Below are positions 1 through 64,000 of a stretch of 64,000 nucleotides of DNA, one piece after another; the first letter of the stretch is position 1, and each line of letters begins with the position of its first letter. The DNA comes from Utricularia gibba (taxonomy: Eukaryota > Plantae > Magnoliophyta). Below the pieces are notes generated by a model. That model ran no database searches and had not been told where the DNA came from. It was given only the letters and a program-made list of their open reading frames with translations. The stretch is from contig NEEC01000002.1 in assembly GCA_002189035.1 (NCBI GenBank), forward strand, positions 5,642,001 to 5,706,000, in the 5' to 3' direction. The position numbers and the translations under genes were made by a program.

Positions 1-539
1 TTCCCCAAGATCCAACAAGTAGCAAAAAGAGCAAAAGTTTGTACTGAGAAAAGAAATAGGTTTGAAAAGGAGCGCCAAAGTTGTAAGAAAAACAGATCAA
101 CTTACAGAAACACTACCCAAGAATGGGGTTCCTGGAAACACACGACTCATGTAGCAACAAATAAAAGTAAAAGCAAATATAGCGCTGTTCATAGTCAAGA
201 GCAACTGCGAAGAAATGCAAAAATCAAAGCAAAATACGTGAGACATTTTTTAGTTCTTCCTAAATCAAATAATTGTTCTGAAAGGTGAGAAAGATGAGTG
301 ATTGTCTTCACTTTATAACTTAATTTGACGCAAAAACAATTGAAATTCTTCCCCAGCGTCTCGTTCCATCAAACATCGTCTGTTGGTAGGATAATGTTAC
401 ATCCAATACAAAAGAAGTTCATATGGCTTTAGAACAAATGAGCTTACATTTGCTGATTAATTAGAACGAATCAAAGAATGTATGAGACAAAGGCTCTTCA
501 CTTGAGAGCTCAAAAAAGAAAAAAATGGATTTCAGTTCC

Positions 540-1842
540 TCAAGAGAAGGCAGTTGGTAGGGCTGTGCAGTTGAGAGCCGCCAGCGTTGGTTGAATGAGG
601 CTTTGTTCGATCCGGACCGCGATCTCCTGCGTAAAGTGTATGCCGTCCCAAAACATATGATGCTCGGGATTCGAGCACGCGGGCACCCCCGCAGTCCCAC
701 AGAACCTGTTGCTGCTATAGTTGTATCTGCCTCCGATCCCGCAACAAGTTTGCAGGGCAGTGTCCGCATGGCCTTCTGCAATCAGTCGCAAGTGAATATG
801 TTAATTCTTTCCAATAAGAATCTCTTTCTGTAATAGTTGTAATAAGGGCTCATGGACTTGCCTTGATTCAGTCTGTCGAGAACTTGTATGAAGCCCTCGT
901 CGAAGGCCCCGTAGATGAGGGTGACGTTGGGGAACTCCTGGCCCAACCTGTTGATGGCTTGGCGCAGATAGTTGTTTTTCAAAGTGATCAGCCTGTTCAC
1001 GCTGCTGAGGCATCCCAAACGATCATACGCCGTGGGATCGTTGGAGGGCAGAGCGTTCAGGATGTACGGGAAGCATCCAAGGGGAGCGCTGCCCGGAATG
1101 ACGATGAGCCTGGCACCCATTCTGATGAGCTCCTGCAAGTCAGGCGGTGGTGTTAGCATCAACAAATGCAACTTGCAGGCATGATTCGAGCAAAGAAAAT
1201 GGCTTTATGTACCCTTGTGGTCTTGATTTGTTCCCTTGTGATGGGGCCGATGAAAGACTGCGCTTCCTGAAGGGTCCTCCCTTCCATGAGGGCGTACCCG
1301 ATGTCGTTCGCTTCGAGGTCTCCCAGCAGCACCAGCGAGTTGGCTAGTCGATCCGCGATGCACTCAGATGAAGATCCGCAGACAGATTGCAGATGGGTTC
1401 TGAACCATTCGAGTTGGGCGTCGAGGGAAACTGCGTAAGGTGGAATGGTGATGCCTCTCCGGGAGAAGAAGCCGGGATCCATCACCGGACTTCTGGCAAC
1501 CGAAAAGATGACGCCGTTGCTGGAGTTGGACCTCTCCGATAGGTACGGTACGACTTCCGGGAATCCGAAGTCGAAGGCTGCGAAGTCGAAATCTACGAGA
1601 CCATCGGACCACCGCCCGTTGGGGCTGCCTGGATATGTGCGGCCGTAGGGCGGACGTGTGGCCGGAAGCGATGGTCCCCAGGGTTGCACCAGGACGGAGT
1701 TTCCGACGTCAGTGGCGCCGTCGCCGAAATGGTAAAGATAGGGAAATGGGCACACGGGATTACGATTACTCTGTGAGGAGACAAGACCAGAAACCATAGC
1801 AATAACAGCACCCAGGAGCAAGAGCCGAGACATGGAACCCAT
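540..1842 (-). CDS. GDSL esterase/lipase-like protein, copy 1 (378 aa, signal peptide, block I Ser replaced by Gly)
   Basis: Exons 1213-1842, 862-1132 and 540-775 splice in frame (1137 nt). Motifs FGDGATDVGN, GRWSDG, ANDI, PLGCFP, CCGIGG and WDGIH. The second intron is GC-AG. Confidence 0.9.
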
Positions 1843-2595
1843 GTTTTGTTGTTGTTGTTGTTCTTCTTCTTCTTCTTCAAGCTGAATGATCCACTGGCTG
1901 CCCGGCGTCTGTGAATTTATAGGAATCTTAGGAATCTGGGAACGGAAAGCGTCCACTTCTTGACGTGTTGCTGAATTCAAAGTACGACATGTCCCTGGCC
2001 GCGTGTGGGTCTCTCCTCCAAGATGGAGAAATGCCTAATCTGAACAATTCAATGCCCAGATGACACTTTCTTTTCCTCATGCTCGAAATTGGCGTAACTA
2101 GGAATTGTTCTCTTTTCATAATTTACTAAATTGATTCTTTTTAATATTTAAAAATTTTAATTTGTAACCATTGTGTATTAAAATAATAAATTAAGATTCT
2201 GTTATTAAATTCAAAATTTATTAAATTGATTCAATAACTATTTAATGATTAAATAAGAGATTAATTATAAATTAACAAGAAAAATTTTAAAAATGCGCTC
2301 ATTCTTTTCGTTTTTGATGTCTGATTTTACAGAAGCTGACCTTGACAAATCATTTTGACACACAATTTGAAAAATCGCGTTCAGTAAGTGTGAACGCCCG
2401 AAATCCCTTCCTGGTATGCTCCAGTGATGGACTGGACTTTATGCAATAAGGTGGGCCTGGAATGATGTGGCTCTTTTAAAATGGGCCTTGAAGGTACAGG
2501 CCCATAACTTGCTCTCGAATCGAATGTACACCACTTCGGGCCAGCAGTAATATCCTGCGGTATCTGGGATGTGACGGAGGGTTCGACCGATCTTG
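1843..2595. promoter_or_regulatory. Shared divergent promoter between the GDSL-like gene and the small membrane-protein gene
   Basis: About 750 bp separates the head-to-head ATGs. TATA-like CTATAAAT lies about 75 bp upstream of the GDSL ATG. Several TGGGCC/GGCCCA Site II-like motifs occur at about 2450-2505. Confidence 0.6.
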
Positions 2596-2967
2596 ATGAG
2601 CGACTCCCAGCGGAACTCCTCCTCTTCTGAGTCGGCCCAGAAAGCCTCTCCGCCGGACGTCTCGAGTGGCAGAGGGAGAGGAATTCCTCAGGGCCACCGT
2701 TATCCCAATCCGCCGGAAACGGTGAACCCTGACGCGGCGACTCTGAGAGAGCAGTGGCGATTCGCTATCAGACAGTACAGTAAATGGTATTCTCACGCGT
2801 GGGGCACTGCTATTATCGCCGGTCTCTCGTTCTTCGCCCTCGGTTGGGTGATCAAGGGTTCAAATCCTCTCCCGTCCCGCAAATCTGTTGATAGGGATCT
2901 TGGTGCTCCTTCTTCTTCCACCGGAGTTGGTGATGAACGTGAATCTCCAGTCAATCCATCCGTCTGA
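2596..2967 (+). CDS. Small single-exon protein with one predicted TM helix (unknown function), copy 1
   Basis: 123-aa ORF with core NPDAATLREQWRFAIRQYSKWYSHAWGTAIIAGLSFFALGWVIKGSNPLPS. The frame is kept in the diverged third copy (in-frame 6-nt indel). Confidence 0.8.
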   Translation: MSDSQRNSSSSESAQKASPPDVSSGRGRGIPQGHRYPNPPETVNPDAATLREQWRFAIRQYSKWYSHAWGTAIIAGLSFFALGWVIKGSNPLPSRKSVDRDLGAPSSSTGVGDERESPVNPSV

Positions 2968-3255
2968 TCTACGGGGCTCTTCTTGAAATACCCTGGTAAA
3001 ACTGACCAAGCGATTTGCTTCGTACCTTTACCAGACCCATGTTTCAGTTATGTGAGTGCTGCATCGTACTTTCAGATAATCTGGTTCTGTATTCTTCAGG
3101 AATTCTAAGAAGCTTCTTCTTTTCTTAGTGAACTTTGAGATGCATGGATGCCGTTGGCACACCCCAACACTCCCAAAGTTGTGCTCCTTCCCCAGGCATA
3201 TCAACACCATCAAGTCCAGCTCTCCACATTTGCCTGGTCCATCCCGTCTCCTATT

Positions 3256-5165
3256 TGTTGGAAGCCTTCCTCAGCTGGAGAACCACAAGGGTCAATGTAG
3301 CTCTGAGGAAATAGATATGGGTGCAAGTCTGATGCGCTCAAGAACTAAAGAACTCAGCTACAGAAAAATTCTGATCATCTTCAGGCTTTCTTATGTTTTT
3401 GGGCCTTTAGTGGGCCTGCAGACATAATTCTTGCAAGAATTATGGGACATATTTAAATTGTATCAAAAACCCTAGTTAGTGAGAGGAGCTTTTTTGGCAA
3501 AACATGTCTGCCGTTCTTGTTCTCTCATTTTCCCATTTCATTTTCAAAATTAGATTTGAACACAAAACTCTTCATGGTATCCGAGCGATCGTTCCTGCGT
3601 GTACCTGTAAATCCACATCTTAAGTGATGTCGTTCAGTGATCAGAAAAACGCTCCAGTGATTCTTGTCTTCTCTGGCGAGAACTATCATAGATGGGTTAG
3701 GAAAATAACACCTTACCTCAAGTGCAAGAAGCACTGGACAGTGATTTCCAAGGAGGTAAGTGAACCTCACCTGTCTGAAAATCCTACAGCAGCTGAACTC
3801 AAAAAGTTAGAAACTTTTGAGGAAAATAAGTATGCAGCCATCACAGCCCTACATGCCGCACTCACCGAAGAGGTATTCAACAAGATTGCTGACTGTCATA
3901 CGCCTAAGAAAATTTGGGACAAACTTCAAGAGCTCTATGGAGGTGAAGACAAAATGCAAAAATATACTCGTCGAAGTCTGATGGAAGAATTTGAGAGAAA
4001 CATTATGAAGGATTCAGAGAATCTAAAACAGTATTATGAAAGAACATCAAAGCTGGTTAATGAAATCCGAGTCTGGGAGAAGACCTCGCAGACTTCAAGG
4101 TTATAGAAAAGGCTATGATGAGCCTACCTGAAAGATTTGAAGCAAAATTGTGCACCATTGAGGTTGAAGAAAAGCTACGGAAAATTACGGGACATGAAGA
4201 ACCTATGAAATTTCCTGAGTTTATCGGTGAGTTGCAAGCCTCTGAAAAACAGATGCAAATTAGAGAAAACAGAATTACCTCTGACTTCAGTGCTGAATCT
4301 TCCATGTTCTCTAAGGCTCCCTATGCTTCAAAACCTGATGTCGGGCCCTCCAACAAGCACACTAAGTCAAATGGCTGTATTCATTGTGGAAAGAGTGGCC
4401 ATGCCTCAGAAAATTGTTGGCAGAAAAATGCTGTTCCCTGTATTCATTGCCAAAGGTTCTTTCACAAACCAAAGGTATGCTGGTATCATCCCGAAGCCCT
4501 ATGTGAGTATTGCAATGTCAAGGGACATGTGGAAAAGGTGTGCTCGATAAAGAAATCCAAAACTCCAATGATTGAGAAACCAAGGATAGAAATACTGACC
4601 AAGCTGCATCCTTTATGTATTTAGGAGAACCGATGATCTCCATACTAGATGCATGTGATGCTGAATACGCCCTGATGTCTAGCATGCACAATGCAAACAG
4701 AGGCTGGTATGTTGACAGTGGAGCTACCTATCATATTTGCACAGATCTGCATATGTTCTCTGAAATGAAGGGGAGTGCAAACAGAAATGTATGGGGATCT
4801 ACTGGCCATGCAACAAAAATTCTGGGCAAGGAACAATACATCTACCAGTGTCTGGCGGCTTTTTTATCATTAACGACGTGTGCTATGCCCCTCAGGTTGT
4901 ACAGAATCTATTAAGCTTGGGACAATTACAGACTCAAGGCTTTCAAGTGGAGCTACTAAATGAAGGCATCAGAATCCTTGATCCAATAAACAACAGATGT
5001 ACAATGGTCTTGAAGCTCAATAACAATCTGTATCAAATCAAGGTAGCAAATACTCATGAAGTGGCTTTTCTGTTTCTAAACAGTCCACTCTATGGCACAA
5101 ACGTTTCAGGCATCACAGCATCAAAAATCTAAAAACATTTCATGAGACAAACTTATCAAATCTAT
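3256..5165 (+). mobile_element. Ty1/Copia element A, 5' part (LTR, PBS, frameshifted gag-protease, truncated at GAG-pre-integrase)
   Basis: LTR TG..CA 3256-3574 preceded by CTATT. PBS TGGTATCCGAGC at 3575. Gag with CxxCxxxxHxxxxC knuckles, protease WYVDSGATYHI, then LWHKRF. Confidence 0.9.
3423..3444. repeat. Perfect 22-bp palindrome inside the Copia A LTR
   Basis: CATAATTCTTG|CAAGAATTATG is self-reverse-complementary. Confidence 0.95.
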
Positions 5166-7272
5166 TATTTTACACAATTATCCTATAAATATGTTGGATC
5201 ATGTGGGCTTTAGAAGATTTTGTTATTCTTTAAACCCTACATTTAATATGATATCTAGACATTCTCTTAGAAGGGATATCATGAATATGTATGTAAATTT
5301 CAAACCTAACTACTATTTGATGTTAAAAAAATGAACGATTGCATTGTTATTACTATTGACATGTTGACATCAAATAATAGTAAAAGAGGATTCATGGCCA
5401 TTATTGGATATTTTATTGATGATAGTTGGATTTTGAAGAGTTTTCTATTAATGTTCAATTAAAATGTTTGATTTTTAAAAGCATTATATTTGACTATCTT
5501 ATTTAGTTATTTATCTTCAACATATTTGTATATGTTCCTGCATCCGTGAAGTGATGTTTGATGTATTCCTTAACTCTTTTGTGAATTGGAATATAGACAA
5601 CAAGTTTTCCATAATTAAAATGAATAATTGTTCTGCAAATGATGTTGTAGTTGCATCATTATTGAACAAACTCTCAAGAAAAGACTTACTCCTTGATGGG
5701 AATATACTACATATGTGTTGTCATGATCATTCACTGAACTTAATTGTGTAGGATGGCTTAAATATGATTAAGGAATCAATACAATGCATCCGTGAAAGTG
5801 TATTGTTCTCGAAAGCTTCATCAAAAAGGGTAGAAAAATTGGATTATACTACAAATCAGTGTAAGATTACATTTAATCAAAAATTATCATCTGATTGTAG
5901 TACATAATGGAATGCTATATCTCTAATGCTTGAGACAATCATAAATTATAGAGAAGTGTTTTCACATCTTACATATATGGATAATATGTATAAATATGTG
6001 TTTAATGATGATGATTGAGATAAAGTAGCAAAGATTTGTGATAAATTCAAAGTTTTTTATAATGCAACATTTATGTTTTTGCATACTCTTCTATGCACTT
6101 CAAATGAGTTCTTTCCCATAGTTTGTGATATAAGGATTAAGTTTGATGAATAGAAAAGAAGTGAAAACTGTATGATTTCTACTTTGGTAACAATGATGCA
6201 TGAAAAATTTTCCAAATATTGGGATTCTTGTCACTTGATTTTAAGTGTTGTAGCACTTTTGGACTCTTGATATAATATGAGACTTGTTCAATTTTATTTT
6301 CAGAAAATTTATGATAGGATCACTGTTAATTTGAAAATTGAGAAAGTGCAGAAAAATTGTTAGAAGCTATTGAAATATTATACAATTTATATTTCAAGTT
6401 CTGTACATTCATTTACAAATAAAGAAAATTATGGTTTTAACTTCATAAATGGTAATATTGGTTCATCCTCTTACTCTACGTGTTGTTCAATGCTATTATA
6501 TAATAAATTTGTGACAAATGAATTTGTTATGTATAACTCTAATGAATTAGAAATTGATTGGTACTTGAAGGAGCTGATTTTGTCATAAATGGAAAATTTC
6601 AATGTTTTTGGATGGTGGTCCATTAATCGAGATTCATATCTTATATTAAAAAATATAGCTAATGATATTTTAGCTATTCCAATATCTACCGTGGCCTTTG
6701 AATTTGCATTTACTGTGGGTATGAACATTATTATCCTTTAACATAGTAGACTTAGTGAAGATATATTGGAAGCATTAATGTGTACTCGTGTATCGTTGTA
6801 GGATGAAATTGGAGATAAATATACTTATTTTTAATATTGTATTTTTTATTTACTAACCATTCTTTTTATGTGTATTAGGTGGGAAACAATACAAAAGTTT
6901 TGATGAAAATGATGATGGAGAGAATATTGACGATGAACTTGAAAAGGTTGGAGAATACCATTTTGAAAGTTTTATTAATTAATTAAATTATGATATTTTT
7001 GAGTAACTTTAGTTTTTAAATTACTTGTTTTCTTTGAAAAATTGATTTTACATACTAATATTTTTCTATTGAGTATTTGTTTTTATTATAGATTAATGTA
7101 AAATTTTGAAATGTGATTGTCAGATCTTAGGGTTTTACCTGAAACCAAGACAAAATTACGAAATCGTACAAGAACTGTAGTTTTAGTTTCAGTTCTAGAT
7201 TCTTAAAAATTTCTGTGGGTCAGCTATGGGTCCGGTAGGAACCAAACCAAAACCAGCCCACGTACAAGCTTA
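5165..7272 (+). mobile_element. 5'-truncated degenerate hAT (RICESLEEPER-like) transposase with 3' terminus
   Basis: Degenerate motifs NWNIDNK..MNNCSANDVVV, HMCCHDHSLNLIV, and the dimerisation domain FGWWSINRDSYLILKNIANDILAIPISTVAFE. Multiple stops. Candidate terminus ...CACGTACAAGCTTA at 7272. Confidence 0.85.
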
Positions 7273-7399
7273 ATCATAGTTTATTACGACTAAACGCATC
7301 TACATATAATGATTGGAATAATGGTTCTTGAAAGCAACCATATTGAAAATATAAAAAATAAATAAGTTCTACTAGCAATTAATTAAAATCATTCAAACC

Positions 7400-9400
7400 A
7401 GAAAATATCAAATTCATCAGACTATTCTACAAGTGGTAAATTCATTCCTCAATCTATCTTGTTGTGTATTCTTGTAAGATGCTATTGACCAATAATAGTG
7501 TGACAATATGTAGGTTCATGGTATAAGCTCTAACCTCGATAGGATACATAGGTATTAGAATCAAGAAGTCTGAAAACTTTTTCACTATTCATTTGCCACA
7601 AAACGTGCAATACATTGAGACTAATTATGAGATCATCAGCACTTACCTTCACCTTTTCAGCATAAGGACCATGCATAAGTCATTGCATTTTTTGTTTGAA
7701 TCTTTTTAAGGTACATTATCAACTTTCTTAGATTATAGGTTGCTCCAGTATTGTAAGTCATTTGCTTAAATATTTTGCTACCAAATTTTTTTGTTGAAGT
7801 TGGAAACATAATGATACAAATACCAAAAGTGAGCTAAATGACCTTCTTAAAATCCAACATAATTGCTCATAGCTATAAGCATGCCTCCAACTCTATCTGA
7901 GATTATGCTTGTCTTACCTCAACAAAAAAATTACTCATTCAGTAAATTTATAAACCAAAGATATGTATCTTTACTCTTCTCGTCAACAAATACATAGTCT
8001 AGCAATAAGATGTGACCATCTCGATCCTTAATAGTGGTTGCGAGCAACTTGTGATCATAATGTCCATATAAAAAAGTAGCATCTACTATAATAACAAGCT
8101 GGAAAAACGTGAATGCTTGAATAAAGAGACTATAGGTCCAAAAACATGATATGGATTTTATGGTTCCCTCCTACGACAATGAGAAAACAGTCCCATGAAA
8201 CCATTGTACTTGAATTAACCTACATGATTACCACAAATAATATAAGTAGTTTTTGCATTGATAATTCTCATGTTCCATAGACCAAATTAAAAGCAAGTTG
8301 AGCACAATACCATGCACGTTCATAAGTAATCTTCTTTTGATATTTTTCAAAAATACATTTTTGAGAATTTGCAATCTTCATCTCTACAACAAATAAAAGT
8401 TATTAAAAATTTAAATTATCTAAAGAAATTTAAAAAATATTTAAATTATACATCAATCTCTATGTGTAGTAATATGCATTAGTTCATATCCGATGAATAA
8501 ATCAAAAAAGTTGCGATGTTGAACTTCATCTATTATGCCATGCAAATATGTGAAACGTCATAGACCAATATTTGTCAAACTCTATCACGTGCAAATTGTA
8601 TAATCCTTAGGTGTCAATAACATTCAAAATCCATATTAGTATGAGCACATTTGCCCTTCCAGAATTCAAGCTAATTAATGGGAACAATGAATTTATATTT
8701 TCTTTTTATATGATAGTGGGCAACACAATATTGGGAATGGACTTTACTAGCAAATGCATTTTTCTTGTTCAACACATGTAACTTCTCATTGTACCACCTA
8801 TATTTACCACCATATTTAAGTTCTTTGAGCACAAAAGTGTTTACTAATTTTTTTTGGAAAGGGGGTACTCTTCCCTCACATAACATTCTAGAGAATTGTT
8901 GAGAGCAAGATTAAGGTAATCATATTGCACAAGGTGCCTCAATTATAGTCTATGGTGTTTCATCCTTGCAAATATTCTTTGAAGGGACTTTAAAATCATT
9001 ACTCGAGTCAATATCTCCACAACATCATCAAAGTTGACCACATCTTAAAAAAAATCAATGATAATATTTTCATACATTTACACTTAACATCTTTAAAATT
9101 ATCTTCTAAGGGGAATCCTTTAGTTACGTTCACACTAGGGTTGTTATCATGCCTTAAAGATAATGATAATTGAAGACTCGGAGATACATCTACAATACAA
9201 TTAATTATTATAAATATAAAAAATGGATAGTTCTTAACATATGTAATAAAACAAATACATGCATAATTGACATCCGGCATATTGTTGCAAGTCCATAAAG
9301 GAGTATGCAAACTTTCAACAAATTGATATTTTTGTTGTTCAATGTCATGTTACTTGAATATAGAGAATCGGATGACATTCCAAAAAATTGAAAAAATACA
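7400..9400 (-). mobile_element. Degenerate Mutator-like (MULE/MuDR) transposase
   Basis: Minus-strand fragments FASKVHSQYCVAHYHIKRKY, ITYERAWY and LVIIVDATFLYGHYDHKLLATTIKDRDGHILLLDYVFVDEKSKDTYLWF match MuDR/MULE transposase motifs. Boundaries approximate. Confidence 0.75.
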
Positions 9401-10187
9401 TATCTATTCTGAAATGATAAAAACAAATATCAATTTAAATAAAAGTAATTTATGGATAATAATAAAAATGTAATCAACAATTGTATAATTATTATAAAGT
9501 ATCAAAAAATTAAATAAAAAAATTACAAAAGGAAAAAATGATATTACTAAATTTTTATTCAATTCTAATTTTACTCAAACTTGAATATAAATGAAAGAAT
9601 TTATAAAGGTATAAGATATATATACATATAAGAAAATATGATTTGCATTAAGGTGACATCATTGATGGTGTGCTCCAATAAGTCACTGTTGTTGGTGGGG
9701 AGACTTATCTAAAACATCATCAATGATGGTGCAAGCCATTCTGAATATCCAAAGCACCACTAATAATAGTATATAATATTAATAATATAATATAATTATT
9801 TACCAATATTATGTAATTTAGTTTTTTTTCTGCATATCAGGTATGATATTTACATTAGTGCCATGCCATCTCATCTAAATGGTTTTCTCCCTTCTAGCCA
9901 TTATTCTAATAAGGTATTTTGTAGTTGGATATATAAATTTTATATCTAAATTTATATATACATATCAATATTTGATTAACTAGTATATATACTAATCTTA
10001 TATAATTACATCATTCACATACTCACTTGTTAAATATATGAATGTTATATAAAAATGGGAGAGGCTAACTATATGTATACTACTCCTAATTCAAACTTCT
10101 ATTCTTAAATATAAAACATTATATACGATTGAATATATACATATTTAATTATAATATACTTAAACATACTAATCATCTACTATTAAA

Positions 10188-10522
10188 CATGATCATGAAA
10201 ATGGTGACTCCACAACACGATCGCTGTTTAAATTTGAGTAATTTTATTGTTAGAAGCAGACTGATGCTAGAAAGGAGCTTGTCTTACATGGATGAAACCA
10301 TCAAAAATAAGTGTGCATAAGTTGTCTGAGATTCAAGGCCGTGTAAGTTCTTTGCAAGTTGTTTATACAAAGTCTAATACGCCAACTAGTCCAAACATTA
10401 CTCAAGAACCTACATGCTTGATCACCAGTCCAAAACACTACTCAAAATGCTAAACTTTTTTGTGAGTGGATCATGAAGTCTGCATCCTTTATTCTCTTCT
10501 GAATACAAGGCAGGGCTAATAG
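10188..10522 (-). other. Host flank downstream of Copia A, homologous to about 53163-53500
   Basis: Reverse complement aligns with 53163-53500 at roughly 85-90% by eye. It begins with the second TSD copy (CTATT, plus-strand AATAG 10518-10522). Confidence 0.85.
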
Positions 10523-10666
10523 TGAAGAGTTTTGTGTTCAAATCTAATTTTGAAAATGAAATGGGAAAATGAGAGAACAAGAACGGCAGACATGTTTTGC
10601 CAAAAAAGCTCCTCTCACTAACTAGGGTTTTTGATACAATTTAAATATGTCCCATAATTCTTGCAA
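10523..10666 (-). mobile_element. 3' half of the Copia A 3' LTR
   Basis: Matches LTR positions 3431-3574. On the minus strand it ends ..CTCTTCA followed by TSD CTATT. Confidence 0.9.
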
Positions 10667-11076
10667 TGACTTATGCATGGTCCTTATGCTGAAAAGGTGA
10701 AGGTAAGTGCTGATGATCTCATAATTAGTCTCAATGTATTGCACGTTTTGTGGCAAATGAATAGTGAAAAAGTTTTCAGACTTCTTGATTCTAATACCTA
10801 TGTATCCTATCGAGGTTAGAGCTTATACCATGAACCTACATATTGTCACACTATTATTGGTCAATAGCATCTTACAAGAATACACAACAAGATAGATTGA
10901 GGAATGAATTTACCACTTGTAGAATAGTCTGATGAATTTGATATTTTCTGGTTTGAATGATTTTAATTAATTGCTAGTAGAACTTATTTATTTTTTATAT
11001 TTTCAATATGGTTGCTTTCAAGAACCATTATTCCAATCATTATATGTAGATGCGTTTAGTCGTAATAAACTATGAT

Positions 11077-13184
11077 TAAGCTTGTACGTGGGCTGGTTTT
11101 GGTTTGGTTCCTACCGGACCCATAGCTGACCCACAGAAATTTTTAAGAATCTAGAACTGAAACTAAAACTACAGTTCTTGTACGATTTCGTAATTTTGTC
11201 TTGGTTTCAGGTAAAACCCTAAGATCTGACAATCACATTTCAAAATTTTACATTAATCTATAATAAAAACAAATACTCAATAGAAAAATATTAGTATGTA
11301 AAATCAATTTTTCAAAGAAAACAAGTAATTTAAAAACTAAAGTTACTCAAAAATATCATAATTTAATTAATTAATAAAACTTTCAAAATGGTATTCTCCA
11401 ACCTTTTCAAGTTCATCGTCAATATTCTCTCCATCATCATTTTCATCAAAACTTTTGTATTGTTTCCCACCTAATACACATAAAAAGAATGGTTAGTAAA
11501 TAAAAAATACAATATTAAAAATAAGTATATTTATCTCCAATTTCATCCTACAACGATACACGAGTACACATTAATGCTTCCAATATATCTTCACTAAGTC
11601 TACTATGTTAAAGGATAATAATGTTCATACCCACAGTAAATGCAAATTCAAAGGCCACGGTAGATATTGGAATAGCTAAAATATCATTAGCTATATTTTT
11701 TAATATAAGATATGAATCTCGATTAATGGACCACCATCCAAAAACATTGAAATTTTCCATTTATGACAAAATCAGCTCCTTCAAGTACCAATCAATTTCT
11801 AATTCATTAGAGTTATACATAACAAATTCATTTGTCACAAATTTATTATATAATAGCATTGAACAACACGTAGAGTAAGAGGATGAACCAATATTACCAT
11901 TTATGAAGTTAAAACCATAATTTTCTTTATTTGTAAATGAATGTACAGAACTTGAAATATAAATTGTATAATATTTCAATAGCTTCTAACAATTTTTCTG
12001 CACTTTCTCAATTTTCAAATTAACAGTGATCCTATCATAAATTTTCTGAAAATAAAATTGAACAAGTCTCATATTATATCAAGAGTCCAAAAGTGCTACA
12101 ACACTTAAAATCAAGTGACAAGAATCCCAATATTTGGAAAATTTTTCATGCATCATTGTTACCAAAGTAGAAATCATACAGTTTTCACTTCTTTTCTATT
12201 CATCAAACTTAATCCTTATATCACAAACTATGGGAAAGAACTCATTTGAAGTGCATAGAAGAGTATGCAAAAACATAAATGTTGCATTATAAAAAACTTT
12301 GAATTTATCACAAATCTTTGCTACTTTATCTCAATCATCATCATTAAACACATATTTATACATATTATCCATATATGTAAGATGTGAAAACACTTCTCTA
12401 TAATTTATGATTGTCTCAAGCATTAGAGATATAGCATTCCATTATGTACTACAATCAGATGATAATTTTTGATTAAATGTAATCTTACACTGATTTGTAG
12501 TATAATCCAATTTTTCTACCCTTTTTGATGAAGCTTTCGAGAACAATACACTTTCACGGATGCATTGTATTGATTCCTTAATCATATTTAAGCCATCCTA
12601 CACAATTAAGTTCAGTGAATGATCATGACAACACATATGTAGTATATTCCCATCAAGGAGTAAGTCTTTTCTTGAGAGTTTGTTCAATAATGATGCAACT
12701 ACAACATCATTTGCAGAACAATTATTCATTTTAATTATGGAAAACTTGTTGTCTATATTCCAATTCACAAAAGAGTTAAGGAATACATCAAACATCACTT
12801 CACGGATGCAGGAACATATACAAATATGTTGAAGATAAATAACTAAATAAGATAGTCAAATATAATGCTTTTAAAAATCAAACATTTTAATTGAACATTA
12901 ATAGAAAACTCTTCAAAATCCAACTATCATCAATAAAATATCCAATAATGGCCATGAATCCTCTTTTACTATTATTTGATGTCAACATGTCAATAGTAAT
13001 AACAATGCAATCGTTCATTTTTTTAACATCAAATAGTAGTTAGGTTTGAAATTTACATACATATTCATGATATCCCTTCTAAGAGAATGTCTAGATATCA
13101 TATTAAATGTAGGGTTTAAAGAATAACAAAATCTTCTAAAGCCCACATGATCCAACATATTTATAGGATAATTGTGTAAAATAA
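11077..13184 (-). mobile_element. hAT fragment, mirror copy
   Basis: Mirror of 5165-7272, with identical ORF fragments. Confidence 0.85.
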
Positions 13185-15094
13185 TAGATTTGATAAGTTT
13201 GTCTCATGAAATGTTTTTAGATTTTTGATGCTGTGATGCCTGAAACGTTTGTGCCATAGAGTGGACTGTTTAGAAACAGAAAAGCCACTTCATGAGTATT
13301 TGCTACCTTGATTTGATACAGATTGTTATTGAGCTTCAAGACCATTGTACATCTGTTGTTTATTGGATCAAGGATTCTGATGCCTTCATTTAGTAGCTCC
13401 ACTTGAAAGCCTTGAGTCTGTAATTGTCCCAAGCTTAATAGATTCTGTACAACCTGAGGGGCATAGCACACGTCGTTAATGATAAAAAAGCCGCCAGACA
13501 CTGGTAGATGTATTGTTCCCTTGCCCAGAATTTTTGTTGCATGGCCAGTAGATCCCCATACATTTCTGTTTGCACTCCCCTTCATTTCAGAGAACATATG
13601 CAGATCTGTGCAAATATGATAGGTAGCTCCACTGTCAACATACCAGCCTCTGTTTGCATTGTGCATGCTAGACATCAGGGCGTATTCAGCATCACATGCA
13701 TCTAGTATGGAGATCATCGGTTCTCCTAAATACATAAAGGATGCAGCTTGGTCAGTATTTCTATCCTTGGTTTCTCAATCATTGGAGTTTTGGATTTCTT
13801 TATCGAGCACACCTTTTCCACATGTCCCTTGACATTGCAATACTCACATAGGGCTTCGGGATGATACCAGCATACCTTTGGTTTGTGAAAGAACCTTTGG
13901 CAATGAATACAGGGAACAGCATTTTTCTGCCAACAATTTTCTGAGGCATGGCCACTCTTTCCACAATGAATACAGCCATTTGACTTAGTGTGCTTGTTGG
14001 AGGGCCCGACATCAGGTTTTGAAGCATAGGGAGCCTTAGAGAACATGGAAGATTCAGCACTGAAGTCAGAGGTAATTCTGTTTTCTCTAATTTGCATCTG
14101 TTTTTCAGAGGCTTGCAACTCACCGATAAACTCAGGAAATTTCATAGGTTCTTCATGTCCCGTAATTTTCCGTAGCTTTTCTTCAACCTCAATGGTGCAC
14201 AATTTTGCTTCAAATCTTTCAGGTAGGCTCATCATAGCCTTTTCTATAACCTTGAAGTCTGCGAGGTCTTCTCCCAGACTCGGATTTCATTAACCAGCTT
14301 TGATGTTCTTTCATAATACTGTTTTAGATTCTCTGAATCCTTCATAATGTTTCTCTCAAATTCTTCCATCAGACTTCGACGAGTATATTTTTGCATTTTG
14401 TCTTCACCTCCATAGAGCTCTTGAAGTTTGTCCCAAATTTTCTTAGGCGTATGACAGTCAGCAATCTTGTTGAATACCTCTTCGGTGAGTGCGGCATGTA
14501 GGGCTGTGATGGCTGCATACTTATTTTCCTCAAAAGTTTCTAACTTTTTGAGTTCAGCTGCTGTAGGATTTTCAGACAGGTGAGGTTCACTTACCTCCTT
14601 GGAAATCACTGTCCAGTGCTTCTTGCACTTGAGGTAAGGTGTTATTTTCCTAACCCATCTATGATAGTTCTCGCCAGAGAAGACAAGAATCACTGGAGCG
14701 TTTTTCTGATCACTGAACGACATCACTTAAGATGTGGATTTACAGGTACACGCAGGAACGATCGCTCGGATACCATGAAGAGTTTTGTGTTCAAATCTAA
14801 TTTTGAAAATGAAATGGGAAAATGAGAGAACAAGAACGGCAGACATGTTTTGCCAAAAAAGCTCCTCTCACTAACTAGGGTTTTTGATACAATTTAAATA
14901 TGTCCCATAATTCTTGCAAGAATTATGTCTGCAGGCCCACTAAAGGCCCAAAAACATAAGAAAGCCTGAAGATGATCAGAATTTTTCTGTAGCTGAGTTC
15001 TTTAGTTCTTGAGCGCATCAGACTTGCACCCATATCTATTTCCTCAGAGCTACATTGACCCTTGTGGTTCTCCAGCTGAGGAAGGCTTCCAACA
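13185..15094 (-). mobile_element. Copia A 5' part, mirror copy (5' LTR 14776-15094)
   Basis: Mirror of 3256-5165. The protease ORF 13217..13735 is continuous here. Confidence 0.9.
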
Positions 15095-15382
15095 AATAGG
15101 AGACGGGATGGACCAGGCAAATGTGGAGAGCTGGACTTGATGGTGTTGATATGCCTGGGGAAGGAGCACAACTTTGGGAGTGTTGGGGTGTGCCAACGGC
15201 ATCCATGCATCTCAAAGTTCACTAAGAAAAGAAGAAGCTTCTTAGAATTCCTGAAGAATACAGAACCAGATTATCTGAAAGTACGATGCAGCACTCACAT
15301 AACTGAAACATGGGTCTGGTAAAGGTACGAAGCAAATCGCTTGGTCAGTTTTACCAGGGTATTTCAAGAAGAGCCCCGTAGA

Positions 15383-15754
15383 TCAGACGGATGGATTGAC
15401 TGGAGATTCACGTTCATCACCAACTCCGGTGGAAGAAGAAGGAGCACCAAGATCCCTATCAACAGATTTGCGGGACGGGAGAGGATTTGAACCCTTGATC
15501 ACCCAACCGAGGGCGAAGAACGAGAGACCGGCGATAATAGCAGTGCCCCACGCGTGAGAATACCATTTACTGTACTGTCTGATAGCGAATCGCCACTGCT
15601 CTCTCAGAGTCGCCGCGTCAGGGTTCACCGTTTCCGGCGGATTGGGATAACGGTGGCCCTGAGGAATTCCTCTCCCTCTGCCACTCGAGACGTCCGGCGG
15701 AGAGGCTTTCTGGGCCGACTCAGAAGAGGAGGAGTTCCGCTGGGAGTCGCTCAT
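15383..15754 (-). CDS. Small TM protein, copy 2
   Basis: Translation identical to 2596..2967. Confidence 0.8.
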   Translation of the reverse strand: MSDSQRNSSSSESAQKASPPDVSSGRGRGIPQGHRYPNPPETVNPDAATLREQWRFAIRQYSKWYSHAWGTAIIAGLSFFALGWVIKGSNPLPSRKSVDRDLGAPSSSTGVGDERESPVNPSV

Positions 15755-16507
15755 CAAGATCGGTCGAACCCTCCGTCACATCCCAGATACCGCAGGATAT
15801 TACTGCTGGCCCGAAGTGGTGTACATTCGATTCGAGAGCAAGTTATGGGCCTGTACCTTCAAGGCCCATTTTAAAAGAGCCACATCATTCCAGGCCCACC
15901 TTATTGCATAAAGTCCAGTCCATCACTGGAGCATACCAGGAAGGGATTTCGGGCGTTCACACTTACTGAACGCGATTTTTCAAATTGTGTGTCAAAATGA
16001 TTTGTCAAGGTCAGCTTCTGTAAAATCAGACATCAAAAACGAAAAGAATGAGCGCATTTTTAAAATTTTTCTTGTTAATTTATAATTAATCTCTTATTTA
16101 ATCATTAAATAGTTATTGAATCAATTTAATAAATTTTGAATTTAATAACAGAATCTTAATTTATTATTTTAATACACAATGGTTACAAATTAAAATTTTT
16201 AAATATTAAAAAGAATCAATTTAGTAAATTATGAAAAGAGAACAATTCCTAGTTACGCCAATTTCGAGCATGAGGAAAAGAAAGTGTCATCTGGGCATTG
16301 AATTGTTCAGATTAGGCATTTCTCCATCTTGGAGGAGAGACCCACACGCGGCCAGGGACATGTCGTACTTTGAATTCAGCAACACGTCAAGAAGTGGACG
16401 CTTTCCGTTCCCAGATTCCTAAGATTCCTATAAATTCACAGACGCCGGGCAGCCAGTGGATCATTCAGCTTGAAGAAGAAGAAGAAGAACAACAACAACA
16501 ACAAAAC

Positions 16508-17810
16508 ATGGGTTCCATGTCTCGGCTCTTGCTCCTGGGTGCTGTTATTGCTATGGTTTCTGGTCTTGTCTCCTCACAGAGTAATCGTAATCCCGTGTGC
16601 CCATTTCCCTATCTTTACCATTTCGGCGACGGCGCCACTGACGTCGGAAACTCCGTCCTGGTGCAACCCTGGGGACCATCGCTTCCGGCCACACGTCCGC
16701 CCTACGGCCGCACATATCCAGGCAGCCCCAACGGGCGGTGGTCCGATGGTCTCGTAGATTTCGACTTCGCAGCCTTCGACTTCGGATTCCCGGAAGTCGT
16801 ACCGTACCTATCGGAGAGGTCCAACTCCAGCAACGGCGTCATCTTTTCGGTTGCCAGAAGTCCGGTGATGGATCCCGGCTTCTTCTCCCGGAGAGGCATC
16901 ACCATTCCACCTTACGCAGTTTCCCTCGACGCCCAACTCGAATGGTTCAGAACCCATCTGCAATCTGTCTGCGGATCTTCATCTGAGTGCATCGCGGATC
17001 GACTAGCCAACTCGCTGGTGCTGCTGGGAGACCTCGAAGCGAACGACATCGGGTACGCCCTCATGGAAGGGAGGACCCTTCAGGAAGCGCAGTCTTTCAT
17101 CGGCCCCATCACAAGGGAACAAATCAAGACCACAAGGGTACATAAAGCCATTTTCTTTGCTCGAATCATGCCTGCAAGTTGCATTTGTTGATGCTAACAC
17201 CACCGCCTGACTTGCAGGAGCTCATCAGAATGGGTGCCAGGCTCATCGTCATTCCGGGCAGCGCTCCCCTTGGATGCTTCCCGTACATCCTGAACGCTCT
17301 GCCCTCCAACGATCCCACGGCGTATGATCGTTTGGGATGCCTCAGCAGCGTGAACAGGCTGATCACTTTGAAAAACAACTATCTGCGCCAAGCCATCAAC
17401 AGGTTGGGCCAGGAGTTCCCCAACGTCACCCTCATCTACGGGGCCTTCGACGAGGGCTTCATACAAGTTCTCGACAGACTGAATCAAGGCAAGTCCATGA
17501 GCCCTTATTACAACTATTACAGAAAGAGATTCTTATTGGAAAGAATTAACATATTCACTTGCGACTGATTGCAGAAGGCCATGCGGACACTGCCCTGCAA
17601 ACTTGTTGCGGGATCGGAGGCAGATACAACTATAGCAGCAACAGGTTCTGTGGGACTGCGGGGGTGCCCGCGTGCTCGAATCCCGAGCATCATATGTTTT
17701 GGGACGGCATACACTTTACGCAGGAGATCGCGGTCCGGATCGAACAAAGCCTCATTCAACCAACGCTGGCGGCTCTCAACTGCACAGCCCTACCAACTGC
17801 CTTCTCTTGA
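16508..17810 (+). CDS. GDSL esterase/lipase-like protein, copy 2 (Ser-to-Gly in block I)
   Basis: Exons 16508-17137, 17218-17488 and 17575-17810. GT-AG then GC-AG introns. 378 aa. Confidence 0.9.
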
Positions 17811-18855
17811 GGAACTGAAATCCATTTTTTTCTTTTTTGAGCTCTCAAGTGAAGAGCCTTTGTCTCATACATTCTTTGATTCGTTCTAATTAATCAGCAA
17901 ATGTAAGCTCATTTGTTCTAAAGCCATATGAACTTCTTTTGTATTGGATGTAACATTATCCTACCAACAGACGATGTTTGATGGAACGAGACGCTGGGGA
18001 AGAATTTCAATTGTTTTTGCGTCAAATTAAGTTATAAAGTGAAGACAATCACTCATCTTTCTCACCTTTCAGAACAATTATTTGATTTAGGAAGAACTAA
18101 AAAATGTCTCACGTATTTTGCTTTGATTTTTGCATTTCTTCGCAGTTGCTCTTGACTATGAACAGCGCTATATTTGCTTTTACTTTTATTTGTTGCTACA
18201 TGAGTCGTGTGTTTCCAGGAACCCCATTCTTGGGTAGTGTTTCTGTAAGTTGATCTGTTTTTCTTACAACTTTGGCGCTCCTTTTCAAACCTATTTCTTT
18301 TCTCAGTACAAACTTTTGCTCTTTTTGCTACTTGTTGGATCTTGGGGAATGAAGAGAATAAGCAGTCAATCACCCTTGAGTGAAATGAGAACTAAATGGC
18401 CGTAGGTCAAGGAGAAGCTTCACGTGTGGAGACACTCCCACCCTAGAAGTCTGCTGCAATTTATCTTGGTTTTACTTTCAACTTCTTGAGCTTGTTAACT
18501 TCCCTGTTGTTGAAATTTGCAGTTTCTGTTCTGATCGTAACTCACTGCAATACTCAGCTAGGCAAGATTTTACCCAACAACAGAGTGTCTGGAAGATGGT
18601 GCACTGATAAAGTATGAACAGAGCAAATGAAACAGAGTGAAGGCAGATGGTACTTAGATTCTCAGAAAAAACTTGTCCAAATGGATACAACGGAACAGAA
18701 CTTGAATAAACTAATGTGCAACAACTAAAAATATGGCTTGCGCAGCAACAAGAATCTCAGGGAAGTGGCAGAGAAGTGGGATGCTGACTCCCATGTGTGT
18801 GGTCAGCTTGGCTTGGCTGTCAGGAAAAACAGCCATTTCCTTGCCAGTATGGTTG

Positions 18856-19446
18856 CTAAATCACCAACTTCGAAATGAAACGATCCAGAGCGGGAATCAG
18901 AGACTGAAAGACCTTGTAATAGGCAGTCTGAGTCGGGTGTACGCTGTCCCAAAACACGTACTTGGAGGGATCGCTGCACGATGGGGCTCCGAAACTACAG
19001 GGCAATGAGATTCCGGCGACTTCCCCGCCACAGCAACCGCGGTTTACGACGTTGAAACCTGGAGGAGCATAACAGAACGAAGGCCTTGATGCAAAAATCT
19101 AAAAGCTATAATGGTAAGAGTCTACTCCAAGGAAGCATGCAATTTATTTACAGTAGTTAAAAAGGTTTTCCCAAAGAGATGTTACCGTAGAGGTGAGGCC
19201 GTTTGATGATCTCCATCACCGGATTAAAAATGTCGAGGTACAAGACGTTGGTTGTGTAGCCTCGAAACGACGCCACTTTAGCTTGGAGTTGGCGAGAGTA
19301 GTCTCTTGCAACGTTCGATATCCACTCCAGGCAAGTTCTCTGAGTCGAAGTGAACCCCGACTCAACGGTGATCACTGCCGGCACACACCCGAACGGCGGC
19401 ATTCCGACCACAAGGATGTTCCGAACCCCCAACTTCAAAAGCCCCT

Positions 19447-19489
<43 letters not shown>

Positions 19490-20293
19490 ATTTTTTTCCC
19501 ATCCATAGAGAAAGCGTATTGGGTGGCTTTACCCGGATGAGGTTCTCCTCCTGCTGAAGAATGAACTTCTGGTAAGCATCAAGGGTGTAAGTTGCGTTTC
19601 GTATCGGCAACGGGAAGAAGTTGGCAATGAAGTCATTTGATCCTGCGCTGATCACAGCAGAAGATCTCCTCAGCAGCCTCTCAGTCTTGGCCTTTCCAAT
19701 GTAACCCTCCATTCTCGACTTATAGTCCTTGAAGTAGCCCAGTTGCGCATCCATGGAAAGCACACTCTGCGGACCGCGATTCACAAAACATGGTATGAAA
19801 AGCCGATCAATGAACATAAGATAGTTACCGAGATGGTTGCTGTCAGGGGATCGAAGCCCGTACTGGCAGAGGCAAAGCACACTCCAGTTTTGAGGTCATC
19901 CACGGTGAGGCTGGAGTCCAAGTAGGGAGGAATCAGCTCCTTGATCCCAAAGTATGAAGCTGCAACACGTGTCACCAAGCACATTGTTTGTCAGTGCAAT
20001 CGCATTAAATCAGAGTGGTTATGCTTCCACTGACCGATGTAATCAGTGACGAGTTTGCCGTTGGTGAACCTTCCGGAGGCAACTTTTCCGGGGAAATCTT
20101 TTCCGTAGGGAGGGTAGTTGCTCCTCGAGGTGGTGAGGAGGAAGTTATTGTTGCCAGAGTCGACGGTGGAGTCCCCGAACACGAACAGCGCCGTCATATT
20201 CGTGCGCAGGCTCCGGCATTCCGCCGTGGGCGGCGACACAATGTGGAGCATAAGCAACCCGAGAGCCCCATGGAGGAATACCTTGGGAGACAT
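18856..20293 (-). CDS. Canonical GDSL esterase/lipase (361 aa, 5 exons)
   Basis: Exons 20035-20293, 19829-19959, 19533-19766, 19186-19444 and 18856-19058 splice in frame. FGDSTVDSGNN, GRFTNG, GSND, PFGCVP and FWDSVHPT; Ser, Asp and His all present. Confidence 0.93.
19449..19488. repeat. A40 homopolymer (T40 directly before the intron 3 acceptor)
   Basis: 40 consecutive A, followed on the minus strand by GCAG|GGG. Confidence 0.95.
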
Positions 20294-20831
20294 GCTGCGT
20301 CCGGAGGAGGAGAGAGCCTTGTTTTCTGTGGACGCATCCGGCAGACATATTCATGCCGGTGGAGACCGGGCCCGCTCTCCTGTGGTAGGAGTTGTTGAGA
20401 AAATGGCACCCAGAGTTAATGCAACCCCCCGGCAGAGTTCTAAATCCCACGGCGGAGGCTCCTCCGTGATGCGGCTACCTAATCCTTGTTTTACCCACTG
20501 CAACCATGTCTCTGAGCTAATTTGATGGGCCTTGTTTTCCACATACAAACAGATTACACCAAGGGACGCAATAAGCATTCATGTCTAGCAAATGGAGGAT
20601 CTGGCTGACGCTGACACCGGGGCCGACCTGCTTTTAAGAGATTTAGGGGGTCTCTACCTACCTACCACGGCCCGGCGGGCAACTCCATTACCTCACATGG
20701 GCGCCACAACACGTCTGTACGTTTGCAAGTGTTGTAGCTTTCAAGCTCCCTTGAAAAAGACATTGTTTCGGTACAGGCTTTCAGACACAACGCTGGCTTT
20801 CTCCTACTACCAAATGAAGTGCCTAAATCTA

Positions 20832-21878
20832 TCATTCTCTACTTATATCGACGCTCCTAACCAAGGCGAAGTAGGAGTTGGGATTCATCGACATCAGCAG
20901 CTCCAACACTACCACCCCATTCGGACGAGCTAGCTTAAGCCGTGGTTCCAGCAACCCTGGAAATGATTGTGTTAGCCATGTTGGATGTATGAGAGCCCTG
21001 AATGATGAATCACACTGGCTATTTGTGTACCTGGGGACAGGTGCTTGCCACGATACAGATCTTTGGCAAGTGGGTTTGCAGCCCAGTTATTAACAGCGGC
21101 CCTGTTGGTAGGCTGAAATCCTATGACAGTCCCATCGCCTGACAACACTAGCTGCGTATAGAGAGAAAAAAATATATCATCAGGTGGCAAGTGTTACCAT
21201 TTTTCATGGCGTTGCATCGATTGGGATACAACAGCAATGCGATTCTTGGGTTTTCAGCATCCCAATTAGTTATTTAAAACGTAACATGTTAGAACTATGC
21301 ATATATAAGTGCAAGGACGTTTAAAGTGCACCGTTACAGCTTCAACATAACACAAACCGGGTTTAATTCCACTAAAATATAAAACATGTCTAGTCCACAG
21401 CTTTAACACCAATTGGAGAGGCACGCATCAGACAAGAAGCCATAAAAGATGCATAAATATCTGGAACTGAAACAAGAAATATCAAATCAAGGCTCTGCAT
21501 TTGGAATATTTGGAAGTTCCCAACACGCATACCATTTGAAAGTTGTTAGTTCTAACACGATTTGACACCTTAGAATAAGATAAACAGAAAGAACGTTCAA
21601 TAAAAATGTCAAGTTGTGCAGTTAAAGAGGAGCATTAATCAGAATATCACCTGATAAGTAAGAATGCTTTCTAACCCCTTCCTCTCTTCATCACCTTCTA
21701 CAACTGGTGTTGACTTGGAGGAAGGGCTGACGATATTGATCATGGTATCATCCATCGTTCTGAGGAATGCCGGAAGTTCTCCAATCCAAGCAACACCCTG
21801 TGGATGTGATTGTGCCTCTCCAGGCCAACCATAGTGATCTTTAATTCTTGAAATTATCCGCATACAGTATTCTTCCAA
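20832..21878 (-). CDS. Last three exons of an unnamed plant gene
   Basis: Exons 21651-21878, 21031-21151 and 20832-20956 have GT-AG sites and join in frame: LEEYCMRIISRIKDHYGW...ILTYQ/LVLSGDGTVIGFQPTNRAAVNNWAANPLAKDLYRGKHLSP/GLLEPRLKLARPNGVVVLELLMSMNPNSYFALVRSVDISRE*. Confidence 0.8.
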
Positions 21879-21974
21879 CTGCATAAGGATAAACCAAAAG
21901 ATGTCAAATGCACTTTTACTAACGAATCCAATCTAAAGACTGAAAGAAAATTAATGACATTCATGAATTGTAAA
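21384..21974 (+). repeat. Direct duplication, copy A (intron-exon-intron)
   Basis: Aligns to 32550-32917 at roughly 85-90% by eye. Copy B lacks 21645-21883. Confidence 0.9.
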
Positions 21975-21989
21975 CCAAGAATTACTCAT

Positions 21990-24900
21990 GGTGTACTCAT
22001 GGTTTGTTAGATACAAGAGTTAAAGACACACCACACCCCTTCACCTTAAGGTATTCTTAAGACTCTAGCTACTCATGCTTTGGAAATAAAACATGATTTC
22101 ATTCATATAAGCTGGTTAAAATAGCAGAAACATTGTAAACAAGTCAACTGCAGAAACTCAAAAATGTTCAGAAAACTAGAAAGTAAATAAAGATTGTTCT
22201 TGCGCTCGTTAGCTACTGTTCACAACCCAGAACAGTAGCATTGGACTGGGCTCCGGTGTTGTTCTTAATGATGGAGGCGTTCCCCTTTCCTCCGTTCTCT
22301 CTCTTTGTCTCCGAGTGGGGAAGAAAATGTGCTCTCCTTCCTGCTCTCTCCTTTTCGAAAATAATATCTTCCCTCATTTACTCCCACGCACTATTCTTGA
22401 CTGTCGTACTGTTTTTGACCGCCAGTACTGCTTTTGACCTAAACTTGCAGACTACGGTGGTAGCAAAATAATGCTCTTTGTCCTTCTTCGGATTTTGTGC
22501 CATTTTTCGCTTGTTTCACATGTTTGTTAATCTGGTTTTCAGCTCATCTCTCTGCTGAACTTACTAAAACATTAGTAATAAGAGTTGTGGACTAAATCAA
22601 AGGATTTAGTCCACTTTTCAACATAATCCTATAGGATTAGCATAAACACCACTAAAACATGAAAAATCATATTTATTCGACCTAAATCATAATAAAATAT
22701 AGCTATTTTATGTTATGAATTTCAGGAAAAATGTGTGTCATCATAATATGCTACAATGACACGAGACTTGTCCCCAAGTCCTACCTAAGACTAACAGAAA
22801 ACTAGTTCCTTCAACTTCAGCAATAAACATAAACAATTGAAAATAAATTTCGGTGCATGAACTAAAGAAGTGCAAGTGTGCATGTCATTTCATCACTCAA
22901 ATGTGCATGAATAGATTACTCTTGAGGAGTGTTTTTGTAGATCATATCTCATAGAATTGATTCCTTCAAAGTCACTTAAGGTCACGGTTGCCAACCCCTT
23001 TTTTTTCTTTTTTTTTTGTATAGTGAAGGGGTAGCTTGTTCCAGACTAGTCCAAGCATAGTGTGACTGCCTTTTCTTTTTCTTGAGTGTTGGCCAAGCAC
23101 TCACACCTTATAACACCAGGCTCCTTCATACTCCTCCGAATTATTCTATCATCAATCACCTCTTCACTATTTATTGAGTCTGCACATGCTCTTTTAATAT
23201 GTGCTGCTTTTTAGGACTTGGGTCTCAATTTTTTTCTTTTTTTTTTCTTTTCAGACCCTTTATTCACCTCTCTTGTTTTTCGTGGTTGGCGACCTGTTCC
23301 ACAATGACTATGAAGTTCAACAGTTCATATAAAAATGATCTAGAGCACACTTCTTAGATTCCTCGGGTCATGCAGATGCTCTCATAAAATAAAAAGATAA
23401 AAACATGCTCATGGGTATCAAAAAGGTCTACAAAACTCATGCAACAAAATTCATTTAGTAGCTATAATGTTCAACCACTTAGCCATCGGAAACAGTTTAG
23501 ACCTATGTTAAACACGACTCTAAGTCTAGACTTAGACTAATAGATAGCATCCTTTGATGTAAACATAATCCCAAATATGAAAATAAAACAAAACAAAGAT
23601 AAAAACCTACTATACTAAATCGTTCTAGCAACAAGTTACTTGTTTAGGGAGGTGTCAACCACTCCCTGTTTTAACTCAGAGATCACTCTAATCAAATCTG
23701 AAATTTTGTCGCTCATCACCTCCAAGATTTCTGGGCAATAGCAGCGTTTCTCCCCTAGAGCTGGGGTTGAGGTTGATTGCACAGCAGTATCTCTTTTCTT
23801 CTTTCTTGGGATAACACTTCCTTCCAGTCCTGCCAAAGATCTAAAGATAAACCCACTTCCTTGGGCTTTGATTAGTCCAGCAACTTTTAATGAATACACA
23901 TCCAATGGCACTATCTTAGTCTCAACATGGAAGAATTCAAGTTCAGACAGCTTTTCCGGACACAAAGTATTAACAAGATGCGTAACAATATGACCGAAAC
24001 TGAGTTGCTGAATTTTAGTACGCCTATAATCTCTATTCATTTGCTCAGAAAGCATTGCACCTAAGTTCAGAGATCGTTTATTCATAATGCACCACAACAC
24101 AAATAGTTCACGTTTATAAAGAGCATTAAATCCAATATTTTTTCCAAAAAAAGTTGTAGTGACTAATATATGAACATAACGCATGAATGGTTCAACAAAC
24201 AGGTCAGATTTCGTTCCCTTTGCCTTAAACTCAATGACATGCTGATCAGTTAAAATCCCATAAAATTCTTCAGCATCAAAGTTTGTTGGATAATCGAATA
24301 AAGAAGCAGTGAAATCATACGAATCTACTTGCTGTTTTGAGCAAAAACCAAGAGCAACATTCCACTCAGCTAAAGAAAATGAAAACTCAGTGTCCATCAG
24401 ACGAAAGCAAACAGCAGCGGGTTCCAAAACAGTTTCTGGAATTTTCTAAGTGAAAGTCGAAGCAAATTCATATGACAGTTCCACATAAGCAAGGAGTTTT
24501 AACTCAAATAAAGTCATGAAGGCAAAATTCTCAAACATGGTGTAAACCTTGTCCACTATGTTTAACTCAATAAGGATCTCGAAATCAATATGACGGCACC
24601 TTTTACCTCTCTGTACCTGTCCATGTATTCTGCTGTCTCAAACTTCAGGTATTTTTCATTTAACATATCAGCATGGTGCTTGAAATAGGAAATTCCCTTC
24701 TCGGTCATTTGTCGCTGAAATCACTCCCTTTCCACTGCGAATCTCCCTTCATTCATGAACATAGAGACTAATTTTGGAAGAAATTTCTTTACCTTCTCCA
24801 TCCCTTCCTGCTCTTCTTCTGTTATGCTTGCAGCAGTTTCTGCAGGTAGACTTCCATGCTCCTTCCGGCCTCGGACTAGTGGTTGCCTTCTGTTCAGCCT

Positions 24901-27900
24901 CCTCCTCCTGATTCTTTTCTAGAATTTCATTTTCAGCCTCGGGCTCCTCTTCTGCTGCCTCTTCTTCATTTCTGGAAATTTCAGCATTTTTCTCCGCAGC
25001 GGGCAGCACTTGTTTTTCTGGTTCAGCAGATTCTTTCTCCAACACATGTTCCTCCCGTGGTCCCTTCTGCTTTTTCGTTCTTTGTTTCTTCTCCTTCTTC
25101 TTAGGCAAGACCTGCGACTCTGTAGGTGGTTCTTCTGCTAGAGTTTTTCTCTTCTTGTAAGTTGCCTGCATGTCCGTCAATTGTTGTTGAAGGCTGATGT
25201 GCTCTGACTTGGAAGATGGGTCCTTTCCATTTTTTTTTGTTTGGAGGACTCCCCAACCTCTGCTGTCTGGGGGATCACGTCCACTTCTTGAGGATTCTCT
25301 GCGGTGACCGCAACAGGCTGAACTACTTCTTCCTAGGTCGGAGCAACAGTGATGGGTGCTTTAGCATCTCTTGTTCCTTCCTTCACTTGCTCCTTTCTTG
25401 TCTTTTTCCGGCCAGTCTTCTCTTTTGCGGCTTTCTTTGTGCTTCTAGTTGCCGGTACCATGTTTCCACAGCTGTAATTTTTCACAGAAAAAATTGCAGA
25501 CAAATGGGTGAAGTGAAGAACAGTAACTGTTCTTCCAAGTACTTTAAGGCAAGAAGGGCATTTTTGTCATTCTTCTCCAGTTCAACTTCCCACTCATCTC
25601 AACGGTCTGATTTTCGTAACTCTCCATCAATAACTCCTCTTAACACTTAAACATTAATTTCCCAGCTGCACAAAATACGGATAAAAATTCTAAAATAACA
25701 ACATTAAACTAAAATTGAAAATTTGAAATTAAAAACTTAACCATGGGTTGCCTCCCACAAGCGCCCTTGTTTATAGTCTTGGACTCGACTTCTCGTGTGG
25801 CTACGTTTCTGGAGCATCCATCAGCTTAACCATCTCCAAATTTCTTGTGAACAGGTTATCCACATTTTCATAAAATAATTTTAATCTATGGCCATTTACC
25901 AAAAATCACTTGTATGAGTCTCTATCAAATATTTCCACTGCTCAATTTGGAAAAATTTCCTTCACAATAAAAGGCCTATCCATTTTGATTTCAGCTTTCC
26001 AGGATGCAATTTCAACCTGGATTGAAATAATAAAACTTTCTGGCCAATCTCAAAATTTCTCCTGGAGATATGCGCATCATGATAACTCTTAGTCCGAGCC
26101 TTGAATAGTTTTGAGCTCTCATACGTATCATGTCTCAACTCCTCCATTTTTGAAAGTTGAAGTTTCCGGTGACTTGCACTAAGGTCCCTATCCAAGTTCA
26201 ACTTCTTCACAGCCCACCAGGCCTTGTGCTCAAGAGCTGCTGGTAATCTACAAGGTTTCCTATAGACCAATCGTAAGGGTGAGGTTCCAATGGGAGTCTT
26301 GTACACTGTTCGTATAGCCCAAAGTACATCTTTCAACCTCATGCTCCAATCCTTCTTGCTTGAGTTCACAACTTTCTCCAGAATTTGTTTGATTTCCTTG
26401 TTGGAGACTTCGGTTTGTCCATTGGTTTGTGGATGGTACGCTGTAGAAGGCTTGTACCAAACATTAAAATGCTTCAAAACACTCCTTAGGGCCTGATTAT
26501 AAAAATGTGTTCCCCTATCACTGATCAGCGCCTTAGGAGTCCCGTATCTCGTGAAGATGTTGTTGTGCAAGAAATTAATCATAGTCTTTGCATCATCAGC
26601 CTGTGTAGGGATTGCCTCAATCCATTTGGAAACATAATCAACCGCAACCAAAATGTAATAGTAACCTGCTGAAGTAGGAAATGGTCCAATAAAATCTATA
26701 CCCCATACATCAAATAATTCACATACCAGGATTCCTTATTGGGGCATTTCATTTCGGTTTGACAAATTTCCTACCCTTTGGCATGGTTCACACCCTTTGC
26801 AATAGGCGTAGCAATCTCTGAAAATATGTGGCCAATAAAATCTGCAATCTAGAATTTTTCTTGCTGTTCTATTTGGTCCATGATGGCCACCAAAAGGTCT
26901 TGCATGACAATAATCAATTATTTTTGGAATTTCATTTTCATGAACACACCTTCTAATGACACCATCATTGCATCTCTTCCATAAATATGGATCATCCCAT
27001 ATGTAGTATTTGGCATCACTCTTAAGCTTGTTCCTTGCATGATAGTCCATTCTAGATGGCATCACCCCTGTTGAAACAAAATTCGCAAGATCAGCAAACC
27101 ATGGTTCACGTATATTGGTACGAATTGAGAATAGTTGTTCATCCGAAAACGTTTCAGTGATGATTCCATCTTCTTCACTTCCTTCAATCCTGCTGAGGTG
27201 ATCAGCCACAAGGTTCTCCCGTCTAGGCCAGTCCTTTATCTCAACATCAAACTCTTGGACAAGAAGGACCCATCTAATAAGTCTTAGTTTGGAATCCTTC
27301 TCCATCAAGTGCTTCACCGCCGAATGATCAGTGTATACCACCACTTTGCTACCGAAAAGATAGGAACGAAATTTTTCTAATGCAAAAATAACAGTAAGAA
27401 ATTCCCTTTCAGTAATGGTGTAATTTTTCTAGGCCTCATCTAAAGTTTTCGAAGCATATGAGATAACATGGTGCTTTCCTTCAATTTTCTGTCCCAAAAC
27501 AGCACCCACAACATGATTATGATTACTTGCATCACACATGATCTCAAAATCATATTTCCAATCAGATGGTTGCATCACAAGTGCAGTAGTAATAGTCTTT
27601 TTCAAAGAATTAAAAGGACGCTTACATGAATCATCAAAATCAAAGGCAACATCATTATGCAACAACCTACTAAGAGGCAAGGCAATTTTCGAAAAATTCT
27701 TAATAAACCTCCTATAAAAACCAACATGTCCTAAAAATGATCTAATACCTTTCACATCAATAGGATAGAGAAGTTCATACATAATCTCAATTTTTGCCTT
27801 ATCTACCTCAATCTTTTTTTTTGAAATCACATGGCCTAAAACAATTCCATGATCCACCATAAAATGACATTTTTCAAAATTTAAAACCAGATTTTTTTAA

Positions 27901-30900
27901 CCACATTTCTTCAAAACCTGATCTAAATGGTCTACGCATGACTCAAAATTTTCTCCATATACCATAAAATCATCTATATATATTTCAATAAAATCATCAC
28001 CAAAATTTGAGAAAATACTGATCATACACCTCTGAAATGTAGCTGGGGCGTTACACAATTCGAAATGCATCCTCCTATAAGCATAAGTTCCAAATGGACA
28101 TGTGAAGGTTGTCTTGTCTTAGTCTTGCCCTGAAATAGGAACCTAATTATATCCAGAATATCCATCCAAAAAACAATAAAACGATTTTCCAGCCAATTTT
28201 TCCAACATCTGATTAATAAAGGGCAAAGGATAAGGTCTTTCTTTGTCACTTCATTTAATTTTCGATAGTCAATGCAAATACTCCATCCATTTTGCACCCT
28301 TTGCGGAACAAGCTCGCATTTCTCATTCTCCACCACGGTCCTCCCTGTCTTCTTTGGCACAACATGAATGTGGCTCACCCATTCACTATCTGTAATAGAG
28401 TAAATAATCCCTGCATCATGGAGTTTAACAATTTCTTTTCTTACCGCCTCCATCATGTTAGGGTTGAGGCGTCTTTGTGGTTGACGAACTGGTTTTGCAC
28501 CATCCTCTAGAAATATTCTGTGCATGCATATGGATGGGTAGATCCCCTCAATGTCATCAAGCGTCCAACCTATTGCCTTCTTGTTTCTGTTCAGGACCTC
28601 GAGCAGTTGCGACTCTTGATCTGAGCTCAGACCAGTGGAGATGATAGATTCCTGAACTCTGCATCAAGGAAAGCATATTTTAAATGATTAGGCAACGGTT
28701 TTAATTCAGCTAACCTCTCTTCTTGAGTCTTGGCTTGCACCATATTTAATTGCTCGAATTTTTCTTCAACTTCAAATTTTGCAAATAAGGATTCTTCATG
28801 AGTCTCTTCCTTTTCTTGAATTTCTTTCTTCAAGTGCTCCTCAATAAATCCATCCATTACATCTACAGTACAAATGCTCTCAAAATCACTAGGATAATTC
28901 TTGACATCCTTCATGTCTAGTGTGATTTTGTCTTCATCAAAAGAAAGCTCAATGGTTCCCATCTTCACGTTGATGATAGCATTTGAGGTGCTCAAGAATG
29001 GTCTCCCTAAAATAATTGTCGTGTCCTTTGATCCTCCAGTGGACATGTTGACCACATAAAAATCAGCTGGGAATACCAAATGCTCAATCTTCACCAGAAT
29101 ATCCTCTACTAGGCCCTTGGGAGAAATCACTCTCCTATCTGCTAACTCAATTTGCACACCCGATGCTTGCAAAGGTCCCAACCAAAGTGCCTCATAAACA
29201 GAATTCGACAGGACATTTATAGAAGCTCCAAAGTCTGCCATAGCTCTCCTAATGCACAAATCCCCTATTTTCCATGGAATAAAAAATGTACTCGGATCCT
29301 TACGCTTCTCGGGTAATTTCCATGTAAGAAGTGCTAAGCAACTTTCACTCAACTTCACCTTGCCCTTCTCCTTCAGCTTTGGTTTGGACATACACAATTG
29401 CTTCAAATATTTAATACTCTTTGGCACAAGTTCAATATACTCTAAAAGAGTCAAATTCAATTGAGTGTTTCCCAATGCTTTCAACATTTTCTCCTTCTCG
29501 GATTGCTCTTCTTTTAGCTTCAGCCTTCCTAGAAAAGGAGGCAAGGTCACCTTCACCGTGACAGGTTCTGGAAGTACCTCAACTTCACCTCACTTTGTAC
29601 AACAACTTCGTACTCTTCTATTTTGTTCTCCTTAGTCTCAGGCTGGACTAATTCTCGTCCAGGTTTCTCTTTTCCACTTTTAAGTGTCATGGTTCTGATG
29701 TTCAGTCCTCCACTGGAATTTGGGTTTGGCTTGGGTTGAGATGGTAAACTCCCTTTTTGTTTTAGGTCTCCAAGCTCTGCTACTAACTGACTCACTTGGA
29801 CCTCCAAATTCCGGATTACTTGTTGATTTTCAGCTTGATTTTTAATTGATTGCGCCATGAATGTCTTCAAAATTTCCTCCAACGAATTTCCAAAATTTCC
29901 TCCAGCATTGCCTTGATTTGAGGTTTGAAATGGCTGTTGGTTTTGCCTTCGAAATGGAGGCGCCTAATAAGATCTTTGCTCTTGAAAATTCTGCTGCCCC
30001 ATGGTCGAGCTTTCTCCTTTATAAGAATTTTCGTTGTTGCTCCAACGAAAATTTGGATGATCTCTTCAGCCTAGGTTGTAAGTATTAGAATAAGGGTCAT
30101 ATTTCTTCCTTTGCTGGGGTTCCAAGTATCCCATAGCTTTGACATGCTCTTCCTCAAATAAATCTGGGCATTTGTCCACAACATGCCTTGTTTTATGACA
30201 GTTTCTGCACGGCATGTTCTTGGCTTGGAATAAGAACAACTCCTTCATCATTTTTGACATAGCAGGAACATTTTTTGTGAGTTTGGTCTCTGAAGTCCTA
30301 GGCTTGCTCTCCACTTCATACACCCTCTTGTTTGAGGTTTGCTTCCTGATAATATGTCTTGAATGCTCAGCCAACTCCTCAAGCAAGGAAAGAGCTTCAG
30401 TTGGTGTCTTTTTTCTTAGAAATCCTCCTGCCGCTGAATCTACCATTGCTCGGTCAATGCATAATAATCCATCATAGAAGTATTTGACCAAAGCATTAGT
30501 ATGAAAACAATGGTGTGGGCAGGATCCCAAAAGATGATTAAATCTCTCCCAATATTCATGCAATGATTCTCCATTCATTTGTTCAACATCACTGATTTCT
30601 TTACTAATGCCTTCAGCCTTGGAAGCTGGAAAATACTTGCTCAAAAACACCTTCTTCATTCTAACCCAATCGGTTATGCTTCTAGGCCTAAGTGAGTTGA
30701 ACCACGTTTTGGCTCCTCCTTCCAAAGTAAATTGGAAGGCTCTCAAACAAATGGAATCTTCAGTCATTCCTGCTCTCTTGAATGATGTGCATACCACTGT
30801 TACGTTGTCAAGATGCTCATGGGGGTTCTCCAATTTTTCCATAAAACATGGGCAAAAAATTTATCATCGTCGGTTTCAGCTCATTTGCTCTATCCTCTGG

Positions 30901-32549
30901 AAATCTGATGCACAAACCCCTATAAGTATGATCAGTAGCATCCAATTCGTTCAGCCATTGTGAAATTGCTGTTAGTCTCGTGTGGGAGCTACCTCAATCT
31001 GCTCGCTTCCCTAACTCTTACCCTTTTCTTGCTAATAGCTCTCTCAATTTCTGGAAGGAAAGTGAGATTACCGCTCCCCGACAACAGCGCCAATTTGATG
31101 AACAGGATTTTCCCAATATCATTGCAAATAAAAATAGAAAATGCGTATCAAATAAATTTATAGTCCCTAATCTATACAAAATACAAATTTAGAAAACTTG
31201 TATAGTAGATGTCGGGGACGATCATGAAGAGCTTGTGCTTGCTAAGTGTTCTAGTAAATGCATGACTCGGGATAATAGTAGATATTAGTTTAAGCTCGGA
31301 CAAATAGTGGTAAACAAGTTCAGTAAACAAGGTAGGTAAGCAATATCAGGTCTTGACGCTAAGGTAACATGTATTAGTTTTGACTCAGACTAATACGAGG
31401 ACGCCTTAAGAATCTGCGGGTGGTGTCATACTAAGGTTCCTAACTTAATTTGCTATCTTCCTACACTCACAACTTCTAATAACCTAGGTCTACCCAGGTC
31501 ACTCATAATATTTTTGGCTTAAGTTAGTCCTCAATATCATAACCAATATTGCAATTAGGTCTACCCACATGCAAGGTATATAGAACTAGGTCTACCCGTT
31601 TCTACTAGTTCTATCCTGGACTAACACTGACTGCTCCCGTCTTGGTTTGTTGGTCTACCTCTAAACCAAGCTTCTAAGTTGTGGAACTACTTGTTTCCCT
31701 CCTTAGGTCTACCCATGGTTTGTTAGAAACAAGAGTTAAGGAATATACATAAATTTCATCATTAACCCTAAGCACACACCACACCCCTTCACCTTAAGGC
31801 ATTCTTAAGACTCTAGCCACTCATGCTTTGGAAATAAAACATGATTTCATTCATATAAGCTGGCTAAAATAGCAGAAACATTGTAAACAAGTCAATTGCA
31901 AAAACTCGAAATGTTTAGAAAACTAGAAAGTAAATAAAGATTATTCTTCCGCCCGTTAGCTACTGTTCACAACCCAGAACAATAGCGCTGGACTGGGCTC
32001 CGGTGCTGTTCTTAATGATGGAGGTGTTTCTCCCCCCCCTCCCCCGGTTGGTGTTTCTCCCGTTGGGGAAAAAGACCCCCTTGCGTTCCCCCTTCCTCCG
32101 TTCTCTCTCTTTGTCTTCGAGTGGGGAAGAAAATGTGCTCTCCTTCCTGCTCTCTCCTTTTCGAAAATAATATCTTCCCTCATTTACTCCCAAGCACTGT
32201 TCTTGACTGCTAGTATTGTTTGTGATTGCCAGTACTACTCTTGGCCTGAACTTGCAGACTGCGATAGCAGCAAAATAATACTCTTTGTCCTTCTCTGAAT
32301 TTTGTGCCCTTTTTCGCTTGTTTCACATGCTTGCTTGTCTGGTTTTCGGCTCATCTCCCTACTGAACTTACTAAAACATTAGTAACAAGATTTGTGGACT
32401 AAATCAAAGATTTAGTCCACTTTTCAACATAATCCCATAGGATTAACATAAACACCATTAAAATATGAAAAACCATATCTATCCGACCTAAATCATAATA
32501 AAATATAGCTATTTTATGTTATGAATTTAAAAAAAAATGTGTATCATCA
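21990..32549 (-). mobile_element. Ty3/Gypsy Athila-like LTR retrotransposon, degenerate, 3' LTR truncated
   Basis: 5' LTR 31096-32549 starts TGATG. tRNA-Asp-type PBS TGGCGCTGTTGTCGGGGAG 31074-31092. Gag 30066-30842, protease 28627-29556, RT/RH about 27350-28525, integrase 25962-27344, extra ORF. 3' LTR remnant about 21990-22743. Confidence 0.92.
23636..25500 (-). pseudogene. Athila extra (env-like) ORF, fragmented
   Basis: Lies between integrase and 3' LTR. Lys/Glu-rich N-terminal part (24749..25180), then ...VCFRLMDTEFSFSLAEWNVALGF... (23636..24427), typical of the Athila post-pol ORF. Confidence 0.65.
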
Positions 32550-32917
32550 ACATGTCTATTCCACAGCTTAAACACCAATCAGAGAGGCACGCATCAGACA
32601 TAAGAAACCATAGAAGATGCATAAATATCAAGAACTGCAACAAGAAATGTCAAATCATGGCTCTGCATTTGGAATATTTGGAAGTGACGCACACCCTTTG
32701 AAAGTTTAGTTCTAACGTAATTTGACACCTTAAAATAAGATAAACAGAAAGAACATTCAATAAAAATGTCAAGTTGTGCAGTTAAAGAAGAGCATTAATC
32801 AGAAAGAACGTTCAATAAAATGCAGTTAAGGATAAATCAAAAGATTTCAAATGCACTTTTACTAACGAATCCAATCTAAAGACTGAAAGAAAATTAATAG
32901 CATTCATGAATTGTAAA
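32550..32917 (+). repeat. Direct duplication, copy B (exon deleted)
   Basis: Homologous to 21384-21974, with 239 bp replaced by a 22-bp filler at 32805-32826. Confidence 0.9.
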
Positions 32918-33246
32918 AACAAAAACTAATAACCCGAGTAACAGGGATGTCTGTGATACATTATACAGCAAATTTTTTGGGAAAAATCTCTGATGAAATA
33001 TAACATATCTCACATGCTCAAAAGACTACTGCATTAGGGATGGAAATGCCACCCAACAATGAATGTGATGGACATAAACCATAGGATATGAAATTTTAAT
33101 TTTTTGAGGCATGCGTTTTGCTGAAAGACAATAAGCATCACATTCTACCCAATGAAGGAAAATGGAGTGCATTATTTTCCCCAGGTTCCATCAAAATATT
33201 TTTCCATGCAAAAAAAAAAAATCTAGTACGACTGATATTGACATAC

Positions 33247-33875
33247 CTGAGAGGAGGTGACAGAACAAAGTGTAGCAGAGCTCACAACAGGTTTTTCTGA
33301 GTTCTTTTGAACATAGCTAGTTTTTATGGGTAGATGTGGTAAATAAATTTTCTTCAGAACATTGATAGATACCATAAAAATTGCAGCTACACTAATTGCG
33401 GAAAAGGCGTTCAATAAAAAATTTCCCTGAAATAAATGATAAAAATGATGTATTTAGAAACAATATGACACAACGACATTATAATATTGTCCATGAACGT
33501 TGCAGGATAAAGAATTATGCAAATCATAAGAAAATCTATATTTCACTAAAATAAAGATAAGGAGTATCATGCATATCCACGAATGCAACCCTAACAATTC
33601 TTAGCGGTCGCATATAAATAAAAAAATTACCTTACTCAATGCCTTGCTGGGAGATTTTGCAACAGCATGACATGATAGCTTCTTATTAGGAAGCGTGAAG
33701 ACATCCTCATAATACATATCCAGGACGTCAGCCAAACAGGCCTGCAGAATGTTTATCAGAGGCTAAAGATAGTACTACAATCATTCATGCACAATCGAAC
33801 TAGAGAGAAATCTTAACAAAAGCTTTATAAAGATGACAAAATAAACCTTTACCCAGATAGAATAAACAACACTCC
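33247..33875 (-). CDS. Middle exons of the same unnamed gene
   Basis: Phase-0 exons 33631-33741 (ACLADVLDMYYEDVFTLPNKK..) and 33247-33426 (GNFLLNAFSAISVAAIF..SSQ) join in frame to exon 21651-21878. An exon end VVYSIWVK|gt at 33847 is interrupted by Copia D. Confidence 0.7.
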
Positions 33876-36800
33876 TGTTGACGAATCAACTCAGTGGAGG
33901 AATAAGGATGCTGGAAGAAATAAGGAAGTGGAGTGATAAGGTTACTCAGGTTTCGAAGGTTGATTATCCGAGTAACTAAATGCCCTCAACTTGGAATCCT
34001 TAAATGAAGGATTCCAAGTTCTGGGTTTGTTTCTGGCGCACATGTGGTTCAAGGAAGCGGTTAACGATAGAGCCTGTATTAAGAGTATTTTTAGGATCTA
34101 CAACAACCCAGCTCTATGCTCTATTTAAACTTGTTGTACCACAATACATTTTGTGTAGTGGAATAATATTTTTTTTCCTTCTTCATTCGTTTTCTTTTTG
34201 GTATCAGAGCGATCGATTGTGTCCTTCAGCCGATTCACATCCTTGGCATTAAAACCTTCTGCACACTACAGTCATGACCACCACCAACAACATCATTAAT
34301 CCACTCATCGCCACCCTCAATGTCTCGAATTTCATCTTAGTAAAGCTCACTTCCACCAACTACCCTCTTTGGAAAGAAATGGCATTGGGCCTCGCTGAAA
34401 CACAGGGTCTCATTGGATATCTAACAGGAGAAACACCTCCACCTAACCAGCCTGAAGCTACAGAATATCAGACTTGGAAGCGCTGCGATCGTCTACTCCG
34501 AAGCTGGATCATGAGCACCATCTCAGAAGAATCTTGGTAGTTAATCTTAGGATGTGAGTCAACCAAAGCAATCTGGGAAGCCCTGGGCGATGCCTATGCC
34601 CAAAACACCGAAGAAAGAAAATATGCCTTACGCCACCAACTGATTCAGTCTCTTGATGACCATCTCATGAAATTTAAGTCACTAATAGATCAATTGGCTT
34701 CTGTAGGTGAAACAGTACCTGATGGTGAAAAGGTTTATGCTCTCCTCACCAGTCTCGACAGGGGTATCAGGCCTTTACCACAACAATGCTCAAGGATCCA
34801 CGACCAACCTATCGGGATCTTATCCCTCAACTACAGAGCTTTGAGATGCGAAAAAAAATGGTTGATGATGTGGAACAGTCACACACTATGTATTCACCCT
34901 CAATGGCTTTTGTTGCAGTAGGTCAAGATGCCACCGAGCCAAGATTTACCTTCACCGATTGTGGTTTCACAGCCCAACAGTGTGGTGCAACAAACCAGAC
35001 AGGTGCCTCATGCCAACCACTCAATGCAATCAATCAACGGAATACCCATACAAACTCCAACATGGTGTAGGGAAGAGGTCCTCCATCTCCACCGGGAAAA
35101 CATAGAATGACCCTCATCGAAAGAGAATGCTATAGGAATGAGGTTTGTCAAATCTGTAACCTACAAGGGCATATTGCAAAAATTTGCTGGTGACTCCCAG
35201 GACCTCAATCCGCACTGAAAGAAACCTTACTTCCACATGCACTCGCAAACCTCACCATCGACAACACATTGATGGAAACAGAATGGACTGCCGACACCGG
35301 AGCCACAAATCACATGATCAGTAAGAAAAAACTACTCACTCACTTAGATCGTGTTTTAGGTAATGAAGGAGTGGTAATAGGAGATGGGACCTCCATTCCA
35401 ATTACAGGCGTTGGTACTTCCACACTGAGACAAAATAATGCCATCATACCTTTAAAAAATGTGTTATATGTTCCTGGACTGATTAAGAATTTGCTTACTA
35501 TTTCTCAGCTGACATCTGATCATCCTATCAACTGTGAGTTAACTGACAATGGTTTTCTTATAAAGGAACGAGTAATGGGACGTCCCAAGATCCAAGGACA
35601 GCATAAAAGGGGTCTCTATGTGATATAGGATTCACCAGCAACCTATTTTTCTTATCGCTTCAATTCCTGCTTGCCTGAATTATGGCACCAGCATCTTGGA
35701 CATCCTCAAGATGCTATGGTTCCATTATTAAAAAATAAAGGCTTGATAATTGTGAACAAGTCCAATCAGTCTTCATTCTGTGATAGCTGCCAATTCGGAA
35801 AGCTTTCCAAGTTACCTTTTATTCAATCAGACTCTATCTCTACTACACCTTTTGAAAAAATTTTCTGTGATTTATGGGGACCAGCACCCGTTGTGTCTCA
35901 CGCTGGTTTTCGTTATTATGCGTGCTTTGTGGATGCATACTCCAGATTTATGTGGTTTTTTCCGCTTAAAAATAAATGTGATTTATCTCCTGCATTCATT
36001 CAGTATGAAAAATACATTCAGCGTCAATTTCAAAGGCCTATTAAAATCTTCCAAACTGACAATGGAGGGGAATTTGTTAATAATACCCTCAAGTCCTTTT
36101 TTTTGCAGACAGGAATGCAGCACATTTTTTACTGCCCGCATACACATGAACAAATGGGTATGGTTGAAAGGAGACAAAGAACTATTCATGAACATGGAAT
36201 TACTCTATTATTTCATAGTGGGTTACCACTATCACTCCAGGTGGAGGCTTTTGAAACAATTGTGTACTTGCTAAATCGACTACCATCTATCTCACAAAAA
36301 AGGGAGTCCCCTTATTTTTACTTATTTGACTCTCACCCAAACTATTCAATATTGAGAGTATTTGGTGCTAAATGCTTTCCTTACCTTTGGGATACAAAGA
36401 AAAACAAGTTTTCTCCAAAAACTACACTCTGTGTTTTTATTGGTTACAGTAATACCCACAAAGGGTATCGCTGCTTTGACCCTGTTACCAAGAAAATTTA
36501 TACATCACGTCATGTAATTTTTTATGAAAAAACTTTTCCGTTTAAACCTACTTACGATGTGTCTCCACCTTCCTTAGGTTTGATCTCCAAACTCTTTGAT
36601 AAATGGACTCAAGAACTACCCCTTCACACTCCAGAAGTTGGCTCAAATCTTGATGGTTCCCCTTCAGTAGCCGCATCTGGAGGCCCCAATCCTTTGCCTG
36701 AGTTTCCCATTTCCGTCCCGTTACATATATCAACTGCAGCCCACTTGGTCAGGCATGCTGAAAACTTACTGCACTAGATGAGAGTCACCCACATACCCCA

Positions 36801-39218
36801 ATCCTGCCACATGCAGACACAACACCAATGGGCAATAACTCCCATATGCCAGCCGAGAATCATGCCCATGCCACAATTTCTCCACGTGAAGACATGAAAC
36901 AGGTGGCAATTAATCCTCTCTCTCCTAACAATTTTAATGATGCAGAAGAATTGCTGCCTCTCACGACACTTCCAGCCCCTAAAATGGGCGCAACCCAAGG
37001 TCATGATCAGCCCCCAATGGATGCTTCCTTAGCCATCCCAGAACCTAAATTGGGTGTGTGTCACATCAGTGATTGCAGTGCACTCCCTCAAACGGATATC
37101 TCTAGTTCAACGTGTGACATCAACTCCTCAGAGGTGGTTGGCCACACCGATCCAGCCCCTAGGCACTGTCCAACCTCATCAACACCATACGAGTCACCAC
37201 ACCCAGGTATTGCTACTGAGCCCACCTCTGTTACTAATCCTAGTGATCCTTGTGTGCAGAGGACACACATCATGTGCACTCGATCACAAAGCGGAATCAT
37301 AAAGGCAAATCCCAAGTATGCTCTATATATGGAAGCACTCCCAGTAATCCCAACAGAACCCAGAACCGTGAAGGAAGCTCTGAATCATCCTGGGTGGTCA
37401 GTAGCAATGAATGAGGAGCTAGCTGCACTACACAAAAATAACACTTGGGTGTTGGTACCTAGAAACGAATCCACTCACGTCATAGGATGTAAATGGGTTT
37501 ACAGGGCAAAACTCAACCCCGATGGATCACTTGCTCATCTCAAGGCTCGTCTGGTTGCTAAAGGATTCGATCAAGTAGATGGAATAGACTACACTGAGAC
37601 CTTCTCACCAGTGGTCCGCCCTAGCACAATCCAACTCATTCTGTCCATAGCACTCACCCACAAATGGGAGGTCAAACAACTAGACGTGAAAAATGTGTTC
37701 CTTCATGGTCAAATAATAGAGGCCATACATATGGAACAACCCCTAGGTATGAAGGATAAAAAATTCCCTTATCATGTTTGCAAATTGAACAGGGCATTGT
37801 ATGGACTCAAGCAAGCTCCCCGAGCTTAGTATGATCGCTTCAGCTCGTTTTTGTTAAGTATAGGTTTTTTCTGTAGTTTGGCAGACCCTTCACTCTTTAT
37901 TTCTCATTTTGGAAGTGAAACACTAATCTTACTTCTATATGTTGATGATATAATTGTTACAGGCACAAATTCATAGCACGTACAATGCTTGATTGCAAAC
38001 CTATCCCAAGAGTTTGCTATGAAAGACTTGGGAGAGCTACACCATTTTCTAGGCGTACAAGTTCAAATGACTACTGATGGGATACATCTTTTGCAAACTC
38101 ACTATGCTTTCTCTGTTTTGGATAGATTTGGGCTAAAAGACTGCAAACCAGCATTAACCTCTCAGCCCTCAAAGGTGAACCCAAGGCAGGCATCAACACC
38201 CCTTTCAGATCCTACACCTTTCAGAGGTCTTGTCGATGCCCTTCAGTACCTCACCTTCACCCGACCAGACATCACCTTCAATGTGAATTATGTTTCACAA
38301 TTCATGCACTCTCCGACAGTATATCATCAAACATTGGCAACTCAAATCTTGAAGTACATCAAAGGCACCTTGAACTATGGAATTCTTCTCAAGCACACAG
38401 CCCCGTTACGCCTTAAAGCATATTCGGATGCTAACTGGGCAAGCTGCCCCTATACCCGCTGCTCAGTAACCGGTTACTGTGTTCTTATGAGTGGCAACCC
38501 CATTGCTTGGAGCTCCAAGAAACAACACACTGTTTCACGTTCTAGCACTAAAGCTGAATATAGAGCAATGGTAAATACAGCAGTAGAATTAATGTGGCTG
38601 CAACATCTGTTGAGTGATCTACGTATTTCACTTAGTTCACCTCCTGTCTTGCACTGTGACAACCTAAGTGCACTATTCCTCACTGTCAACCCAATTCTTC
38701 ATGCCAGAAGCAAGCACATTGTGCTTGACTATCACTTTGTGCGAGAGAGGGTTGACATGGGCTGTTTAGTTACTCAGCATATCCCAACACAACATCAAGT
38801 AGCTGATCTTTTCACTAAGAGAATGCCTAGTGAATGGCTGCTCCTCCTGAGAACCAAACTTAGCTTACAACCTCAGCTAAGTTTGAGGGAGGGTGTTGAT
38901 GAATCAACTCAGTGGAGGAATAAGGATGCTGGAAGAAATAAGGAAGTGGAGTGATAAGGTTACTGAGGATTCGAAGGTTGGTTATCAGAGTAACTAAATG
39001 CCCTCCACTTGGAATCCTTCATTGAAGGATTCCAAGTTCTGGGTTTGTTTCTGGCGCACATGTGGTTCAAGGAAGCGGTTAACGATAGAGCCTGTATTAA
39101 GAGTATTTTTAGGATCTACAACAACCCAGCTCTGTGCTCTATTTAAACTTGTTGTACCACAATACATTTTGTGTGGTGGAATAATATTTTTTTTTCCTTC
39201 TTCATTCGTTTTCTTTTA
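33876..39218 (+). mobile_element. Ty1/Copia element D (Ale/Retrofit-like), structurally complete, ORF broken
   Basis: LTRs 33876-34198 and 38894-39218 (about 10 differences by eye). TSD ACTCC 33871-33875 and 39219-39223. PBS TGGTATCAGAGC 34199, PPT GAGGGAGGG. Gag, protease (WTADTGAT), integrase, RT and RH with stops and frameshifts. Confidence 0.95.
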
Positions 39219-39392
39219 ACTCCAACATAAAATGTGAACAGAACTACGGGAAATTTATTTTGAAGAATTTCAGACTCAAGCCATTGCAGTTCGCGGACTA
39301 GAGTATTTTGGTCATAAACAATGAGAAGTTTCAATTCTTCTACAAAGATGCATACGAATTAGCAATTGCTAAACCAAGGTGAAAAAAATTAC

Positions 39393-39757
39393 CATTTGGG
39401 AATGCACAAGAAAAGCCTCCCATCTGCTAAGAATGCAGGAGAACTCCACCAAATATCACTCCATTTTGATCCTTGGAACTTAATACTACCTCTCTCTAAA
39501 TTAAACTTTTTTAGCAACGCATCAGCACTAGCTAGAATTTCATTCTCAAGAAAGCCATGCAAACAAAAAGACGAGCCATTGGAAAAAATCCCTTTACATT
39601 TATTAAACCAAGTGAGCAGAAACCCATTTAACTTTCGGGACATGGATTCCTAAAGATCACGGCTTTTGGTTGTTTCAAGAGCATAATTGCAAACAACTTC
39701 TGCAATTTCAGAAAGCAGCCTCTCATCTGACATTGTAAGCATCAACACTATAGATAC
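39393..39757 (-). pseudogene. Upstream exon of the unnamed gene with an in-frame stop
   Basis: AG|GTATCT...AAATG|GT. Reads VSIVLMLTMSDERLLSEIAEVVCNYALETTKSRDL*ESMSRKLNG..., with TAG at 39650-39652. Confidence 0.55.
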
Positions 39758-39784
39758 CTACTGAAAGAAAATGAAAGATAACTT

Positions 39785-42700
39785 TGTACAAATGAAGAAG
39801 GAAAGGTGGGAAAACTGATGATCTTCCATTGAAAGAACTGTATATTTATACAAAGTATGTCCTAAACTAACGTCGTAATCTTAGCATCTAATCCCACAAT
39901 CTAAGCCTACATACAAGCTATGGTAACATCCCCCCCTCAAGATGCATCATCCTAAATCACGATGGGAAGAGCGGTGAGGTGGAGATGTCTCAAGAGATGT
40001 TGGAAAGTATTGGCTGGTAAGACTTTAGTCAGAATGTCCGCAAGCTGGTTCTTGGAGGGCACATGCTTCGGAATGAGGAACCCCTTTGCATAGCTTTCAT
40101 GCACAATATGGCAATCAATCTCGATATGTTTAGTGCATTCATGGAATACCGGATTCTGTGTAATATGGATGGCTGATTTGTTGTCACAAAATAAAGGAAC
40201 CGATCCTTATACGTCATGACTAAAGTCCTTCAAAAGGGATGCCAACCAAGAAATAGTCGACTGCTTCTAAGACTTCCAAGAAACCAGTTGCCCACCGAAA
40301 AAGATACAATAGCCAGAGAGTGAACGGCAAGTGACGGGACATGCAGCCCAATCTGCATCACAATATGCCCTAAGTTCTGCGTTAATGACCAGTGTGTATC
40401 GGATACCGAGGATTTGAGACCCAAGCAAATAACAAACCAAATGCACTCCTGCGTTCCAATGTGATTCTTGAGGTTCCTGCATAAACTGACTCAAGTGATG
40501 TGTCGCAAATGCCAAGTCTGGTCTAGTATATGATAGGTACAACAAACGCCCCACAAGACAACGAAAAGGTCGAGCATCAAGGAGAATAGGAGAGGTGTCA
40601 TCATATAGCTGCAACCCAGTAGGCAAAGGAGATGAGGCAGGGCGAGCATGATGAAGTCCCATATCCTGAATAATGTCCTTGATGAACTTGCGTTGGTTAA
40701 GAAAGATACCCTCCGAGGATCAATAGAGCTCCAGGCCAATGAAGTACTTTGCATCCCCAAGTCCTTCACAGTAAATTTATCGTGAAGAAATTGGATGAGC
40801 GACTCAATCTTAGGCAAAGAGGATCCAGTGACGAGAATATCATTAACGTAAACCAACAAATAAGTGGTGGAATTAGCATCAACGCATGAAAAAAGGCATG
40901 GATCATTAGCAGAGGCAATAAAACCAATTGATATCAAAGCTCCGGTAAGTTCGCGATTCCATTGATGAGATGCCTGTTTCAGACCATATAAAGATTTTTG
41001 AAGCCAACAAACCTGTGAAGAAGCAGCTTGTGAATAGCCTAAAGGGACTTTCATGTAAACTTCTTCATCCAATATCCTATGTAAGAAGGCATTATTAACA
41101 TCTAATTGCTTCAAGGGCCAAGAGCGTTGAGCAGCCAAGCAAATGAAGAGTCTCATTGTGGTCATCTGTGTAATCAACCCCTTCTTGCTGGCTGAAACCT
41201 TGGGCCACAAGGCATGCTTTGCGCCTGTTGATGGAACCATCAGGGTTCAACTTGGTCTTGTAGACCCATTTGCAGCCGATGGGTTGTTTTCCAGGGGGCA
41301 AAGCAGTTAGTTCCCAAGTGTGATTACGATGTAATGCTCAAGCTCTTCGACCATCACTGCAACCCATAGAGGATCCAAGCTGGCTTCTGAATAGGAAGGT
41401 AGGTTCATGAGCCGCATCCAGACGAGCCATGAAGGCACGATGCTCCAAGGAGGTGGCTGCATTAATGTGGTAATCATCCATCCATGGTGGCATGTGACGG
41501 ATGCGTGTTGAACGAAGAAGGGCTGTTTTGGCCATCCCCATAGGAGGAGATGTTGAGGGGCCCGAAGTGGAACTCAAAGGAAGGCGAGATGGGTCAACAT
41601 TGAATTCAGGTTCATAGGCAGGAGAGGAAGGAGTTGCTGTCATGTCACCATTTGTTGAACTAGGTGCTGGAACTTCATCATCCAACCCAAGATTAAGAGG
41701 ATTGGGAACAAATGAATCAGCATGGTCCCATTCACGAGAGGTTTGGATAACAAAAGCAGGGACCGATTTTGATGATTAAGAAGGGGCTGGTAGTGAGAAG
41801 CGGCTACCTGCAAGTGGTGAGTAAAAAGGAAAAAAATCTTCATAAAAGGAGACATCATGAGAGATGAATTCTCGCTGGGTTGTGAGATTGATGAGCCGAT
41901 AATTGTGACAGCTATTGGTATATCCCAATAAAACGGAAGGAATGGTTCGCGGAGCAAATTTGTCTCTGTGTGGCATGGTGTCTGAAGCGTAGATGAGACA
42001 TCCGAAAACTCTAAGATGAGAGCAATCTGGAGCTGTGTGATATAGCATCTCAAAAGAAGTCTTCATGGAAATGGCAGCTGAGGGAAGGCGATTTATCAAG
42101 TAAGCAGCGGTGAAAATTGCATCACCCCAAAATTCCTTAGGCATTCCAGCATGTAAGAGCATAGATCTGGCTAAGTCACCCAGATGGCGGTGCTTGCGCT
42201 CCACATGCCCATTCTGTTGCGTTGAGTAGACACACGTTCGATTATGAACAATCCCTTGTTTTTGAAAGGCAGCGGCGCAACTAGAGTTCACGAATTCAGA
42301 ACCATTGTCTGTGCAAATCTGTTTAATCATCACCTCAAATTGAGTTCTCACATATGCAATAAAGTCTGAAATTCGATCAAATGTGTGGGATTTGTTGGAG
42401 AGGAGGTAAACCCAGATGGCTCTCAAATAATCGTCAATGATTGTCAAAAAATAGTGAGCACCATGCTGAGAGGCAGTGGCATACCGTCCTCATAAATCCA
42501 CATGTACCAAATCAAATGGTTGAGAAGCTCGTTTGTCATCGACAAGAAAGGGTAGCTTGGTTTGTTTAGATAAATGAAAAATGTGGCAAACTGAAGCCTA
42601 GTACTTCAATGAACTCAGAAAGGGCAGTTTATTCAAAATAGAAATAGAAGCATGGCCAAATATGTGATGCCATTGAGGAAGTATGAACAAATGCAGAATA

Positions 42701-43393
42701 ACATTGAGGAAATTTATTCTGAGATCCAATATCAGAAAGTCGATAGAGACCATTCTTCACATATCCCTACGCAATCACGACTTCACTGTTCCGGTCCTGC
42801 AAAACACAACCATCGGCATCGAAGATAGCACGTAAATTGTTGTGTTTAACTATCTTGTAGACAGAGGCCAAATTCACAAGAAATGTAGGGACTCGAAGAA
42901 TATAAGAGAACTGAAGGCTAGAAGTGAAGCGGTAGTCCCCAATTCCGTCAACCCTAAGAGCAAGATTATTTGGCAAAAAAACCTTTTGACTTGAACTGAA
43001 TGTTTTAAAGTTGCGTAGAGCAATTTGAGGGCCACAGATGTGGGAAGTGGCTCTAGAATCCAGGATCCAGTCTTGCTTAGGTTAACGAGAAGCATTAGAA
43101 GTCATACTTGAGAAGGCTCCTGCACCCATTTCTGCCTCAACCTCCCTGCCTCCAGAATTATCCTAGGTAGTGTTGAAGTGATGTTGAACCAAGAAAGAAT
43201 GGCAGAGTGTATGAACGAGATTTAAGAGTTCTTGTGGTAGGGATCCTCCACCCACATCTAAAGGTGTCGCCTGTGTGCTAGAGCTAGCCATATTGGCTTG
43301 ATGATCACCATTTTTATGCTTTGAATTCTTCAGACGCCCATGTAATTGTCCACTTCAGTGGGAAGTGCACAACCCACAATATCAAGGAGCATC
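39785..43393 (-). mobile_element. Ty1/Copia element C, 5'-truncated and degenerate
   Basis: Short 3' LTR about 39785-39928 (TG..CA, TATAAATA) after PPT GAGGGGGGA. RH, RT (KQLDVNNAFLH) and integrase (TDNGSEF, QNGHVERKHRH) fragments. No 5' LTR found. Confidence 0.85.
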
Positions 43394-45062
43394 TTAGAAC
43401 TCAAAGAGCACACACGTCTCCCTCCCTCCCATAGTTCGAATTCTAAGATGCTCCTTGATATTGTGGGCTGTGCACTCCCCACTGAAGTGGAAAAATCTTG
43501 CTCCTAATCGGTGATCATCCAGCAACAAAGAATTGTTTTCTCGCTCATTTTTTGAGTCTCTAATCATAGTTAAAAATTCTAGTCTTTCCTCCATGGCTGT
43601 TGGAGTGAGCTCTTGATGATACCAATGTTCCAAGATGTCCCCTACTTCCCATTCCCAAGCTTCACTCAGTGTAGCTTGTTTATGCAAAACTACCCCATAG
43701 AGTTCTGGGAATCTATCTCTAAGTGTCCCCTCTAAATCAACCCAGGAGTCTTCCTACACGCGGACCTGTGAACCATCCCCCCATATGTGTTTAAACCACC
43801 TATTAATGTCAATGGTTGGCCATTCTTTTTTTATAGTTGCTGAAAGAGATGCTATCCTCCCCCATGTAGTAGTACGTACTCTAGAGCCCAATTTGCAGTT
43901 GAGTCCACCTCCTCAACCATAGATGGAAAGCACCACCCGCCTCCATAGTTCATCCCCCCATTCTTAAGCCGCCACCACCACTTGATGAGCAGTGAAATAT
44001 TCGAATCTAGAAACGGTGCAATGTTTAGACCCCCTGCCTCATATGAATTAGTGATTTGACCCCATGCCACACAGGTGATCTTCTAGTCTGAGATGTTCGA
44101 GCCGTTCCAGAAAAACTTTATTCTGATTTGTTCAATCCGTTTGAGTACCAATCATGGTACCTGAAACAAGGAGAAATGGTATACTGGCAGACTACCCAAA
44201 ATCGACTTACATAGTGTCAAGCGTCCACCCTTAGAAAGAAAGCGGCTACTCCAGTTCTATAATCGTTTTTGAACTTTTTGCACTAAGGGAGACCAAATCA
44301 AAACCCTTTGCATGCTTTCTCTTATGGGTAGCCCGAGGTAGTGGAATGGTGTAGAGCCCCCAGTACAGCCAAGTAGCATTGCAACCCTTATCACCTCAGC
44401 GGCTCCCACGTTAACACCTATCAACTTTGTTTTGTGGTAGTTCACCTGTAGCCCTGAGAGATGCATGCTCATATCCACATCAGCCACTTCATACTAAACC
44501 CCATGGATCTCATCATGTCTAATAGGAAGGGCCACTTCACTCGATCATAAGCTTTTTCAAAAACGATTTTCAACGGACCCAATTTGTTCTTCTTTTGCTT
44601 TGCTTCATTGACAATCTCGTTAGCTATCAAAACACTATCCACTATTTGTCTCCCTTGGATAAACCCAGATTGTTCTGAAGAAATAAGATATGGTACCACC
44701 TCTTTCAGTCTTCTTGCTAAAATCTTTACGATCACCTTGTATAGGGAGGTCACTAGATGGATTGGTTGATAGTCACTGAAAGCTATTGAATTTTGTTTTT
44801 TGGGTATCAAACTTATAAAGGTAGAATTGAAGCCTCTTCCCAGGTGTCCCGTTCTTTCAAAGCGATGAATCCATTCACTTACCTCATTGCCTATAATGTC
44901 CCAGTATTTTAAAAGGAATTCTGTAGTGAATCCATCTGGTTTTGGGCATTTGTCCCAGCCACACTCTTTAACGGCATCTAATATTTCTTCATCGGAGATT
45001 GGAGTATCCAATAAAAGACCTTGATCTGCTCTTAATCTTTTGATCCTGCTATCATTAATCAT
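43394..45062 (-). mobile_element. L1-type LINE reverse transcriptase fragment
   Basis: PKPDGFT..KYWDII, FISLIPK, QPIHLVTSLYKVIVKILARRL, QSGFIQGRQIVD, FEKAYDRV and PFHYLGLPI. Confidence 0.9.
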
Positions 45063-45129
45063 CTATGAGTCTTTAGCAGGATCAAAACCTTGATGATTAT
45101 TTAATTTGTTTCAAAACCATCTGTGGCAA

Positions 45130-45872
45130 CCTTGCAGGAATTGAAACATTAGAGGTTTGCATTTATTTGAATGATTGAACCGGGGCAGACCATAGAATGC
45201 AAAATTTGTCTTAGATGATGAAGAAGATGATAATGATGACGAAGATGATGGTTCTACATCCAAAAAAGAGTAATTTTTTTTGTTTTTAATGTTTTATTCA
45301 TTTAATTTTATTTCTAAAACTAACAAAAAAAGTTTTTAACTCCACTTGTATCGTTTAAATCAACACAGCCAATCCTAAATCTGGAAAAGAGTAAGAAAAA
45401 CTTGTATATTATTGTAGTAACTTTTGTGTATACTCATTCATTGTAGTAACTTTCGTGTATATTCATTCATTTTAGTTTTACTTATATTTTAGGATATGAT
45501 TCATATTATGGTTATTTTTTATTGTTTTGATTTGAAAAATGAAGTCTACTACTTAAATTTCTTAAGGTGATTTTGAAGAAAATATAAAAATTTGTTTCAT
45601 ATTCATGAATAATTGTTTTATAGTACATGCACTTGATAGAACAATCCCATCAATCTTCACACCATACCTCCTCTCTCTTGCCTCACCCCATCTCTCTCCT
45701 TTTGGCACATCGACGGGTCACAACCCAACAACCCGTACTTGCATGACTCGTGGGCATGGGTTGAGTCAAGGGTTAAAACCCATCGACCCATGACCCATCT
45801 ACCCATGACCCAAAGCATGACCCAGTTTGGTTGACTCATGACCTGGTGGTTTATGACCTGTGCTCATGGCTA
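45130..45872 (+). mobile_element. Probable 3' end of a hAT-like DNA transposon
   Basis: Acidic tail DDEEDDNDDEDDG..*, a 30-bp tandem pair at about 45412-45470, repeated (C)ATGACCC(A) subterminal motifs at 45715-45860, and terminus ..CATGGCTA. The other end was not found. Confidence 0.45.
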
Positions 45873-45950
45873 GTGGGAGTGTCTCCACAGGTTAAGCTTC
45901 TCCTCTTTCTCCTTTTTCTAATGTAAACTTATTGACCTATGGCCATTCAG

Positions 45951-48900
45951 TGTAGAGTTTTTGGATTCATGAGCTGGAGGACTCAAAGGATTCAAGAACA
46001 TAATAGGCGGCAAAAACACTGTTTCTTGTCTTATAATACAATAAGTAGGGCTCGAATGTTCAAGCACATGTGTGCATGTGACAAGCAAAAGGGTTTTAAT
46101 ACAAATTGGAATTTTTTCTCAGTTTTCCTAAACTTTCTTCAGCTGTCTTCGTCTTCAATTCACTAGCATTCCATTCCTCATAAGTGACTGACACTCCCCC
46201 CATCGATGATAGAGGTAACTCTCGATAAATCTGCTACCTTGCAAACTCCAATTTTTAGTCTGTTTTCTTCAAATTTTTGTCTCCTGAGAGGTTTAGTCAA
46301 TATTTCGTCCAATTGACTTTTTGTGGATAAATATTGAATAGTGATCTTCTTTTTCACATCATCTCGTATGGCATGGAATCTCATGGATATATGTTTTGCC
46401 TTGCTGAATTGAGAAGAATTTTTTGCTATTTGAATAGCATACTTGTTATCCACTCCTAATGGTATGAGTTCTTGTTTAAACCAAATTTCCTTGATTAGTT
46501 GTCTCAATCAGAGGCATTGATTTGAAGCAAGTGAGGCACATATGTACACAACCTCTGTTGTAGATTGTGCTACTATAGTTTGGCATTTGGTTGATCAAGA
46601 GAAAAGATTGTTGTTCAGGCACATGAGATATCCACTAGGTACTATTATTGTTTGCACTTCCCACATAGTCGCTGTCTGAGTATGCACTTCGAGTAGGGTA
46701 GCTTCCTTCTGAGTATGTGTGGAACAATCCATACGATAATGTTCATTTTACATAACTCAACACTCTTTTCACATGTTAGTAGTGACTCATTTTTGGACTT
46801 TTTATATATCTTGACAAAATGCTTATGTTGTAGTAGAGATCAGGCAGAGTGTGGCTAAGGTAGATTAAGCTTGCTACCAAGCTTTGAAAAAGATTTTGAT
46901 CACAGTCAGCATCATCCATTGAATTTTCCATTTTCTTTTCAGTGTCCATTGGAGAACGGCATCCATTTGTGTCTATGAGATTAAATCTTTAACAAACAGT
47001 GTTTGTTCTCCATGTTCTTTTGTGAATCCTTCTATCTCAAAGAAAACATTGATCCTTTCATTTCAAACTCTTGGTACTTGTTTTAGTCCATAAAATATCT
47101 TCTTAAGTTTTAATATTTTTCTTTCTTTTCCTTTTATTATAAATCCTTTTGGTTGCTCACAATAAATTTCTTTTGTAAGTATCTAATTCAAGAAGGCGAT
47201 TTTAACGTCCATATGATGGACTTTCCATCTTTGACGGGCTGATATGACAAATAGCAACTATATGGTGTCAAACCTTGCAATTGGGGCAAGGACATCACCA
47301 TAATTAAGTCCAACAATCTATGAGTACCCTTTGGCGACAAGTCTGACTTTATATTTATTGATGGTCTCATTAGCATTTACTTTGATTTTATAGATCCATT
47401 TTAGTCTGATCAGTTTAGTAATCAAATGTGCCTGAGTATCCACTAATTCCCATGTATTATTTGCTAGAATTGAATCAATTTCACTTTGTATTGCAACCTT
47501 CCATTTTTCATCTTTGCTTGCATCTAAATATTTTGTAGGATCTGATATTACATAGCAGGACATAACATCAACAAATAGAGCAACTGTGTCCTCATTTTTA
47601 TCTTCCATTGCGCTTGAGGTATATAGTGACTCATCTTGACATAGATTTGACAGTGTTCTTTGTCTTCTTACTTATGGTTCTTTATCCCAATCATCATCAT
47701 TTGTTTCATTTGATAACATTTCAGCATCTGTAGCATTTGTGAATGAATTTGTGAAATTTTCTTCCTCTAGAATAGCTTATGATATTATAGTATCCATTAT
47801 TTCTAGATTTCTATTTGAGTTTTTGCTTCAGGCATTTCATATCCATTTGTGTTGAGGTAGTTCCTTTCCGTTTCTCTATTTTCTTTTGCATTTTCTTCAC
47901 GAATATTCTATTCATGTTCAAGAATGTCATTGGATGAATTTCTAGCAAAAATATTAGGATGTTGATTTGATCGTGGTTCTTGAGACAGGTGTGACCTTTT
48001 CTCCAAATTGGTTACTATACACATAGAATTAGCATTATTCCACGTACAACAATTTTCTTCATAAAACATTACATCTATATTGATGATGTTTTGTTTCAGA
48101 AAAATAGAGTCTATATTCTTTGGTCACAAGACTATATCTGATGAAAATTCCTAACCTTGTTTGTTCATCAAATTTTGTTCGTTTTTCTTTTGGGATATGT
48201 GCGTAGCATATAGAGCTAAATATTTTTAAGTAACCAATAGACACCTTTCTTCCTAACCAAAGTTTCCATGTGGTTTTCACAGTCATAGCTCTTGAGGGAA
48301 GTAAGTTTAACAAATATACTGTTGTTGAGACTACTTCTACCTAGAAAACAATTGGCATATTTTTTTTTAAACAGCAAACGTCTTGTCCATATTTAATATT
48401 GTTTTGTTTTTCCTTTCACTAACTCCATTCTGTTTTGGTGTGTAGGGTGCTGTGAGTTTATGAATGATGCCTTCATTGTTGCAATATTGACTTAATAATT
48501 TTGGTAAAAACTCCCCTCTATTGTCAAATTTTAATTTCTTCGGTTTATGACCACTCTATTTTTCTAATATTGCCTAGAAATGAACCATATTTTTTGTAGT
48601 CATCAATAAATATAAAAAATATTTATTTCCACTTAAGGATGGCTCCTTGAATGGTCCATAGAGGTCTATATGCACTAATTCCAATTTTTCCTTGCTTTTG
48701 GTTGTACTCATATGGAAGGGATGTTTGGCTGATTTTTCTTTTTGGCATGTGCTGCAGCAAAAATCTGAAAATTTGATACCTGATAGTTCTTAAGTGATTC
48801 CATCTTTCTGCAAGAGTTTTAGATTATTCATGACATAATGACCAAATCTTTTGTGCTAGAGGTGTGATTTTTTATTTACTGAAAGTGCAACTTCTTTTAA

Positions 48901-49912
48901 TCTTTCCAACTGTATTTGATATAGGTTGTTTAATCTCATCGCTGATGTTGACTTGGAATTTTTTGAATTAGTAATTTTAACTCCTTTCTTTTTTTAGTTC
49001 CACCTTAAAGTCATGTTTTTGCAGTTGACCAAGGCTCAATAGATTTTACATGACTTGAGGAGCATAGGATACATTTTCAATTTTCAGAAATCTCCCTACC
49101 ATCGGTAAGTGAATGATACCTCTTTCCAATATTTTAGAGGCATGGTCAATGGAGCTCCATACTTTTCCTTTTGGTAGTCTTGATAATTTAATGAAAAATC
49201 TCAATTCTATACAAATGTGACTTATAGCACCACTATCAACATACCATTTTTTTTGTTTGATCTGATTCACATGTCATCAATGCAAACTCAGTATCACAAG
49301 CATCTAAAAATGATATTTCTGCATCATTTGTATATGATAGCATAGTTGTTTGTTTCCCATTCTTCAAATGCTCTAATTCTCCATTTTTATGTCTAGTCAG
49401 GCATACCTTTTCCACATGTCCCTTCTCTGACTTGTGAAAGGGTTTGAAGCTGCTCCAATAGTTCTTAGACGTGTGATTCATTTTGTTGCAATAAAGGCAC
49501 CCCTCTAACCTTGAATTTGAGATATTTGTGGAATTGTCCTTTGCCTTTCTTTTTTGGTCAATGGCTTCTTTTGAGTATAGAATAGATTCACTTTTGAGAG
49601 TTGTAGAATTGCACTACTCTCTGATTGGTATCCTTTTTTCTAATGATTGTAGCTCACTTATAGACTTTGAGAAGGTCATTTTTTCCTCATTGCCAAACAC
49701 CTTTCTCATTTTCTCTTCAAGAATGCAATAGGCGGCAAAAGCATTGTTTCTTATCTTACAACACAATAAGTCGGGCTTGAGTGTTCAAGCATATATGTGC
49801 ATGTGATAGAAAAAAGGGTTTTAATACAAAATGAAAATTTTCCCTGAACTTTCTTCAGCTCCCTTTGTCTTCAATTCACTAACGTCCCATACCTCATGAG
49901 CAACTATCAACA
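45951..49912 (-). mobile_element. Ty1/Copia element B, degenerate and internally deleted
   Basis: 3' LTR 45951-46193 after PPT GGGGGAG. 5' LTR remnant about 49728-49912. TSD TTCAG/TTTAG (45946-45950, 49913-49917). Protease WYVDSGAISHI, integrase, RT and RH fragments. Confidence 0.88.
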
Positions 49913-52808
49913 TTTAGTTCTCATTTCACTCAAGGGTGATTGACTGCTTATTCTCTTCATTCCCCAAGATCCAACAAGTAGCAAAAAGAGCAAAAGTTTG
50001 TACTGAGAAAAGAAATAGGTTTGAAAAGGAGCGCCAAAGTTGTAAGAAAAACAGATCAACTTACAGAAACACTACCCAAGAATGGGGTTCCTGGAAACAC
50101 ACGACTCATGTAGCAACAAATAAAAGTAAAAGCAAATATAGCGCTGTTCATAGTCAAGAGCAACTGCGAAGAAATGCAAAAATCAAAGCAAAATACGTGA
50201 GACATTTTTTAGTTCTTCCTAAATCAAATAATTGTTCTGAAAGGTGAGAAAGATGAGTGATTGTCTTCACTTTATAACTTAATTTGACGCAAAAACAATT
50301 GAAATTCTTCCCCAGCGTCTCGTTCCATCAAACATCGTCTGTTGGTAGGATAATGTTACATCCAATACAAAAGAAGTTCATATGGCTTTAGAACAAATGA
50401 GCTTACATTTGCTGATTAATTAGAACGAATCAAAGAATGTATGAGACAAAGGCTCTTCACTTGAGAGCTCAAAAAAGAAAAAAATGGATTTCAGTTCCTC
50501 AAGAGAAGGCAGTTGGTAGGGCTGTGCAGTTGAGAGCCGCCAGCGTTGGTTGAATGAGGCTTTGTTCGATCCGGACCGCGATCTCCTGCGTAAAGTGTAT
50601 GCCGTCCCAAAACATATGATGCTCGGGATTCGAGCACGCGGGCACCCCCGCAGTCCCACAGAACCTGTTGCTGCTATAGTTGTATCTGCCTCCGATCCCG
50701 CAACAAGTTTGCAGGGCAGTGTCCGCATGGCCTTCTGCAATCAGTCGCAAGTGAATATGTTAATTCTTTCCAATAAGAATCTCTTTCTGTAATAGTTGTA
50801 ATAAGGGCTCATGGACTTGCCTTGATTCAGTCTGTCGAGAACTTGTATGAAGCCCTCGTCGAAGGCCCCGTAGATGAGGGTGACGTTGGGGAACTCCTGG
50901 CCCAACCTGTTGATGGCTTGGCGCAGATAGTTGTTTTTCAAAGTGATCAGCCTGTTCACGCTGCTGAGGCATCCCAAACGATCATACGCCGTGGGATCGT
51001 TGGAGGGCAGAGCGTTCAGGATGTACGGGAAGCATCCAAGGGGAGCGCTGCCCGGAATGACGATGAGCCTGGCACCCATTCTGATGAGCTCCTGCAAGTC
51101 AGGCGGTGGTGTTAGCATCAACAAATGCAACTTGCAGGCATGATTCGAGCAAAGAAAATGGCTTTATGTACCCTTGTGGTCTTGATTTGTTCCCTTGTGA
51201 TGGGGCCGATGAAAGACTGCGCTTCCTGAAGGGTCCTCCCTTCCATGAGGGCGTACCCGATGTCGTTCGCTTCGAGGTCTCCCAGCAGCACCAGCGAGTT
51301 GGCTAGTCGATCCGCGATGCACTCAGATGAAGATCCGCAGACAGATTGCAGATGGGTTCTGAACCATTCGAGTTGGGCGTCGAGGGAAACTGCGTAAGGT
51401 GGAATGGTGATGCCTCTCCGGGAGAAGAAGCCGGGATCCATCACCGGACTTCTGGCAACCGAAAAGATGACGCCGTTGCTGGAGTTGGACCTCTCCGATA
51501 GGTACGGTACGACTTCCGGGAATCCGAAGTCGAAGGCTGCGAAGTCGAAATCTACGAGACCATCGGACCACCGCCCGTTGGGGCTGCCTGGATATGTGCG
51601 GCCGTAGGGCGGACGTGTGGCCGGAAGCGATGGTCCCCAGGGTTGCACCAGGACGGAGTTTCCGACGTCAGTGGCGCCGTCGCCGAAATGGTAAAGATAG
51701 GGAAATGGGCACACGGGATTACGATTACTCTGTGAGGAGACAAGACCAGAAACCATAGCAATAACAGCACCCAGGAGCAAGAGCCGAGACATGGAACCCA
51801 TGTTTTGTTGTTGTTGTTCTTCTTCTTCTTCTTCTTCAAGCTGAATGATCCACTGGCTGCCCGGCGTCTGTGAATTTATAGGAATCTTAGGAATCTGGGA
51901 ACGGAAAGCGTCCACTTCTTGACGTGTTGCTGAATTCAAAGTACGACATGTCCCTGGCCGCGTGTGGGTCTCTCCTCCAAGATGGAGAAATGCCTAATCT
52001 GAACAATTCAATGCCCAGATGACACTTTCTTTTCCTCATGCTCGAAATTGGCGTAACTAGGAATTGTTCTCTTTTCATAATTTACTAAATTGATTCTTTT
52101 TAATATTTAAAAATTTTAATTTGTAACCATTGTGTATTAAAATAATAAATTAAGATTCTGTTATTAAATTCAAAATTTATTAAATTGATTCAATAACTAT
52201 TTAATGATTAAATAAGAGATTAATTATAAATTAACAAGAAAAATTTTAAAAATGCGCTCATTCTTTTCGTTTTTGATGTCTGATTTTACAGAAGCTGACC
52301 TTGACAAATCATTTTGACACACAATTTGAAAAATCGCGTTCAGTAAGTGTGAACGCCCGAAATCCCTTCCTGGTATGCTCCAGTGATGGACTGGACTTTA
52401 TGCAATAAGGTGGGCCTGGAATGATGTGGCTCTTTTAAAATGGGCCTTGAAGGTACAGGCCCATAACTTGCTCTCGAATCGAATGTACACCACTTCGGGC
52501 CAGCAGTAATATCCTGCGGTATCTGGGATGTGACGGAGGGTTCGACCGATCTTGATGAGCGACTCCCAGCGGAACTCCTCCTCTTCTGAGTCGGCCCAGA
52601 AAGCCTCTCCGCCGGACGTCTCGAGTGGCAGAGGGAGAGGAATTCCTCAGGGCCACCGTTATCCCAATCCGCCGGAAACGGTGAACCCTGACGCGGCGAC
52701 TCTGAGAGAGCAGTGGCGATTCGCTATCAGACAGTACAGTAAATGGTATTCTCACGCGTGGGGCACTGCTATTATCGCCGGTCTCTCGTTCTTCGCCCTC
52801 GGTTGGGT
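49913..52808 (+). repeat. Third, direct-orientation copy of the GDSL/small-gene unit (near-identical tract)
   Basis: Offset 49959 from the left arm. Identical ORF track except E7Q4 vs E6Q5. Divergence begins at 52809. Confidence 0.95.
50499..51801 (-). CDS. GDSL esterase/lipase-like protein, copy 3 (Ser-to-Gly)
   Basis: Exons 51172-51801, 50821-51091 and 50499-50734. Same protein as copies 1 and 2. Confidence 0.9.
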
Positions 52809-52932
52809 AATCAAGGGTTCAAATCCTCTCCCGTCCCACAAATCTGGTGATAGGGATGTGGGTGCCCCTTCTTCTTCCACCGGAGTTGGTGATGAACATG
52901 TGTCTCCAGACAAGGTCAATCCATCCCGCTGA
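52555..52932 (+). CDS. Small TM protein, copy 3 (different C-terminus)
   Basis: 125 aa. Identical N-terminal two-thirds; ends HKSGDRDVGAP..DEHVSPDKVNPSR. Confidence 0.8.
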   Translation: MSDSQRNSSSSESAQKASPPDVSSGRGRGIPQGHRYPNPPETVNPDAATLREQWRFAIRQYSKWYSHAWGTAIIAGLSFFALGWVIKGSNPLPSHKSGDRDVGAPSSSTGVGDEHVSPDKVNPSR

Positions 52933-54621
52933 TCTACGGGCTCTTCTTGAAATACCTTGGTAAACTGACCAAGCGATTTGCTTCGTACTTTTACTATACC
53001 CATGCTTCAGTTATGTGAGTGCTTCCGCTCTTCTTAGTGAGCGTTGGGATGCAATTGTACTCAACCCGGTTGGCACACCCCCAGCACTCCCAAAGTTGTG
53101 CTCCTTCCCCAGGCATATCAACACCAAGTCCAGCTCTCCACATTTGCCTGCTCCATCCCGTCTCCTATCAGCCCTGCCCTGCATTCAGAAGAGAATAAAG
53201 GATGCAGACTTCATGATCCACTCACAAAAAAAGTTTAGCATCTTGAGTAGCGTTTGGACTGATGATCCAGCATGGAGGTTCTTGAGTAGTGTTTGGAATG
53301 GTTGGTGTATAAGACTTTGTATAAAAAACTTGCAGAAAACGTACACGGCCTTGAATCTCAGACAACTTGTGCACACTTGTTTTTGCTAGTTTCATCAATG
53401 TAAGACAAGCTCCTCTCCAGCATCAATCTGCTTCGGAGTAACAGTAAAGTTACATCATTTTAAACAGCGATGGTGTTCTGGAGTCACCAGTGTGATCATG
53501 ACTCTAAGTTGGAAGAAGAGTAGCGAGAGAAGAGGGAGAAAACCATTCAGATGATATGCACAGCAGTGGCTGTTTGAGAATAGTTGGTCCCCTTACGAGA
53601 AGGGTCAAAATCTTGTAGGTTTTCGAACAGATGCGAATACAATTGACGTTCTGTAATAAGGTTACCACGTGTTCCGTGATTTGTTCGAAACTACCCGGCC
53701 CGACTTCCGATTTCGATTTCTCCTTCCTTGTCCCTCCACGGACAGTAGCAACGATCTTCGTTGTCGTCCGGATGATTGAGGCGATCACTTGGGCATCCAC
53801 CACCGTTAATTTCTCGCTATTTTTCTCGTCTTCTAACCCTCAGCGGTAGACCCTAAAAGCTGAATCCGGCGAGTTTCCATCGTTTCAGGTAACTCACTAT
53901 TTTGATTGTTGAGAGGAAACAGCCTTCGTCTTTGCGATTGTATTTTCTTCTCCGTTGGGTAGATTGACAACAAGGAAGAAAAAAAAAAACCCAGTGAAAC
54001 CCAAATTCGAGTTAAATCGAAATAGGAGGCAGCTGTGAATCTCAATATTTTTGACTAATAAAACCAAATCCAGCAACCTAGATCCAGAATTCATGGTCCT
54101 GTAATTCCGATCCTTATAAATCCGACCGAGAACCCTGTGGGGATGGGCTTTTGCGATTCTCAGTATCATTGGAATGCGCATTCTGGAGTGGTTGAAAACT
54201 TACGTGCATTGTGCTTTCGTTCAATTTATTTGAATGAATTGCGAACTGTCAGGGCTTTTTAGTACCCAAAATGGCTTCTTTGAATGAATTTTGTGTGAGT
54301 TTGAATCAGGAATGGCAAATACCTATTTTAAACATGGGAAGGTTTACGCTTTTGTAATATAAAAACCTGTTGCTTGTTATCCAAAAGCAAAACTGTTGTT
54401 GGAAGGTTTTCTTGTTGAGTGAAAAATGCGTTTTTTCGTCTGTTTTTTCCCCTGCTATCTCCATTCTCTCTACAAAAGAAGCTTTCTAAAGTCAGTTGGT
54501 AACACTAAAATCATGTTGTATCGATAAGCTTATCTAAGAAGCTGGCTATTGTTGTTCACTTGTTTTACTGTTCATGATTATCATCATCTGTTATCTTGTT
54601 GCCACCATAGTTTCTCGCAAG

Positions 54622-55407
54622 ATGTCTGGACAAAGCCAGCGTTTGAATGTTGTTCCTACTGTAACCATGCTTGGAGTTATGAAGGCTCGATTGGTTGGAG
54701 CAACAAGAGGGCATGCACTGCTCAAGAAAAAGAGTGATGCTTTAACAGTGCAATTTAGGACAATTCTCAAGAAAATTGTGTCTACAAAGGAATCAATGGG
54801 AGACATCATGAAATCATCATCCTTTGCCCTCGCTGAAGCCAAGTATGTTGCAGGAGAGAACATTAAGCACATTGTTCGTCAAAATGTGCAAAGTGCAACT
54901 CTGAAGGTTCGATCACATCAAGAAAATGTCGCAGGCGTGAAACTCCCCAAGTTTGAGTATTTTATTGATGGGGAAACCAAGAATGACTTGACTGGGTTGG
55001 CAAGAGGAGGACAGCAAGTGAAATCCTGTCGTGCAGCATATGTGAAGTCAATTGAACTACTTGTTGAGCTTGCCACTCTCCAAACGTCATTCCTGACTCT
55101 TGATGAGGCAATCAAGACCACAAATCGCAGGGTGAATGCCTTAGAAAACGTAGTGAAACCAAGGATAGAAAATACAATTAGTTACATCAAGGGAGAGCTG
55201 GATGAATTGGAGAGGGAGGACTTCTTCAGACTGAAAAAAATACAAGGTTATAAGAAGAGAGAGATTGAGAGGCAGCGTGAGGCTGCCAAGGCATACGCTG
55301 ATGAAAAATTCGCTGAGGAAATATCTTTGCAGAGGGGTGTTTCTCTTAGTTCAGCACATAACATGTTATCTCTTGCCGCGGAAAGGGATGAAGACATCAT
55401 CTTCTGA
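54622..55407 (+). CDS. VHA-D: V-type proton ATPase subunit D (261 aa, intronless CDS)
   Basis: MSGQSQRLNVVPTVTMLGVMKARLVGATRGHALLKKKSDAL...TNRRVNALENVVKPR...LDELEREDFFRLKKIQ. Likely 5'UTR intron about 53889-54610. Confidence 0.97.
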   Translation: MSGQSQRLNVVPTVTMLGVMKARLVGATRGHALLKKKSDALTVQFRTILKKIVSTKESMGDIMKSSSFALAEAKYVAGENIKHIVRQNVQSATLKVRSHQENVAGVKLPKFEYFIDGETKNDLTGLARGGQQVKSCRAAYVKSIELLVELATLQTSFLTLDEAIKTTNRRVNALENVVKPRIENTISYIKGELDELEREDFFRLKKIQGYKKREIERQREAAKAYADEKFAEEISLQRGVSLSSAHNMLSLAAERDEDIIF

Positions 55408-56392
55408 TGTGAAAATCAGTTTGTTTTATTAAAATAATCCTGTTTTCTTGTCTGATGCTTAATTCTGCGTTCGATGTGAATGACACGATGTTTTGATTTG
55501 TGCTGGATATATTTTCTGGAATAAGAAACTTTGTATGTGAATCGTTTTCACTCTTTGTAACAGCATCTGCATGTGATGGTTTTTGAAAGATGGCATACTT
55601 CTTTCAGTTATGCAATATGAGTTGCCACCGGATATCCCTGGGCATTCTCATTTGGATGTATCTGGGAGAATTTACTACGCGATTTACTAATATTCAGGGG
55701 ATCAGCATCTGCTTGGTGCTGAGAATTTTTATTGTTGTGTATTCTGTGATCTGTTGGCCCTCTTTCTGGTTTCCTCACTTGAACCCGACATGGAATTTGT
55801 CCTCCCCCAGAGGATCCCTGTTTCTGGGGAAGAGGTGCTCTTGCCTATTAACGTTTACTTTTGAGAAGTTTTCCAGGGATTTATGTATATGACACCGACT
55901 GTTGTTTCTTTGTTGGAAACTTAAACTGGTGCTGCTCTTATTCGCTAGATGTCGATCCTCATGATAATCAATTTCAACACGCTTCTATGTTGCTACAACC
56001 ATGGAGGTTTGTTAAATAGGCAGTGCAAATGATCAGAGACACCTTTTGTATTCACAGCTATGAGAAACAATGCTCGGAAATCATGTTACTTGTGCATATT
56101 GTGTATCCTCTAGTGTTCAATATAGAATGCAGAAGAAACTACACTGATGCAAGAGAAAGCATGCTCGCTCGCTCATACACCCCAAATCCTAGAGCAACAT
56201 ACCGCCTTAGTTGGGGTTCATATGTAAAGTTTGCAGCAGCGAATGTGGACCAGATGGAGATTCATGAATAGATATATATCCAAAGAGACGAAGGGTAACA
56301 AACTTGCTCCCTCATCTCAATACAACTACGAGAACATACATACAGATGTAGGCCGATCGTGGGTAATGTAGCTCGGTCTAAGCTTCCATCGG

Positions 56393-58615
56393 TCAAGTTG
56401 GAACTGGACGAGGTAGCCTCTTCCCAATTTCCTGTCAATCAATCGTGAAAGAAAGATCAAACCCATTTGCTACAATTTTTTTAAAAAACTACGCACAATT
56501 TTACTGACTAATGAGGTAAACATTGCAGGTTTCGAGAATTACAACTCAGAGTCCATTCACTGAGTTACAAACTTGTATGATCGTAAAAATAAAAACAGAA
56601 TAAGCAGACCGTAGAAACCCACTAATGAGGGAACTATTTTCGGGTTTTCAAAAATCACATCCAACGTTCTTTCATTAAGAGGTAGTACAGGAACTTCGAG
56701 TCTCAGAAATTATGTTTAAACAAACTACTTGGAAGAGCTTGAGACAAAGAAGTTGAGATAGAGGAACATGATACCTCAAAAAGCTTATTGATGTTATCTG
56801 CTGTCTTTGCAGACGTCTCAATGAAAAACATCCCATTCTTTTCGGCATACTCAATTCCATCCTTGAGAAATCAAATGTTTAGCAAAGAAAATAAAAATAA
56901 GGGATTCAGCACAAGACCAGCAAACTGATTCATGTCCTTACGTTTACTTGCACTTCTCGTTTTTCATGAAGATCAGCTTTATTGCCAACTAAAGCCATAA
57001 CAATATCAGGGCTTCCATGCTTCTGCAGTTCCTGAAAAAATTCAAGCATTCAAAAGTTCAAGAAGCTCTTAATATACAGTGGAGCAAGTATAATACCAAA
57101 AGCATCTGATATATACTCGGAGGTTGACTATCAATAATTCCAAAAGTACACTTTTTTATTTCGCTGATGCATAAGAAAAAGAATCCCGTTCTGGATGCGC
57201 ACACAACATTCATAAAAAAAATGCTGACGAGAATACAACCAAGAGATCAATTGCCTACCTTAACCCAGTACTGAGCCTTTGCGAATGAATCTGGACTAGT
57301 GATATCATACACAATAATAGCAACAGCAGCACCCCTGTAGTACAATGGAGCCAGAGCTGCATACCTGCCCAGATGAAGAAGAGTTCAAGGTTTAAGGCTC
57401 GTGCATATCAAATTAAAAGCTTGATAAACCGGAATACAGAGATGGCTTATTGGCACTTGGAATATAAGATACTAGAAACTGCAAGTTCTCTATAAGTCGT
57501 GATAAGCATACTACCTTTCTTGCCCGGCCGTGTCCCATATTTCAAATTTCACGGTAGTTGAATCCTGTAAAGCTATTGTCTGAGATAAAAATGACGCTCC
57601 AATGGTAACCTGAAATGCTCATCAAGATCACAAAAAAAGGGAAGCCCATTAAAATATGTCACACTATACATGATACGATTTCCTTTTTCTTACAGCACGC
57701 ACAATACTACATCCTTACTTTAGATGTTGGATCAAACTGGCCACGGACAAATTGGAGAACAATACAACTCTTTCCCACACCGGAATCACCTAGAATCACC
57801 AACTGCATATGAGCAAGTTGACGTTTTATCAGATTATCAAACTCTTTTTCTCACAATATTTTCACTACGAAACAAATGGAAGCACGTAAAGAAGGCACGT
57901 AAGGCACAACTTATGAAGTAAAAATTGTAACCTGTCTCCATGATGGCCAAAAGGAAAAAGACGTCTTCGCTTTTATTTCTTATATAGCATATTCAATGTC
58001 GGCAATAACACATAGCGCTGATACTGATTAACATTAGATAAGAGATGGCAGCTCATAACCTATGGAATTCGAGCAAAATTTTGAAGCAACAAACTGGGTG
58101 TTTCTTTTAAACATACAAACAAAAATGTTTTTAATTTGATGCTTTCCCTAACAACCGAATAACCTACTTTCACATTTAGAAGGAATAGAGTGTAGGAAAA
58201 TAAACGAAAAAAAAAAACATTATATCTTACAAACTAGTATAACAGAATTGCAACACAAGGGAAAGCATTCTAGGAAGCGTCAGGTTCTTTACCTTAACAC
58301 GAAGATTTTTGGTATCATTCAAGGTTCCATTTTCTGGATTAGCAATACCAGGGAGCCTCCCAGAATTTCTATCTGAAATCAACAGAAAGGTACTCTCCTG
58401 AGTAATGGAAAAATAACAAACTCAAACAAATTTGGGTGATTTTCCCAATCGAGAAGGGTCGTTCAAGCATCTCATCGCTGAAACGAGTGAATCCATGTGA
58501 CAGAAAGATGCTTGTGATTTGAACAAAAAAATAAAGAAACGGGATCAAAGCATTCACACACAAAATTGAACCCTAGAAGCTGAAACTGACCTGGAACCGA
58601 CGAAGAGCAACCCAT
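56393..58615 (-). CDS. RABF1: Plant-specific Rab5 GTPase ARA6/RABF1 (201 aa, 8 exons)
   Basis: Exons 58591-58615, 58293-58372, 57719-57802, 57515-57609, 57259-57364, 56942-57031, 56775-56861 and 56393-56431 are in frame. N-terminal MGCSSS acylation motif, [25 protein letters not shown], and no C-terminal Cys. Confidence 0.96.
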
Positions 58616-59093
58616 TATCCAATGATCGGCAACTTATAAGGCTATCAATCCTACTAATCAGCAAATCGTTATCAAAATGTCGTGGGGCACTACAAATGAT
58701 CGGGAACGAAAACCGTAATGCGTGCGAGTGCTCCAGGATCGGGTTCTCCTTTTTAGACCAAAACGTGTACTTTTCCAGAAAACAGCAAAAAGAAAAACAG
58801 AACAAAGAATTGGCATGCCGTTTACCGAGGGTTTAGCCAACCAAGGCCCAAATCCTTCCTGAGCCCATGGCATTGTTTCTTTTTTTTTTCATTTTGGTGA
58901 AAAAAAAGCAATGTAAAAAGAATACACAATAAAAAAAACTACGGAAACTAATTCTTAAGTATCATTCATATAATATCAGTGCCTTTTCTGCAAATTAAAT
59001 CTTTCGAAATGATTTTGCTTAATTTTTGTAAATTTCAATCTTAGAAAATTAGACATTCATATTTTACGATTAATTTTATCTATTAATTAATAA

Positions 59094-59128
<35 letters not shown>

Positions 59129-59933
59129 CACCCTTAATACATTTCAAAAATATATTTATATTATCATATTAAATTATAAAATAATTTATTCAATTAAATT
59201 TTATCATATACTATTTAATACGTTGAAATCTATGATATAATTTTATACTATATATATAACAGTTTTATAATCTAAAAATTAAATTTATTTATAGAATTTT
59301 AAAACTGATTTTATTTTATATAATTTGAATACAAAATTAAAAAAATAACACATCTCAGAATAAATTTATGTTTGAGAAAAGCATTTGATAATCACATTTA
59401 TTATTAAATAGCGAGAATTTTTTTCAAAAAAAAATATAACTTTAATTTTTATTTTATTAAAATCATTTCTAGAAAGTTTATTTTTGAGAACCAACACTAA
59501 ACAAAGCTTAAATTATATAACCCTGGCTTTTAAAAATCTTTTTAAATGTGAAACCCATATTTGTCTGGAATAAAATAGAAACGACCAGACCTTTTTTAAA
59601 AAAAAATTAAATTTTTGGTTCATGTTCAAAGCAAAATAACATATTGCGGTTGCCTTTTTAATTACTTTTACTGTTTTATACGAATATTTAAAATGAATTA
59701 AGACGAATAGGGTTGGTCTTGTCCTTGCCCAGACACCTCCTTCGGACAAGAAGGGATTGTGAGTAGTATGAAGTAGACTTAAATACCTAGTCAAAGCTCA
59801 TCGTTTAATGCCCCAGTTCCACTCCTATCCATCGCAAATCCAATTAATGCCCTAGCCATTGAACTTTTTTTTTCTTTTTTTTTTTTGTATTTTGGTTTGA
59901 GATGCAATGGCAAGAAGAATGATGCATCTGGGC

Positions 59934-61027
59934 TTAAACAGTCGGGTAGGATGCGTCCATGGCAATGCCGCACTTGCCTTCAGGGCCATCGAGGTTTCTG
60001 GGGAGCAAGACGTAGCCGTCGGATCCCCAGTCGGTGCCCATGAGTTCTTCACAATCCAGTATTGAGTGCCGTCGTTGGCTTTCCCGTACCCGACAACGGT
60101 CACGCCGTGATCCAGATCCTTGCCACAGGTTCCTGTGAAGACTCCACTGGAATATAGCTGGAAGTCTCTTCCGCTCGCGTCGATGGCCACCGACACCGGC
60201 TGGTTCGCCACCGCCTGCATCAGCGCGGCCTCGTTGTTCTCCGGAACCTCTTCGTAACCGGTGATGGTTGCTGCCACCATAGAGGCTATCAGTATGTTAC
60301 AGAATGATTGCGTGCCGGTGTAGGGGTAGGCGGATTCCGCGGTGATCCCGAATCTTTGGATGTATTGGAAGCCGTTGATCATTCGGCCGCCGTTGCAGCC
60401 GTAGTCCTGTGTTTCGCAGTTGAGCAGCTCTTCCTCCGACAAGGTCACCAGGTTGCCTGTTTTTATCTTGTAGATCCCCTCCACTGCCGCCACCGTCGAG
60501 AAAGCCCAGCAACAACCTACGCAGGAGACGAAGCTTTTTTTCATTTTTAACGATCCACCCACCACTGGTTAGCATCATCTTTACACTAATTTTTTTCTTA
60601 CCGCACCTCCCCTGGTCCTTGACCGGAGTAACGGCTCCCGATTCTCTCCAATCTACGCTCGCCGGAAGCGTCGCCGCCCAAGGCTCTCAGTCCAGGAAGC
60701 TCTCTTCCTTGTCACATTGGGCATTCTCTTGTACCCGTTCATGGAAGCTCGAAACTCCTCGTTCGTAAGATCCGCAAACTTGTTTGCAGCAAGCTTGTAA
60801 GGGCGCCCGGCTGCGTTAACGGAGTTAATGTACTCCACGTTACGCTTAAAGATAGCAAACCTCTGAGCCTTTTCAGCATCGTCCCTGTAGACGCGGCTGT
60901 GTTTAGCCATCCACCCCTCGTGCATTCTCATCATCCCGACGTCCAGAGTTCCCCCTCCGGCGTCCGCATTGTACGGAAGCGTGACCAGGAGCAGGACCAA
61001 GAAAGCGAGAAATAACTTGGACCCCAT
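59934..61027 (-). CDS. Papain-like C1A cysteine protease (SAG12-like) with two apparent 1-bp frameshifts
   Basis: Exons 60602-61027 and 59934-60516. Signal peptide, ERFNIN-type prodomain, DQGRCG/CCWAF, LDHGV and KNSW. One extra G in each of two GGG runs (60677-60679, 60037-60039) restores a full ORF ending ..DASYPTV*. Confidence 0.85.
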
Positions 61028-63579
61028 TCCAAGCACAAGATGCAGGATGCACTGGACCGGAATTTATAGAGCTCCATGGTGCAGGAAGTCCGGCGAGGCT
61101 AAAACAGTCATTCTTCAGTTACGTAGTCCGAAGTTGGGGTACCGTACTCAAAAGGTTCATTCCATGACTCGTTCGCTAGTAATTACGCTATTTAATACCC
61201 TAATTATAGGTAAAACTTCGATGCCTTACTCTTTAGTCCTAAGGATAATCCATTCAATTCATTCCATGAACACGCCCTCTGTTAATCCAGTCAATAGGTA
61301 TTGTATTTTTATACTGCAATACACAAAATAACAAAAAAATTAGAAAAAAATTGTAAAAATTAAGCTCTAGATTGAAACATATAGTCTCAATGCAGCAACA
61401 ATTTGTTATATACCCAATTCGAAAAATTTTCGGGTTTGACATAAGAAAATTTTAGATGAAAATGATAAATTTTAAAAAATATTTCATTTCAAAAGAAAAT
61501 CCCAAATGTGAAATATTGCAAAGTTAAGATTGCCCAATTCTCAAGGGAAAGAGTAATAGGGGTTGATATTCTTGATGCATTAATCTCTTTTTTTAAAATT
61601 GAAAATATATTTATTTGAAATTAAAATATATTTAATACATAGGGTTACGTTAGGTTAGATGTATAGAAATATTTGAATTTAAATTATATAGAAGGTTTAG
61701 AAAAAAATATTTCTTTGGTTAAGATTTAAAATTATCTAAATTTAAATTGTACATTCATATTAGTTATTCTCATATGTTAAAATTAAATACTAAAAATGAT
61801 CGATTTTATCACATATATAGGGTGCATAATTCTAATATATATTAGTAAAACATTTTATTAATTTAACATAGATGGATACCCATCCGGCGGAGACCTAACA
61901 AAAGTACAAAACATTATGACGCGTCGTGAAGTTCTTATTACAAAAATCAACATGATTTACAAAAGGGAGATATACCATTCATACTTTATTTGTTGTGGAC
62001 TTTAAAAGTCAACGCAAGATTAATTTATTCAAAGTGATTTTTTAATTTATATTTGAAAATGCTTGATGAATCTAAATCCATGATTTTTTTAAATTCAAGT
62101 TAATAGTTTATGCAAAAATAATAATAATGATTAAAAATATTAAATTTAGATAAGGAAAAATGGGATTATTGGAAAGCAAATTATTAAAATGATAATGAAA
62201 ATTCAAAATAAATATAATGGTTGATTTTTCATTAATTTGTTGAAAAATTTGTTGTTTTTTAAATTTAATGAATGATTTTATATCATTTATTTTTACCTAA
62301 TTTATACTTCAATTTTTCATTATTTTCAATTGATTTTTATTTTTTTTAAATTATCATTCTAAATGATTAAATAGCTTATGTTTTTTTACATAAATATTAA
62401 TTTCTTATTTTGAGAATGAAAATAAGATATTTTGTTGTTATATATTTTTGAATTATTAACTTCCTAATGCAATTAGTTAGTAAGTCGAGAGGAGAGAAGA
62501 AGGAAAGAAGTCATCGTTTCATAATGTCCTCAAAGATTGGGTGAAAACAGTGTTGTGGGGTAATAAGGTTAGGTAAACGGTAATAAAAAACTAGGTAAAA
62601 ATTCTAAATAAATGTGTGGCGGTCGCTTGGGGATGTTTGACATTAACACTACAATTCGCAAAATATTCTAACATTTTAAAAATACCTCGCATACATTTTT
62701 CATTAGTCCTAAATCTAGATTAAATTATTTTTATAGTGGATTGAATCAAAATTATTTATTTTTTAAAACGTTTAAAAAATTAAAATTATTGTTTAGATGA
62801 GTTAAATCCATTCTTTGTTCATTTATGGATTTAGATTGAGCCCATCAAAGTTTGACCCATAATTTTAAAATATTGCCATATTAATTTAGCCCTATTATAA
62901 TCATTTACATTTGAGGAATAAAAAAATAGTATTATAAACAATTCATTATTTAAAACAGTTTAATGCTAATTTTTAAAACGCCTTAGCTAAAATAAAATAT
63001 TTGGCTAAGAGAATGGCGGCTCCCTGAAGACAACGCATTTGGGTCCATAACACCATTTAAGTAGATAGTATTTATCCAAATAATGTAATTGGATCCAAAA
63101 AAAAGTATAGTTCATTCCAACTATTTGAAAGTCTCCACCATTTCAAAATGAAAAAAAAAAATCTTTATGAAGTTAAATCTAATTATCATACTTTAATTTC
63201 TATAATCAATTTTACCTTTTTCCAATTGATTATCCTCTTTTGAGTGTGCGAAGAAAATGGTCAATATATGTAAAAAAAAAAAAAATTGATCATATTGTAT
63301 GAGGGATAAATACATGATCCCATGCTCGGCCACCATCAACGAGGTCGCTCATGTATGATTGCATGCATACAATAGTAGAAACATTTTATTGGATATGCCA
63401 AATTTTGAACATTTATATAAAAAAGGAATTAAATATATCATTTTTACAAAATATATTAATTTTTTAATTCTATCAAGTGACATTTACTCAGAATGTAAAA
63501 CGATTTTCGTTTATTATTACACGATCACTTTTGTAATTTTTAAGATTTTTACATTGGGCATGTTTAATTGCCCTTAAAT

Positions 63580-64000
63580 TTAGTACGGGGAAAGTGCCAA
63601 GAAATCTTCGATAAATCGGCCCAAGAAATGATCCGACGGTTCCTGTTTCAGCAGCGTTTTCCTACTCTTGGCTTTCAAATCTCTGACTTTGACTCGGATC
63701 GGATTTTCCAAATCCATCAGCTCAGTGATCGCAGTCCTGATTCTCTCCGCCGGAATAACCGTGCCGGAGTCACGGTGGTAATCGATCTTAATCTCCACGG
63801 CTATCTCGAATTCCATCACCAGCTGAAACGCGTTCGCCTGTTGTTCTGCTGCCAGGGGCCACGTCGCCATCGGAACACCGAACCAGACGCTTTCCAGGGT
63901 TGAATTCCACCCACAATGAGAAACGAAGCCTCCCACCGCGGGATGGGCTAAAATCGCCATCTGCGGCGCCCAACCGATGACTTTTCCCCTGCCCTTTGTT
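63580..64000 (-). CDS. UDP-glycosyltransferase, 3' part (UGT71-like), runs off the window
   Basis: PSPG box WAPQMAILAHPAVGGFVSHCGWNSTLESVWFGVPMATWPLAAEQ, then QANAFQLV..EIKIDYHRD. Confidence 0.93.
   Translation of the reverse strand, partial: TKGRGKVIGWAPQMAILAHPAVGGFVSHCGWNSTLESVWFGVPMATWPLAAEQQANAFQLVMEFEIAVEIKIDYHRDSGTVIPAERIRTAITELMDLENPIRVKVRDLKAKSRKTLLKQEPSDHFLGRFIEDFLALSPY

Follow-up and report, generated by a model that had tools for sequence, protein, structure and literature searches.

The window analysed here (64,000 nt of Utricularia gibba DNA, containing no N) begins with a large, gene-bearing inverted repeat which, judged from the assembly through which its arms are known, has about an even chance of being a real and very recent fold-back inverted duplication, made in vivo during the repair of a chromosome break. 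Fold-back inverted duplication is an event type already known. A repeat search and an arm-versus-arm blastn comparison agree that positions 1-7687 (left arm) and 10662-18349 (right arm) are reverse complements of one another over 7687/7688 nt, with no mismatches and one gap, and perfect complementarity over 7.7 kb excludes chance as the source of the arms. The sole difference between them is a 1-bp indel in a run of G, with GG at 4830-4831 in the left arm against CCC (that is, GGG) at 13518-13520 in the right. The original prediction of a very young duplication with near-identical arms of at least 7.7 kb is borne out: the arms carry no substitutions at all, so they are young or freshly made, and their length is a minimum only, since the left arm runs into base 1 of the window and stops nowhere before it. 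The right arm runs on into the remaining window.

Between the arms lies an AT-rich spacer of 2974 nt (7688-10661), the presumed loop of the fold-back. It had been described as unique, and within the window it is indeed single-copy: its similarity to other parts of the window is limited to 335 nt, shared with an older paralogous copy of the flank (P3, described below), and to 139 nt of LTR, and a self-comparison within the window found no mirror similarity inside the spacer. Pfam scans of the spacer ORFs gave no domain matches. Two inverted copies with single-copy sequence between them are the arrangement expected of a fold-back.

Each arm is composed of two modules. In the left arm the outer module, from position 1 to about 5150, consists of flanking DNA with two genes and the 5’ half of a Copia retrotransposon, and the inner module, from about 5150 to 7687, consists of a hAT relic and about 420 nt more. 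The two genes, which had been predicted to lie in the arms, are both present in mirrored copies. One, at 540-1842 on the minus strand (mirror copy 16508-17810, plus strand), encodes a GDSL-like lipase by separate scans of its exon ORFs, with the motif GDGA in place of GDS. The other, at 2596-2967 on the plus strand (mirror copy 15383-15754, minus strand), encodes a small conserved plant transmembrane protein of 123 aa with 280 homologues across flowering plants, of which those from Lamiales score best at about 70% identity. A near-identical third gene-bearing copy, P3, lies about 31 kb from the arms at 49911-53500, oriented like the left arm and lacking Copia. P3 differs from the arms at one position in 2849 nt and then diverges by about 10%, from which we read the locus as recombination-active. 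As a reference for the state before insertion, P3 has an empty site at about 53165 and is collinear on either side of it with 10188-10522 and with 15096-18398.

The retrotransposon has the features of a Ty1/copia element: TG...CA LTRs, a 5-bp target site duplication (TSD), a tRNA-Met primer site, and Retrotran_gag_2, Pol_BBD and gag_pre-integrs matches. In the right arm its complete 5’ LTR of 319 nt occupies 14776-15094 on the minus strand (mirror copy 3256-3574, plus strand), and just inside it, at 14764-14775, is an initiator tRNA-Met primer-binding site that agrees with the usual one at 11 of 12 bases. Three ORFs at 13217-14726 on the minus strand (mirror 3624-5132, plus strand) cover gag and the start of pol, with Retrotran_gag_2, a zinc-knuckle region and Pol_BBD; in the left arm the third of these ORFs is split by the G-run indel at 4830-4831. 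The element is broken, lacking integrase, RT and RNase H. Its 3’ LTR (10523-10666, minus strand) is truncated to the first 144 of 319 nt, all identical to the 5’ LTR, and the remaining 175 nt and the 3’ part of Copia are absent from the 64-kb window. The TSD AATAG is found at 10518-10522 and at 15095-15099 (mirror copy in the left arm, 3251-3255). With AATAG on both sides of the element and P3 collinear across the empty site, the right end of the spacer must have lain next to Copia ancestrally, and its predicted composition of half an LTR, a TSD and host flank is therefore correct (10523-10666, 10518-10522 and 10188-10522, respectively; the last are the 335 nt homologous to the P3 flank).

Copia ends internally at a second join, at 13194-13203 (mirror at about 5146-5155 in the left arm), where its pol, cut in the GAG-pre-integrase domain, meets a 5’-truncated hAT transposase on the same strand. 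This transposase is a degenerate relic full of stop codons at 11611-13203 (minus strand), with a hAT-like RNase-H fold at 12082-12195 and a dimerisation domain at 11611-11760; the hAT 3’ terminus is probably near 11090, as far as the sequence indicates, and a search around 10.6-13.4 kb found no convincing pair of terminal inverted repeats. This join of Copia to hAT, at about 13.2 kb, is older than, or simultaneous with, the fold-back join.

The evidence that bears most directly on the origin of the repeat comes from its inner boundaries. The original prediction had two rearrangement junctions, at 7687/7688 and at 10661/10662. We find one novel join only, at 10662-10666 (plus strand), where the match to the LTR extends as far as 10666 and the mirror match begins at 10662, leaving an overlap of five nt, TGCAA; the geometry suggests that 7687/7688 is most simply native sequence. 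TGCAA is complementary to TTGCA at 7683-7687 (plus strand), where the left arm gives way to the spacer, so that the novel junction carries the inverted microhomology expected of a fold-back. An overlap of five nt is expected by chance at about 4^-5, and if arm boundary and LTR break were unrelated, the chance of finding them within five nt of one another would be about 1 in 1000; the coincidence is automatic if 10662-10666 is the fold-back junction. Moreover, the complete LTR contains a perfect 22-nt palindrome at 14906-14927 (mirror copy 3423-3444), with a 9-bp stem and a 4-nt loop, TGCA, which folds as DNA at -5.7 kcal/mol (z -4.5). The homologous loop of the 3’ LTR is 10662-10665, and it is there that the break sits.

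Taken together, these observations are consistent with the following sequence of events. Copia inserted between the spacer's right-hand end and the gene-bearing flank, as attested by the 5-bp TSD and the P3 empty site, and the join of Copia pol to hAT, as found in both arms, sets the 5’ half of Copia, together with both genes, beside the hAT relic and in left-arm orientation; it may have arisen through an earlier inversion or through a first template switch in the same event. The need for this extra join, which weighs against the reading, means that the history comprises either two events or one compound event. The 3’ LTR would then have broken in the loop of its own palindrome, a hairpin-forming site, with loss of the DNA beyond; the resected end, TGCAA, may have annealed to the TTGCA that lies 2974 nt upstream on that strand, and DNA synthesis from there would have copied the chromosome back on itself. 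The outcome would be two mirror-image copies of the arm, with 2974 nt left as a single-copy loop, with both the GDSL-like gene and the small membrane-protein gene doubled, and with two LTR promoters facing each other, from which a putative read-through RNA would form a hairpin whose stem exceeds 4 kb. We favour such a fold-back because the arms are perfect and the spacer unique, because LTR end and mirror start (10666/10662) fall within five nt of one another, at the loop that a perfect 22-nt palindrome forms, because a 2974-bp spacer and 5-bp microhomology fit published human cases, and because the locus appears recombination-active. At the same time, a simple fold-back gives a dicentric or acentric chromosome and requires a second, stabilising event; this counts against a real fold-back here, where any trace of stabilisation would lie off the window.

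Two variants of the rearrangement were considered and rejected. A fold-back in the opposite direction, with a break left of 7688 and the right arm as the original, leaves the 0-5-nt coincidence of arm boundary and LTR truncation unexplained, and an inversion between the right arm and P3 as the source of the left arm would not bring new neighbours together on the side of Copia. Metagenome contigs scanned by exact match gave no hit to either the 7687/7688 boundary or the junction at 10662, an uninformative result, since the collection probably does not include this plant. Protein word searches with the ORF spanning 7687/7688 and with the 172-aa Copia ORF split by the indel in the left arm, meant to retrieve the version of either arm from short-read assemblies, gave no match, not even to themselves, and are hence uninformative.

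The most serious competing explanation, which we regard as possible though on the unlikely side, is that the arm is single in the genome and that a chimeric read, or a read from a rare somatic fold-back molecule, extended a contig end, after which polishing with multi-mapped reads equalised the arms. The left arm reaches base 1 of the window and, if that is a contig end, the picture is the one that a single odd long read there would produce; arm plus spacer (10.66 kb) come to about the length of a typical long read, the mean subread of the PacBio/HGAP assembly of bladderwort, presumably the same as the present one, being 10.4 kb (PMC5793159). Also pointing this way is the G-run indel, which is the only difference between the arms and breaks an ORF in the left one. 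A 1-bp homopolymer indel is a common consensus error. On the other hand, the loop consists of 2974 nt of real sequence whereas the usual read artefacts have no spacer, five nt of inverted microhomology in a hairpin loop are an in-vivo signature, and the novel junction lies well inside the sequence, 10.6 kb from the window start, where a single chimeric read would need to prevail over many true reads. Read-correcting assemblers, moreover, would usually break up a read at a junction that finds no support in other reads. A related reading, to which we give rather little weight, supposes that only the inner 2.5 kb is duplicated: an inverted copy of the hAT-relic block (about 5150-7687) patched the Copia break, and the outer 5.1 kb was mis-extended by the assembler. 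It would derive both joins, the one at 10662-10666 and the one at about 13.2 kb, from one viable repair without an unstable chromosome, and it suits both the mosaic arms, whose inner block adjoins the spacer on the left and whose outer block is collinear with P3 on the right, and the left arm touching the window start. Overlap-based assemblers, however, place each read once and favour longer true overlaps; a 2.5-kb repeat is far below long-read size, which makes assembler fold-through appear unlikely, and at about 5146-5155 the contig does carry the mirror image of the Copia|hAT join.

The other two explanations seem to us very improbable, and equally so. An old palindrome kept identical by gene conversion, like those of sex chromosomes, would suit a locus where P3, with its single difference in 2849 nt followed by about 10% divergence, speaks for active conversion; against it, diverged mirror similarity is absent just inside the arm boundaries and across the spacer (the outer boundary being off the window), and the arms end on the inside at an abrupt junction with microhomology, within a young LTR whose copies are identical at 144 of 144 nt. 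Alternative transposition of hAT elements such as Ac/Ds and Tam3 is known to generate inverted duplications, and a hAT transposase relic does lie in the inner part of both arms. Yet that relic is 5’-truncated and rich in stop codons, a search around 10.6-13.4 kb turned up no convincing terminal inverted repeats for it, and the arm boundary falls about 420 nt past the probable hAT 3’ end rather than at a terminus.

If both arms are real, the fold-back would provide a natural plant example, at nucleotide resolution, of a pathway known from human disease and tumours, with the break point pinned to a hairpin-forming palindrome within an LTR, and it would illustrate how young retrotransposons can seed gene-bearing inverted duplications that are potentially hairpin-RNA loci. 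If the repeat is an artefact, it is a warning that a sensible, kb-sized spacer alone does not prove an inverted repeat at a sequence start.

An inverted repeat of gene and transposon sequence, as present here, is the structural basis of hairpin-RNA loci of the Mu killer and PAI type. In Arabidopsis PAI1-PAI4 and at the soybean I locus, gene-bearing inverted repeats silence their paralogues. The present locus resembles them in having host genes within a perfect inverted repeat, and P3, 31 kb away, would be a possible target in trans; an epigenetic effect as at PAI or the soybean I locus is suggested here by analogy only. Mu killer of maize (PMC3440606) likewise duplicates a transposon segment in inverted form, and the present repeat could similarly give rise to a putative hairpin RNA, of about 4 kb, if transcribed from outside or from the element; unlike in Mu killer, the arms here carry two host genes, the Copia frame is already interrupted, and the locus is known from sequence alone. 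The two 5’ LTRs, one per arm, are identical and oriented inward toward each other. We consider it doubtful that all parts of the fullest reading hold jointly, namely a fixed natural fold-back in a plant, a break by hairpin cleavage at the LTR palindrome, and a resulting ‘Copia killer’. In such a locus, identical LTR promoters would converge over a perfect stem longer than 4 kb and yield hairpin RNA, which would be directed against the Copia family, the hAT relic and the two host genes that have a third copy in P3.

Fold-back artefacts at the contig ends of long-read assemblies normally have a loop of zero or adapter size and no microhomology at a meaningful site. The present repeat shares with them its perfect arms, one arm cut at the sequence start and a homopolymer indel as the sole difference; it differs in having its junction in a hairpin loop and, as had been predicted, in having no zero- or adapter-length loop at its symmetry centre. 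The kb-scale loop of real and interpretable genome sequence, partly collinear with P3, counts against the common missed-adapter or strand-follow-on artefact. Hairpin-capped breaks at palindromes lead to palindromic chromosomes and breakage-fusion-bridge cycles in yeast, Tetrahymena and tumours. As in those systems, the break here coincides with a perfect palindrome's loop, and what results is a large inverted duplication; unlike the classical case, where the palindrome is the centre and there is almost no spacer, the broken end appears to have paired 3 kb away, so the palindrome would be the break site and not the turning point. The closest likeness is to the human non-recurrent fold-back inverted duplications (Hermetz et al. 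2014, PMC3907307). The present case differs from these in being in a plant, in having its break in a hairpin-forming LTR palindrome and in having its outer duplication end beyond the window. At the same time, the single-copy spacers in the human duplications measure 766-70,466 bp with a median of 3,428, comparable to the 2974 bp found here, the inverted microhomology at their sole novel junctions is 2-8 bp long (simulations gave 0-4 bp), comparable to the 5 bp found here, and in both the second spacer boundary is native.

A repeat search of the window bore out the inverted repeat of the original prediction: two pairs of segments, 1–4831 with 13519–18349 and 4815–7687 with 10662–13534, are each 100% complementary and make up a left arm (1–7687) and a right arm (10662–18349). 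The sole difference between the arms is a G-run indel, GG at 4830–4831 vs GGG (plus-strand CCC) at 13518–13520, and it interrupts an ORF of the left arm; the window contains no Ns. The predicted arm length of at least 7.7 kb also holds, as a minimum, because the left arm ends at base 1 where the window begins. Between the arms lies a 2974-nt spacer (7688–10661), and comparing the spacer with itself revealed no mirror similarity inside it. No Pfam-recognisable ORF was found in its left 2.5 kb (7688–10187), which may be a degenerate transposon. This stretch is 28% G+C and has no counterpart beside P3, the older paralogous copy of the gene block. An exact-match scan of metagenome contigs, a collection that probably does not include this plant, returned no match to either arm/spacer boundary, and a protein word search with the boundary-spanning ORF and the indel-split ORF returned none either, self-matches being likewise absent.

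Two host genes are carried in each arm. The outer one encodes a GDSL-like lipase (540–1842, minus strand; mirrored at 16508–17810, plus), with a Pfam Lipase_GDSL match in one exon ORF when the exon ORFs were scanned one by one. In place of the family motif GDS(L) this gene has GDGA, and the nucleophile serine is therefore absent from all three of its copies. The other is small, has a single exon and encodes a transmembrane protein conserved in plants (2596–2967, plus; mirrored at 15383–15754, minus) with 280 homologues, the best of them from Lamiales at ~70% identity. All 123 aa of it are included exactly in the database protein P0001 (179 aa, encoded on a contig of 1291 nt), which has W at two points where the window is expected to have stop codons. 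P0001 looks like the product of a genomic short-read contig on which gene calling used an alternative genetic code, so the protein collection seems to include independent short contigs of this plant.

P3 (49911–53500), in which the gene block occurs for a third time, lies 31 kb away in the same orientation as the left arm. Between P3 49960–52808 and the arms (1–2849 and 15501–18349) only one of 2849 positions differs (left-arm 1860), and from left-arm position 2850 onwards, within the 3’ end of the small gene, divergence rises abruptly to ~10%, a pattern that fits a recent conversion patch with a sharp tract edge.

A minus-strand Ty1/copia element is also present in the right arm. Its 5’ LTR (14776–15094; 319 nt, TG...CA; other copy at 3256–3574, plus) is followed by a tRNA-Met primer site (14764–14775) and coding ORFs (14726–13217, minus) for gag (Retrotran_gag_2), a zinc knuckle and Pol_BBD; pol runs on in another frame into a GAG-pre-integrase domain and ends inside it near 13194 (profile positions 19–47 of 67). 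Of the 3’ LTR only the first 144 nt are left (10523–10666), 100% identical to the 5’ LTR, and an identical 5-bp target duplication, AATAG, is found at 10518–10522 and 15095–15099. P3 lacks the element, the equivalent of 15096 running directly into that of 10522–10188; this empty site and the two AATAG copies show that Copia insertion took place between the gene block and the right end of the spacer. The LTR half, target duplication and host flank predicted there were thus correctly recognised, given the 144-nt remnant, the AATAG pair and the collinearity with P3. Since the gag region (13726–14726, minus) is split into ORFs of 160 and 169 aa ahead of the Pol_BBD ORF despite identity between the two LTR pieces, the element was already defective or non-autonomous at the time of insertion. 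Within its LTR is a perfect 22-nt palindrome whose loop is TGCA (14906–14927 and 3423–3444; 3’ LTR equivalent 10653–10674); as single-stranded DNA it is predicted to form a stem of 9 bp closed by a loop of 4 nt (-5.7 kcal/mol, z -4.5). If common to other copies of this Copia family, of which one element is seen here, the palindrome may provide recurrent break sites. Self-comparison of the window also showed an imperfect palindrome of ~146 nt at 43346–43494 (80% self-complementary), perhaps representing a MITE or hairpin locus.

Inward of the Copia element the right arm continues into a 5’-truncated hAT transposase with many stop codons (~13203–11611, minus; hAT-like RNase-H fold 12082–12195, dimerisation domain 11611–11760), whose 3’ end is probably near 11090, and then into ~420 nt of further sequence reaching 10667. 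Each arm is therefore a mosaic: the left side of the spacer runs on into the inner block, made up of the hAT relic and 420 nt, and the outer block, with the genes and the 5’ half of Copia, is ancestral beside the right side of the spacer, as shown by P3 and the target duplication. The blocks join near 13194–13203 (mirrored at ~5146–5155), where both elements are cut internally on the same strand. A simple insertion or deletion cannot have produced this join, which must stem either from an earlier inversion that broke Copia pol and hAT once each, or from a first microhomology-mediated template switch that was followed, within one repair event, by self-templated fold-back; the uncut partners of the join are absent from the window.

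At the inner edge of the right arm, LTR identity stops at 10666 and mirror identity starts at 10662, leaving a 5-nt overlap, TGCAA. Its first four bases (10662–10665) are the loop of the LTR palindrome, and the whole of it is the reverse complement of TTGCA at 7683–7687, the final bases of the left arm. Such a layout is expected of a fold-back, in which the 3’ end at 10666 would pair with 7683–7687 on its own strand and be extended leftward along the left arm, writing the right arm from 10667 onward, and the break seeding the duplication would have lain in the hairpin loop. The original prediction had counted two junctions, 7687/7688 and 10661/10662; under fold-back, 10662–10666 would be the sole new join of this step and 7687/7688 ordinary contiguous sequence. 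Treating 7687/7688 as a new join unrelated to the LTR truncation needs a coincidence within 5 nt, expected about once in 1000 cases by chance (~4^-5 for the overlap alone), and was rejected as the main explanation.

The mirror structure of the predicted young duplication is present in the sequence, and the interpretation put on it is supported in part. Its most likely origin, to which we give about even confidence, is an authentic and very recent fold-back that began with a break in the LTR palindrome, with artefact as the main rival. A contig-end or rare-molecule artefact, which we consider less likely, would account for a left arm that extends to base 1 and for arm differences limited to one short, ORF-breaking homopolymer indel. 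Arm plus spacer also amount to about one long read (mean subread 10.4 kb in the bladderwort PacBio/HGAP assembly, PMC5793159, which we infer to be the present one), and a plain fold-back product would be dicentric or acentric, needing a second event outside the window. Against this, the loop is kb-sized genomic sequence, the microhomology is located in a hairpin loop, and a single chimeric read would have had many true ones to compete with at the join, which is 10.6 kb from the start of the sequence; recent conversion at the locus, seen in P3, also favours a real structure. A mixed explanation limits the true repeat to the inner 2.5 kb and treats the left arm’s outer 5.1 kb as mis-extension; we rate it lower, since a 2.5-kb stretch is normally spanned by reads.

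If the fold-back duplication is real, it has doubled two genes of which a near-identical third copy was already present. The two identical Copia 5’ LTRs (3256–3574, plus; 14776–15094, minus) face inward, and read-through might yield a hairpin RNA with a ~4.1-kb stem (3575–7687 vs 10662–14775) and a loop of 3 kb. The arrangement is reminiscent of Mu killer (PMC3440606) and, by analogy, of the PAI and soybean I loci, and all three parallels are hypothetical. Fold-back inverted duplications are already known, and the present structure would be a further example. At 21 sequenced junctions of human inverted duplications, Hermetz et al. (PMC3907307) found a single-copy spacer in all (766–70,466 bp, median 3,428) and 2–8 bp of inverted microhomology in 13, vs 0–4 bp in 1000 simulations, and inferred that a break was followed by resection, then intrastrand pairing, then replication. 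The spacer of 2974 bp and the 5-bp microhomology seen here match that pattern closely, and the proposed break goes beyond the human cases in sitting in a hairpin loop.

Follow-up and report, generated by a model that had tools for sequence, protein, structure and literature searches.

Three copies of one gene unit, in a 64,000-nt stretch of the Utricularia gibba genome (NEEC01000002.1:5642001-5706000, hereafter the window), share a tract of 2898 bp in which a single position differs, whereas the homologous DNA flanking this tract is about 10% diverged. The tract is probably the result of a recent ectopic (interlocus) gene conversion, in which part of one of two old and dispersed paralogous units was copied non-reciprocally onto the other. 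The three copies were identified by self-BLAST and repeat finding and are referred to as copy 1, copy 2 and copy 3 (c1, c2 and c3); all positions are window coordinates. Copies 1 and 2 form the arms of an inverted repeat:

1-7687, plus strand: copy 1, inverted-repeat arm, truncated by the window start
18349-10662, minus strand: copy 2, the other inverted-repeat arm

Copy 3 is located 31.5 kb beyond c2, in direct orientation relative to c1 and inverted relative to c2, and several LTR retrotransposons are present between c2 and c3. The arms of the inverted repeat (1-7687 and 10662-18349) are 7687 and 7688 bp long, are separated by a spacer of 2974 bp and show no substitution; their sole difference is the length of a run of G (GG at about 4830, GGG at 13518-13520). 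The outer end of the arms lies beyond the window start, where c1 runs off, and the inner breakpoint falls inside an LTR of a Copia element (Copia A, see below) at a 22-bp palindrome. The 64 kb of transposon-rich sequence are gap-free, with no run of N in the window, and an Rfam search of the window gave no match.

Homology between c2 and c3 is limited to about 3.7 kb, and the tract accounts for about 80% of this paralogous unit. The neighbouring genes are not shared: the gene for V-ATPase subunit D (VHA-D) is found beside c3, and a distant GDSL gene (18895-20188) beside c2. This second GDSL gene, on the minus strand, is arranged tail-to-tail with the GDSL gene of c2 and encodes a protein 33-47% identical to that of the tract gene (tblastn); no counterpart of it was found beside c3. 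The other genes recognized on the far side of c3 are a protease exon and a transferase fragment:

54622-55407, plus strand: VHA-D gene, intronless (PF01813, E = 5e-66)
59852-60565, minus strand: exon of a papain-family cysteine protease (PF00112)
63580-63960, minus strand: fragment of a UDP-glycosyltransferase gene (PF00201)

The limits of the tract in each copy were established by self-BLAST, repeat finding and a three-copy MAFFT alignment:

49911-52808 (2898 bp): tract in c3, one mismatch to c1 and c2
15501-18398, reverse orientation relative to c3: tract in c2, within an inverted-repeat arm
1-2849, direct orientation: tract in c1, truncated by the window start and equivalent to 49960-52808 of c3

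The only mismatch, at 51819, is a C in c3 where both c1 and c2 have a G; this base belongs to the 5' UTR of the GDSL gene, 18 nt before the start codon. It falls where the two repeat types of a compound microsatellite (51805-51840, minus strand) meet, directly upstream of the GDSL start; this microsatellite reads (GAA)7(CAA)4 in c3 and (GAA)6(CAA)5 in c1 and c2, and a mutation of this (GAA)n(CAA)n repeat posterior to the event is plausible. The tract contains 588 bp of 3' flank, the whole GDSL gene with both its introns, an intergenic region of 753 bp and codons 1-85 of a small gene. A first-pass annotation of the window had proposed a near-identical island from 49913 to 52808 in which the GDSL gene and its promoter are homogenized. 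The island is confirmed by the three-copy alignment and its end is exact, the true start being 2 bp further out; gene and promoter are both inside the tract, introns and intergenic region included.

Outside the tract, homology between c3 and c2 continues on both sides with a markedly different level of identity:

52809-53164, aligned with c2 15500-15096: right flank R1, 29 substitutions in 342 positions (8.5%; 91.5% identity) and 8 indels
53165-53523, aligned with c2 10522-10169: right flank R2, 47 substitutions in 353 positions (13.3%; 86.7% identity) and 4 indels
45873-45947, aligned with c2 18441-18395: far-side flank, on the left, 3 substitutions in 47 aligned bases and a 28-bp indel

R1 and R2, which amount to some 700 bp and include the 3' end of the small gene, are contiguous in c3 and are parted in c2 by Copia A; the largest indels of R1 measure 54 bp and 6 bp, and weak traces of homology extend to the right of R2 up to about 53558. 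The far-side flank is made of two pieces (45873-45904 against 18441-18410, where 2 of 32 bases differ, and 45933-45947 against 18409-18395, where 1 of 15 differs), separated by a 28-bp stretch present in c3 only; no homology to c2 was found farther left. When the flanks are pooled, 79 of 742 positions are mismatched (10.6%) and 13 indel events are counted, compared to 1 mismatch in 2898 bp for the tract (Fisher p = 5.6e-55); at the flank rate, a stretch of 2898 bp would have no more than one mismatch with a probability of about 1e-139. The divergence of 10-15% initially reported is roughly correct, the flanks ranging from 6 to 13% in an estimate that rests on about 740 aligned bases, with only 47 bases on the left side.

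The right edge of the tract is a step and not a gradient, as 9 mismatches are already present in the first 100 bp after 52808. No heterology is found at this edge and the first indel occurs 100 bp further on. In the small gene, 52809 falls on the third position of codon 85, and the change is synonymous. The first-pass annotation had described both the identity up to codon 85, followed by an abrupt shift to substitutions and indels, and a diverged far-side flank, and the alignments agree with it on these points. The left edge coincides with a transposon. Two Copia elements distinguish the copies:

45948-49909, minus strand: Copia B, a decayed Copia-like LTR element, in c3 only
10523-15094, minus strand: Copia A, in c2 and mirrored in c1, absent from c3

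Copia B is flanked by a 5-bp target-site duplication (CCATT at 45943-45947 and ACATT at 49910-49914), and the identity between c3 and c2 starts at 49911, the second base of this duplication. At the corresponding position c2 carries an empty site, which reads GGCCATTTAG. The two end repeats of Copia B share about 80% of their bases (32 transitions and 9 transversions, K2P 0.24), and no ORF of at least 120 aa is present in the element; an old insertion directly adjoins a tract with 99.97% identity. The transversion divergence of Copia B (4.3%) is similar to that of the flanks (3.8% and 6.5%), which indicates that the element was probably inserted not long after the split of the paralogues and long before the homogenization. 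Copia A has a perfect 5-bp target-site duplication (AATAG at 10518-10522 and 15095-15099), and no difference is seen between its LTRs at the 139 bases that can be compared; it is therefore young and uninformative on the age of the paralogues. The use of independent insertions of transposable elements as a proof of age thus holds for Copia B and fails for Copia A. The LTR of Copia A at 10523 was observed to match only up to the palindrome, and the element was consequently rearranged at this place when the inverted duplication formed.

The divergence of the tract amounts to 3.5e-4 (Poisson 95% interval 9e-6 to 1.9e-3) and that of the flanks to about 0.09-0.15 (K2P). From these values and assuming equal rates, we infer that the homogenization took place in the last 0.3% or so (at most about 2%) of the time elapsed since the split. 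The tract combines an identity far above that of its flanks, diverged homology on both sides (thin on the left) and identity of the non-coding DNA as well. The presence of diverged homology on both sides implies that the two loci had the whole unit before homogenization. As the introns, the 3' flank and the intergenic DNA are identical, selection cannot account for the identity of the tract, and purifying selection is ruled out. A mobile element or a fresh duplication of 2.9 kb is likewise ruled out, as homology, although diverged, is present to the left and to the right and the Copia B site is empty in c2; so are duplicated haplotypes in the assembly, since homology covers only about 3.7 kb and the flanking genes differ.

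Two divergent genes and the region between them are affected by the tract. Their predicted structure in c3 is as follows:

50499-51801, minus strand: GDSL-like gene, predicted model with three exons, 378 aa
51801-51172, minus strand: GDSL exon 1 (predicted)
51091-50821, minus strand: GDSL exon 2 (predicted)
50734-50499, minus strand: GDSL exon 3 (predicted), including the stop codon
51802-52554: intergenic region of 753 bp between the divergent genes, wholly within the tract, putative shared promoter region
52555-52932, plus strand: small single-exon gene, 125 aa, one predicted membrane helix

Intron 1 of the GDSL gene is 80 nt long with GT-AG borders; intron 2 (50735-50820, minus strand, and the same in c1 and c2) is 86 nt long with GC-AG borders and the donor AAG/GCAAGT. 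The GC donor is required because the conserved CCGIGG block must stay in frame, and no GT donor of intron 2 giving an intact product was found. The exons were scanned one by one: the ORF of exon 2 matches PF00657 (E = 1.8e-5, 25.5 bits for a cut-off of 23.6), exon 3 matches the GDSL profile weakly (14.1 bits) and exon 1 gave no profile match. In block I, which reads FGDGATDVGNS, a Gly is found in place of the nucleophile Ser, and the GDS motif is therefore lacking, while the Asp-x-x-His block is retained (WDGIHFTQ). Judging from its sequence, the tract gene is a member of the GDSL/SGNH esterase-lipase family by descent and probably not a conventional hydrolase.

The right end of the tract falls inside the small gene. 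Codons 1-85 of the c3 gene are identical to those of c1 and c2, and codons 86-125 are diverged, with 7 residue changes and an indel of 2 residues; as predicted in the first-pass annotation, the c3 small gene is, at the level of its sequence, chimeric relative to the other copies. The encoded protein belongs to a family of membrane proteins of about 105-130 aa present across flowering plants (for example Arabidopsis Q8LBX3), in which residues 36-94 form a strongly conserved core and the tails vary; nearly all of the best named matches of the encoded protein come from Lamiales. The proteins of both copies (52555-52929 and 15386-15754) are only 57-62% identical to orthologues from other Lamiales, which resemble each other far more, and in both of them the core is intact and the tails are strongly altered. 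The differences between copies in the tail of the gene are mostly non-synonymous. The small genes may be supernumerary copies under relaxed constraint, a better conserved one being located elsewhere. When aligned with the Lamiales orthologues, the c3 tail is the less derived one, as it has kept the terminal Arg and the full length.

A database protein, P0001 (179 aa, from a contig of 1291 bp), carries the junction between tract and tail of the c2 type. It corresponds to the small gene of c2 (15245-15781, minus strand) with a TGA stop read as Trp and 9 extra residues at the N-terminus. P0001 was probably predicted under the wrong genetic code from a short, independent contig that belongs to the same species, and it supports the c2 junction independently. 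In a collection of 15 billion proteins, the c2 type is present whilst the c3 type of the small protein is absent, and neither the two small proteins nor VHA-D gave an exact match. The lack of the c3 type counts weakly against conversion, the collection being incomplete.

These features would be explained by a limited number of steps. An old duplication would have produced two units of about 3.7 kb, each composed of the GDSL gene, the divergent promoter and the small membrane-protein gene, and the units would then have drifted to about 10% substitution divergence, with indels. A Copia element would have been inserted long ago beside c3. Much later, homologous repair would have copied about 2.9 kb of one unit onto the other, presumably in a single event. 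One end of the copied segment would have run to the place where homology stops, at the junction of the 4-kb Copia B, and the other would have been resolved in the small gene after codon 85; in one unit, the last third of the small gene would thus differ in history from its first two thirds. The event that produced c1 from c2 by inverted duplication would be equally young or younger. The position of the left end at the transposon junction, noted already in the first-pass annotation and matched by the empty site of c2, would fit what is generally known of recombination, with heteroduplex or branch migration halted by a heterology of 4 kb; this end is also close to the natural end of the paralogous unit. 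The proposal of a recent ectopic conversion made in that annotation is the most economical reading of an island with a sharp edge, identical non-coding DNA and diverged homology on both sides.

Interlocus conversion operates mainly above 80% identity and becomes rarer as identity approaches 80% (PMC3924818). Most estimates of its mean tract length lie between 50 and several hundred bp (PMC3924818); a tract of 2.9 kb is long by this measure, and one has to postulate an event of the long-tract or gap-repair type or else a small number of overlapping events. This length also speaks for a long-running concerted evolution, in which many conversions, possibly favoured by selection for dosage, would have maintained the identity of the GDSL gene and of its promoter, the flanks having escaped long ago. 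We consider this unlikely. The tract is common to three copies and exceeds the length typical of a single event (PMC3924818), and the HMA4 genes of Arabidopsis halleri offer a precedent in plants (PMC3749932). However, varied end points should leave a gradient or a mosaic, and at the right edge the full divergence of the flank is reached within 100 bp, with no heterology that could fix the end point; furthermore, a single informative difference is present in the whole tract. A clean step at the right edge with no visible heterology fits a single event better than many. The concerted evolution of the pseudo-enzyme suggested in the first-pass annotation is accordingly speculation, as one tract with one sharp edge is compatible with a single event and shows no selection. 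A more extended version, to which we also give little credence, is that recurrent long-tract conversion prevents the three copies (two arms of a palindrome and a dispersed third one) from diverging in the serine-less GDSL gene and in its promoter, possibly through selection for dosage, and that the event is still segregating and creates functional variation. If this were true, the variation would consist of three GDSL promoters with the same sequence and of a small membrane protein that is chimeric, and the family could serve as a model in plants for concerted evolution linked to a palindrome, with transposons as time markers.

The identity of the tract might also be overstated or false if repeat collapse or polishing had written one consensus at all three copies. 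A protein of the c3 type was not found in public collections, and the neighbouring 7.7-kb inverted repeat is perfect except for one difference in homopolymer length, which is typical of consensus errors. Such an artefact is nonetheless very unlikely. An assembler able to keep R1 apart would have no reason to merge a neighbouring tract that was truly just as diverged (8.5% and indels). The left edge falls, to the exact base, on a biological landmark, namely the target-site duplication that borders Copia B, and the window contains neither gaps nor N. At most, consensus errors would have brought the identity to 99.97% from, say, 98-99%, and the step would still require a conversion. The tract should be far shorter than typical long reads.

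It is highly improbable that an unequal crossing-over, an inversion or a template switch (BIR/MMBIR) made a hybrid copy in connection with the formation of the inverted duplication. In favour of such a model, c2 and c3 are paralogues in inverted orientation at a distance of 31.5 kb, the adjacent inverted duplication (c1 and c2) is very young and has a breakpoint in an LTR palindrome, and the outer flank of c1 lies beyond the window. However, crossing-over between inverted copies gives two hybrids without making them identical to each other. Between direct copies, an unequal event would have doubled the DNA in between as well as the upstream flank, and the outer flank of c2 has no counterpart upstream of c3. 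Since c2 itself has the tract, a site free of Copia B and a right flank of its own, a non-reciprocal patch is needed in any case.

Ectopic gene conversion, the reading that we favour, has well-described parallels. As in other cases of interlocus conversion (PMC3924818), part of a unit was homogenized non-reciprocally, the identity changes in a sharp step, coding and non-coding DNA are identical and an end point inside a gene yields a chimeric copy. Unlike in most of them, the tract reaches 2.9 kb compared to means of 50 to several hundred bp; here, the flanks are about 10% diverged and a transposon junction defines one of the ends. In plants, ectopic conversion between paralogues is documented for the triplicated HMA4 genes of Arabidopsis halleri (PMC3749932) and for the Arabidopsis IGMT cluster (PMC12042744), where, as here, three or four linked copies are involved and a reduced divergence of paralogues was ascribed to this process. 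Those studies relied on population samples and described recurrent events with links to selection or to traits, whereas the present case concerns one assembly and one apparent event, read from sequence alone. The signal of conversion at HMA4 was found in coding sequences; in the tract the promoter is homogenized too. As with the palindromes of the human Y chromosome (PMC4233959), c1 and c2 form a near-perfect inverted repeat, and inverted copies can exchange sequence without rearrangement. In contrast to the conversion between arms of Y palindromes, the event described here involved a palindrome arm and a third copy 31.5 kb away, concerned part of the unit and joined partners that were already well diverged. 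The tract is a further instance of a known process and reveals no new mechanism.

Combined, the data provide a clean and datable example in plants of one gene copy overwriting another. The old transposon fixes one edge of the tract and shows that the identity is secondary and not the trace of a young duplication. Dating the duplication from the sequence of the genes would be wrong by about 300-fold (K = 3.5e-4 in the tract compared to about 0.1 in the flanks). The three GDSL copies and their promoters are indistinguishable by short reads or in expression data, and for annotation the small gene of c3 is to be treated as a chimera.
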